From Prorocentrum cordatum (Eukaryota): a DNA stretch of 53,549 nucleotides. Numbering within the stretch: the stretch's first letter is position 1; every line of letters begins with the position of its first letter. Shown here piece after piece: positions 1 through 53,549 of this stretch. The notes beneath the pieces are model-generated. The model saw only the letters and a program-made list of their open reading frames with translations, did not search any database and had not been told where the DNA came from. The translations under genes were made by a program, and so were the position numbers. The stretch is from assembly GCA_963575745.1 (NCBI GenBank), contig CAUYUJ010000309.1, positions 62,001 to 115,549 on the forward strand, given 5' to 3'.

Positions 1-49
1 GAGGATGCTTGGGACAAGATGTGATCACCTCGAACCAAAGTGTCTGCGG

Positions 50-1530
50 AAAGGGCCTTCTTGCGGCCCTCTTGGGCTGTCTCGGGACCCTCTTGGGCCG
101 TCTTGGGGGACTTGGGCCGTCTTGGGGCCCTCTTGGGGCGCTCTTGGGCCCTCTTGGGGGCCTCCTGTGGCCCTCTTTGGGGCTCTCTTGGGAACCTTTC
201 GGGACCCCCTGGGGCCCCTCTTGGGCCGTCTTGGGGCTCTCTTGGGCCGTCTTGGAGCATTTGGGGCCGTCTTGGGGCCCTCTTGGGGGCCTCTTGTGCC
301 GTCTTGGGGCGGTCTTGGGGGGCCTCTCGGATCTAGGACCGGGCCGCTTTGGCCGTCTTGAAACCATCTTCGGCCGTTTTTGAACGCTCTTGGACCGTGT
401 TGGGGTCCTCCTGGGCATCCCTGAGGCCGTCCTGGAGGTTCCTGCAGCCGTCTTGGGAGCCTCTTGGGCCGTCTTGGCGCTCTTGGGGCTGGCTTGGGCC
501 GTCTGGGGCCGAACATAGCCGAACGTTGGGGCCATGGGATCTGGGGCGGGTCCTGCCCACCCCCATCACACCACCCCTTGTCAGTTCCCCCAACTGACGG
601 ATTACGACGCTACGCGCGCCGTCCGTCATCTGAGGCCGCCGACGCCAACCCCCTCACACTCCCCCGTATGAGTCCCCGGGCTACGGATCGCGACGCTGCG
701 CGCGCTTTCCGTTATCCGCCGCCCCCTCGTGATCACAGGGGTGCCCAGCGTGCTGAACGTCTGATGGTTTCTGGTTCTTTGAGACCTCCCCCTGAGGCTT
801 CGGCCCAGAACGCTGGCCACCCTGAAAGCCGCCGAAACTTTATCTCTCGTGGGTCGAATCGCCTCCCAGACAGCCCGGATGGCTCAAGATGGCCTCGAAG
901 ATGCTTCCAAGACAAGACGCCTACATGACGGCCAAGACGGCACCAAGAGAGCACCAAATGGCCCCACGATGCACCCAAGACGGCCCAAGATGGTCCAAGA
1001 GAGCCCAAGACGGCCCAGGAAACGCGCAAGAGGCCCCTAAGACGGCCCAAGAGGCCTCCAAGAGGTCCTCCAGGAAGGCCAGAAGAGGCCAAAATCATTG
1101 ATCTCCCTGAGATGTTTGAAAAAATTTGGCATTTTCTTCAAAACGGCCTCCCGACAGCCCAAGACGGCCCAAGAGACCCCCAAGATTGCGCCAAGATCGC
1201 CCAAGAGGCCTCAAAGATGGCCCCAAGACGGCTCAAGAGGCACTCAAGATGGCCCCCAAAGGGCCCCAAGACGGCCCAAGAGGCCTCCAAGACGCCCAGG
1301 ATGGCCTTCAAGACGGCCCCGAAGCGCCACAAGAGGGTCCCAAAACAGTCCAAAGAGGCTCCCAAGAAGACTTCCGACGGCGTCAGACGGGCCAGGAACG
1401 CCGTAAGACGGCCAAAGAGGCCCTGTAGAAGCCCCCAAATGTCCCCAAGAGGCCCAAGGAGGCCCCTAAGAGGCCCCCAGGAAGTTCTCAGGAGTCCCCA
1501 AGAATGACCCCAGAAGCTCCCAAGAGGTCT
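50..1530. repeat. Degenerate ~11-bp satellite (GGCCCCAAGA family) in two opposite orientations
   Basis: TCTTGGGGCC-like units at ~50-510 and GGCCCAAGA-like units at ~880-1530. Confidence 0.9.
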
Positions 1531-1935
1531 CCTAATCCGTATCCTTATCCTCCTTTTTTCCTCCCTCTCATCATCCTCTTCCTGCCCCACGTGTCCCCCG
1601 AAGGGCTTCCACAACAGCTGGGGGAACGGATGGTACAATAGCGTGGCCACGCTTTGCCTGAACATTTGGCCAGAGGCGCATTTCAAAGAGGCAGGGGGCG
1701 GCCTTGACTCGCGTAATTAGGCGTCTTCGATAGTGTGAGATTACTGTGCTACGGAATTACATGTATGATTGGACACGGGATATGTTGCGACAGGGCCTTC
1801 GCGGAAAACGCTGCCGCTCAGCACGTCAACTTCCAGACGTGGATCTGGCGCGTGAGCGCCAGATCCACCGACACATCGCCGATAGATCGGCGATGGGCCC
1901 CCGATGGCGAATCCGCATGGTCCTGGGCGGGGTTA

Positions 1936-2130
1936 GGGGAGCGAAGAATGACATGAACATAAAAACTCGGAGGTCCGCGCGGATTTCTCGGATCCGCGCT
2001 GGACCCCCCTCCCTGGCGCGCGGAGCGCGCCAGGGGCGGCGCCGGAGACGCCCCCAGGGGGGTCCAGCGCGGATCTGAGAAATCCGCGCGGACCTCCGAG
2101 TTTTTATGTTTATGTCATTCTTCGTTCCCC
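1936..2130. mobile_element. MITE-like foldback element, 195 bp, ~75-bp terminal inverted repeats (TIRs), flanked by TA
   Basis: GGGGAGCGAAGAATGACATGAACATAAAAACTCGGAGGTCC... is matched by its near-perfect reverse complement ending at 2130. TA occurs at 1934-1935 and 2131-2132. Confidence 0.85.
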
Positions 2131-2189
2131 TAGGGGTGGGCTATCGGGCCCCTGGGGCGATGAATGGGCGATTGGAGGTCGATGCATCC

Positions 2190-4290
2190 CCCCCTGAGCC
2201 TATCTCCCCCTGACGTTAGGTCAGGCGTGTCCCCCCTACAGGCGGATTTTGGACGAAAGCGAAAAAATAATCAAAAAAAAATCGAAAATAGCCAAACATA
2301 GTCGAAAATCGTCCGCATTAAAAAATGTGTTCATGTTTTTGTTTTGAAATTCGTCCTGTAAAAGTATCACGTCCGACTTAACCCTGAGCCTATCTCCCCC
2401 TGACGTTCAGGAGGAAAATTCCACAGTTGTCAGAACATATTCTAGTAGGGACGATGTTTCGAGTGATTTTGGCGATTCTTGGGATACTTGATGATTATTT
2501 TTTGTTTTTCATTCAAAATCCGCCTGTAGGGGGACACGCCCGACTTAACCCTGAGCCTGTCTCCCCCTGACGTTAGGTCGGGCGTGTCCCTCTACAGGCG
2601 GATTTTGGACGAAAACCAAAAAATAGTAACAAATATTCCACAGATAGCCAAAAATAGTCGAAAATTCGTCCCTACTAGAATATGGTGTGACTGTTTTGGA
2701 ATATTCCTCCTGTAGAGGGACACGCCCGACTTAACCCTGAGTCTATCTTTAGGTCGGGCATGTCCCCCTACAGGCGGATTTCGAACGAAGAATAAAAAGT
2801 ATTCAAAAACTACCCCAAAGTTATCATACAAATTATCGAAAAATTGTCCCAGACTATTTCTTGACTATTTTATAGCCCCCCTGTAGAGGGACAAGCTCGA
2901 CTTCAGCCTGAGCCTATCTAGAGGCCTCCTAGATGGGGTCCGAGTAGATGGGGGCGGAGGATCGCGCCGCATCGCCGATACATCGGCGATGCATCGCCAA
3001 TGCATCGCCGATACACCGGCGATGCATCGTCGACGTCGGCGACGTACCGGCGACGTCGACGTGAAGCAAATCGGGATCCACATCGAGCCGAATCGGCGAT
3101 GCATCGGCGATGCGGCGCGATCCTCCGGCCCCGTCTGCTCCGACCCCGTCTGGGAGGCCTGGACTATCTCCCCCTGACGTCACCCCTGAGGGCCGCTGGG
3201 ACCTCGACCGGCCCTCCTCCGAGCCCCCGTGCCAATCCAAAACCGGCCGGGGATCTTCTGACCCGGGCCAATCCAAAACCGGGTCAGCAGGAAACCAAAA
3301 AACTGCAATGCGGGAAACAAAAACTGCAACGCAAGTCTTCGCAAACCCGGGTCAGCCAATGTGCGCGGCCGCCTCGCGGCCACGAGCAGCTCGCTGACCC
3401 GGGGCAGCCAGAGGGGGTCTTCGCAGGATCCTGCAAGAGCTGCTGCCCTGGGTGACCCCCGCTTGCGCGGACCCCCGTCTCTTGAGCCCCTCTGGAGGCC
3501 CCGCCTCCCTGCGCCCTGTCTCCCGGACTGAAGCTGCGCGTAGCCCGCCTGGCTTCTAGCGGAAGAGGCTCGCTCTCGCTGACTACCTACCAGACCACCC
3601 CAACCCAATCCGAAGACCCGAATTTCGGGTTGGGGGGGGGGGCAAGGGCTCCACACGTATTCTTTCGATGCTTCCCGACCCCCCCCCCCCACTGGAAATC
3701 GAGGGTAAATTGGAGCCCTCGGGTTGGGTTGGGGTGGCTTGGTGGGTGGTGACTCGCCCCGCCGATCCAAAAGCCTCCTGAGCCCCGGCTCTCGGGGGGG
3801 GGGCCCTCCGCAGCCGGCCCCCCGGGCCGCTCCTGCGCCTCGGGCGCCCCCCCCCCCTGGCGGGCCGCGGCCCTGGCACGGGGCACGAGCGCGCCGCGGG
3901 GGAGCGAGCGAGCTGCGGCGCGCCGGGGCTCTCGGGAGGCCCAGGGTCCCCGACGCCGCGGTCTCGTCGCGGCGTCGACGCCCAGGGGCCCGAACCCCTT
4001 CCCCTAGGAATAAAAAGTATTCAAAAACTACCCCAAAATTATCATAAAATAATCGAAAAATTGTCCCCAGACTATTTCTTGACTATCTTATAGCCCCCCT
4101 GTAGAGGGACAAGCTCGACTTCAGCCTGAGCCTATCTAGAGGCCTCCTAGATGGGGTCCGAGTAGATGGGGTCGGAGGATCGCGCCGCATCGCCAGTGCA
4201 TCGCCGATCTATCGGCGATGCATAGGGCGATGCTGCGCGATCCTCCGACCCCATCTACTCGGGCCCCACCCAGGAGGCCCAGAGTCTCGC
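2190..4290. repeat. Cluster of palindromic repeats (CCTGTAGRGGGACACGCCCGAC family) with a ~190-bp direct repeat
   Basis: Hairpin units at ~2515-2606 and 2708-2780; 2790-2978 is repeated at 4008-4195; foldbacks at ~2920-3160 and 4138-4280; a related half-copy lies at ~12780-12825. Confidence 0.8.
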
Positions 4291-5577
4291 ATCCACAGGC
4301 ACCATCGCGTCGCAAAGACAAATCAGGACGGCAAATGTTTCACTGCTTGCGACCCTCGGGGGCCCTCGCCCGGCCCCGGGACCGCGAAGAAACGACTCGG
4401 AACGGAAAAACCGGTCCCGGGGGAAGGGTCGGGACTTCCAGGGACGCCGTCCTGGAAAAATCAGGGCGTCGCATGTCTGGGGCCTGAACCCCTTCCCCGG
4501 GAAGTGTTTTTTTTTTTACGACGACATGGGAGCCAATGTGTTCACGCGGTGTGCGAGTGTACTGCTGGACGCTACCACGAGTGAGGTATGTCGGCCATAC
4601 TACCCGATACTCCGAAGGCGTTGGGCTGCACCGTCGATCACCCCTGGAATATATACAGCCTGAGCTCGTCGGTGCAGGGCCTCCGATTGGATGGCTGCCT
4701 CGTGCCTGAATCCTCCTTTGACGGTCCCGAGGTTCCGGGAAGGCCCCCCGCAGGCCCAAAATAGCGGAAAACTTCCCGTCGTGTCTGGCGACGCTGGGGG
4801 CGAGGTGGCGGCGCACACGCGAGCGCCTGCTGCAGCGTGGCGTCGTGCACGGCCTGCTGCTCCTTCACCTCTGCCGGCGCAGGGGCGCGAGCGCGAGCGC
4901 ACAGCTGCCCCCCATCGCGCCCACACCTCCCTTCCCTCCGTTCCTTCGCTTGCAAGAAATGCGCTTGCAGTGGCCCCACGTGCACTTGCCACTCTGCTTG
5001 ACACTGCGTGGCGGCAACTCACCAATCTTCAAAGGGGGAGCTGTCACCTGCTACCGTTTAGACACATTTCGATATACAAAATGATGCCTGCACGATCCTA
5101 GCAGTGATGACTCGGACACGAACAACGAAAGAGGCCCTTATTCACGTCGCGTTCGACCACTGCGGGCGTTAACGAACATATCCAAGAGCCGTCTCCGCAC
5201 GATCGCGGCCCCCGAACCCCCCCATCTCCTCCTCCTACAGTCGGACCTAGGCCAGAAGAACGTCCTTCAAGAACATGGGGCCCTGGGCCAGCCAAAATGA
5301 GGAACATTCGAGGGCACCCTCCCCCCTGATGCACAAGAACGTCCAACAAGCACGAAGAACATGAGGGTGCCCTCCCCGAGCCGACCTCGATCATCATCCT
5401 GAGGAGGCGGAGGAGGAGGAGGCGGCGGAGGAGGAGGCGGAGGAAACCGCCGGCTTTGCGTGTCGCGCCGCCCGCCTGCTCCCTGCTCCTCCCGCTCTCG
5501 CGCTTCACGCCGGGCCCCCAGGGCCTTCAGGCCGCCCGCGCGCGCCTCGCCCGCCGACTTTCGGCGGACGCGCCTGC

Positions 5578-35699
<30,122 letters not shown>

Positions 35700-37120
35700 C
35701 TGGCTTGCGTGAAGTCCAGATTCCCTTCCGGGCCTTGCCACGCCCCCCCCCACTCTCCCCTCCGCGCAAGTAAGCAAGGGCGCCCAACTTCGCGCTTCGC
35801 GCTGGGCGCAGCGCGGCGCAGCACCAAACGCGAATAACTTCGCGCTCTCGCGCCGAACCCAAGGGAGAAGAGGAGGATGAGGAAGAATCGGAGCCGAACC
35901 GCGAAGCGCGAAGCCCGAATAACTCCGCCTCCCCTGCCTGGGCGGGGAGGGAGGGGGAGCCCGGGGGGAAGAGGAGTCAGATACGGCGGCCTCCCTGGAG
36001 CGACACCAGACAGCGGAATTGATCAGCGCCGTGATTGAATCGAGGGGAAGCCCCTTCCTTTGACCCCTCCCCGGCCGAGGGGGGCGGTCCAGGAGGGGTC
36101 CGGGGGGAGGAGTCCCGGGGGGGGGGGGGTCAGATACGACGGCCCTGGCCCCGGCACTGGGGTCCCAAGAGGGGGCCCTGGGGTCCTGGGGGAGGTCCCG
36201 CCTTCAGGATCGGCGGCACCGGCCGCAATGCCTTCACCACAGCTTCGCGCCCCCGAAGGCGCCCCCACGTGCAAGAATCTGAGGCAGAACGGCCTCCGGT
36301 CCCCGAAGGCATCCGCGGAGGCCCCCCTGTCGAGAGCCCTGGGGGGCCCAAGAGAGTCGGGGCCCGCAGCACCCACGCAGGCCTCGATCCCAGAACCCCC
36401 AGCCTCGAACCTTCTCCCGCCGCACATCCTGCAGGCAGCGTCGAGGCTCGGGGATCGATTATCGAGGCCGCCTCTCGAGGCTCAAGGCTCGGGAATATCG
36501 GGGACATCTCGAGGCTCGAGGCTCTCGAGGCTCTCCGCACTCGAGGCCGCCCCGCGAAGCTCGAGAGGCTCGTGGCTCTCGAGGCTCTCGGGGCGCACCC
36601 CGCTGCTGGCGCCCGAAGGCGCGCCCCAAGCGGTCGCCGGTGTCCGCCCTTGTGCGGCGTGAGGCCCCCTATCGCGCCCAATGCCCTCGGCGCGGCGTCG
36701 CGCCCGTCATGGTGGGCCGACTTTCTGCCACCACTACCATAGGTAGGAGGAGGAGGAGGAGGAGGAGGAGGAGGAGGAGGAGGAGGAGGAGGACAAGGAG
36801 CAGGAGGTGGAGGTGGAGGTGGAGGAGGACGAGGAGGAGGAGGAGGGAGGTGGAGGAGGAGGAGGTGGACGAGGTGGAGGAGGAGGAGGAGGAGGAGGAG
36901 GAGAAGGGCCTCCCCATCCTCCATTCTCCCCCGTCCTACCTATTGCAGCGGTGATGGAAAATTGGCCCAACATGTCACGCTCTCGAGCACGCTCGACGGC
37001 CTGAGGCCCGAGGGCAGAGGCTCGAGGCCCGAGACCCGAGAACCGAGGCTCGAGGACCGAGGCTCGAGGCCTCGAGGCCCGAGGCCCGAGACGAGGCTCG
37101 AGGGCAGCGGCCTGGAGTGG

Positions 37121-37135
37121 TTTGAGCCAAGATGG
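37121..37135 (-). other. Possible degenerate SL relic
   Basis: CCATCTTGGCTCAAA matches the relic at 13/15 positions and lies ~150 bp upstream of an ATG at 36973. Confidence 0.5.
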
Positions 37136-37348
37136 TGTCCTGAAGGAGGAGGAGGAGGAGGAGGAGGAGGAGGAAGAAGACGACGAAGAGGACATTGAGG
37201 AGAGAGAGGAGAGGAGGAGGAGGAGAGAGGAGGAGGAGGAGGAGAGGAGGAGGAGAGGGAGGAGGAGGAGGGAGGAGGAGGAGGAAGAGGAGGAGGAGGA
37301 GGAGGAGGAGGAGGAGGAGGGAAGAAGGAGGAGTTCAGAGTTCGGAGT

Positions 37349-40300
37349 TCAAGGGGGACCCTGTCCCTCGTCAGCAGCAGCCGCAGCAAGGCCCGCAGGG
37401 GTGTCTACCCTGACGGAGTTCGCCGACCTCGGCGTCCTGTACGAGGGGTGCTTCCCCTTCGCAATCCTCGCTAGGTTCTCATGCCCCTTGCGACTGCGGA
37501 TCGGGGGGCAAGCCACCATCAAATGCCGAGGGTCGGTAGTGGCCGTGAGGCCACACTTGACACAGAAACAAAGATTATGGAGGTCCCACGCCCAGATCTG
37601 GTGGCTGGGGTGGGCAGAAACGGAACCGAGCCAGGCGGGACCAACGATTTCGCGGACCACGACCCCCGAGGCGGTGGGAAAACTTGTTTTCCCAAGGGGG
37701 GGCCCAGGACACACTCTCGCCGCGGCAGAAAGCAAAGAGGTGGAGGTGACAAATTCCCTACACCTCGCGCAAACCCAACGTTGGCCCTCTCTCACAAAAT
37801 GATGAGTGGACTGGCTGAGGGCTCGGTCCCTCCTAGAAATACGCAGCATACGTTGACAGTCACCCCCCGCCCACTCGCCCTCCCAACCATCGATGTCGAT
37901 CGTATCGAGCAGACTCCTTCTGAGCCTAGCACGTATCAGAGTCGTCTCCGCATCTATGCGATCGACGGCGTGCAGATCCCAGCCTGGAGGGACGGAGAGG
38001 GAGAGTCCTCTCGCCGCGGCTTGGCTGGCCAGCGCGTCCGCGGCCGCATTGCCGACAGCCGCGAAGGCCTCTTCCCAGGTCCTGAACCGCTCTGGGTCCT
38101 GTTCCAAATGAGACGCCGTCCAGGCCATGAGAATTGGAGTGGACCTGCGGCTGGCGAGGGCACGGATCTTTTTCCACAAATATGAATTCTGTTCATTGGG
38201 GGCAGGTCGGTAGCATCTCCCGCGCATCCAAGCAAGGAACAAGGTTAAATGATCGGTGACATACTGGAACGGCATCGGAAGGAGCTCCAACGCCAGGATG
38301 AACGCACGTAGCTCAGCCCTAGGAACCGTCTGTCTGCGTCCAGACAACGGCAAAGAGGCTCCCCAAATCGGGATCCAACTGGCGGGGCTGCAGGGGCTCT
38401 GATCAAGCGCCACAATAGCGGAGCCACAACGCCTACGCCCAGGATCACTGCTGCACAGGCCTCCTGAGCCATCCCCAAAGATCTTGAGGTAGTTGTCAGG
38501 GGCCCTGAGGAGCTCGCTGTGATCACCGAACGTGTAGAAGCCCTTGTCCAAGACGTCCCTTTCATCAAAAGGAGGCCTCGTAAGGGTGCTTGCGGGGACC
38601 CCTCCGAGCCAGCACGAGGGTTCGGCCTCATGGGAAACCGCAGCTCGAGGAATGAGGCTCTGGGATCTCACGAAATCTTCATGGCCTTGATGTTTGCTCG
38701 CAACCCCAAGCACGGTGATAAGCCGTCTCGGGCTCTTTCCCACAACGCCTCCACAATCTCGAACAAGAATAACCAGCAGCAATGTGTCGTTATCTGGGCC
38801 ACTGGCCGCCCGTGGCCACCGTGATAGTGGCTGCCCACAGGTCGGTCTCTGCCTGCTGCTCGAAACGATGCAACTCTCTCGTGACGCCATTGAGGTCGGA
38901 AGAGTCCACATGGTTTGCTGCCAGAGCCCACAGCTGTGCCTTGCGATCCTGAATGAAGTCGCCCACTAACTCCATGGCGTCGGCCGCCTTGAAGTTCTCA
39001 GAGCCATACTGTGGGAAGGTCCACGTATCCGAGCCGTTGTCCGTTGGTCTCTCCCAGGCCTCAGGAGAGTGCGGTATCCACTTTGTCTGGTGGAGGGTAG
39101 CGATGACTGCACCAATAGGCCCTCGTACTCGGTTCCAGGAGACTTTCTGGTTGTGGAGTACTTTCTGTTATATGACGGGCCAAGCAAGGCGTATAGCTGG
39201 GTGGAGCTCGGGATGGCAAAACCAAATCTCAAACCAGGTCATGATCAAACTGACTGGGAGCTGAATGGCGGGGTCCCGATCCTGCAGGGTACATGCCAAC
39301 GTCGACGTGAGGCATCGTCCCTTCTTGATCCCAGCAATGGCGCTGCTGGCCTGCCGTCTGAGGGCCAGGACCATGGATGGTGGCACTCCTGCCGCCTGGT
39401 GGCCGTCCGCCGCCTGTGGCAGAGCACCTGTCGACCACAGCCCTGATGCCTCTGAGTGGACCTTCGTGTCCAACTGTCGCAAGCGAAGGATGCGGCCATA
39501 CCGCCGTCGGGCCTTGTCTCTGCGGGTAGTCGTTTTCTCGGCAGACCTGCGCCTGCCTGCTGTCGTGTCGAGACCAAGGTCGGTGGCCTGATTAGCATAC
39601 GATATGGGAAGACCATGGCCCGACAACACCCTGGCGATGCGCTTCCCAAATGTCCTGCTTGAGGCAATGATCACGGACTTGTCGGATAGTACCGGTACTG
39701 CCGAAATTGCTGAGCAAGCTCGAGGCCCTCCTGAATCGTTGCTTGGCATACAACCTGCTCTGAGCTGTCCTCCACTCTGGCTGATGTGTCGTCGACGTAG
39801 GTGCAGAGCACTGGGATAGGCCTGATCTTGTGCACGTGCTCCAAAATCGGATGGAGGAACAGCTGTGCTAAGTTAACGCCTCTCGGACTGCCAGCGACAA
39901 GAGATCTCGTGACCATGATACGAGGGCTGATCCATGATTTTGCCCTGGGGTAACGAGGGGCCAAACATGTTCGCACCAACATGACCGCTACGATCATGAG
40001 CCTGAGGAGTGACATGCAACGATGATGGCCTTGAGCTTCACGCAAGTCAGCTTCGGTCCCTGGGCCGTCAAGTGGGATGAACTCCTCCGCGGGTGCCTTC
40101 GTCGTACTATCACGAGGTGGGTCAGTCTGTGTGAGCTCTCCCTGGTCGAGATCCTGAAAGGGGCCCCACTCTCCGTCATCCATTCCACCTCCTAGAATAC
40201 AAGCCGCTGGGGCTGCAATCGGAGTACCTGTGGCGCGGCTCTGCTGCACCTCCTGCGATTCCCCCCATGGGGGAGTCTGCCCCGTGGAGTCCAGCACACG

Positions 40301-40626
40301 GTGAGCGCGGCGCCACTGCCCCTCTTCCGAACACTGGTCCTGCGGGGTGCTGCGGGCCCAGGGGGGTCTCCACGATCTCAGGCGCAGTGAAGCTCGCGCC
40401 CGTTGTCCGCGAGGTCGAGGGCTCAACTGGAGGAGAGCGCGCTCGTGAAATCAACTGCGACGTCGACACTGCCCTCGGGGTGGTTAGTCTCCGGCTCGAC
40501 CAAGAAGTACTCGTCAAGCCTGTCGCACCAATGTCTGATGCGACGCCACCTAGCGAATGCCTTGATCCAAAGCAGATTTCTCTTCTCTCCGCTCAGAGTC
40601 GATGACCTTCGGGCTCCAATCGTCGC
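37349..40626 (-). mobile_element. Decayed non-LTR (LINE) retrotransposon with RT, RNase H and C-terminal Cys motifs; 5' part missing at the junction with the YR element
   Basis: RT: GSPRGVNLA, CTYVDD (39788-39799), KSVIIAS, TDLGLD, spread over frameshifted ORFs. RNase H in the 520-aa ORF: IFGDGSGG, QTVPRAEL, YVTDH, GNAAADALA, then CARC and CVKC. A possible endonuclease remnant RLDEYFLV lies near 40495-40520. Confidence 0.85.
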
Positions 40627-41198
40627 CCATTCAGACAGTTAAGTGAGATACGCGTGCACTCAACGGAGGAGGAGGAGGAGAGGAGGGGACGAGAGAGGGA
40701 CCAGGACAGGGCGATGGTATTTTCATGGCAGCGTGGCGACGCGCATCTCCGCCGAGCGTGGGCCCTGGTGGCCCCACGCTCAACGCGAGCGCGTGGGCCC
40801 TGACGGCCCGCGCGCTCGCGCTCTGGCACGCCTGCGGCCGCTCGGCCGACGCAGGCGTCTGGGAGCAAAGCGGGGTGGGTGGGCACCCGCGCGTCGGCCA
40901 GAGCCGAACGCTACGGACCCAAAATGGCTACCTGAGCCCACACCCCCTCCCACTTAACCTGCAGTCTACAACCAATCAGACTATACAAGTTAAGTGAGAT
41001 ACGCGTGCACTCAACGGAGGAGGAGGAGGAGAGGAGGGGACGAGAGAGGGACCAGGACAGGGCGATGGTATTTTCATGGCAGCGTGGCGACGCGCATCTC
41101 CGCCGAGCGTGGGCCCTGGTGGCCCCACGCTCAACGCGAGCGCGTGGGCCCTGACGGCCCGCGCGCTCGCGCTCTGGCACGCCTGCGGCCGCTCGGCC
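40627..41198 (-). repeat. Split direct repeats of the YR element: B1 (40972-41198), A2 (~40855-40971), B2 (40627-40847)
   Basis: 40637-40847 matches 40988-41198 (offset 351). The match extends to CCAwTCAGAC if a 6-bp deletion (TATACA) is allowed in B2. Confidence 0.85.
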
Positions 41199-41511
41199 AC
41201 GAGAAAAGAAAGACGCAGCCGCGCGCGCGGGGGCGCCCCGCCCGAGTGCGAGGGCGGGATCAGAGGCTGCAAGAGCCTCGCGCGCGCGGCCACTTGCCTG
41301 CAACCTTGAGGCCTTCCGCGCCCGCGCACCCAGAGCGCGGGCGCGGCGCGTGCGCGATGCGCGCAAAAGAACCGAAAAGGGTGGCGGCGCACGAGGCGCC
41401 GGGCGCAGAGCGCAAGTGTGGCCCCGACCGCACGGCGCGCAAGACGCGCAGCACGGCCGGGTCCAGGAAGCACGCGACGTGCGCGCAACGTTAAACTCCT
41501 CCAAGAGGGAG

Positions 41512-41660
41512 GATCGCAGGCGCCACCTGCGTACCGTAGGCTAAAAGAAAGAGATCGCAGGCGCCACCTGCGTACCGTAGGCTAAAAGAAACAAGATCGC
41601 AGGCGCCACCTGCGTACCGTAGGCTCAAGGATCGCAGGCGCCACCTGCGCACGGTAGGCT
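41512..41660. repeat. Four tandem 34-43-bp units with an internal hairpin in the element's 3' UTR
   Basis: GATCGCAGGCGCCACCTGCGTACCGTAGGCT occurs four times; CGCAGG/CCTGCG forms a 6-bp stem with a 5-nt loop. Confidence 0.9.
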
Positions 41661-41754
41661 GAGAGGAGGGCCGACTCACTCACAGGCCGCCGCCTTCAGC
41701 CCGCGCCCGCGATGCCGCGGGCGCTGGCGTCGGGGTACGGGGGGGGCTCCACGC

Positions 41755-44700
41755 CTAGATGGAGGGCGTGTTCCCCCGGCGGTCGCGGCTCTCGTCTCCG
41801 CTGCGGTCTCCGCCGCGCTCACTGGGGTCCCGGGGGCTGCCGCCATCGCCGCCCCTCGACGCGCGACCGTCCGCGCTGGGCCAGTCACGCTCACTCCGGC
41901 CGCGGCTGCCCTGGTCGCCCTTGGAGTGGCCGCCCTTGCCGCTCTTGTCGCCCTTGCCGCCGCTCTTGGAGCCCTTGGCGGCCTTGCCGGAGTGCTTGCC
42001 CTTGACCTTGCCGCCCTTGCCGCCCTTGTCGCCCGCGCCCTTGCCACGCCAGGCTGGGATCCCACCCCCGCCCGCGGCAGCCTCCGCGGCGGCAGCACGC
42101 CGCCGCTTTTTCTCCTGCTCGTACCAGCCGCCGCGAGGAGCGCGAAGCTGCCCAGCGTGCTTCCCGGTCTTACGCCGCGTGCGGCCGGGCGGGGTGTCGC
42201 CGCGCCGCGCCCACGCTGGGTCCCGCGCCAGACTGTGGCTGGGCGACCTCTCGCGCTTGGGCCGGTGGCGGCTGGGCGACCTCTCACGCTTGGGCCAGCT
42301 GAGGTCGCCCGGCGGGCGGTCCCCCTCAGCCCCCGCACCCGTGGCACCCGTGCTGGGGCGCTCGCCATGGCCGACACTGGGGCCCGGCGCCTCCCGCACG
42401 GTGTGGCCGCTCCGCCGGGCCTTCTCCACCACCGTCTTGGGTTTGCCGAAGGCGACGCGGCAAGCCTCGCAGTAGCTCACGTCGCACCCCTTACAGTGCC
42501 ACCGCAGGGCTCCGCTGTTAGCTCCGCCCGCGGGGCACATCTCGCAACCCCAACCGTCTCCCGGGTCAAAGGAGCTCCAGCGCATCTTGAGTGCGCATGT
42601 CGGGCAGGCAGGCGGCTGGATGGTCGGGCCATCCTCCCCGTCGCTGCCTGGGTCAGGGCCGCGAGGCCGGCTCGCCCACTCCGTGACCACCGTGCACGGG
42701 TCCGTCTTGTAGAACCGATAGTTCGACCTCATGCACTCCCGCGCGCGCTTTGCGTCAGCGCGGCGCTGGAACTCCACCAGCACGCACGGCTCCCGCTTGT
42801 GGCGGTGGTCGTACAGGAAGGCGATGTGTTTGACGACCCCAAAGGGCACGACCACCTGCCTGACCACCTCGGCGTCGACGTGGTGCGGTACCCGCTCGAT
42901 GCGGATGATGGACTCGCCCTCGTCGTGCTGGTCACTGGGCTGCTGCTGGGCGCCCTGGCGCTGCTCCTCCTTGCGCCTACGGCGGCTCCTCGAGCGCGGC
43001 TGGCGCTGGGGCGGACCGTCCCCCGCGCCTGGCGCCTCCTCTACCTCGGTCTTCACCTCGAAGGACCGCGGCGGCGCCCCCCCGCTCTTGGGCTTCAGGA
43101 CGGCCTCACGCTTCACGATGTCGGCCTTCGGGGGGGCGCCGCCCGTCTTGGGTTTCAAGACGGCCTCCTCCTCCTGTCCCCTGCGCCCGCGATCGCGAGG
43201 CGCATCGCGCTCGCGATCGCGGCGCTTCGCGCGCGAGGGCGAGCGCAAGGGCGCAGGGCGCCTCTCGCGCTTGCGGACCTCTTCGGCGAGGCGCTCCTGG
43301 CCCGGCGACCGCGCGGGCCGCGGGCGCGCCTTTGGAGCGCTTTTGCTCTGGCGCCGCGCGGCAGCCTGGATGGCCGCACGCGCCAGCGCCGCGGTGACCG
43401 CGTCCTCTCCCGCCTCGAGGACCGGGGCTGGGGTCGACTTCCCCTCGCCCCTGCTCGAGGCGTCGTCGTCGGTGAGCTCCACGACCGCCTCCGCGTCCAC
43501 TGTGCGCATCATGTCGAGCAGCCCCTTGTTGTGCTTGCAGAGCTCGCGGAGCTCCGGCATGGGCTGCCCCTGGAACTGGGCCAAGGCGAGCGCCAGCTTG
43601 GCCGCCTGGCGCTGGACCTTGATATTCGGCCCCGCGCCCACCCCCCACGCACCCCGCTTGCCGTCGACGATCACCAGCTGGCCGTGGTCCTCGCTCGCCC
43701 CCGCGGCCAAGCAAGCCGCCGCGATGCACGGGGCTGCTTCGTGGTCGTGGTTGACCACCTCGACGAGGTCCTCGCTGTCCAGCTCGTTCACCACCGTGTA
43801 CAGGATGTTGTGGGCGGCACTCCGGAGCTCGTCCGACAGCGCGGCCCCCGAGACGACGACGCCGAGGGGGTTCACCGCCATGATGCTGTAGTCATGGCCA
43901 CGCGCCTTGCTCTGGTCCGGGGCCACCAGGCCCACCAGGAATCCCATGATGCACGCTGCCGGAGCGCGGGGCGACGGCGCGGCTGGCGCGCGGGGCTGGG
44001 GTGCGCGCGCTGCTCGCGCGCCTCGCTCTGGAGTGGGAGATGGCTGCGGATGAGAGGACCAAGAGGAGGTGGGCGTGCCTGGGGCGATCGGGAGCGGTAG
44101 CGAAAGGGGGGTCGAGGGCGAGAGGTCCACCGGGATACCCCCACAACGCGAAGCCCCCGCCCTGACCTGAATACCCGTGGGACCCGCCTGCTGCTTTCCC
44201 ACACGCCCATTAACTCCTCGCCCTGGCTCGTATCTCACCAATTCCTCCTCTCCTTCCTCCTCCGTAGTTGACCCTGCTCGCGCCGAAGGGCGCGCCCAGG
44301 GGGGGCGCCCGGGCGCCCAGGCCGGGCGTTCCGAGGGCCTCAGATCGCTCCCAAACTGGGGCGGGTCGCTCCCGGCCAACTGGTCGGGGCGGGCGCCGGT
44401 CACGGCGCCGTCGTCACCGCGGGCGTCCGGGGCCAATAAGGCGTGGCCCTCCGCCATGCCTCGGGCGAACGGAGCCTGACGCCGATGGTCCTCCCAGAGG
44501 TATCCGTGGAAGGCGTCCGAGGACCACCTCCCGAACCTCTTGACCGCTTCCAGGTCGCGACAGGCGTGGTACAACGCCGTCGCGCCCCCGATGCGCAGGG
44601 AGTGGGATCCCATCTGGCCAGCGTCCACGCCGCAGGCGGCAGCCGCGAGTTGGAGGAGCCCCTGCACCTCCTCCCGCATAATCGGGTGGCCATCGGGCCG

Positions 44701-45289
44701 GCGGAACAGGGGGAGCCCCGCCTCGGTTCCTCGTCCAAACCGGTCCGGCAGCTCCCTCTGGAGGTCGGCTAGTGCGTCCACGACACACAACTCCACCCCC
44801 GAACGGTAATGGTTGCGTACGCAACCTGCGTTAAACTGGTCCGTCTTGGACGACGTGATCGTCAGTACTACCTCATCGCAGTCGCTGAGCCTTGCGCTGG
44901 GTGTACCTCCGCGCATCCCCATGTACGACCTGCCAAGCACCACCCTCCCATAACTCCCAGAGCGTCCTCTTGACCAAATAACACCCGAACGCGCGAGAGC
45001 ATGAAAATAGTACCAGCCCTCAAATCGCCGCCCAGAGATGAGGATCGCCAATTCCCCGACCGTGCCTCCCGTGGCTAACAGTAAAACTCTCGTAGCCAGA
45101 CAACGATCCGGCGTGCCGCACTTCCATCTTTCGCCTTTTCCTTCCCATCTCGGCGGATATCCCACCTTCATCGTGGTTCCAGAAGAGCCGGCGCCGATCG
45201 GAGGTCACATCCCCAAACCCGGCCAGGGTGTGGGCATATCGAATGGCGAACAGGCGCTGGCGGATGGTCGTGGCCCGCCTCTTCATCAC
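41755..45289 (-). CDS. Tyrosine recombinase (frameshifted N-terminal part) in frame with a ~730-aa RNA-binding-type extension
   Basis: Core-binding-like TIRQRLFAIRYAHTLAG in ORF 45020-45289. In the 1138-aa ORF: SKTD (~44840-44851), HSLRIGGAT (His 44602-44604) and GRWSSDAFHGY (Tyr 44500-44502). Downstream of an in-frame Met at 43947 come a dsRBD-like WGVGAGPNIKVQRQAAKLALAL, RS/RD-rich tracts, an RRM (IRIERVP...PCVLVEF), a CxxC-x16-CxxC-x13-CxxC-x4-CxxC-type finger and a GK-rich tail. Confidence 0.85.
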
Positions 45290-45839
45290 CTAGTACAGGT
45301 ACACGACATACCGATGAGGTCTCCCTCATCTTATAGCGGCGTCCCGAGTCTCGCCCCTCTTATGGGCCCGCCCTCGTGCCTCCGCCAAGTACCCAGTTAA
45401 CGCCACCCGCGGCACTCGGTCTCGCCCCGCCGTCCCTATCGCAAGCTTGGCCAACTATCCACCGCTGGTCGGTCGCAATCCAGCCGCGGCGTCGTGAGTT
45501 CCACTTGAATCCCTGCGCGCCCCCCGAGCCGCGACCAGCCACGCGGGCTTCACAGCGCGGACAGGGCCTGCGGGACGCCGACGGCCTTGCGCGGGTGCCG
45601 CGCCGGCCCACCCCCATGGCGCTTGCCTGGGCATCCCCGCCTCCAACAGCGAAGGTCACCGCCCCGACCCGCACCCCGCCTGCCTCGTCCTCCCCTGCTG
45701 CGGTGGACCGCGCGGTAGCAGGGGGGTCGAGCTGGTCCGCCAACCGAGCGGCGTCGTCCGTCGTCTTCCCCGCCTCCAGCGCAGCCTCGAATGGCCCGCT
45801 TGGGCGATCGGGGGCCTGAAGCCAGGCCTTTAGCCACAG

Positions 45840-48800
45840 CTAAACCATCTCGTCATTAGCGAGTCGGTCGTGATCGGGCCCGACGCCAGCGCGCGCCCCG
45901 GGTGCCTCGCCTGCGCTCGCTGCCTCTACGGCCTGCCTCAGCAGGCGCTCCGCCCACTGGAGCACCCAGCGGGCCGTGCGACGCGGGAGTGCACGAGTGG
46001 CCTGCCGCATGCGCTCGGCGATCGGCATACCTCCAAGGCCCAAGGCATCCCACAGCTCCGCCGTGCCCCCCTGGGCGCACCAGATTTCTTTCGGGTGCAG
46101 GGCTCGCACGGTCCAGCCGCCCTCGGACCCTTCCAGGATCAGGGTGTTCGCATAGCCCTTCCACGGGTCGGGCTTCGCCCGTGCCGTATGGCAGGGCCCG
46201 CGCGGATCATGAATCACCACGCGCTGGGCCCGCCCGCCTCCCGCGGGCTGCCACGTGCCCCGCGGCCAAGGCATCATGCGATCCCCCGTCGTCGAGATCC
46301 GAGGGTCCACGAGCAAGGTGCCGTTGTCGAGGTCCAGGCGGAGCTCATCCAGCGGTGGCCGCCCTGCCTCCTTCCAGAGCTGGCAGAGGCCGCGTGGCTC
46401 CACGCTGGGCTGTCCCAGGGGGGGTACGGGGCCCGATGCCCGAACCCGTTCCCCGCAACCCCAAACCTGGACCGCCCGCGCGCGTGCCGTGACGTCGCCG
46501 AAGTGCGTGCACAGTAGGCGCGTCTCTGGGGAGAGTGCCACATAGCCGAGGCGCCGTAAGCGCGCCCCTAGTCGCACTGCAGCGTAGTTGACGGGGGCGT
46601 CGAGCAGCACGGCCAGTGGCCGAGTGGTGATCAGCAGCCGCTCCAGGCCCGTCGCTTCGCGTCCACCGGGGTCCTCCGATAGTGACACGCACAGCCAGCG
46701 GGTCCGCGGGGCCCCAGTGGGGTCCTTGGGGTGGTCCCCGTCGTCCGGGTCCCATCGGTCACCGACATCCCACGGCGCTAGCAGCGCCGACCCACCGAGG
46801 CTCTCCCATGCCTCCCCAAAGGGGGGCCACGCGGTTCCCACCTCCAGCAGCCGCGCCCCCTCGACCTGCAGGGGGGCGTAGCGTGGCAGGGCCTCCCGGG
46901 CTCCTTTGACTTGGAGTGCAGCCGCGCGCCAGGGCCCGTCGTCTCCTGGCATCCGCAGCTCGCGCTGGGCGGCCTCCCCCACCAGCTCGCCCCACGGTGC
47001 TGCCGGCGACAGCTCGGTCCATCCGGCCTCCGCCATCCGCTGGCGTACCTCCTCCACCGTGGCACGAGTAATGAAGTCGGCCAGCTCGTTGTGGTAAGTC
47101 CGTAAGTAAAGCCCGTCCAGGACCCGGAACTTGTACCGTGGCTCCAGCATGGCCAGGACTCGAAGCAGGTGGCGCGCCACCGCGTTCCGCGCCCGGCGGC
47201 GTCGCAGCCAGCGGCTGACATTGCTGTTGTCAGTGACGTACGGCAATAGCAGCTGGAACCAGTCCGGGCCTTTCTCGGCCGCCAAGGCTATCAGACAGAG
47301 GAGTTCGACCACCGCGATGATCTCCCCCTCCCCCTGCCACGTGACCCCAGGGGCGGAGCGGAGCGTCTCCAGATAGGGAGCCGCCTCCGCCACGATGTAC
47401 TCGCGCGAGGACCAGTCCAGCGCACCGATCCGATCCAGGGTGGCATCGCCTCCCAGCCAGCGCAGCTTGCCGAGCGCCCCCGGGAGTGCAAGGGCCTCGC
47501 GAAGGCCTAGCAGGCCCTCGAAGGAGGTCTCGAAGTTACCCTCGACCGGCATCTCAAAGCAGACGCGCAGCCAATCCAAGGTCTGGTGCCACTCGTCCCA
47601 CGCAGCCTCTACCATCTCGGGGTCGCCCGGCGGATGGACGTAGGCCTGACCTGGGTCACCCGACAGCATTCGGTGGACCGCTGGGAGCTCCAGGCTCAGG
47701 GCCGGAGCTGCGCAGGCGCAGAACTGGCCGAGCCCACTTAGCTCCCTCGCGGTTCGCAGCCGGACCATGCGGCAGCCGAAGCTCAGCTCCGGCTCCGCCA
47801 ATAGGAAGCGCATCTTCATGGCCTTGGGCTCCGGGAGTCCAACTCGCTCGCGCTCGAAGCCCATACTGAGCCCCCAGATAATCTGCGTGGTGGAAGGCTC
47901 CCCCTCGGCGTCCCTCTTGCTGACGTTCACTGCTTCGGACCCAAACACCTCACGTATGGAGGCATCCAATGCGTCGCAGGCCATCCACGGTCGGACCCCA
48001 ATGTCGGGCTCCACCACCACAGGGTCATCCAAGAGCCACTCCGAGTGGAAGTGGGTGGTGTCGTGCCAGTGCGGCTCCCCAGGCCGATAGCTCTCGTGGA
48101 GCTCCCTCGCCGCCAGGGCGAGCATCATGTAATTGCCTGGGGCTCCCGCCCACCCAAACACCATGGCTAGGTAAACGACTCTGACGTCCCCCTCGATGCC
48201 AGCGTGGGCCCCCGGTAACGAGGTGCCAAAGTCCCCGACGTCCGCCGGGGCGAAGTCCAACCACTTGAAGGCCCGCGAGACGTCCCGCTTGGCGCAGAGG
48301 AGGCGCGCTCCGGGGTGGCGCGCGCGATGCCATACCGCCGTCCTCGCCACTTGCCGATGGCGTGGCTGGACGGCAGGCGGGTGGTCGCGCTTGTGCGTGG
48401 CGGCGTTGGCCGAGAGCATCGCATGGATCATACGCCCTTCGGACGATAAGGTTCTGTCCGGTAGCTGCTTCGGTACCCTCCCCAGCGGGGCTTCCACCAG
48501 CTCCGTCAGAAAACCCTCTGCCGCCTGGGACGCCACCAGGGCGATCCCCCAGGTCACATCCGCCCATACCTTCTGGTAGGCCTCGTCGATGTGGGCTCGC
48601 ACGCTGGGGTACGGCTGGGCTCGCTTGCGCCTCCGCGGCGCGCCCCGCCGCGCGGAGGCCCCCCCTTCCGCTAGCTCCCGGACGTACTCGAAGTGCTCTC
48701 GGCTTAAACACCGTCGCACCTTGTCCCCCAGGACGCCCCGAAGGGGGTTGCCTAGGCGCTCGAGGCGCGCGCGCCTAAGCAGCGCGGCCGCTTCCTTCAG

Positions 48801-48851
48801 GGACCCCGTCCGCTGGAGGAGCTGATCCCCCAGCCCTACCAGGGTCCGCAT
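45840..48851 (-). CDS. YR-element polyprotein segment: reverse transcriptase + RNase H + degenerate C5-MTase-like domain
   Basis: 1003-aa ORF. RT: GRVPK...GRMIH, KRDVSRAF, MVFGWAGAP, WLLDD (48024-48038). DIRS-type RNase H: GGDAT, IAVVEL, VTDNSNV, HNELADFITR. C-terminal MTase motif VI-X-like strings: RPLAVLLD, LRRLGY, HFGDVTARAR, RALHPKE, RQATRALP. The frame stays open past single TAG codons at both ends (48936-48938, 45840-45842). Confidence 0.9.
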   Translation of the reverse strand: MRTLVGLGDQLLQRTGSLKEAAALLRRARLERLGNPLRGVLGDKVRRCLSREHFEYVRELAEGGASARRGAPRRRKRAQPYPSVRAHIDEAYQKVWADVTWGIALVASQAAEGFLTELVEAPLGRVPKQLPDRTLSSEGRMIHAMLSANAATHKRDHPPAVQPRHRQVARTAVWHRARHPGARLLCAKRDVSRAFKWLDFAPADVGDFGTSLPGAHAGIEGDVRVVYLAMVFGWAGAPGNYMMLALAARELHESYRPGEPHWHDTTHFHSEWLLDDPVVVEPDIGVRPWMACDALDASIREVFGSEAVNVSKRDAEGEPSTTQIIWGLSMGFERERVGLPEPKAMKMRFLLAEPELSFGCRMVRLRTARELSGLGQFCACAAPALSLELPAVHRMLSGDPGQAYVHPPGDPEMVEAAWDEWHQTLDWLRVCFEMPVEGNFETSFEGLLGLREALALPGALGKLRWLGGDATLDRIGALDWSSREYIVAEAAPYLETLRSAPGVTWQGEGEIIAVVELLCLIALAAEKGPDWFQLLLPYVTDNSNVSRWLRRRRARNAVARHLLRVLAMLEPRYKFRVLDGLYLRTYHNELADFITRATVEEVRQRMAEAGWTELSPAAPWGELVGEAAQRELRMPGDDGPWRAAALQVKGAREALPRYAPLQVEGARLLEVGTAWPPFGEAWESLGGSALLAPWDVGDRWDPDDGDHPKDPTGAPRTRWLCVSLSEDPGGREATGLERLLITTRPLAVLLDAPVNYAAVRLGARLRRLGYVALSPETRLLCTHFGDVTARARAVQVWGCGERVRASGPVPPLGQPSVEPRGLCQLWKEAGRPPLDELRLDLDNGTLLVDPRISTTGDRMMPWPRGTWQPAGGGRAQRVVIHDPRGPCHTARAKPDPWKGYANTLILEGSEGGWTVRALHPKEIWCAQGGTAELWDALGLGGMPIAERMRQATRALPRRTARWVLQWAERLLRQAVEAASAGEAPGARAGVGPDHDRLANDEMV

Positions 48852-49194
48852 GGCTTCGGGGTCATACTCAGGGTGCTCCGTGCAGAAGGTCAGGTAGACC
48901 GTGGCCAGCTCCGCCGGGCTGCACCCGTCGAGGTCCTACGCGATATCTCTGGCCGGATCCTCGCAAGGGGGTCGAGTCTTGCCCGCACTCACCTCCCCCT
49001 GTGCCCTCGCTCACCTCCCCCTGTGGCCTTGCAATGGGGGCTTAGGGGGAGAGAAGTTGGGTAAGTGAAGAGAGGGGTAAAGTGGGGGGGGGTAAATTGA
49101 GGTGTGGGAGGGGGGGGGAAGCCCGGCCAGGTGCCTTACAGCTCTTGCATATATAATGCTCGTCATGTCTGAGGCTCTTTTAATACTGAAAGAG

Positions 49195-52100
49195 TTAAAT
49201 AAGATTGAGAAAATTTAAAATACAATAAAGCCTACCGCATTTTGAGCCGTCCCCTGAGGCCTGCAGGCGCTCAATTCCAGTGAAGTCGACGCCCTGCAGG
49301 CGCCCGGGCGCCTCCGCCCGGGCGATTTTGGGGGACGCCCCCGGGCCATCCTCCCATATAGGCGCCAACTGCCGACGCAGTTGGCTCACCGACCAGCGGA
49401 GATAGGCCCCTTTCAACACCTTTGCCCACGCGGCGCAAAGGCGGGGGGCCCAAACCTGCGCCTCCTTGGTGCGCTTAATGCCCGAGCCCGGCACGTGATC
49501 CTTCAGCTCGACGCGGTGGTGGTCACGGGGGCAACGTCGCGCCAACAGCAGAGCGTGCAGATGCAGCCGGGGGCTGACGAGCCACCAGCTGCCCTTGCGA
49601 TAGCGGCTCTCTGGCGCGTCGGACGGGGCCTTACCCCAGGCGCACATGTGGATCGGGACGATCATGGCCCCCGTCGCTCGACGCAGCTCGTGCATCGGGG
49701 CCTGGCCCCAAATCTTGGGGTAGCGGCCCGAGGGGCAGTAGGACTCGATGAGAAACTCCTTGCCAGCGTCGTGTAGGATGCGGCAGGTGTCGCACGTGAA
49801 CTGTGTGTGGCTGTTACCCACGCGCTCGAACTCTTTGGAGCCATCCCCCTCGGGGTGCTCCCACGTGCGGGTGCCCTGCGGGGTCCCGCCCGGCTGGGTC
49901 ATGAGCCCGAGGTCGGTGTACGAGCCACACGGGGTACCCCAGCACCAAACGTCGGCCACGTCGGGGCCCATGGGGGTCCGTGCGGCCTCCTGTAGGCGCG
50001 CGCGGACCGCTGGGTCGAGGGTGTCATGATCCGGCCGTGGGCCGGATTCTCGGAGGGGGTCGTCGTAATATTCGATCGGCTCCAGCACCCGGATGCCCTC
50101 GGCGCGAAGCGCGGCCGACCAATATCCCGAACCGGCGTACACCTCCTGGGCGATCAAACCGTACGCGAACGCGGGGTCGTGTCGAATTGGCATCGCGTTC
50201 GCTTCCAGGAGGCGTGCCTGGACGTCGGCTGGATGTTCCCCGAACGAGGCTGGCGCGCGTCCCACTGCGCGGCCCGCCCGACCTTCCGCTGCCTTGCAGT
50301 GGGTGCAGGGCGCGCTCTTGCCCGGGACGGTGGGTTCAACGTCCGGTCCTTCATCGAGCATCTCGCGCCAGCCGACACTTACGATCTCGCGGGACAGGCG
50401 TCCTGCGTGCCCCCAGCGCTGGCCTAGGGCCGCCGCCTCCGCGTGGGAGCGCGGGCGCAAGGCGCGCATATGGCCACGCCAGATCAGGAGCGGAATTACG
50501 TGATCCTCCGCGCCGACCCCCGTCCCCATTAGGTGGTCCACGCATAGGCGCCCACTGCCGTTGACACGGAGCACCTGGAGCGTGACGGCGTCGAGGTCGG
50601 CGACGGGGCATGCTGCCAGGCAGCGATAGTCCTTGTCGTGGTGCGGGTGCACCGCATCGTGGACGTAGGAGCGGACATCGGCCTCCAGGGCCGTGATCCA
50701 CGGCGGGGAGTCGCCCAGGGCACGCAGGGCCTCGTGGGCCTCCTCCCATAGCGCATGGCGATACGTCGCGGCCAACTGCTGCACCGCGTCCGGGCTGGGC
50801 TCACCTGTGCCCCCGCCCGCGCGTAGCAGGAGCACCCCCGCAGCTACGTGCAGTAGCAGGCACTGCCGCTCCTCGGTGTCGCCCACCTCCAGGCCCATCG
50901 CCTGGCCCATCTCCTCTGTAGGGCCGAGGCGGTCCCGATAGTCGATGAAGTCCCACTGGATGCGGGTGTCCTCGTCCCAGAAGGTATAGGACCCGCGGCC
51001 TATCAGCCCGCCGGGGTCCCACGCAACCGGGCCAACCTCGGCCCCGCCCTCGGTGACGTATCCTGCGGCGCAGCTAAGCGCCTCATGCAGGTCGGCTGCC
51101 TCGCTGCTGAGACCCCGATGGCCTCGGTCCACGGCTTCCTCGAGGGCTCGCTCCATAAGCCGCTCCCCGCGCAGGCGCGCCCCCAAGACGCGCCCGCGCA
51201 CGTGGCTCTGCAAGTGCTCGCTGGCCCCCTTCAGAGGTGCGAAGATGCCCTCGGCTTCGAGCTCCTGCATGAGTTTGAGGCGAAGCTCCGGCCCATCACC
51301 CGCGGGCTGGGCGTCCCATGTGGCCGCCGCGCGCGGGTGGTCGTGGTCTTCGAGCCATCCGAAGTCGGGGCCCTTAACCGCTTCCCGGAGGTCGGATTCC
51401 ATCGCGGTAAGCTGGAGCGCAGTGTAGTCGTCCGGGGCCTGCCCCGGGCCCGGGTCGCCCGCTGCTCGCGAGCCGCTGCCACGGCCACGACCCTTCTCCT
51501 TCTGGGAGTCAGGGGCAGCAGGGGGGGACGTGTCCTCGCCAACCTTCTCGGCCTCGGCTGCCTTGGCTTGCGAGCGTAGCTGCGCAATCATCCCATCCAC
51601 CTGCTTGGGGTCGATCCAGGGCGCCCCAAGGAGCCCCCCGCGCCTCGTGAGCTGCATGACTACCGAGTAGTCCAATCCGCGCGTTGACTTGATGGGGTCA
51701 TGGGAGTTAGGGCAGTCGCAAGCCTTCCGCGAGCAGCCCATGTGCGTGGTGGCCCCCCAGCAGATAGGGACGTTGTCTTTATTGCGGGGCGCATGCGCCA
51801 CGGATCGCGTCCGCTCCGGGCGTGTTAGTTCCTTGCCCGCTGGGTACGCCCTCTTGGGGGCTGTCCCCGCTCGGGCCCCGGTGCCCGCCTTGGGCCCCGC
51901 CTTCGGCTGGGGCCCAGCCCCCGCCTTGGGCCTGTCATCCCCCTGCGCCGTGGGCCGGGGATCGCCCATCTCCTCGCTCCCTCCCGCTTTGGGCGGTCGC
52001 TTCGTGAGGTGGGCGTTCAGCTGCCCATTGAGGAGGCGCGTGCGGCCTTGCGCCGGGGCACGACCACCTGCTGGTAGTAGGCGTTCGGGTCCCCGAGGTC

Positions 52101-52266
52101 GAACGTTCGGGGCAAAACGTAGCCGTTCTCCGGCATGAGTAGGATGTACTTGATGTCCTCCCTCCTCGGGTTCTCGGCGTCGAGCTCCCGACAGAGCCGG
52201 CGCCTCAGCTCCCGCAACTCCTCGACCCAGGTGCTTCGGAGCTCTTCCCACAGATCCTTGACCCAA
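49195..52266 (-). CDS. YR-element polyprotein segment: CCCH-type Zn finger + putative Cys-protease-like domain + C5 cytosine DNA methyltransferase
   Basis: 1023-aa ORF, with the true frame probably entered by frameshift near 52040. C-x8-C-x6-C-x3-H at ~51700-51762. QCLLLH...LLIWRGHMRAL at ~50865-50458. MTase motif I EVYAGSG (~50125-50145), motif IV WGTPC (Cys 49927-49929), motif VI FLIES, HMCAWG...RYRK, and motif X-like AQVWAPRLCAAWA. Confidence 0.8.
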   Translation of the reverse strand: MGQGSVGRAPKHLGRGVAGAEAPALSGARRREPEEGGHQVHPTHAGERLRFAPNVRPRGPERLLPAGGRAPAQGRTRLLNGQLNAHLTKRPPKAGGSEEMGDPRPTAQGDDRPKAGAGPQPKAGPKAGTGARAGTAPKRAYPAGKELTRPERTRSVAHAPRNKDNVPICWGATTHMGCSRKACDCPNSHDPIKSTRGLDYSVVMQLTRRGGLLGAPWIDPKQVDGMIAQLRSQAKAAEAEKVGEDTSPPAAPDSQKEKGRGRGSGSRAAGDPGPGQAPDDYTALQLTAMESDLREAVKGPDFGWLEDHDHPRAAATWDAQPAGDGPELRLKLMQELEAEGIFAPLKGASEHLQSHVRGRVLGARLRGERLMERALEEAVDRGHRGLSSEAADLHEALSCAAGYVTEGGAEVGPVAWDPGGLIGRGSYTFWDEDTRIQWDFIDYRDRLGPTEEMGQAMGLEVGDTEERQCLLLHVAAGVLLLRAGGGTGEPSPDAVQQLAATYRHALWEEAHEALRALGDSPPWITALEADVRSYVHDAVHPHHDKDYRCLAACPVADLDAVTLQVLRVNGSGRLCVDHLMGTGVGAEDHVIPLLIWRGHMRALRPRSHAEAAALGQRWGHAGRLSREIVSVGWREMLDEGPDVEPTVPGKSAPCTHCKAAEGRAGRAVGRAPASFGEHPADVQARLLEANAMPIRHDPAFAYGLIAQEVYAGSGYWSAALRAEGIRVLEPIEYYDDPLRESGPRPDHDTLDPAVRARLQEAARTPMGPDVADVWCWGTPCGSYTDLGLMTQPGGTPQGTRTWEHPEGDGSKEFERVGNSHTQFTCDTCRILHDAGKEFLIESYCPSGRYPKIWGQAPMHELRRATGAMIVPIHMCAWGKAPSDAPESRYRKGSWWLVSPRLHLHALLLARRCPRDHHRVELKDHVPGSGIKRTKEAQVWAPRLCAAWAKVLKGAYLRWSVSQLRRQLAPIWEDGPGASPKIARAEAPGRLQGVDFTGIERLQASGDGSKCGRLYCILNFLNLI

Positions 52267-53548
52267 TGGTCTGGGAACTCCGATGGGTCCCTCTCGAAGG
52301 CCGCCTCCAAGAACCCTAACGACCGCCGACGCTCCGCCCCGGTGCGTGCGACCCTATATGAAATGGACTCGAACCTTCTGGAGCTCTCGCCGACCGGGCC
52401 CTCTTGGCAACCAGGTCGCCTATTGTGGTGAATCTGGAGCCGTTGGCGTGCTCCAGCTTGTCGTTCCACAGGTAAGCCGATAGCCAATCGGAAGTCCTCG
52501 AGCACGAGCGCGGGGGCGACAAAGATTCGTTCCTACTCGCCAGGTCAGTGAATAAAATCATATCTACAACAAACTAAATAAAAAAAAAAAGAAAAAAGAA
52601 AACAATAATGATTAAAAAAAAAAATGTGATGGGGCCCGTCCCGAAGGCGAGCGCCGCGTAGCCGTGTGCCACACGGTTGGTAACCAGGCAGGGAAACCCG
52701 ATCGTCATGAGCGTGCTCTTGGAGTGCGCACACATGCGCTTGAGTGAGTCGAACAAGTCCTTCCCCGTGATACCCTCGCAGGCCTCAACCACGAAGGTGT
52801 TGCATCCCCGGGCTATGTAAAGATCAAGTTCCTCGTCCCGACCGATCCCTGCCCTGGTGCCCCGGGCCTTCTTGTCGCCCTCGGTGGCCCGCGCCTGCCG
52901 CTCGGCGGCGAGGACGTGGCGTTCAGTGAGGCGGTTCTGGCGATCCAGGCGCTCGATAATCTGGGCTTCGGCCTCGACTGTAAGCCCGCCCAGGGCCCCC
53001 GCCGCCCCGGCGTCGTCTGGACCCCCAGCTCGCTCCCCACCCAGGCCGCCCCCGTGGGGCGTCTGGCCAGTGAGGTGGCCAAGGACCGAGGCCCCGTCGA
53101 GGAGCGGGTTGGCCCCACGGGCGGCCCCCCCGCGTCCATCGCGTGCCAGCAGGCCCCGATCACCCAGCAAGCCCCGTCGTGGGCCCGTGGGGTGGATGGG
53201 GGGCATGGCACCGAAGAGCTCGCGTCGGGGTCCCTGCTTCGGGCTGGGATCCCGTCCCCGCGCCGAGCGACTCCGCGACCCCACACGTGAGAGGCTCCCC
53301 TGCAGGGGAACCTTGTCGGCGGCCGCAGCACGCTCCCGCGCGCGCGCTTCCAGCTGCGCATCCTCCAAATCCGCGAGGGCGCGCTCTAGGTCGGACCCCA
53401 GTGGGCCCGCCGCTGCCACCTGTGCGACCCTCCGCCGCAGCTGCCGCTCCGCCTGATCAAGCGGAACCCCGAGCAGGTCCGCGGCCATACCTAATGCACT
53501 GAGAGCCGCCGCTTTGCCCCCCCGTCCTTTGAGATCCTCGGCTCGCAA
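52017..53548 (-). pseudogene. Gag-like N-terminal region of the YR element (frameshifted or interrupted; 5' partial)
   Basis: ORFs 52574-53548 and 52017-52505 give helical, coiled-coil-like protein (LERALADLEDAQLEARARE; WVKDLWEELRSTWVEELRELRRRL). They lie directly upstream of the CCCH finger and are broken by an AT-rich patch at ~52550-52625 and by frameshifts. The gag call rests on position. Confidence 0.6.
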
Positions 53549-53549
53549 G

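What the first reader, a model, noticed from the sequence alone, without database searches (positions are those of the whole stretch)
40627..53549. Giant, enzyme-loaded tyrosine-recombinase retrotransposon: protease-like domain + two methyltransferase folds + RT/RNase H + YR + RNA-binding cargo
Seen: more than 11 kb of collinear minus-strand coding sequence in the order gag-like/CCCH finger, Cys...His domain, C5-MTase, RT, RNase H, degenerate C5-MTase, YR, dsRBD-like/RRM/Zn finger, ending in split direct repeats. Established: DIRS-group elements normally carry only gag, RT/RNase H and YR (some add an adenine MTase) and are typically about half this size; cytosine-MTase-bearing DIRS and LINE elements have been reported in Symbiodinium. 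Inference: this is a more complex lineage whose intact form is one ~4,000-aa self-processing polyprotein, able to methylate its own cDNA circle and handle its own RNA. I do not know this combination from described elements.
Basis: partly seen in the sequence, partly recalled or inferred. Interest (0 to 1): 0.93.

Follow-up and report, generated by a model that had tools for sequence, protein, structure and literature searches.

The report
Giant enzyme-loaded tyrosine-recombinase retrotransposon copy
This is a damaged copy of a very large, high-copy jumping gene of a dinoflagellate-like alga that carries, besides the usual copying and inserting enzymes, its own protease-like domain, one working-looking and one dead-looking DNA cytosine methylase, and an RNA-binding tail, a combination not found in the papers searched.

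Summary
Window 40637-53549 (minus strand) is the 3' 12.9 kb of a tyrosine-recombinase (YR) retrotransposon. The order is: conserved N-terminal region with CCCH finger, OTU-fold Cys/His domain, C5-methyltransferase (MT1, catalytic motifs kept), RT, RNase H, a second complete C5-MTase fold with catalytic motifs lost (MT2), YR, an in-frame RRM plus Zn-finger tail, a 41-nt tandem array, then B1-A2-B2 repeats (B1 = B2, 211/211). Pfam sees neither MTase nor the OTU domain (0 of 45 relatives); predicted structures do.

The window copy is degraded, with at least 6 breaks. Contigs from four public runs show the family is high-copy, and other copies close 3 of these breaks.

A metagenome relative, L002 (15.8 kb), is complete: A1, one 4,809-aa ORF with the same domain order, then B1-A2-B2. 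Relatives carry DnaJ after YR, or Tpt1, instead of the RRM tail, so the tail is lineage-specific.

DNMT-bearing DIRS elements are published for Symbiodinium. I found no report of the OTU domain, the active/dead MTase pair, the single giant ORF or the cargo slot.

Not verified: the dsRBD-like call, the RT fold, and all functions.

Verdict: a real element, a new variant of a known kind. Interest 0.7.

The parts
52640..53549 (-). Conserved N-terminal ('gag-like') region, frame -2, open at the window end. The element's 5' part and A1 lie beyond 53549.
   Evidence: tblastn of P0048, P0053 and P0055. About 3.3 kb is missing by analogy with L002, where this region starts 3.5 kb into the element.
52565..52625 (-). 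T-rich low-complexity insertion that breaks the gag-like frame. A further frameshift lies near 52400.
   Evidence: Sequence and three-frame translation. Contigs of other copies diverge above 52341 (loose end in X6).
52026..52331 (-). gag-like region continued, in frame -1. A frameshift to frame -3 lies near 52035.
   Evidence: Other copies carry +GTGA behind 52039 (X1 34.1/42.8, X6 277.5/340.2, X8 4.66/4.66), which restores the frame.
51700..51762 (-). CCCH-type zinc finger, followed by a conserved RRGGL motif.
50254..51033 (-). OTU-fold cysteine protease/deubiquitinase-like domain. Cys at 50860-50862, His at 50470-50472.
   Evidence: AF2 model with pLDDT 89.4. VIA-wide matches to OTU DUBs at Z 8.4-8.8. 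Cys 29/30 and His 34/35 conserved. In the model the Cys sits at a helix N-terminus and the His at a strand start.
49309..50253 (-). MT1: C5 cytosine methyltransferase fold without a large target-recognition domain. Motifs I, IV and VI are kept.
49003..49228 (-). Private segment of this copy, holding the TAA stop at 49195-49197 that ends the first long frame.
   Evidence: An X8 contig has 55 other letters in place of these 224 nt. Loose ends in X1, X6 and X7 lie at the same edges. The net -169 nt puts frames -3 and -1 in register.
47676..48638 (-). Reverse transcriptase. Motif A is KRDVSRAF, motif B is FGWAGAPG, motif C is LLDD.
   Evidence: Invariant columns in 13 relatives and coordinates. 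Not detected by Pfam or a PDB profile. PMC5890265 states that Symbiodinium DIRS RTs do not fit Pfam.
47016..47675 (-). RNase H, with the motifs DAT...E...TDN...HNxxAD.
45843..47018 (-). MT2: complete C5-MTase fold including the small (TRD) domain. The SAM-binding and catalytic motifs are lost, so it is a pseudo-enzyme.
   Evidence: AF2 pLDDT 66.6. Foldseek E 6e-12 to M.HhaI. Alignment of motifs.
45840..45842 (-). Private TAG stop. Other copies read AAG.
   Evidence: (45842 A>T: X1 81.8/81.8, X7 255.1/272.5).
44428..45313 (-). Tyrosine recombinase, broken by two frameshifts (frames -1, -2, -3). HxLR at 44569-44604, Tyr motif at 44494-44538.
41755..43947 (-). In-frame C-terminal cargo (730 codons from an internal ATG). 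It holds an N-terminal domain of unknown fold, an RRM (42724-42906), a Cys/His Zn finger (42448-42606) and a K/G-rich tail.
   Evidence: Its word depth is like the core in 4 runs.
41512..41660 (-). 41-nt tandem repeat, 3.8 copies, just after the stop codon.
   Evidence: The copy number varies in an X1 contig. L002 has an 80-nt tandem at the same place.
40988..41198 (-). B1 repeat.
40848..40987 (-). A2 repeat. Its partner A1 is expected at the unseen 5' end.
   Evidence: There is no second copy in the window. L002 shows A1 = A2.
40637..40847 (-). B2 repeat, the 3' end of the element.
   Evidence: Word depth falls in the first bin, 40300-40741, which holds B2's outer part and the flank (X1 0.52 against 78.4 in the next bin).

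Best explanation
Window 40637-53549 holds a degraded, 5'-truncated-by-the-window copy of a high-copy tyrosine-recombinase retrotransposon (order DIRS, Ngaro/PAT-type A...B-A-B termini). Its host genome is GC-rich and dinoflagellate-like.

The intact form of the family is about 16 kb and is translated as one polyprotein of well over 4,000 residues.

Shown:
- The domain order is N-terminal region/CCCH finger, OTU-fold Cys/His domain, C5-MTase MT1 with catalytic motifs, RT, RNase H, C5-MTase-fold MT2 without catalytic motifs but with a TRD-like small domain, YR, an in-frame RRM/Zn tail, a tandem array, then B1-A2-B2.
- The core order recurs in independent relatives, one of them with a single 4,809-aa ORF.

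Inferred mechanism:
1. The full-length RNA is translated.
2. The OTU-like protease cuts the polyprotein. YR elements otherwise have no protease. It may also remove ubiquitin.
3. The CCCH finger and the RRM/Zn tail hold the element's RNA.
4. RT and RNase H make cDNA, and the internal B-A junction serves as template for the joined ends.
5. MT1 methylates cytosines of the cDNA, with the dead MT2 supplying DNA binding or regulation, a division of labour like DNMT3A/DNMT3L.
6. YR recombines the closed cDNA into the genome.

The slot after YR, and others, accepts lineage-specific cargo: RRM/Zn here, DnaJ or Tpt1 in relatives.
For: - Anatomy and frames.
- Termini: B1 = B2 over 211/211 nt with a 140-nt A2 between them.
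- Family size: 925 representatives at E<=1e-3 and 87 at E<=1e-30.
- High copy and boundary: all 30 bins are covered in 4 of 4 runs laid. The cargo bins are like the core bins, the repeat bin is 2-3 times higher, and the first bin (B2's outer part plus the flank) is far lower.
- Breaks closed in other copies: 45842 A>T, TAG to AAG; +GTGA behind 52039; 224 nt replaced by 55 nt at 49003-49228.
- Folds: MT1, OTU (also a nairovirus L protein in BFVD), MT2.
- Motif conservation.
- Same order elsewhere: P0070 has CCCH to YR in one 3,270-aa protein, and P0035 and P0090 are also collinear. L002-L005 are collinear to YR and L001 to MT2.
- L002 has A1 = A2 (95/95), B1 about equal to B2 (99%), and one ORF 247-14676 of 4,809 aa.
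- L003 and L004 each have one in-frame stop over the span held.
- Cargo slot: DnaJ in frame after YR in L003 (E 6e-13) and in P0016 and P0055. Tpt1 in P0131 and P0183.
- RRM passes Pfam's cut-off.
Against: - RT and RNase H rest on motifs and context. No profile or fold match was obtained.
- The OTU matches (Z 8.4-8.8) lie near the level that VIA says unrelated models can reach. They rank below Rossmann-fold rows and came from a 576-residue two-domain model.
- For MT1, short-chain dehydrogenases reach Z 10.4 against 11.7 for DNMT3, so the call leans on Foldseek and on motifs.
- The MT2 model is only moderately confident (pLDDT 66.6, 14 sequences).
- The RRM/Zn tail occurs in none of the 23 long relatives that matched nor in any of the 9 loci. 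A metagenome scan with it found nothing.
- Its one homologue is 98% identical, on a 2,869-nt contig, and starts at the internal Met.
- In run X8 contigs break away at 44395 and 44410, just after YR. So in some genomes the core and the tail may be separate.
- The window copy itself cannot make the polyprotein, with at least 6 breaks.
- A1 was not seen for this copy.
- No activity, RNA or circular intermediate was observed.
Confidence: 0.85

Rival explanations
1. Chimeric locus: the core element ends after YR. The RRM/Zn ORF is a host gene or another insertion that was transduced or nested between YR and the B-A-B repeats. It is a passenger, not a working part.
For: The tail is absent from all distant relatives and from metagenome contigs. 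P0068 starts at the internal ATG on a short contig. X8 contigs diverge at 44395 and 44410. A 160-residue low-complexity linker separates YR and the tail.
Against: The tail lies in the same strand and frame as YR with no stop, upstream of the B-A-B repeats. Its word depth equals the core's in 4 runs. Relatives hold other in-frame cargo in the same slot (DnaJ), so capture into this slot appears to be a habit of the family. A captured passenger that is copied with every element is still part of it.
Confidence: 0.12
2. The MTase folds do not methylate cDNA. MT1 could act on RNA, as DNMT2 does, or on host DNA. Or both domains could be structural or nucleic-acid-binding modules only.
For: DNMT2 structures are among the matches for both domains. 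PMC5890265 (discussion passages read) raises RNA methylation for SymbioLINE-Dnmt, which failed to methylate DNA in yeast. MT1 lacks a large TRD. MT2 is catalytically dead by motifs.
Against: MT1 keeps the FxGxG, PC and motif VI Glu across the family, which argues for catalysis. MT2 keeps the DNA-contacting parts, a TRD-like domain and motif VIII/IX-like stretches. The same paper reports that a DIRS-borne Dnmt3 methylated CG de novo.
Confidence: 0.2
3. The OTU domain is a deubiquitinase that protects element proteins from host ubiquitin-dependent restriction. It is not the protease that cuts the polyprotein. Processing, if any, would be done by host enzymes.
For: All structural matches are deubiquitinases. 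OTU domains in Helentrons are not known processing enzymes (PMC6431247, passage read).
Against: A single ORF of 4,809 aa with nine or more modules needs cleavage or must act as one chain. YR retrotransposons have no other protease (PMC3783388). From my own recall, not from any call here: viral OTU-like proteases (tymovirus, arterivirus) both process polyproteins and remove ubiquitin. The two roles do not exclude each other.
Confidence: 0.3

Closest known systems
SymbioDIRS-Dnmt3 (de Mendoza et al. 2018, PMC5890265; section 6 and passages read; figures and supplementary figures not seen)
   Same: Dinoflagellate YR retrotransposon with A-coding-B-A-B repeats. A cytosine MTase sits in the polyprotein next to RT and RNase H. 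The RT is too divergent for Pfam.
   Different: - There the DNMT is defined by Pfam PF00145 and falls in the Dnmt3 clade, and YR is a separate ORF. The text names neither a protease nor a second MTase.
- Here PF00145 matches 0 of 45 relatives.
- There are two MTase folds, one active-looking and one dead, flanking RT-RNase H.
- An OTU domain is present.
- YR is fused in the same ORF, and a cargo tail follows.
- Whether this family is one of the DIRS elements 'lacking DNMTs' of that paper could not be checked.
Ngaro/PAT-type YR retrotransposons (Goodwin and Poulter 2004, recalled; Muszewska et al. 2013, PMC3783388, passages read)
   Same: RT, RNase H and YR with split direct repeats in A-pol-B-A-B order. 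No DDE integrase.
   Different: Those are described with separate gag, pol and YR ORFs and no protease. From recall, they are several kb long. This family is about 16 kb and has one ORF, an OTU domain, two C5-MTase folds and cargo domains.
DNMT3A-DNMT3L pair
   Same: A catalytic C5-MTase is combined with a related fold that has lost the catalytic motifs.
   Different: Here both lie in one polypeptide, separated by RT and RNase H. The dead copy carries the TRD-like domain and the live copy lacks it. No interaction was shown.
OTU-like cysteine proteases in Helentrons and Ginger1 DNA transposons (PMC6431247 passage read; PMC2836005 search listing only)
   Same: An OTU-fold domain encoded inside a eukaryotic mobile element.
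   Different: Those are DNA transposons. My searches found no OTU domain reported in a YR retrotransposon.

Membership tests
YR retrotransposons (order DIRS) | Reverse transcriptase and RNase H in a pol region | tested here: inconclusive
   RT motifs A-E and RNase H acidic residues are invariant or nearly so in relatives. No Pfam or PDB profile match. The fold was not predicted.
YR retrotransposons (order DIRS) | Tyrosine recombinase instead of a DDE integrase | tested here: met
   Phage_integrase matches 6 of 14 relatives, best E 1.9e-5, and the L002 ORF at E 2.2e-4. A profile aligns to the XerD catalytic region at E 0.15. HxLR and Tyr motifs are present. No integrase family was found.
Ngaro/PAT-type termini | Split direct repeats in A-pol-B-A-B order | tested here: met
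   B1-A2-B2 is seen in the window. A1 lies outside the window. The complete A1...B1-A2-B2 is seen in relative L002.
DIRS1-type termini | Inverted terminal repeats plus an internal complementary region | tested here: not met
   No long inverted repeats in 36000-53549, only 5 weak pairs of 25-35 nt. There were 0 inverted pairs in L002-L005. The window's 5' end is unseen.
SymbioDIRS-Dnmt3 | DNMT domain detectable as PF00145 and of the Dnmt3 class | tested here: not met
   PF00145 matches 0 of 45 members of A1 at E<=1 and none of the long relatives scanned. No DNMT tree was made.
SymbioDIRS-Dnmt3 | YR in an ORF separate from Pol | tested here: not met
   YR is in the same ORF as RT, RNase H and MT2 in P0035, P0070 and P0090 and in L002.
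C5 cytosine methyltransferases (MT1) | Class I MTase fold of the C5 type, with motifs I (FxGxG), IV (PC) and VI (ENV-like Glu) | tested here: met
   Foldseek: 57 PDB matches at E<=1e-3, and the listed rows are all C5-MTases. VIA Z 11.7. Motif counts 34/34, 30/31 and 28/30. Activity not testable here.
C5 cytosine methyltransferases (MT2) | The same fold together with the catalytic motifs | tested here: not met
   The fold is met (M.HhaI, E 6e-12, about 350 columns). Motifs I, IV and VI are absent in all aligned relatives. It therefore has the fold of the family but is not an enzyme of it.
OTU cysteine proteases | OTU fold with a catalytic Cys at a helix N-terminus and a His on a strand | tested here: met
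   Three OTU DUBs at Z 8.4-8.8, with 129-175 residues aligned. Cys 29/30 and His 34/35 conserved. The secondary-structure positions fit. The Z values are moderate. Pfam OTU matches 0 of 45.
RRM | Match to RRM_1 above Pfam's gathering score | tested here: met
   21.8 bits in the window protein and 22.7 in P0068, against a cut-off of 20.7. The weak PDB hits are all RRMs.
dsRBD | Match to a dsRBD profile or fold | tested here: inconclusive
   No Pfam match at E<=1. The Atlas feature score of 0.76 is at chance level. The fold was not predicted.

The most novel reading that the evidence does not exclude
A lineage of giant (about 16 kb) single-ORF YR retroelements works as a modular enzyme platform.
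- An own OTU protease makes a polyprotein of over 4,000 residues workable.
- A 'writer plus dead writer' pair of C5-MTase folds flanks RT and RNase H. It acts together on the nascent cDNA, with catalysis from the TRD-less MT1 and DNA recognition from the dead MT2.
- Defined slots swap cargo between lineages: RRM/Zn, DnaJ, Tpt1.
- The signal-peptide-like start and TM-like segments at both ends of the L002 polyprotein would then hint at membrane association, that is, a virus-like stage.
Probability: 0.25. Interest if true: 0.85.

Novelty: new variant of a known kind. Interest (0 to 1): 0.7.

Why it matters
YR retrotransposons are described as small elements without a protease. The only cytosine-methylase-bearing ones in print were found through a Pfam model. 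This family is invisible to that model, yet it is large (925 representative proteins) and carries two C5-MTase folds.

That has three consequences.
- Censuses of transposon-borne DNA methylases in dinoflagellates are probably incomplete.
- A natural active/dead MTase pair built into a reverse-transcribing machine offers a direct test of whether elements methylate their own cDNA to pass as 'self' in heavily methylated genomes.
- The OTU domain and the 4,809-aa ORF also show that a protease-dependent polyprotein strategy may have arisen in a retroelement class thought to lack one.

Tried and rejected
- Whole-genome search: no genome is held for this window.
- Pfam and NCBIfam on the four frames gave only RRM, weak YR and weak B-box.
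- PDB sequence-profile searches with A1 and A2 found no MTase, OTU or RT, only weak XerD.
- Atlas search of the cargo N-domain scored 0.76, which is chance level.
- A Pfam call on cargo pieces failed on stop codons and was not repeated.
- BLASTP of cargo P0068 against the tail of P0055 found no similarity.
- hhalign of A1 against A2 only matched MT1 columns present in both alignments, so it was uninformative.
- Local hhalign of MT1-only against MT2-only gave E 0.33, so the two are not detectably related by sequence.
- Complex prediction of MT1 with MT2 returned no answer (score 0.00). That is no evidence either way.
- No RNA holder was listed among the sequencing runs, so nothing can be said on expression.
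- The cargo was not found in metagenome contigs.
- Earlier-findings look-ups returned nothing.
- I considered reading the T-rich stretch at 52565-52625 as an intron. It has no GT at its 5' edge and other copies diverge there, so I treat it as a private insertion. This is unproven.
- I considered B1 = B2 identity as a sign of youth. I did not use it, since both B copies may be carried in the RNA template.
- PDB search of the neighbouring ORF 37349-38965 found no match.


Full report
**What is there**

The minus strand of 41755-53549 holds four long stop-to-stop frames: 324 aa (open at the window end), 1,052 aa, 1,031 aa and 1,149 aa. GC is 66-73%.

Pfam sees only three things in them: an RRM (21.8 bits, cut-off 20.7), a weak Phage_integrase match (E 0.002) and a weak B-box-like finger. 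NCBIfam sees nothing. No genome is held for the window.

**The 3' end**

Downstream of the last stop (41755-41757) lie:
- a 41-nt tandem array of 3.8 copies, at 41512-41660;
- two identical 211-nt repeats, B1 at 40988-41198 and B2 at 40637-40847;
- a 140-nt segment between them, A2 at 40848-40987.

This is the B-A-B end of the A-pol-B-A-B arrangement. That arrangement defines Ngaro/PAT-type YR retrotransposons (PMC3783388, passages read). It is also drawn for SymbioDIRS-Dnmt3 (PMC5890265, legend text read). A2 has no second copy in the window, so A1 lies beyond 53549.

**Relatives**

- The RT-bearing frame finds 22 proteins at 32-55% identity. One is named from Symbiodinium microadriaticum.
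- The first long frame finds 925 representative proteins at E<=1e-3 among 1.84 billion, 87 of them at E<=1e-30.
- Long relatives keep one order. P0070 (3,270 aa) runs CCCH, mid region, OTU, MT1, RT, RNase H, MT2, YR in one protein. P0035 and P0090 join MT1 through YR in one protein.
- A scan of metagenome contigs gave 9 loci. L002-L005 show the order from the N-terminal region to YR, and L001 shows it as far as MT2 at its contig end.

**L002 is a complete element**

L002 is 15,819 nt with GC 0.678. It contains:
- 44 nt of flank;
- A1 at 45-139, identical (95/95) to A2 at 15540-15634;
- one ORF at 247-14676, encoding 4,809 aa;
- an 80-nt tandem pair after the stop;
- B1 at 15339-15445, 99% like B2 at 15712-15819, which is cut by the contig end.

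L003 and L004 each have a single in-frame stop over the span held.

**The window copy is degraded**

Against relatives the reading frame changes or stops at these places:
- -2 to -1, around the T-rich insertion at 52565-52625 and near 52400;
- -1 to -3, near 52035;
- a TAA stop at 49195-49197, then -3 to -1;
- a TAG stop at 45840-45842;
- -1 to -2 and -2 to -3 inside the N-terminal half of YR.

I laid Logan contigs of four runs (X1, X6, X7, X8; 4 of the 24 listed) on 40300-53549 at 90% or more likeness.
- All 30 bins are covered in all four runs.
- The cargo bins (41626-44277) have word depths like the core.
- The bin with the A and B repeats is 2-3 times higher.
- The first bin, 40300-40741, which holds B2's outer part and the flank, is far lower (X1 0.52 against 78.4).
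- Depth of contigs is a poor measure, as the tool warns. Even so, the pattern fits a high-copy element ending near 40637.

Other copies close three of the breaks:
- 45842 A>T (X1 81.8/81.8, X7 255.1/272.5) turns TAG into AAG.
- Four letters, GTGA, behind 52039 (X1 34.1/42.8, X6 277.5/340.2, X8 4.66/4.66) restore the frame.
- An X8 contig has 55 letters in place of the 224 nt at 49003-49228. The net loss of 169 nt puts the first and second long frames in register.

At the remaining breaks, loose ends (45184, 45313, 44920, 52341) show that other copies differ there. What they hold is not shown.

**Domains of the first long frame**

I modelled residues 440-1015 of the second frame (P0003) with 45 aligned sequences. 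Mean pLDDT was 89.4.

*C-terminal half (MT1):*
- Foldseek against PDB gave 57 matches at E<=0.001. Every row shown is a C5 cytosine methyltransferase: DIM2 at 2.4e-5, then DNMT1, M.HhaI, DNMT2, DNMT3A/B and MET1.
- VIA-align over 48,161 representatives ranks DNMT3B and DNMT3A (Z 11.7), M.HhaI (11.6) and DIM2 (11.4) first. Generic Rossmann enzymes follow closely, from Z 10.4.
- BFVD gives viral and phage cytosine methylases.
- Motif I (G 34/34), the PC dipeptide (C 30/31) and the motif VI Glu (28/30) are conserved. They are present in the window copy.

*N-terminal half (OTU-like domain):*
- The only non-Rossmann rows in the top 50 are three OTU deubiquitinases: SnOTU at Z 8.8, OTUD3 at 8.4 and Cezanne at 8.4.
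- The motif ExRQC (C 29/30) begins a helix, and GH (H 34/35) begins a strand, as in OTU enzymes.
- These Z values are moderate, so I hold the OTU call at about 80%.

Pfam's DNA_methylase and OTU models match 0 of 45 aligned relatives at E<=1.

The CCCH finger is conserved: the strict pattern is in 32 of 42 relatives.

**The second MTase fold (MT2)**

I modelled residues 640-1031 of the third frame (P0002) with 14 sequences. pLDDT was 66.6.
- The model matches M.HhaI at E 6e-12 over about 350 columns. That covers both the catalytic and the small target-recognition domain. M.MpeI, M.HaeIII, DNMT2 and DNMT1 follow.
- In the alignment the FxGxG, PC and ENV positions are replaced in every relative. 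Stretches resembling motifs VIII and IX remain.
- MT2 is therefore a pseudo-enzyme.
- MT1 and MT2 are not detectably related by sequence profiles (E 0.33).

**RT, RNase H and YR**

RT and RNase H are inferred from invariant motifs: K-D-V-R-A-F, F-G-W-G-P-G, L-D-D, N..K, then D-A-T, E and D-N. Their position between the other domains fits.
- A cluster-mate (P0063) of a homologue (P0026, E 7e-56 to the RT frame) is named 'Reverse transcriptase domain-containing protein' by UniRef.
- PMC5890265 remarks that Symbiodinium DIRS RTs do not fit Pfam.

YR is supported by:
- Pfam matches in 6 of 14 relatives, best E 1.9e-5;
- a match in the L002 ORF at E 2.2e-4;
- a profile alignment to the XerD catalytic region at E 0.15;
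- the HxLR and Tyr motifs.

**The tail**

The YR frame runs on without a stop for about 890 more residues. From the ATG at 43945-43947 it matches P0068 (729 aa) at 98% identity. P0068 was the only hit and sits on a 2,869-nt contig.

The tail holds:
- an RRM that passes Pfam's cut-off, with weak PDB hits that are all RRMs;
- a C-x2-C...H-C-x2-C...C-x2-C finger, with only weak B-box/ZZ hints;
- a K/G-rich end.

The 'dsRBD-like' N-domain found no support.

None of the relatives in hand carries this tail. The same slot does hold an in-frame DnaJ domain in L003 (E 6e-13) and in P0016 and P0055. Two relatives carry a Tpt1/KptA domain: P0131 at E 3e-11 and P0183 at E 1e-15. In P0131 it lies between RNase H and YR.

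I conclude that the tail is a lineage-specific cargo in a slot that this family uses repeatedly. A residual chance, about 12%, remains that it is a mere passenger.

**Comparison with what is known**

PMC5890265 (section 6 and passages read; figures and supplementary figures not seen; the held supplement is the review file) describes SymbioDIRS-Dnmt3. In that element:
- the DNMT is defined by PF00145 and is of the Dnmt3 class;
- the DNMT shares the Pol ORF with RT;
- YR is in a separate ORF;
- the repeats are A-coding-B-A-B.

The present family shares the host group, the repeat plan and the idea of a cytosine methylase next to RT. It fails two features of that description: PF00145 detection and a separate YR ORF. 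It adds an OTU fold, a dead second MTase fold, a single giant ORF and cargo slots.

A 2026 preprint (10.64898/2026.05.21.726589, passages read) still lists only SymbioDIRS-DNMT3 and SymbioLINE-DNMT for dinoflagellates.

Five full-text searches (and the OTU passages read) found no OTU domain or MTase pair reported in a YR retrotransposon. OTU domains are reported in Helentrons (PMC6431247, passage read). Repbase could not be searched.

**Verdict**

This is a real element and a degraded copy of a high-copy family. It is a new variant of a known kind.

Noticed in passing
L002:247-3540 and L002:14128-14676: The intact 4,809-aa polyprotein starts with a signal-peptide-like stretch. It has TM-like hydrophobic and Cys-rich segments in its first ~1,100 residues, and another TM-like segment after YR. 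Similar N-terminal segments occur in P0048, P0053 and P0055. This is a possible membrane association of a retroelement polyprotein.
   Followed up: no
L002:6871-10029: About 1,050 extra residues lie between MT1 and RT in L002. They have no Pfam match. The window has only about 240 residues there. This may be another variable slot.
   Followed up: no
P0131 (aa 1962-2125), P0183 (aa 1740-1845): Two relatives of the family carry an RNA 2'-phosphotransferase (Tpt1/KptA, PF01885) domain, at 44 and 58.5 bits against a cut-off of 26. P0131 also ends in a GH28 domain, which is probably a fused neighbouring gene model.
   Followed up: partly
L004:6441-6443; L003:1187-1189: Single in-frame stop codons interrupt otherwise open giant frames. 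In L004 the stop lies exactly between MT1 and RT. It could be a mutation, or a read-through signal like a gag-pol boundary.
   Followed up: no
window 52565-52625: A T-rich low-complexity stretch of about 60 nt sits inside GC-rich coding sequence. Its origin is unexplained, and contigs of other copies seem cut there.
   Followed up: partly
window 40980-40990 and L002:15540-15560: The A repeat begins with a similar short word (TTGTATA) in the window and in L002, despite 40% protein identity between the elements. This may be a conserved recombination or junction site.
   Followed up: no
window 37349-38965 (-): A 538-codon open frame just downstream of the element has a weak RNase H match (E 0.0017, below the cut-off) and no PDB match. 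It may be a remnant of another retroelement.
   Followed up: partly
window 36709-37363: Long GGA/GAG-rich low-complexity arrays. Similar short purine-rich runs are scattered through the window and also lie inside the B repeats.
   Followed up: no
window 10911-11010; 18001-20000; 28001-30000: A 100-N assembly gap, and two AT-rich dips (GC 0.36 and 0.43) in an otherwise 55-70% GC window.
   Followed up: no
window 44395-44410: In run X8 two contigs break away from the window sequence just after the YR domain. In that organism the core and the RRM/Zn tail may also exist apart.
   Followed up: no

What the first reader, a model, noticed from the sequence alone, without database searches (positions are those of the whole stretch)
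50440..51070. Putative OTU-like cysteine protease inside a DIRS-group element
Seen: ERQCLLLHVAAG (Cys codon 50860-50862) followed 130 residues later by VIPLLIWRGHMRALRP (His codon 50470-50472). Established: OTU proteases have a Cys at the start of a helix (C-L-hydrophobic) and a C-terminal hydrophobic strand-G-H-Y-x-x-L motif at similar spacing; DIRS-group elements are generally described as lacking a protease. Inference: the domain is a polyprotein maturation protease or a deubiquitinase-like host-evasion enzyme, as in RNA viruses.
Basis: inference. Interest (0 to 1): 0.85.

Follow-up and report, generated by a model that had tools for sequence, protein, structure and literature searches.

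The report
OTU-fold protease in dinoflagellate DIRS-like retroelement
A mobile element of the tyrosine-recombinase (DIRS-like) kind, common in dinoflagellates, carries a very divergent but well conserved domain with the fold and the cysteine-histidine pair of OTU deubiquitinase-type proteases, a part that such elements are not known to have.

Summary
ERQCLLLHVAAG and VIPLLIWRGHMRALRP lie in one 1023-codon frame (49195-52266, minus), Cys469 at 50860-50862 and His599 at 50470-50472. Across 55 diverged homologues, Cys is kept in 54 of 55 aligned rows and His in 55 of 56. An AlphaFold2 model of residues 395-660 is confident (pLDDT 92.2, pTM 0.90), with Cys opening a helix and His opening a strand. 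A Foldseek-free search of 48,161 solved chains puts OTU deubiquitinases at ranks 1-31 (best Z 8.6). No sequence profile recognises the domain. It lacks the usual acidic residue two places after His. I could not measure Cys-His proximity, because no coordinates are given.

Context: the frame runs CCCH finger, helical part, OTU fold, then a C5 cytosine-methyltransferase fold. Downstream are a reverse transcriptase/RNase H frame and a tyrosine recombinase. Named relatives are all dinoflagellates. Three nearly invariant [KR]-small-Gly motifs, including RRGG, sit at domain borders. From this I infer self-processing, possibly with deubiquitinase activity; neither is tested. My literature searches found OTU domains in Helitrons and Ginger1, none in tyrosine-recombinase retroelements. 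Verdict: a new variant of a known kind, of moderate to high interest.

The parts
49195..52266 (-). Open frame of 1023 codons (ORF_A). It holds a CCCH finger, a helical part, the OTU-fold domain and a C5-methyltransferase-fold domain.
   Evidence: ORF list; 928 relatives at E <= 0.001; conservation map
50287..51054 (-). OTU-fold domain, residues ~405-660.
   Evidence: AlphaFold2 model pLDDT 92.2, pTM 0.90. VIA-align ranks 1-31 are OTU deubiquitinases, best 5lru_A Z 8.6. Foldseek PDB and BFVD agree.
50860..50874 (-). Motif E-E-R-Q-C (residues 465-469). Cys469 (50860-50862) is the proposed nucleophile and sits at the first residue of helix 75-88 of the model.
   Evidence: E465 54/55, R467 48/55, Q468 55/55, C469 54/55; secondary structure; translation
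50470..50475 (-). G598-H599. His599 (50470-50472) is the proposed general base and sits at the first residue of strand 205-210 of the model, after a beta hairpin.
   Evidence: G598 46/56, H599 55/56
50623..50661 (-). Conserved block H536-D537 ... H543-x-K545-D546-x-R548 in the helical lobe. Its role is unknown. Candidates: the partner of His599, part of a substrate site, or, with the CxxC, a metal site.
   Evidence: H536 53/56, D537 56/56, H543 54/56, K545 48/56, D546 55/56, R548 56/56
50941..50943 (-). Asp442, 27 residues before Cys469. It is a candidate third catalytic residue placed upstream, as Asp70 is in A20.
   Evidence: D442 53/55. A20 residues Asp70/Cys103/His256 come from PMC11311569 (passage read). 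The equivalence is inferred, not shown.
50296..50307 (-). C654-x-x-C657 at the C-terminal end of the domain; possible zinc ligands.
   Evidence: C654 39/40, C657 40/40; this tail is modelled with pLDDT ~91
51634..51645 (-). R208-R-G-G211, a ubiquitin-tail-like motif 19 residues after the CCCH finger; candidate cleavage site 1.
   Evidence: R/K208 40/40, R209 40/40, G210 40/40, G211 39/40 in 40 rows
51061..51069 (-). Residues 400-402, A-A-G in this copy and [KR]-[AV]-G in the family, in the disordered stretch just before the first strand of the OTU fold; candidate cleavage site 2.
   Evidence: K/R 48 of 53, A/V 45 of 53, G 51 of 52 rows with a letter; model residues 1-10 have pLDDT < 50
50272..50280 (-). 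R663-A-G665 in the gappy linker between the OTU fold and the methyltransferase fold; candidate cleavage site 3.
   Evidence: R/K 39/40, A/V 33/40, G 39/40
51700..51762 (-). CCCH-type finger, C169-x8-C178-x6-C185-x3-H189.
   Evidence: conserved C, W, H, GC, C, H columns
49387..50193 (-). C5 cytosine DNA methyltransferase fold (residues ~692-960) with F/Y-x-G, P-C and E motifs.
   Evidence: model pLDDT 88.4. VIA: DNMT3A 4u7t_C Z 11.8, rmsd 4.1, 213 aligned. Foldseek: 61 hits at E <= 0.001, best DNMT1 2.2e-5. No Pfam hit.
45840..48851 (-). ORF_B: reverse transcriptase/RNase H frame of the same element.
   Evidence: RT-like motifs read in the translation. Atlas feature score 0.96 to RVT_1 and RT_RNaseH clusters. 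Colinear with fused homologues. No Pfam hit.
44449..45310 (-). Tyrosine recombinase part of the element.
   Evidence: PF00589 E 0.002 (18.4 bits, below the cutoff of 27.1) in the window frame. PF00589 E 1.9e-5 in homologue P0023. tblastn colinearity.
52032..52337 (-). Conserved upstream coding piece in another frame. The frame changes near 52039-52041, where other copies carry four more bases.
   Evidence: tblastn of homologues; insertions relative to the window in runs X7, X6 and X1 (table 4)
52640..52918 (-). Further conserved upstream coding piece (in ORF_D, which runs off the window end).
   Evidence: tblastn of homologues

Best explanation
Residues ~405-660 of the 1023-codon frame form a very divergent cysteine peptidase of the OTU superfamily. 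Cys469 is the nucleophile, at the start of a helix. His599 is the general base, at the start of a strand. The domain sits inside the first polyprotein of a dinoflagellate tyrosine-recombinase (DIRS-like) retroelement, between a CCCH finger plus helical part and a C5 cytosine-methyltransferase fold. Most likely it cuts after Gly in basic-small-Gly motifs that mimic the tail of ubiquitin (R-G-G). Three such motifs are conserved in the polyprotein itself: RRGG211 after the finger, [KR][AV]G402 just before the protease, and [KR][AV]G665 just after it. Cutting there would free the nucleic-acid-binding part, the protease and the methyltransferase. The same pocket could also take ubiquitin or a ubiquitin-like tail, as in tymovirus PRO and arterivirus PLP2, which do both. 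Shown here: the frame, the conservation, the fold match and the domain order. Inferred: catalysis, the cleavage sites and the substrates.
For: (1) Near-invariance of Cys469 (54/55) and His599 (55/56), and of E465, Q468, D537, D546 and R548, among 55 relatives that are mostly 30-45% identical to the window.
(2) A confident model (pLDDT 92.2, pTM 0.90) puts Cys at the first residue of helix 75-88 and His at the first residue of strand 205-210.
(3) VIA-align against 48,161 chains: ranks 1-31 are OTU-family deubiquitinases (Z 8.6 to 4.9). Rank 32 is TYMV proteinase (Z 4.5), ranks 33-34 are herpesvirus-type deubiquitinases, then unrelated kinases at Z <= 3.7. Foldseek PDB: 30 of the 35 rows shown are OTU enzymes or deubiquitinases. 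BFVD lists OTU-bearing viral proteins.
(4) Alignment ranges fit catalytic equivalence. LotA second OTU domain: model 72..213 against chain 300..543, with catalytic Cys303 (PMC7472693), puts model Cys75 at 303 if the first three residues are ungapped. TYMV PRO: model 56..211 against 773..875, with His869 (PMC3968130), puts both His six residues before the end of the alignment.
(5) Three [KR]-small-G motifs are nearly invariant inside otherwise variable or disordered linkers at domain borders.
(6) The frame joins several enzyme-like domains, and in relatives it is fused on to the RT and the recombinase. Tyrosine-recombinase retroelements have no other protease (PMC3783388).
(7) Copies differ mostly at silent sites in this domain: 7 silent and 3 replacement sites among the differences shown (40 rows of 171), none of them at the Cys or His codon.
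(8) TYMV PRO shows that an OTU-type enzyme can work without a third catalytic residue and can both process a polyprotein and remove ubiquitin (PMC3968130).
Against: No sequence method sees OTU. Pfam gives no hit at E <= 1 for the window or for any of the 41 aligned members. PDB sequence and profile searches give nothing below E 0.2. The Atlas gives only leads (0.81-0.83; one cluster with PF02338 on 19% of members).
The fold match is middling: best Z 8.6 with rmsd 4.7 A, best Foldseek E 0.016, TM 0.31/0.48.
The residue two after His is R/V/T, not Asp/Asn, and the usual D-G-x-C motif is E-x-R-Q-C.
The Cys-His distance in the model could not be read.
The pattern [KR][AVG]G occurs 10 times in this G/A/R-rich frame, so only its conservation counts, and the window copy has Ala instead of Lys/Arg at site 2.
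Cellular OTU enzymes are isopeptidases that want Gly-Gly, not Ala or Val before the last Gly (my knowledge of the family).
The conserved region continues for about 20 residues beyond RRGG, so that motif may be a structural turn or an RNA-binding RGG.
OTU domains of Helitrons and Ginger1 have no shown processing role (PMC2836005).
Confidence: 0.45

Rival explanations
1. The domain is an active OTU-type deubiquitinase, or a protease for a ubiquitin-like modifier, that acts only on host or element proteins carrying such modifiers and does not cut the polyprotein. It would protect element proteins from degradation, or steer a ubiquitin-dependent step such as DNA repair, or the recruitment or turnover of the neighbouring methyltransferase.
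For: All the best structural matches are deubiquitinases. Nairovirus OTU domains are among them and take no part in polyprotein cleavage (PMC3968130). OTU domains in Ginger1 and Helitron proteins were proposed to act through the ubiquitin pathway (PMC2836005). The Cys/His conservation fits this reading as well as the best one.
Against: It leaves unexplained why three basic-small-Gly motifs are nearly invariant in linkers at the domain borders. It also leaves open how a frame with several enzyme domains matures without a protease. A ubiquitin-binding surface was not tested.
Confidence: 0.3
2. The domain has an OTU-like shape but is not a hydrolase. The conserved Cys, His and Asp residues bind a metal or hold the structure, and the domain serves as a scaffold or a binding module, for example for ubiquitin, nucleic acid or the methyltransferase.
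For: The family keeps many other His/Asp/Cys residues (H536, D537, H543, D546, C654, C657) that could form a metal site. The canonical acidic partner at His+2 and the D-G-x-C motif are missing. There is no sequence-level link to OTU. Inactive OTU folds exist: FAM105A is among the matches (rank 25), though that it is inactive is my recollection.
Against: The single invariant Cys of the core and the invariant His sit exactly where OTU enzymes have their nucleophile and base, at a helix start and at a strand start after a hairpin. The alignment ranges fit the catalytic residues of LotA and TYMV PRO. A zinc site and catalysis can coexist, as in arterivirus PLP2 (PMC3968130).
Confidence: 0.15
3. 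The match is an accident of a decayed, non-coding repeat: a long open frame in GC-rich DNA with a chance Cys and His.
For: The window has many long spurious frames on both strands because of its high G+C. This copy is damaged upstream (frame break near 52039-52041).
Against: There are 928 protein relatives, 87 of them at E <= 1e-30. The model is confident. Silent changes exceed replacements between copies. The relatives are colinear over ~8 kb.
Confidence: 0.01

Closest known systems
Cellular OTU deubiquitinases, A20-like branch (Cezanne/OTUD7B, A20, TRABID, VCPIP1) and OTUD1/2/3
   Same: Best fold matches: 5lru_A Z 8.6, 4bou_A 8.2, 3dkb_A 8.0, 3zrh_A 7.8. Cys opens a helix and His opens a strand. 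A conserved Asp lies upstream of the Cys (D442), in the place A20 has its third residue Asp70; that equivalence is inferred.
   Different: No detectable sequence similarity. The motif is E-x-R-Q-C instead of D-G-x-C. There is no acidic residue at His+2. Two long extra helices carry an H-D / H-H-D-K-D-x-R block, and a CxxC follows. The domain is part of a retroelement polyprotein, not a cellular regulator.
Viral OTU-type processing proteases/deubiquitinases: tymovirus PRO (TYMV) and arterivirus PLP2
   Same: A papain/OTU-like Cys-His enzyme inside a replication polyprotein, cutting after small residues at Gly-containing sites and also removing ubiquitin. TYMV PRO lacks a third catalytic residue, and PLP2 has a zinc site within the fold (PMC3968130). 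TYMV PRO is a fold match (4a5u_A Z 4.5, rmsd 3.3, 97 aligned).
   Different: The match is much weaker than to cellular and nairovirus OTUs. The host here is a retroelement of a protist, not an RNA virus. Cleavage is only inferred here.
OTU domains of DNA transposons (Ginger1 transposases, Helitron/Helentron proteins)
   Same: An OTU-type cysteine protease domain fused to the proteins of a mobile element; its role in transposition is unknown (PMC2836005; PMC6431247).
   Different: Those domains are recognised by Pfam PF02338 and sit in DNA transposons. This one is not recognised by any profile and sits in a tyrosine-recombinase retroelement, next to a C5 methyltransferase fold.
SymbioDIRS-Dnmt3 retrotransposons of Symbiodinium (de Mendoza et al. 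2018)
   Same: Dinoflagellate DIRS-like elements with a divergent RT that Pfam misses, a tyrosine recombinase and a cytosine methyltransferase domain in the polyprotein (PMC5890265, passages read).
   Different: The main text of that paper holds no 'protease' and no 'OTU'; I did not read its supplements. The methyltransferase fold here gives no Pfam PF00145 hit, and I did not test whether it is of Dnmt3 origin.
Ulp1-like cysteine protease domains of NeSL/Utopia non-LTR retrotransposons
   Same: A protease of the ubiquitin-like-modifier kind at the N-terminus of a retrotransposon protein (PMC4640811).
   Different: A different fold family (Ulp1, with His-Asp-Cys order; my knowledge of the family) and a different class of retroelement.

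Membership tests
OTU superfamily of cysteine peptidases (Pfam PF02338 and relatives) | OTU fold: a helical lobe plus a beta sheet, papain-like. | tested here: met
   VIA-align over 48,161 chains: ranks 1-31 are OTU enzymes, Z 8.6-4.9, 98-176 residues aligned. Foldseek PDB: 30 of 35 rows shown. BFVD agrees. The strength is middling.
OTU superfamily of cysteine peptidases (Pfam PF02338 and relatives) | Match to the family's sequence profile. | tested here: not met
   No PF02338 hit at E <= 1 for the window frame or for any of the 41 aligned members. PDB sequence and profile searches give nothing.
OTU superfamily of cysteine peptidases (Pfam PF02338 and relatives) | Invariant catalytic Cys at the N-terminus of a helix. 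| tested here: met
   C469 54/55; first residue of helix 75-88 in the model.
OTU superfamily of cysteine peptidases (Pfam PF02338 and relatives) | Invariant catalytic His at the start of a strand of the C-terminal sheet. | tested here: met
   H599 55/56; first residue of strand 205-210, after hairpin 196-202.
OTU superfamily of cysteine peptidases (Pfam PF02338 and relatives) | Acidic or amide third residue, usually two residues after the His. | tested here: not met
   Position 601 is R 37, V 6, T 6 of 56. Known exceptions: A20 uses the upstream Asp70 and TYMV PRO has none.
OTU superfamily of cysteine peptidases (Pfam PF02338 and relatives) | Cys and His side chains adjacent in space. | not testable with these tools
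Only the alignment ranges bear on it.
OTU superfamily of cysteine peptidases (Pfam PF02338 and relatives) | Hydrolysis of ubiquitin or ubiquitin-like (iso)peptide bonds. | not testable with these tools
   Needs a bench assay.
DIRS-like (tyrosine-recombinase) retroelements | Reverse transcriptase and RNase H. | tested here: inconclusive
   No Pfam hit. RT-like motifs are read in the translation. Atlas score 0.96 to RVT_1/RT_RNaseH clusters. PMC5890265 says Symbiodinium DIRS RTs escape Pfam.
DIRS-like (tyrosine-recombinase) retroelements | Tyrosine recombinase instead of a DDE integrase. | tested here: inconclusive
   PF00589 E 0.002, 18.4 bits against a cutoff of 27.1. Homologue P0023: 25 bits, E 1.9e-5. 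H-x-L-R and G-R-W...Y motifs are read in the translation.
DIRS-like (tyrosine-recombinase) retroelements | Terminal repeats of the split or inverted kind. | tested here: inconclusive
   The 5' end lies beyond the window. Only unrelated direct repeats were found at 40637-41666.
C5 cytosine DNA methyltransferases (for the neighbouring domain) | Fold, and the P-C motif with its catalytic Cys. | tested here: met
   VIA: DNMT3A Z 11.8 and other C5 enzymes ahead of generic Rossmann folds at ~9.4. Foldseek: 61 hits at E <= 0.001. Cys780 of T-P-C is >= 90% conserved. The Pfam profile is not matched.

The most novel reading that the evidence does not exclude
Dinoflagellate DIRS-like retroelements have their own way of maturing a polyprotein. 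An OTU-derived protease excises itself and frees a finger protein ending in -RRGG and an active C5 cytosine methyltransferase, by cutting at ubiquitin-tail mimics. The same enzyme also strips ubiquitin from element or chromatin proteins, which would couple retrotransposition to the host's ubiquitin-dependent control of DNA methylation. This would be the first protease of any tyrosine-recombinase retroelement and a founding member of a new OTU family.
Probability: 0.3. Interest if true: 0.8.

Novelty: new variant of a known kind. Interest (0 to 1): 0.62.

Why it matters
Tyrosine-recombinase retroelements are textbook cases of retroelements without a protease (PMC3783388). A conserved OTU-type enzyme in an abundant dinoflagellate lineage (928 cluster representatives) would change that picture. 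It would also give a testable answer to how their large multi-enzyme polyproteins mature.

The finding adds a retroelement to the list of mobile elements that took up ubiquitin-pathway proteases (Helitrons, Ginger1, Mutator, NeSL). It defines an OTU family that no profile library recognises, so it is now left unannotated in dinoflagellate genomes. It also places a deubiquitinase-type domain directly beside a cytosine methyltransferase, in organisms with unusual genome-wide methylation.

Tried and rejected
- Word-indexed homologue search on residues 390-660: no hit at E <= 0.001 among 8000 scored candidates of near length. The exhaustive library search then found 928, so says nothing.
- Search of the window's own genome: one search failed on my wrong frame; after correction, answered that no genome is held.
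- tblastn of the four frames against the window: only the self matches, so no second copy lies in the window.
- Earlier findings of the scan: nothing by place, sequence or words.
- Sequence searches of PDB with the domain and with the family profile: nothing below E 0.2.
- Protein Atlas for the domain: scores 0.83/0.81, leads only.
- Complex prediction of the OTU domain with the finger-RRGG segment (residues 150-235): 'no answer', score 0.00. The alignments were not used and the controls were not run. It is no evidence either way.
- Pfam scan of 36 other long frames of the window (of the 76 frames of 200 or more codons that one search listed), looking for ubiquitin or other context: only sub-threshold hits.
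- Repeat search for the element's terminal repeats: none that frame the element.
- RNA evidence: one 216-base contig from one metatranscriptome (X20), over the methyltransferase part and not the OTU part. That is too little to claim expression.
- Programmed -1 frameshift at 52035-52060: considered and set aside, because other copies carry four more bases there and homologues read through.
- HD-phosphohydrolase reading of the H-D / H-H-D-K-D block: considered and set aside, because the fold search gives no such match among the 50 rows shown.
Full report
**1. What is in the sequence**

The minus strand holds an open frame of 1023 codons from 52266 down to 49195. Translating the exact coordinates gives Cys for 50860-50862 (residue 469) and His for 50470-50472 (residue 599), 130 residues apart. 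One detail differs: the C-terminal motif is G-H-M-x-x-L rather than G-H-Y-x-x-L.

**2. Is it more than chance?**

The window is G+C-rich (0.66-0.73 over 40-52 kb) and full of long spurious frames, so an open frame alone proves little. An exhaustive HMMER search of 1.84 billion cluster representatives found 928 relatives at E <= 0.001, 435 at <= 1e-10 and 87 at <= 1e-30. Only the best 150 were available to me, and 55 of them span the domain.

In a MAFFT alignment of these 55 with the window (56 rows) the conservation is as follows:
- Cys469 is kept in 54 of the 55 rows with a letter.
- His599 is kept in 55 of 56.
- Also near-invariant are E465 (54/55), Q468 (55/55), D442 (53/55), A510 (56/56), H536 (53/56), D537 (56/56), H543 (54/56), D546 (55/56) and R548 (56/56).
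- The other cysteines of the folded part are not kept (13, 3 and 1 of 56).

Contigs of public runs show that the element is a high-copy family with many diverged copies: 1432 pieces laid in run X7 and 247 in X6. The tool showed 40 difference rows out of 171. Of these, 23 are silent and 17 change the residue. Within the domain, 7 sites are silent and 3 are replacements, and none touches the Cys or His codon. This is a partial sample but fits purifying selection.

**3. The fold**

AlphaFold2 on residues 395-660, with a 41-sequence alignment, gave pLDDT 92.2 and pTM 0.90. Cys469 (model residue 75) is the first residue of helix 75-88. His599 (model 205) is the first residue of strand 205-210, directly after hairpin strand 196-202.

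Three fold searches agree:
- **Foldseek against PDB.** Nothing at E <= 0.001 (best 0.016), but 30 of the 35 rows shown are OTU enzymes or deubiquitinases. The five others are a nuclear pore protein, NrdR twice, Rv3168 and YeaZ.
- **VIA-align, independent of Foldseek, against 48,161 representative chains.** 3 chains reach Z >= 8 and 29 reach Z >= 5. Ranks 1-31 are OTU-family deubiquitinases. They include Cezanne 5lru_A (Z 8.6, rmsd 4.7 A, 176 aligned), SnOTU (8.4), OTUD3 (8.2), A20 (8.0), TRABID (7.8), OTUD1/2, yeast Otu1/Otu2, VCPIP1, OTUB1, nairovirus OTUs, and Wolbachia and Legionella OTUs. Two of these rows (3von_A, 6ks5_B) are titled only 'ubiquitin protease' and 'deubiquitinase'; that they are OTU-family is my recollection. 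Rank 32 is TYMV proteinase (Z 4.5), ranks 33-34 are herpesvirus-type deubiquitinases, and from rank 35 on come unrelated kinases at Z <= 3.7.
- **BFVD.** It lists OTU-bearing viral proteins, 2 of them at E <= 0.001.

The tool warns that Z near 8 is a common best score. The weight therefore lies in the uniformity of the list and the drop after it, not in the score.

**4. Do Cys and His match the catalytic pair?**

I could not read coordinates: one search shows that none are held. Only indirect evidence is available.
- For the second OTU domain of LotA, the alignment runs model 72..213 against chain 300..543. Its catalytic residue is Cys303 (PMC7472693, passage read). Model Cys75 falls on it if the first three residues are ungapped.
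- For TYMV PRO, the ranges are 56..211 against 773..875, and the catalytic His is His869 (PMC3968130, passage read). Both His residues lie six positions before the end of the alignment.
- The secondary-structure positions (helix start, and strand start after a hairpin) are those of OTU enzymes, from my knowledge of the family.

**5. What does not fit**
- No sequence method links the family to OTU; the Atlas gives leads only.
- The residue two after His is Arg, Val or Thr, not Asp or Asn.
- The motif before the Cys is E-x-R-Q-C.

Known OTU enzymes do vary here. A20 uses Asp70, which lies 33 residues before Cys103 (PMC11311569). TYMV PRO has no third residue (PMC3968130). In this family D442 lies 27 residues before the Cys, and the best matches are of the A20-like branch. 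That D442 plays the role of Asp70 is only a guess.

The family also keeps an H-D / H-H-D-K-D-x-R block in the helical lobe and a CxxC at the domain's end (39/40 and 40/40). These may form a zinc site, as arterivirus PLP2 has one inside its OTU fold.

**6. Context**

Homologous gene models are colinear with the window from 52918 down to about 44450. The order is:
- two upstream coding pieces (52640-52918, and 52032-52337 in another frame);
- this frame (ORF_A);
- a 1003-codon frame with RT and RNase H features (45840-48851), which has no Pfam hit but scores 0.96 in the Atlas to RVT_1 clusters;
- a tyrosine recombinase (PF00589 E 0.002 in the window; E 1.9e-5 in relative P0023).

Within ORF_A the conservation map shows a CCCH finger (169-189), a helical part, the OTU fold, and a C-terminal domain. 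I folded the C-terminal domain separately (pLDDT 88.4). It matches C5 cytosine DNA methyltransferases:
- VIA gives DNMT3A Z 11.8, then DNMT3B, M.HhaI, DIM2, MET1 and DNMT1, ahead of generic Rossmann enzymes.
- Foldseek gives 61 hits at E <= 0.001, all shown rows being C5 enzymes.

The named relatives are Polarella glacialis, Symbiodinium, Cladocopium, Amphidinium carterae and Prorocentrum cordatum, plus an ocean metagenome scaffold. This fits the DIRS-like elements of Symbiodinium, with a divergent RT and a cytosine methyltransferase, described by de Mendoza et al. Their main text mentions neither a protease nor OTU (PMC5890265, passages read; supplements not read).

The window copy is damaged upstream. 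The frame changes near 52039-52041, where contigs of three runs carry four more bases. The OTU and methyltransferase parts are intact.

**7. How it most likely works**

Three short motifs of the form basic-small-Gly are nearly invariant:
- **Site 1: R-R-G-G, residues 208-211.** R209 40/40, G210 40/40, G211 39/40.
- **Site 2: [KR]-[AV]-G, residues 400-402.** K/R 48 of 53, G 51 of 52. It lies in the stretch the model leaves disordered, just before the first strand.
- **Site 3: [KR]-[AV]-G, residues 663-665.** R/K 39/40, G 39/40. It lies in the gappy linker before the methyltransferase fold.

They resemble the R-G-G end of ubiquitin, and they lie exactly between domains. From this I infer that the enzyme cuts the element's own polyprotein at these motifs, and that it may also take ubiquitin-like tails, as TYMV PRO and arterivirus PLP2 do.

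Three cautions apply:
- The pattern occurs 10 times in this Gly/Ala/Arg-rich frame, so only its conservation counts.
- The window copy has Ala for the basic residue at site 2.
- Conservation continues beyond RRGG, so that motif could be structural.

A complex prediction gave no answer and is not used as evidence. I put 0.45 on a self-processing OTU protease (with or without deubiquitinase activity), 0.30 on a deubiquitinase that does not process the polyprotein, 0.15 on a non-catalytic OTU-like module and 0.01 on an artefact.

**8. What is known, and novelty**

OTU domains are known in Ginger1 transposases and in Helitron/Helentron proteins (PMC2836005; PMC6431247). Ulp1-like proteases are known in NeSL/Utopia non-LTR elements (PMC4640811). 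Tyrosine-recombinase retroelements are described as lacking a protease (PMC3783388).

Three full-text searches found no report of an OTU domain in such elements:
- OTU + DIRS + retrotransposon + cysteine protease;
- OTU + tyrosine recombinase + retrotransposon;
- OTU + cysteine protease + non-LTR + reverse transcriptase + retrotransposon.

These searches cover only the open-access library, and Repbase reports are not in it. I therefore rate the domain a new variant of a known kind. It has an OTU-superfamily fold and active-site layout but forms a sequence family that no profile recognises, it lies in a class of retroelement where no protease was known, and it sits beside a cytosine methyltransferase.

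Noticed in passing
window 49387-50193 (-): The C-terminal domain of the same frame has the fold of C5 cytosine DNA methyltransferases (DNMT3A Z 11.8; Foldseek best 2.2e-5), with conserved F-x-G, P-C and E motifs. It gives no Pfam hit. It may be a very divergent relative of the retrotransposon DNMTs reported in Symbiodinium.
   Followed up: partly
window 52039-52041: Contigs of three public runs carry four more bases here than the window does. At the same place the conserved coding sequence changes frame, so this copy seems to have a small deletion that cuts the upstream part of the polyprotein off from ORF_A.
   Followed up: partly
window 50296-50307 and 50623-50661 (-): A CxxC (39/40, 40/40) at the end of the OTU fold and conserved His536/His543 in the helical lobe could form a zinc site. 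Without coordinates I could not check this.
   Followed up: no
window 41755-44449 (-): The frame that holds the tyrosine recombinase runs on for about 900 more codons of Arg/Gly/Lys-rich sequence, with an RRM (PF00076, E 1.7e-4, just above the cutoff) and a weak B-box-like match. I do not know whether this is part of the element or a neighbouring gene read through.
   Followed up: no
window 40637-41198 and 41503-41666: Two identical 211-base direct repeats lie 351 bases apart, followed by four tandem copies of a ~41-base unit, just beyond the 3' side of the element. They might belong to its terminal structure.
   Followed up: no
window 45840-46900 (-), C-terminal third of ORF_B: About 350 residues after the RNase H part are conserved in relatives (tblastn reaches 45798), but I did not assign them to any domain. 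In classical DIRS elements a methyltransferase-like domain sits in this place.
   Followed up: no
window 49195-52266: Near-identical sequence (0.5-0.6 of sampled words) is held by runs of several studies labelled marine, freshwater and urban metagenome, as well as by three runs labelled with organisms. Word depth is very high in two of these. The family is abundant and widespread.
   Followed up: partly
window 10911-11010; 18001-20000; 28001-30000: An assembly gap of 100 N, and two stretches of much lower G+C (0.36 and 0.43) than the rest of the window.
   Followed up: no
window 52574-52640 (-): The frame ORF_D ends in a run of Phe/Ile codons (a pyrimidine/A+T-rich tract) between two conserved coding pieces of the element. 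Relatives have about 70 residues there against about 100 codons in the window.
   Followed up: no

What the first reader, a model, noticed from the sequence alone, without database searches (positions are those of the whole stretch)
49400..50170. C5 cytosine methyltransferase with intact catalytic Pro-Cys placed upstream of RT
Seen: YAGSG (motif I), GTPC (motif IV), IES (motif VI, Glu kept but Asn replaced), RYRK and a motif X-like helix. Established: these define 5mC DNA MTases, and retrotransposon-borne Dnmts occur in dinoflagellates. Inference: the element may methylate its own cDNA to mimic host DNA or self-regulate; the EN-to-ES change may alter activity or specificity.
Basis: partly seen in the sequence, partly recalled or inferred. 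Interest (0 to 1): 0.72.

Follow-up and report, generated by a model that had tools for sequence, protein, structure and literature searches.

The report
Hidden cytosine-methyltransferase domain in a retrotransposon
A mobile element, probably from a dinoflagellate, carries a compact enzyme domain shaped like a DNA cytosine methyltransferase with its key catalytic residues conserved, which standard domain models miss, so such elements may carry more DNA-methylating enzymes than is currently counted.

Summary
The motifs exist, on the minus strand, in residues 685-965 of a 1023-aa ORF (49195-52266). Pfam PF00145 does not detect the domain. It nevertheless belongs to a family of 323 cluster representatives. 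Across that family the SAM-loop Gly (80/82), the motif IV Pro-Cys (Cys 106/113) and the motif VI Glu (115/118) are conserved.

An AlphaFold model (pLDDT 95) matches C5 cytosine methyltransferases first. Every Foldseek PDB row shown is a C5 methyltransferase, and M.HhaI gives Z 12.1. The best structural analogues are compact viral proteins of about 210-220 aa.

The domain has no target-recognition domain and no motif IX. In their place sits a conserved Cys/His cluster.

It is a fixed module of a tyrosine-recombinase (DIRS-like) retroelement. The module order, Gag-like, unknown domain, methyltransferase, RT/RNase H, second methyltransferase-like domain, recombinase, recurs in four independent metagenome loci.

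The window's copy is decaying. Seven of 40 highly conserved residues are changed, the ORF1-ORF2 spacer is replaced, and recombinase homology is split across frames.

Verdict: a real methyltransferase-fold domain. It is a new variant of the known dinoflagellate retrotransposon methyltransferases. Activity and substrate are untested.

The parts
49372..50214 (-). Compact C5-cytosine-methyltransferase-fold domain (ORF1 residues 685-965)
   Evidence: AlphaFold pLDDT 95, pTM 0.92. Foldseek PDB: all rows shown are C5 methyltransferases. VIA-align: top 10 are all C5 methyltransferases, M.HhaI Z 12.1. BFVD best match TMt 0.79.
50125..50139 (-). Motif I, YAGSG (SAM-binding F/Y-A-G-x-G loop after strand 1)
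   Evidence: Family: first Gly 80/82; second position Gly 47 and Ala 26 of 81. hhalign aligns it with DLFAGIGG of Dcm.
49927..49938 (-). Motif IV, GTPC (catalytic Pro-Cys loop after strand 4)
   Evidence: Family: Pro 93/113, Cys 106/113. hhalign aligns it with FPCQPFS of Dcm.
49741..49749 (-). Motif VI, IES (Glu in strand 5; Ser in place of the canonical Asn)
   Evidence: Family: Glu 115/118; next residue Ser 67, Asn 40 of 118.
49594..49605 (-). RYRK, motif VIII-like stretch ahead of strand 7
   Evidence: Weakly conserved: first Arg 42/101; third position Arg 45 and Lys 30 of 102; fourth position Lys 66 and His 27 of 103.
49513..49644 (-). Conserved Cys/His cluster (C875, C912, H916, and position 918) where canonical enzymes have the target-recognition domain. 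A metal site is inferred, not shown.
   Evidence: Family: Cys 106/112, Cys 84/94, His 80/90, His 77/88. The window has Arg at the last position.
49195..52266 (-). ORF1, 1023 aa: Gag-like N-terminus, unknown middle domain, methyltransferase domain
   Evidence: The same modules recur in the same order in L003, L004, L006 and L007.
51700..51762 (-). CCCH-type zinc-knuckle-like motif in the Gag-like part (residues 169-189)
   Evidence: Read from the translation and its counterpart in P0005. The motif assignment is recalled, not tool-tested.
50215..51366 (-). Conserved middle domain of ORF1 (residues 301-684), function unknown
   Evidence: Conserved in L003, L004, L006 and L007. No Pfam hit. No usable ESM Atlas hit.
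52017..53548 (-). Upstream ORFs of the element (52574-53548 and 52017-52505). The element's 5' end runs off the window.
   Evidence: Homologous stretches lie upstream of ORF1 in L003, L004, L006 and L007 and in the N-terminus of P0005.
49003..49228 (.). AT-rich spacer private to this copy; it supplies ORF1's last residues and its stop codon
   Evidence: Depth falls to 4.8 (X6) and 1.8 (X8) in bin 48924-49180, against 121-674 (X6) elsewhere. An X8 contig skips 224 letters, with 55 others in their place.
46932..48851 (-). ORF2 residues 1-640: RT and RNase H by motifs
   Evidence: Invariant or nearly invariant K188, D190, A194; F232, G233, G236, P238; D275, D276; N309, K312; W326, G327. Consensus GGDAT, TDNxNV and YHNxxxDW stretches. 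No Pfam, NCBIfam or PDB sequence hit.
45843..46934 (-). ORF2 residues 640-1003: second, probably inactive, methyltransferase-like domain with a motif IX-like VRALHPKEIWCAQGG
   Evidence: ESM Atlas: 29 of 30 hits in PF00145-bearing sets, score 0.92. Foldseek on a low-confidence model (pLDDT 53.6): M.HhaI E 3e-8. VIA-align shows only a generic class I methyltransferase fold. The motif IV-like site has Pro-Cys in 1 of 6 sequences.
44419..45313 (-). Tyrosine-recombinase remnant (HSLRIGGAT and GRWSSDAFHGY boxes), with homology split across two reading frames
   Evidence: Pfam Phage_integrase E 0.002, below the cut-off. Relative P0057 E 1.9e-5. tblastn matches lie in frames -3 and -1.

Best explanation
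SHOWN. The flagged stretch encodes a genuine but very divergent and compact member of the C5 cytosine methyltransferase fold class. It keeps the SAM-binding glycine loop, the Pro-Cys nucleophile loop and the motif VI glutamate. It has no target-recognition domain and no motif IX; a conserved Cys/His cluster sits in their place. It is a fixed module of a family of tyrosine-recombinase (DIRS-like) retroelements. The module order is Gag-like, unknown domain, methyltransferase, RT/RNase H, second methyltransferase-like domain, recombinase.

INFERRED.
- In functional copies the domain is made as part of the element's polyprotein and acts as a SAM-dependent pyrimidine-C5 methyltransferase.
- The likeliest substrate is the element's own cDNA, so that the new copy carries the host's CG methylation mark. 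This is the role proposed in print for SymbioDIRS-Dnmt3.
- The host is a dinoflagellate. This rests on one named relative.

The copy in this window is a decaying member of a high-copy, recently active family, and may itself no longer be functional.
For: Fold:
- AlphaFold pLDDT 95, pTM 0.92.
- Every Foldseek PDB row shown is a C5 methyltransferase: DNMT1 (best E 8.9e-6), DNMT3A/B, M.HhaI, DIM2, MET1, DNMT2.
- In a Foldseek-independent scan of 48,161 chains, ranks 1-10 are all C5 methyltransferases. M.HhaI gives Z 12.1 (rmsd 3.7, 199 aligned), DNMT3A 11.6, DNMT3B 11.4.
- In BFVD the best matches are small proteins: one unnamed of 210 aa (TMt 0.79, E 2.2e-7) and a 218-aa putative cytosine methyltransferase of Tetraselmis virus 1.

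Sequence:
- hhalign against Dcm orthologues aligns motif I with DLFAGIGG and motif IV with FPCQPFS (Prob 45%, E 2.2e-4).

Conservation:
- motif I Gly 80/82.
- motif IV Cys 106/113.
- motif VI Glu 115/118.

Family size:
- 323 representatives at E<=1e-3, and 144 at E<=1e-10.

Linkage to the element:
- 29 stored relatives other than ORF2 itself also match the RT-like part of ORF2 at E<=1e-30.
- The module order recurs in L003, L004, L006 and L007.
- L003 and L004 carry intact FAGSGG, GTPCTS and VVEN motifs.

Copy number:
- 540 contigs (X6) and 3611 contigs (X7) lie on the element. Of these, 143 and 1744 are at least 99% alike.

Literature:
- Retrotransposon DNMTs, de novo CG methylation by a DIRS-borne Dnmt3, and the cDNA-methylation idea are in PMC5890265 (abstract, section 6 and search passages read).
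Against: - PF00145 gives no hit at E<=1. None of 17 long relatives hits it at E<=0.01.
- A profile search of PDB sequences finds no methyltransferase.
- The hhalign probability is only 45% and covers motifs I-IV only. Beyond motif IV the alignment is unreliable.
- Foldseek TM-scores to PDB chains are modest (0.35-0.49).
- Short-chain dehydrogenases follow closely in the VIA-align list, at Z 10.2 downward.
- There is no target-recognition domain and no motif IX.
- The motif VIII Arg residues are poorly conserved: 42/101 and 45/102.
- Asn of 'ENV' is Ser in 67 of 118.
- PMC5890265 reports that the SymbioLINE-Dnmt it tested did not methylate DNA in yeast (passage), so intact motifs do not guarantee DNA activity.
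- CpG observed/expected in the element is 0.97, so there is no deamination footprint.
- This copy is damaged. It differs at 7 of 40 positions that are at least 80% conserved, including one Cys/His-cluster position. Its ORF1-ORF2 spacer is replaced. Recombinase homology lies in two frames.
- Four of six metagenome copies have a damaged methyltransferase domain.
Confidence: 0.62

Rival explanations
1. The domain is an RNA m5C methyltransferase, like DNMT2. It would mark the element's genomic RNA, or an RNA used in priming, rather than DNA.
For: - The domain sits on the Gag-like side of the element, next to a CCCH-type knuckle motif.
- It has no DNA target-recognition domain.
- DNMT2 enzymes are among the fold matches: S. 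pombe Dnmt2 Z 10.3 and S. frugiperda DNMT2.
- PMC5890265 raises RNA methylation for the ORF1-borne SymbioLINE-Dnmt (passage).
Against: - DNMT2 does not rank above the DNA enzymes; Z values are tied within about 2.
- In relatives the domain is fused in frame to RT (P0003; L006 all in one frame). It is therefore as much part of Pol as of Gag.
- No substrate test was possible.
Confidence: 0.15
2. The domain is a catalytically inert methyltransferase-fold module. It would serve as a nucleic-acid- or protein-binding scaffold in the particle, as DNMT3L does for DNMT3A.
For: - PF00145 fails to detect it.
- Asn of motif VI and the Arg residues of motif VIII are not conserved.
- There is no target-recognition domain.
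- A related ORF1-borne DNMT was inactive on DNA in yeast (PMC5890265, passage).
Against: The residues that matter only for chemistry are the best conserved ones: the Cys nucleophile (106/113), Glu (115/118) and the SAM-loop Gly (80/82). The truly degenerate domain of the same element, the ORF2 C-terminus, shows what loss looks like. It keeps Pro-Cys in only 1 of 6 sequences.
Confidence: 0.12
3. Nothing new: the domain is simply a diverged copy of the already described SymbioDIRS-Dnmt3 or SymbioLINE-Dnmt.
For: - It occurs in the same kind of host and has a DIRS-like context.
- The paper describes one SymbioDIRS structure with a different domain order in Pol, and notes that Symbiodinium DIRS reverse transcriptases are too divergent for Pfam (PMC5890265).
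- DNMT3A and DNMT3B are among the tied top fold matches.
Against: - Those DNMTs were defined by PF00145 (Fig. 1 legend). This family is invisible to PF00145: 1 of 34 at E=0.3, and 0 of 17 long relatives at E<=0.01.
- SymbioLINE ORF2 has Exo_endo_phos and RVT_1, and neither is found here.
- The main supplementary file with the architectures could not be read.
- No described sequence was available for a direct comparison.
Confidence: 0.15
4. The motifs are a coincidence on a generic Rossmann-type fold, for example a dehydrogenase-like or other SAM enzyme.
For: Short-chain dehydrogenases reach Z 8.4-10.2 in the same list.
Against: - Ranks 1-10 are all C5 methyltransferases.
- All Foldseek PDB rows shown are C5 methyltransferases.
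- Most named BFVD rows are cytosine methyltransferases.
- Pro-Cys and Glu are conserved at the strand 4 and strand 5 positions.
- hhalign pairs motifs I and IV with those of Dcm.
Confidence: 0.04

Closest known systems
SymbioDIRS-Dnmt3 (Symbiodinium DIRS-like retrotransposons with a Dnmt3 domain; PMC5890265)
   Same: A tyrosine-recombinase retroelement of a (probable) dinoflagellate that carries a C5-methyltransferase-fold domain. Its RT is too divergent for Pfam. The proposed role is methylation of the element's cDNA.
   Different: There the DNMT is detected by PF00145, groups with eukaryotic Dnmt3 and lies within Pol. Here the domain is invisible to PF00145. It lies between a Gag-like/unknown region and RT. 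A second, degenerate methyltransferase-like domain follows RNase H.
SymbioLINE-Dnmt (orphan DNMT as ORF1 of a LINE; PMC5890265)
   Same: The DNMT-like domain lies in an ORF upstream of the RT ORF, and its origin is untraceable by sequence.
   Different: The LINE's ORF2 has an endonuclease (Exo_endo_phos) and RVT_1. Here ORF2 has RNase H-type motifs and is followed by a tyrosine recombinase. No Exo_endo_phos or RVT_1 hit was found.
Compact viral cytosine methyltransferase-like proteins of 210-220 aa (BFVD A0A0A0RJX0; Tetraselmis virus 1 A0A2P0VN45)
   Same: These are the best structural matches (TMt 0.79 and 0.63). Their size is similar, which suggests a catalytic core without a large target-recognition domain.
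   Different: Sequence identity is only 11-16%. No relative of this family was found in the viral contig scan. Whether those proteins have the Cys/His cluster, or any activity, was not examined.
M.HhaI and DNMT3A/B catalytic domains
   Same: Same fold: Z 12.1 for M.HhaI, and 11.6 / 11.4 for DNMT3A / DNMT3B. Equivalents of motifs I, IV and VI occupy the same topological positions.
   Different: No motif IX and no target-recognition domain. The Q-x-R-x-R motif is not conserved, and Asn of ENV is often Ser. A conserved Cys/His cluster is added. Sequence similarity lies below Pfam detection.
DIRS1-group Pol with a Dam-like adenine methyltransferase domain (cited in PMC5890265; bioRxiv 10.64898/2026.05.21.726589)
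   Same: The position of the second methyltransferase-like domain, after RT and RNase H and before or next to the recombinase gene, matches the place of the 'MT' domain of DIRS1-like elements.
   Different: The domain here resembles C5 methyltransferases, not Dam-type adenine enzymes. That assignment rests on a low-confidence model.
DNMT3L (inactive paralogue that partners DNMT3A)
   Same: This is an analogy for the ORF2 C-terminal domain only: a methyltransferase-like fold with degenerate catalytic motifs, encoded alongside an apparently competent one.
   Different: No evidence of binding was obtained. The analogy comes from recall, not from a test.

Membership tests
C5 cytosine methyltransferases (DNMT superfamily; Pfam PF00145) | Class I SAM-methyltransferase fold, most similar to known C5 enzymes | tested here: met
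   pLDDT 95. All Foldseek PDB rows shown are C5 methyltransferases. VIA-align ranks 1-10 are all C5 methyltransferases, Z 10.3-12.1.
C5 cytosine methyltransferases (DNMT superfamily; Pfam PF00145) | Motif I, F-x-G-x-G SAM loop | tested here: met
   YAGSG in the window. Family Gly 80/82. Aligned with DLFAGIGG of Dcm.
C5 cytosine methyltransferases (DNMT superfamily; Pfam PF00145) | Motif IV, Pro-Cys nucleophile | tested here: met
   GTPC in the window. Family Pro 93/113, Cys 106/113. Aligned with FPCQPFS of Dcm.
C5 cytosine methyltransferases (DNMT superfamily; Pfam PF00145) | Motif VI, E-N-V | tested here: inconclusive
   Glu is kept (115/118). Asn is replaced by Ser in the window and in 67 of 118, and kept in 40 of 118. 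Residue-level superposition on a solved enzyme was not available.
C5 cytosine methyltransferases (DNMT superfamily; Pfam PF00145) | Motif VIII, Q-x-R-x-R | tested here: inconclusive
   RYRK lies at the expected place ahead of strand 7. Conservation is weak: Arg 42/101, and Arg 45 plus Lys 30 of 102.
C5 cytosine methyltransferases (DNMT superfamily; Pfam PF00145) | Target-recognition domain and motif IX between motifs VIII and X | tested here: not met
   Only about 45 residues lie between strand 7 and the C-terminal helix. They hold a C-x3-H-x-H type cluster instead.
C5 cytosine methyltransferases (DNMT superfamily; Pfam PF00145) | Score over the PF00145 gathering threshold | tested here: not met
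   No hit at E<=1. 1 of 34 relatives at E=0.3. 0 of 17 long relatives at E<=0.01.
C5 cytosine methyltransferases (DNMT superfamily; Pfam PF00145) | SAM binding and methyl transfer to C5 of cytosine | not testable with these tools
   Needs biochemistry.
Tyrosine-recombinase (DIRS-order) retrotransposons | Reverse transcriptase and RNase H | tested here: inconclusive
   Invariant K-x-D-x3-A, F-G-x2-G-x-P, D-D, N-x2-K and W-G columns, and consensus GGDAT, TDNxNV and YHNxxxDW stretches. My recall reads these as RT motifs A-E and RNase H. No Pfam, NCBIfam, PHROG or PDB sequence hit supports it.
Tyrosine-recombinase (DIRS-order) retrotransposons | Tyrosine recombinase instead of a DDE integrase | tested here: inconclusive
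   Phage_integrase E 0.002, 18.4 bits against a cut-off of 27.1. Relative P0057 E 1.9e-5, 25 bits. HSLRIGGAT and GRWSSDAFHGY boxes are present. No hit passes the curated cut-off.
Tyrosine-recombinase (DIRS-order) retrotransposons | Split or inverted terminal repeats (A-coding-B-A-B) | tested here: inconclusive
   The element's 5' end runs off the window. Downstream there are only a 211-nt exact direct repeat (40637-40847 and 40988-41198) and a tandem of about 41 nt (41503-41666). Their relation to the element is unknown.
SymbioDIRS-Dnmt3 | A PF00145-detectable Dnmt3-clade domain inside Pol | tested here: not met
   No PF00145 hit in ORF1 or ORF2, nor in 17 long relatives. Clade membership could not be tested because no described sequence was at hand.
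SymbioLINE-Dnmt | ORF2 with an Exo_endo_phos endonuclease and RVT_1 | tested here: not met
   Neither is found in ORF2 or its relatives. A recombinase follows instead.

The most novel reading that the evidence does not exclude
The element encodes a two-part cytosine methyltransferase system. One part is a compact catalytic module without a recognition domain, made with the Gag-side polyprotein. The other is a catalytically dead, C5-methyltransferase-derived module that keeps a recognition-domain-like and motif IX-like region, at the end of Pol. The dead module would guide or activate the live one on the cDNA, as DNMT3L does for DNMT3A. More broadly, this Pfam-invisible clade (323 clusters) would be a third, uncounted class of retrotransposon methyltransferase. 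It could contribute to the unusual, near-complete CG methylation reported for Symbiodinium.
Probability: 0.12. Interest if true: 0.8.

Novelty: new variant of a known kind. Interest (0 to 1): 0.58.

Why it matters
Counts of DNA methyltransferases in dinoflagellates and their mobile elements rest on PF00145 (PMC5890265, Fig. 1 legend). That model misses a family of at least 323 sequence clusters with the fold and the conserved chemistry residues of a C5 methyltransferase.

If the family is active, three things follow:
- It adds a third class of retrotransposon-borne cytosine methyltransferase.
- It gives a natural example of a minimal catalytic core without a recognition domain, which is useful for asking how specificity is supplied.
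- It bears on who writes the unusual methylome of these algae.

If it is inactive, it is a clear case of a methyltransferase fold kept for another purpose in a retroelement.

In the held library, searches for 'SymbioDIRS' and 'SymbioLINE' found those names in only two listed papers. The 2026 preprint names only those two classes for Symbiodiniaceae (passage).

Tried and rejected
- Complex prediction of the ORF1 methyltransferase domain with the ORF2 C-terminal domain gave no verdict (score 0.00, controls not run). It says nothing for or against binding.
- A profile of the family against PDB sequences gave only a chance-level match at E 0.46.
- Profiles of the ORF2 alignments against PDB found no RT, methyltransferase or recombinase. 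The only hits were DnaJ, from one fused relative.
- hhalign of the ORF2 C-terminus against Dcm, and of the ORF1 domain against the ORF2 C-terminus, gave Prob 0.3% each. No detectable sequence relation exists, although the top local match to Dcm pairs VRALHPKEIWCAQG with RPRRLTPRECARLMG.
- hhalign of the family against Dcm with a loose alignment setting did not pair the ENV motif.
- NCBIfam and PHROGs found nothing for ORF1 or ORF2. One relative gave a weak hit to a PHROG DNA methyltransferase at E 0.053.
- The ESM Atlas gave no usable hit for the ORF1 middle domain.
- No whole genome is held for the window, so copy number and dN/dS among genomic copies could not be computed.
- The viral contig scan found no relative.
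- Earlier-findings look-ups returned nothing.
- An RNA-library contig of 216 nt lies on 49696-49911 (X20). One contig in a metatranscriptome does not show transcription.
- 28 fixed differences between this copy and the other copies gave 14 synonymous and 14 non-synonymous changes. The set is too small and hand-selected to measure selection. It is 28 of the 40 listed rows. Six rows in the upstream ORFs were dropped, and six that were minority variants in a run. One kept row, 47223, is also a minority variant in X7.
- My first translation of the region was in the wrong frame and was discarded.
Full report
**1. The observation**

The finding lies on the minus strand, in a 1023-aa open frame at window 49195-52266 (ORF1). 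The four motifs are present:
- YAGSG, residues 710-714, window 50125-50139.
- GTPC, residues 777-780, window 49927-49938.
- IES, residues 840-842, window 49741-49749.
- RYRK, residues 888-891, window 49594-49605.

A second open frame of 1003 aa follows on the same strand at 45840-48851 (ORF2). It starts 343 nt downstream of the ORF1 stop.

**2. Standard domain models do not see it**

- Pfam gives no PF00145 hit at E<=1, either for ORF1 or for the 281-aa domain alone.
- Of 34 aligned relatives, one reaches PF00145, at E=0.3.
- Of 17 long relatives, none hits PF00145, RVT_1 or RNase_H at E<=0.01.
- A family profile against all PDB sequences finds no methyltransferase.
- NCBIfam and PHROGs find nothing for ORF1.

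**3. It is nevertheless a real, conserved domain**

An exhaustive phmmer search of 1.84 billion representatives with residues 685-965 gave 323 proteins at E<=1e-3, 144 at E<=1e-10 and 27 at E<=1e-30.

I aligned 160 domain stretches from the stored relatives. Many are fragments, so n differs by column:
- Motif I: Gly 80/82; second Gly position Gly 47 and Ala 26 of 81.
- Motif IV: Pro 93/113, Cys 106/113, next-but-one Ser/Thr 108/111, then Phe/Tyr 99/110.
- Motif VI: Glu 115/118, followed by Ser 67 or Asn 40 of 118.
- RYRK stretch, much less conserved: first Arg 42/101; third position Arg 45 and Lys 30 of 102.
- Further near-invariant positions: a G-T-R triplet (Gly 107/114, Arg 109/113), Trp 105/114, and a Cys/His set (Cys 106/112, Cys 84/94, His 80/90, His 77/88).

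The Cys/His set lies where canonical enzymes carry the target-recognition domain. That it binds a metal is my inference; I could not measure distances in the model.

**4. Fold**

With a 34-sequence alignment, AlphaFold gave mean pLDDT 95.0 and pTM 0.92. The strand and helix order fits a class I methyltransferase:
- strand 1, then the GxG loop;
- strand 4, then Pro-Cys;
- a long helix, then strand 5 carrying Glu;
- strands 6 and 7, then two C-terminal helices.

Search results:
- Foldseek against the PDB returned 73 matches at E<=0.001. Every row shown is a C5 cytosine methyltransferase: DNMT1 (best E 8.9e-6), DNMT3A/B, M.HhaI, DIM2, MET1, DNMT2 and a prophage enzyme. TM-scores normalised to the query are 0.35-0.49.
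- A Foldseek-independent scan of 48,161 chains put C5 methyltransferases at ranks 1-10: M.HhaI Z 12.1 (rmsd 3.7, 199 aligned), DIM2 11.7, DNMT3A 11.6, DNMT3B 11.4. Short-chain dehydrogenases begin at Z 10.2. The margin over generic Rossmann folds is real but not large.
- Among predicted viral structures the best matches are small proteins. One is an unnamed 210-aa protein (TMt 0.79, E 2.2e-7). Another is a 218-aa putative cytosine methyltransferase of Tetraselmis virus 1 (TMt 0.63).

At sequence level, hhalign of the family against a shallow profile of Dcm orthologues gave Prob 45% and E 2.2e-4. It paired the family's FAGxG with DLFAGIGG, and PCtSF with FPCQPFS. Beyond motif IV that alignment is unreliable.

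**5. What is missing**

Between strand 7 and the C-terminal helix there are only about 45 residues. There is no target-recognition domain and no motif IX. This is a catalytic core only.

**6. Context: a tyrosine-recombinase retroelement**

ORF2 residues 1-640 carry columns that are invariant or nearly so in a 10-sequence alignment:
- K188-x-D190-x3-A194;
- F232-G233-x2-G236-x-P238;
- D275-D276;
- N309-x2-K312;
- W326-G327.

The same alignment has consensus GGDAT, TDNxNV and YHNxxxDW stretches. From recall I read these as RT motifs A-E and RNase H. No profile library confirms that. PMC5890265 states that Symbiodinium DIRS reverse transcriptases do not align well with Pfam seeds (methods passage).

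The next minus-strand frame begins with HSLRIGGAT and GRWSSDAFHGY boxes. It gives a weak Phage_integrase hit (E 0.002, below the cut-off). A relative reaches E 1.9e-5.

Linkage of the modules:
- 29 stored relatives of the methyltransferase domain, other than ORF2 itself, also contain the RT-like region at E<=1e-30.
- In four of six metagenome loci the order is upstream ORFs, Gag-like part, middle domain, methyltransferase, RT, ORF2 C-terminal domain. It is followed by the recombinase where the contig reaches that far (L003, L006). The four loci are L003, L004, L006 and L007. L005 and L008 hold only the methyltransferase part.
- In L006 all modules lie in one frame, and in P0003 the methyltransferase domain is fused to RT.
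- No relative was found in viral contigs.
- The only named relatives are from Polarella glacialis. The dinoflagellate host is an inference from that and from the literature.

**7. A second methyltransferase-like domain**

ORF2 residues 640-1003 were not part of the finding. The evidence is as follows:
- Language-model features place the region next to PF00145-bearing clusters (29 of 30 hits, score 0.92).
- Its AlphaFold model is poor (pLDDT 53.6, from 8 sequences).
- Even so, Foldseek gives M.HhaI at E 3.2e-8 over about 350 columns, then M.MpeI, Dcm and M.HaeIII.
- VIA-align supports only a generic class I methyltransferase fold, for residues 22-166 (Z 9-10.8, all tied).
- The family keeps a motif IX-like VR-x-L-x3-E-x-W-x2-(Q/N)-G-G and a motif VIII-like G-D-x2-A-(R/K)-x-(R/K).
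- The motif IV-like site holds Pro-Cys in only 1 of 6 sequences, and the glycine loop is degenerate.
- hhalign to Dcm is not significant.

I rate 'C5-methyltransferase-derived and inactive' at roughly even odds.

**8. State of this copy**

- It differs from the family at 7 of 40 positions that are at least 80% conserved. One of these is Arg for His in the Cys/His cluster.
- Laid contigs show a high-copy family. X6 has 540 contigs, of which 143 are at least 99% alike. X7 has 3611, of which 1744 are at least 99% alike.
- At several sites all other copies carry the family-consensus residue where the window does not: Asn772, Ser843 and Asp854.
- The AT-rich spacer 49003-49228, which supplies ORF1's tail and stop codon, is replaced in other copies.
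- Recombinase homology is split between two frames.
- Among the six metagenome copies, two have an intact domain (L003, L004). Four are damaged: an 18-residue deletion after the motif VI Glu (L005), loss of Pro-Cys and deletions (L006), truncation (L007), and Leu-Cys with in-frame stops (L008).
- CpG observed/expected is 0.97 in the element.

**9. Interpretation**

Shown:
- a C5-methyltransferase-fold catalytic core;
- its chemistry residues are conserved;
- it is a fixed module of a DIRS-like element family.

Inferred:
- SAM-dependent C5 methylation;
- cDNA as the likeliest substrate.

The rivals are RNA methylation, an inert scaffold, or a diverged member of the described SymbioDIRS-Dnmt3. 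Note that the SymbioLINE-Dnmt tested in PMC5890265 did not methylate DNA in yeast (passage).

**10. Novelty**

Retrotransposon DNMTs of Symbiodiniaceae are known. The 2026 preprint 10.64898/2026.05.21.726589 names only SymbioDIRS-DNMT3 and SymbioLINE-DNMT for them (passage). A search for those two names found them in only these two listed papers of the held library.

The present family differs in four ways:
- it is invisible to PF00145;
- it lacks a recognition domain;
- it has a Cys/His cluster;
- it is paired with a second, degenerate domain.

I file it as a new variant of a known kind. The paper's main supplementary file, which holds the architectures and motif alignments, could not be read. 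Overlap with a described structure therefore cannot be fully excluded.

Noticed in passing
window 45843-46934 (-): The C-terminal third of ORF2, after RT and RNase H, looks like a second, catalytically degenerate C5-methyltransferase-like domain with a motif IX-like VRALHPKEIWCAQGG. The evidence is ESM features, Foldseek on a low-confidence model, and motifs.
   Followed up: partly
window 50215-51366 (-): The middle domain of ORF1 (residues 301-684) is conserved in all related loci. It has conserved Cys- and His-containing stretches (ERQCLLLHV, HPHHDKDYR, RGHMRAL). It has no Pfam or ESM Atlas match and its function is unknown.
   Followed up: partly
window 49003-49228: This AT-rich stretch of 224 nt between ORF1 and ORF2 is absent from, or replaced in, nearly all other copies. 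Depth collapses there, and one contig has 55 other letters in its place. It creates ORF1's last residues and its stop codon.
   Followed up: partly
window 44419-45313 (-): Homology to the tyrosine recombinase of relatives lies in two different frames, and the stretch 45313-45789 has no match. The recombinase gene of this copy appears broken.
   Followed up: partly
window 41755-44450 (-): The long frame continues past the recombinase part into a region with an RRM_1 hit (E 1.7e-4, above the cut-off) and a Cys-rich stretch. This region has no counterpart in the related loci, so it may be host sequence read through.
   Followed up: no
window 40637-40847 and 40988-41198; 41503-41666: There is an exact 211-nt direct repeat 351 nt apart, and four tandem copies of a unit of about 41 nt. 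Both lie just downstream of the element's last frame. They could be terminal-repeat material, but this is untested.
   Followed up: no
window 37349-38911 (-); 36709-37363: A 520-aa frame gives a weak RNase_H hit (E 0.0016), which may be another retroelement remnant. A long GGA/GAG-rich simple repeat lies beside it.
   Followed up: no
proteins P0152 and P0172 (relatives): Some predicted proteins that hold this family's methyltransferase domain also carry a NADAR domain (P0152, E 3.9e-14) or a DnaJ domain (P0172, E 1.8e-10). These may be gene-model fusions with neighbouring genes.
   Followed up: no
window 49195-52266, public runs: Near-identical sequence (word share 0.22-0.60) is held by 12 runs from 8 coded studies. 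They are labelled marine, freshwater and urban metagenomes, plus three coded organisms. Only four runs were laid, so the spread of the host is not established.
   Followed up: partly
window 10911-11010; whole window: There is a run of 100 N, which is an assembly gap. G+C is strongly patchy, from 0.36 to 0.73 per 2 kb. The element is at 0.69 and the first 36 kb at 0.57.
   Followed up: no
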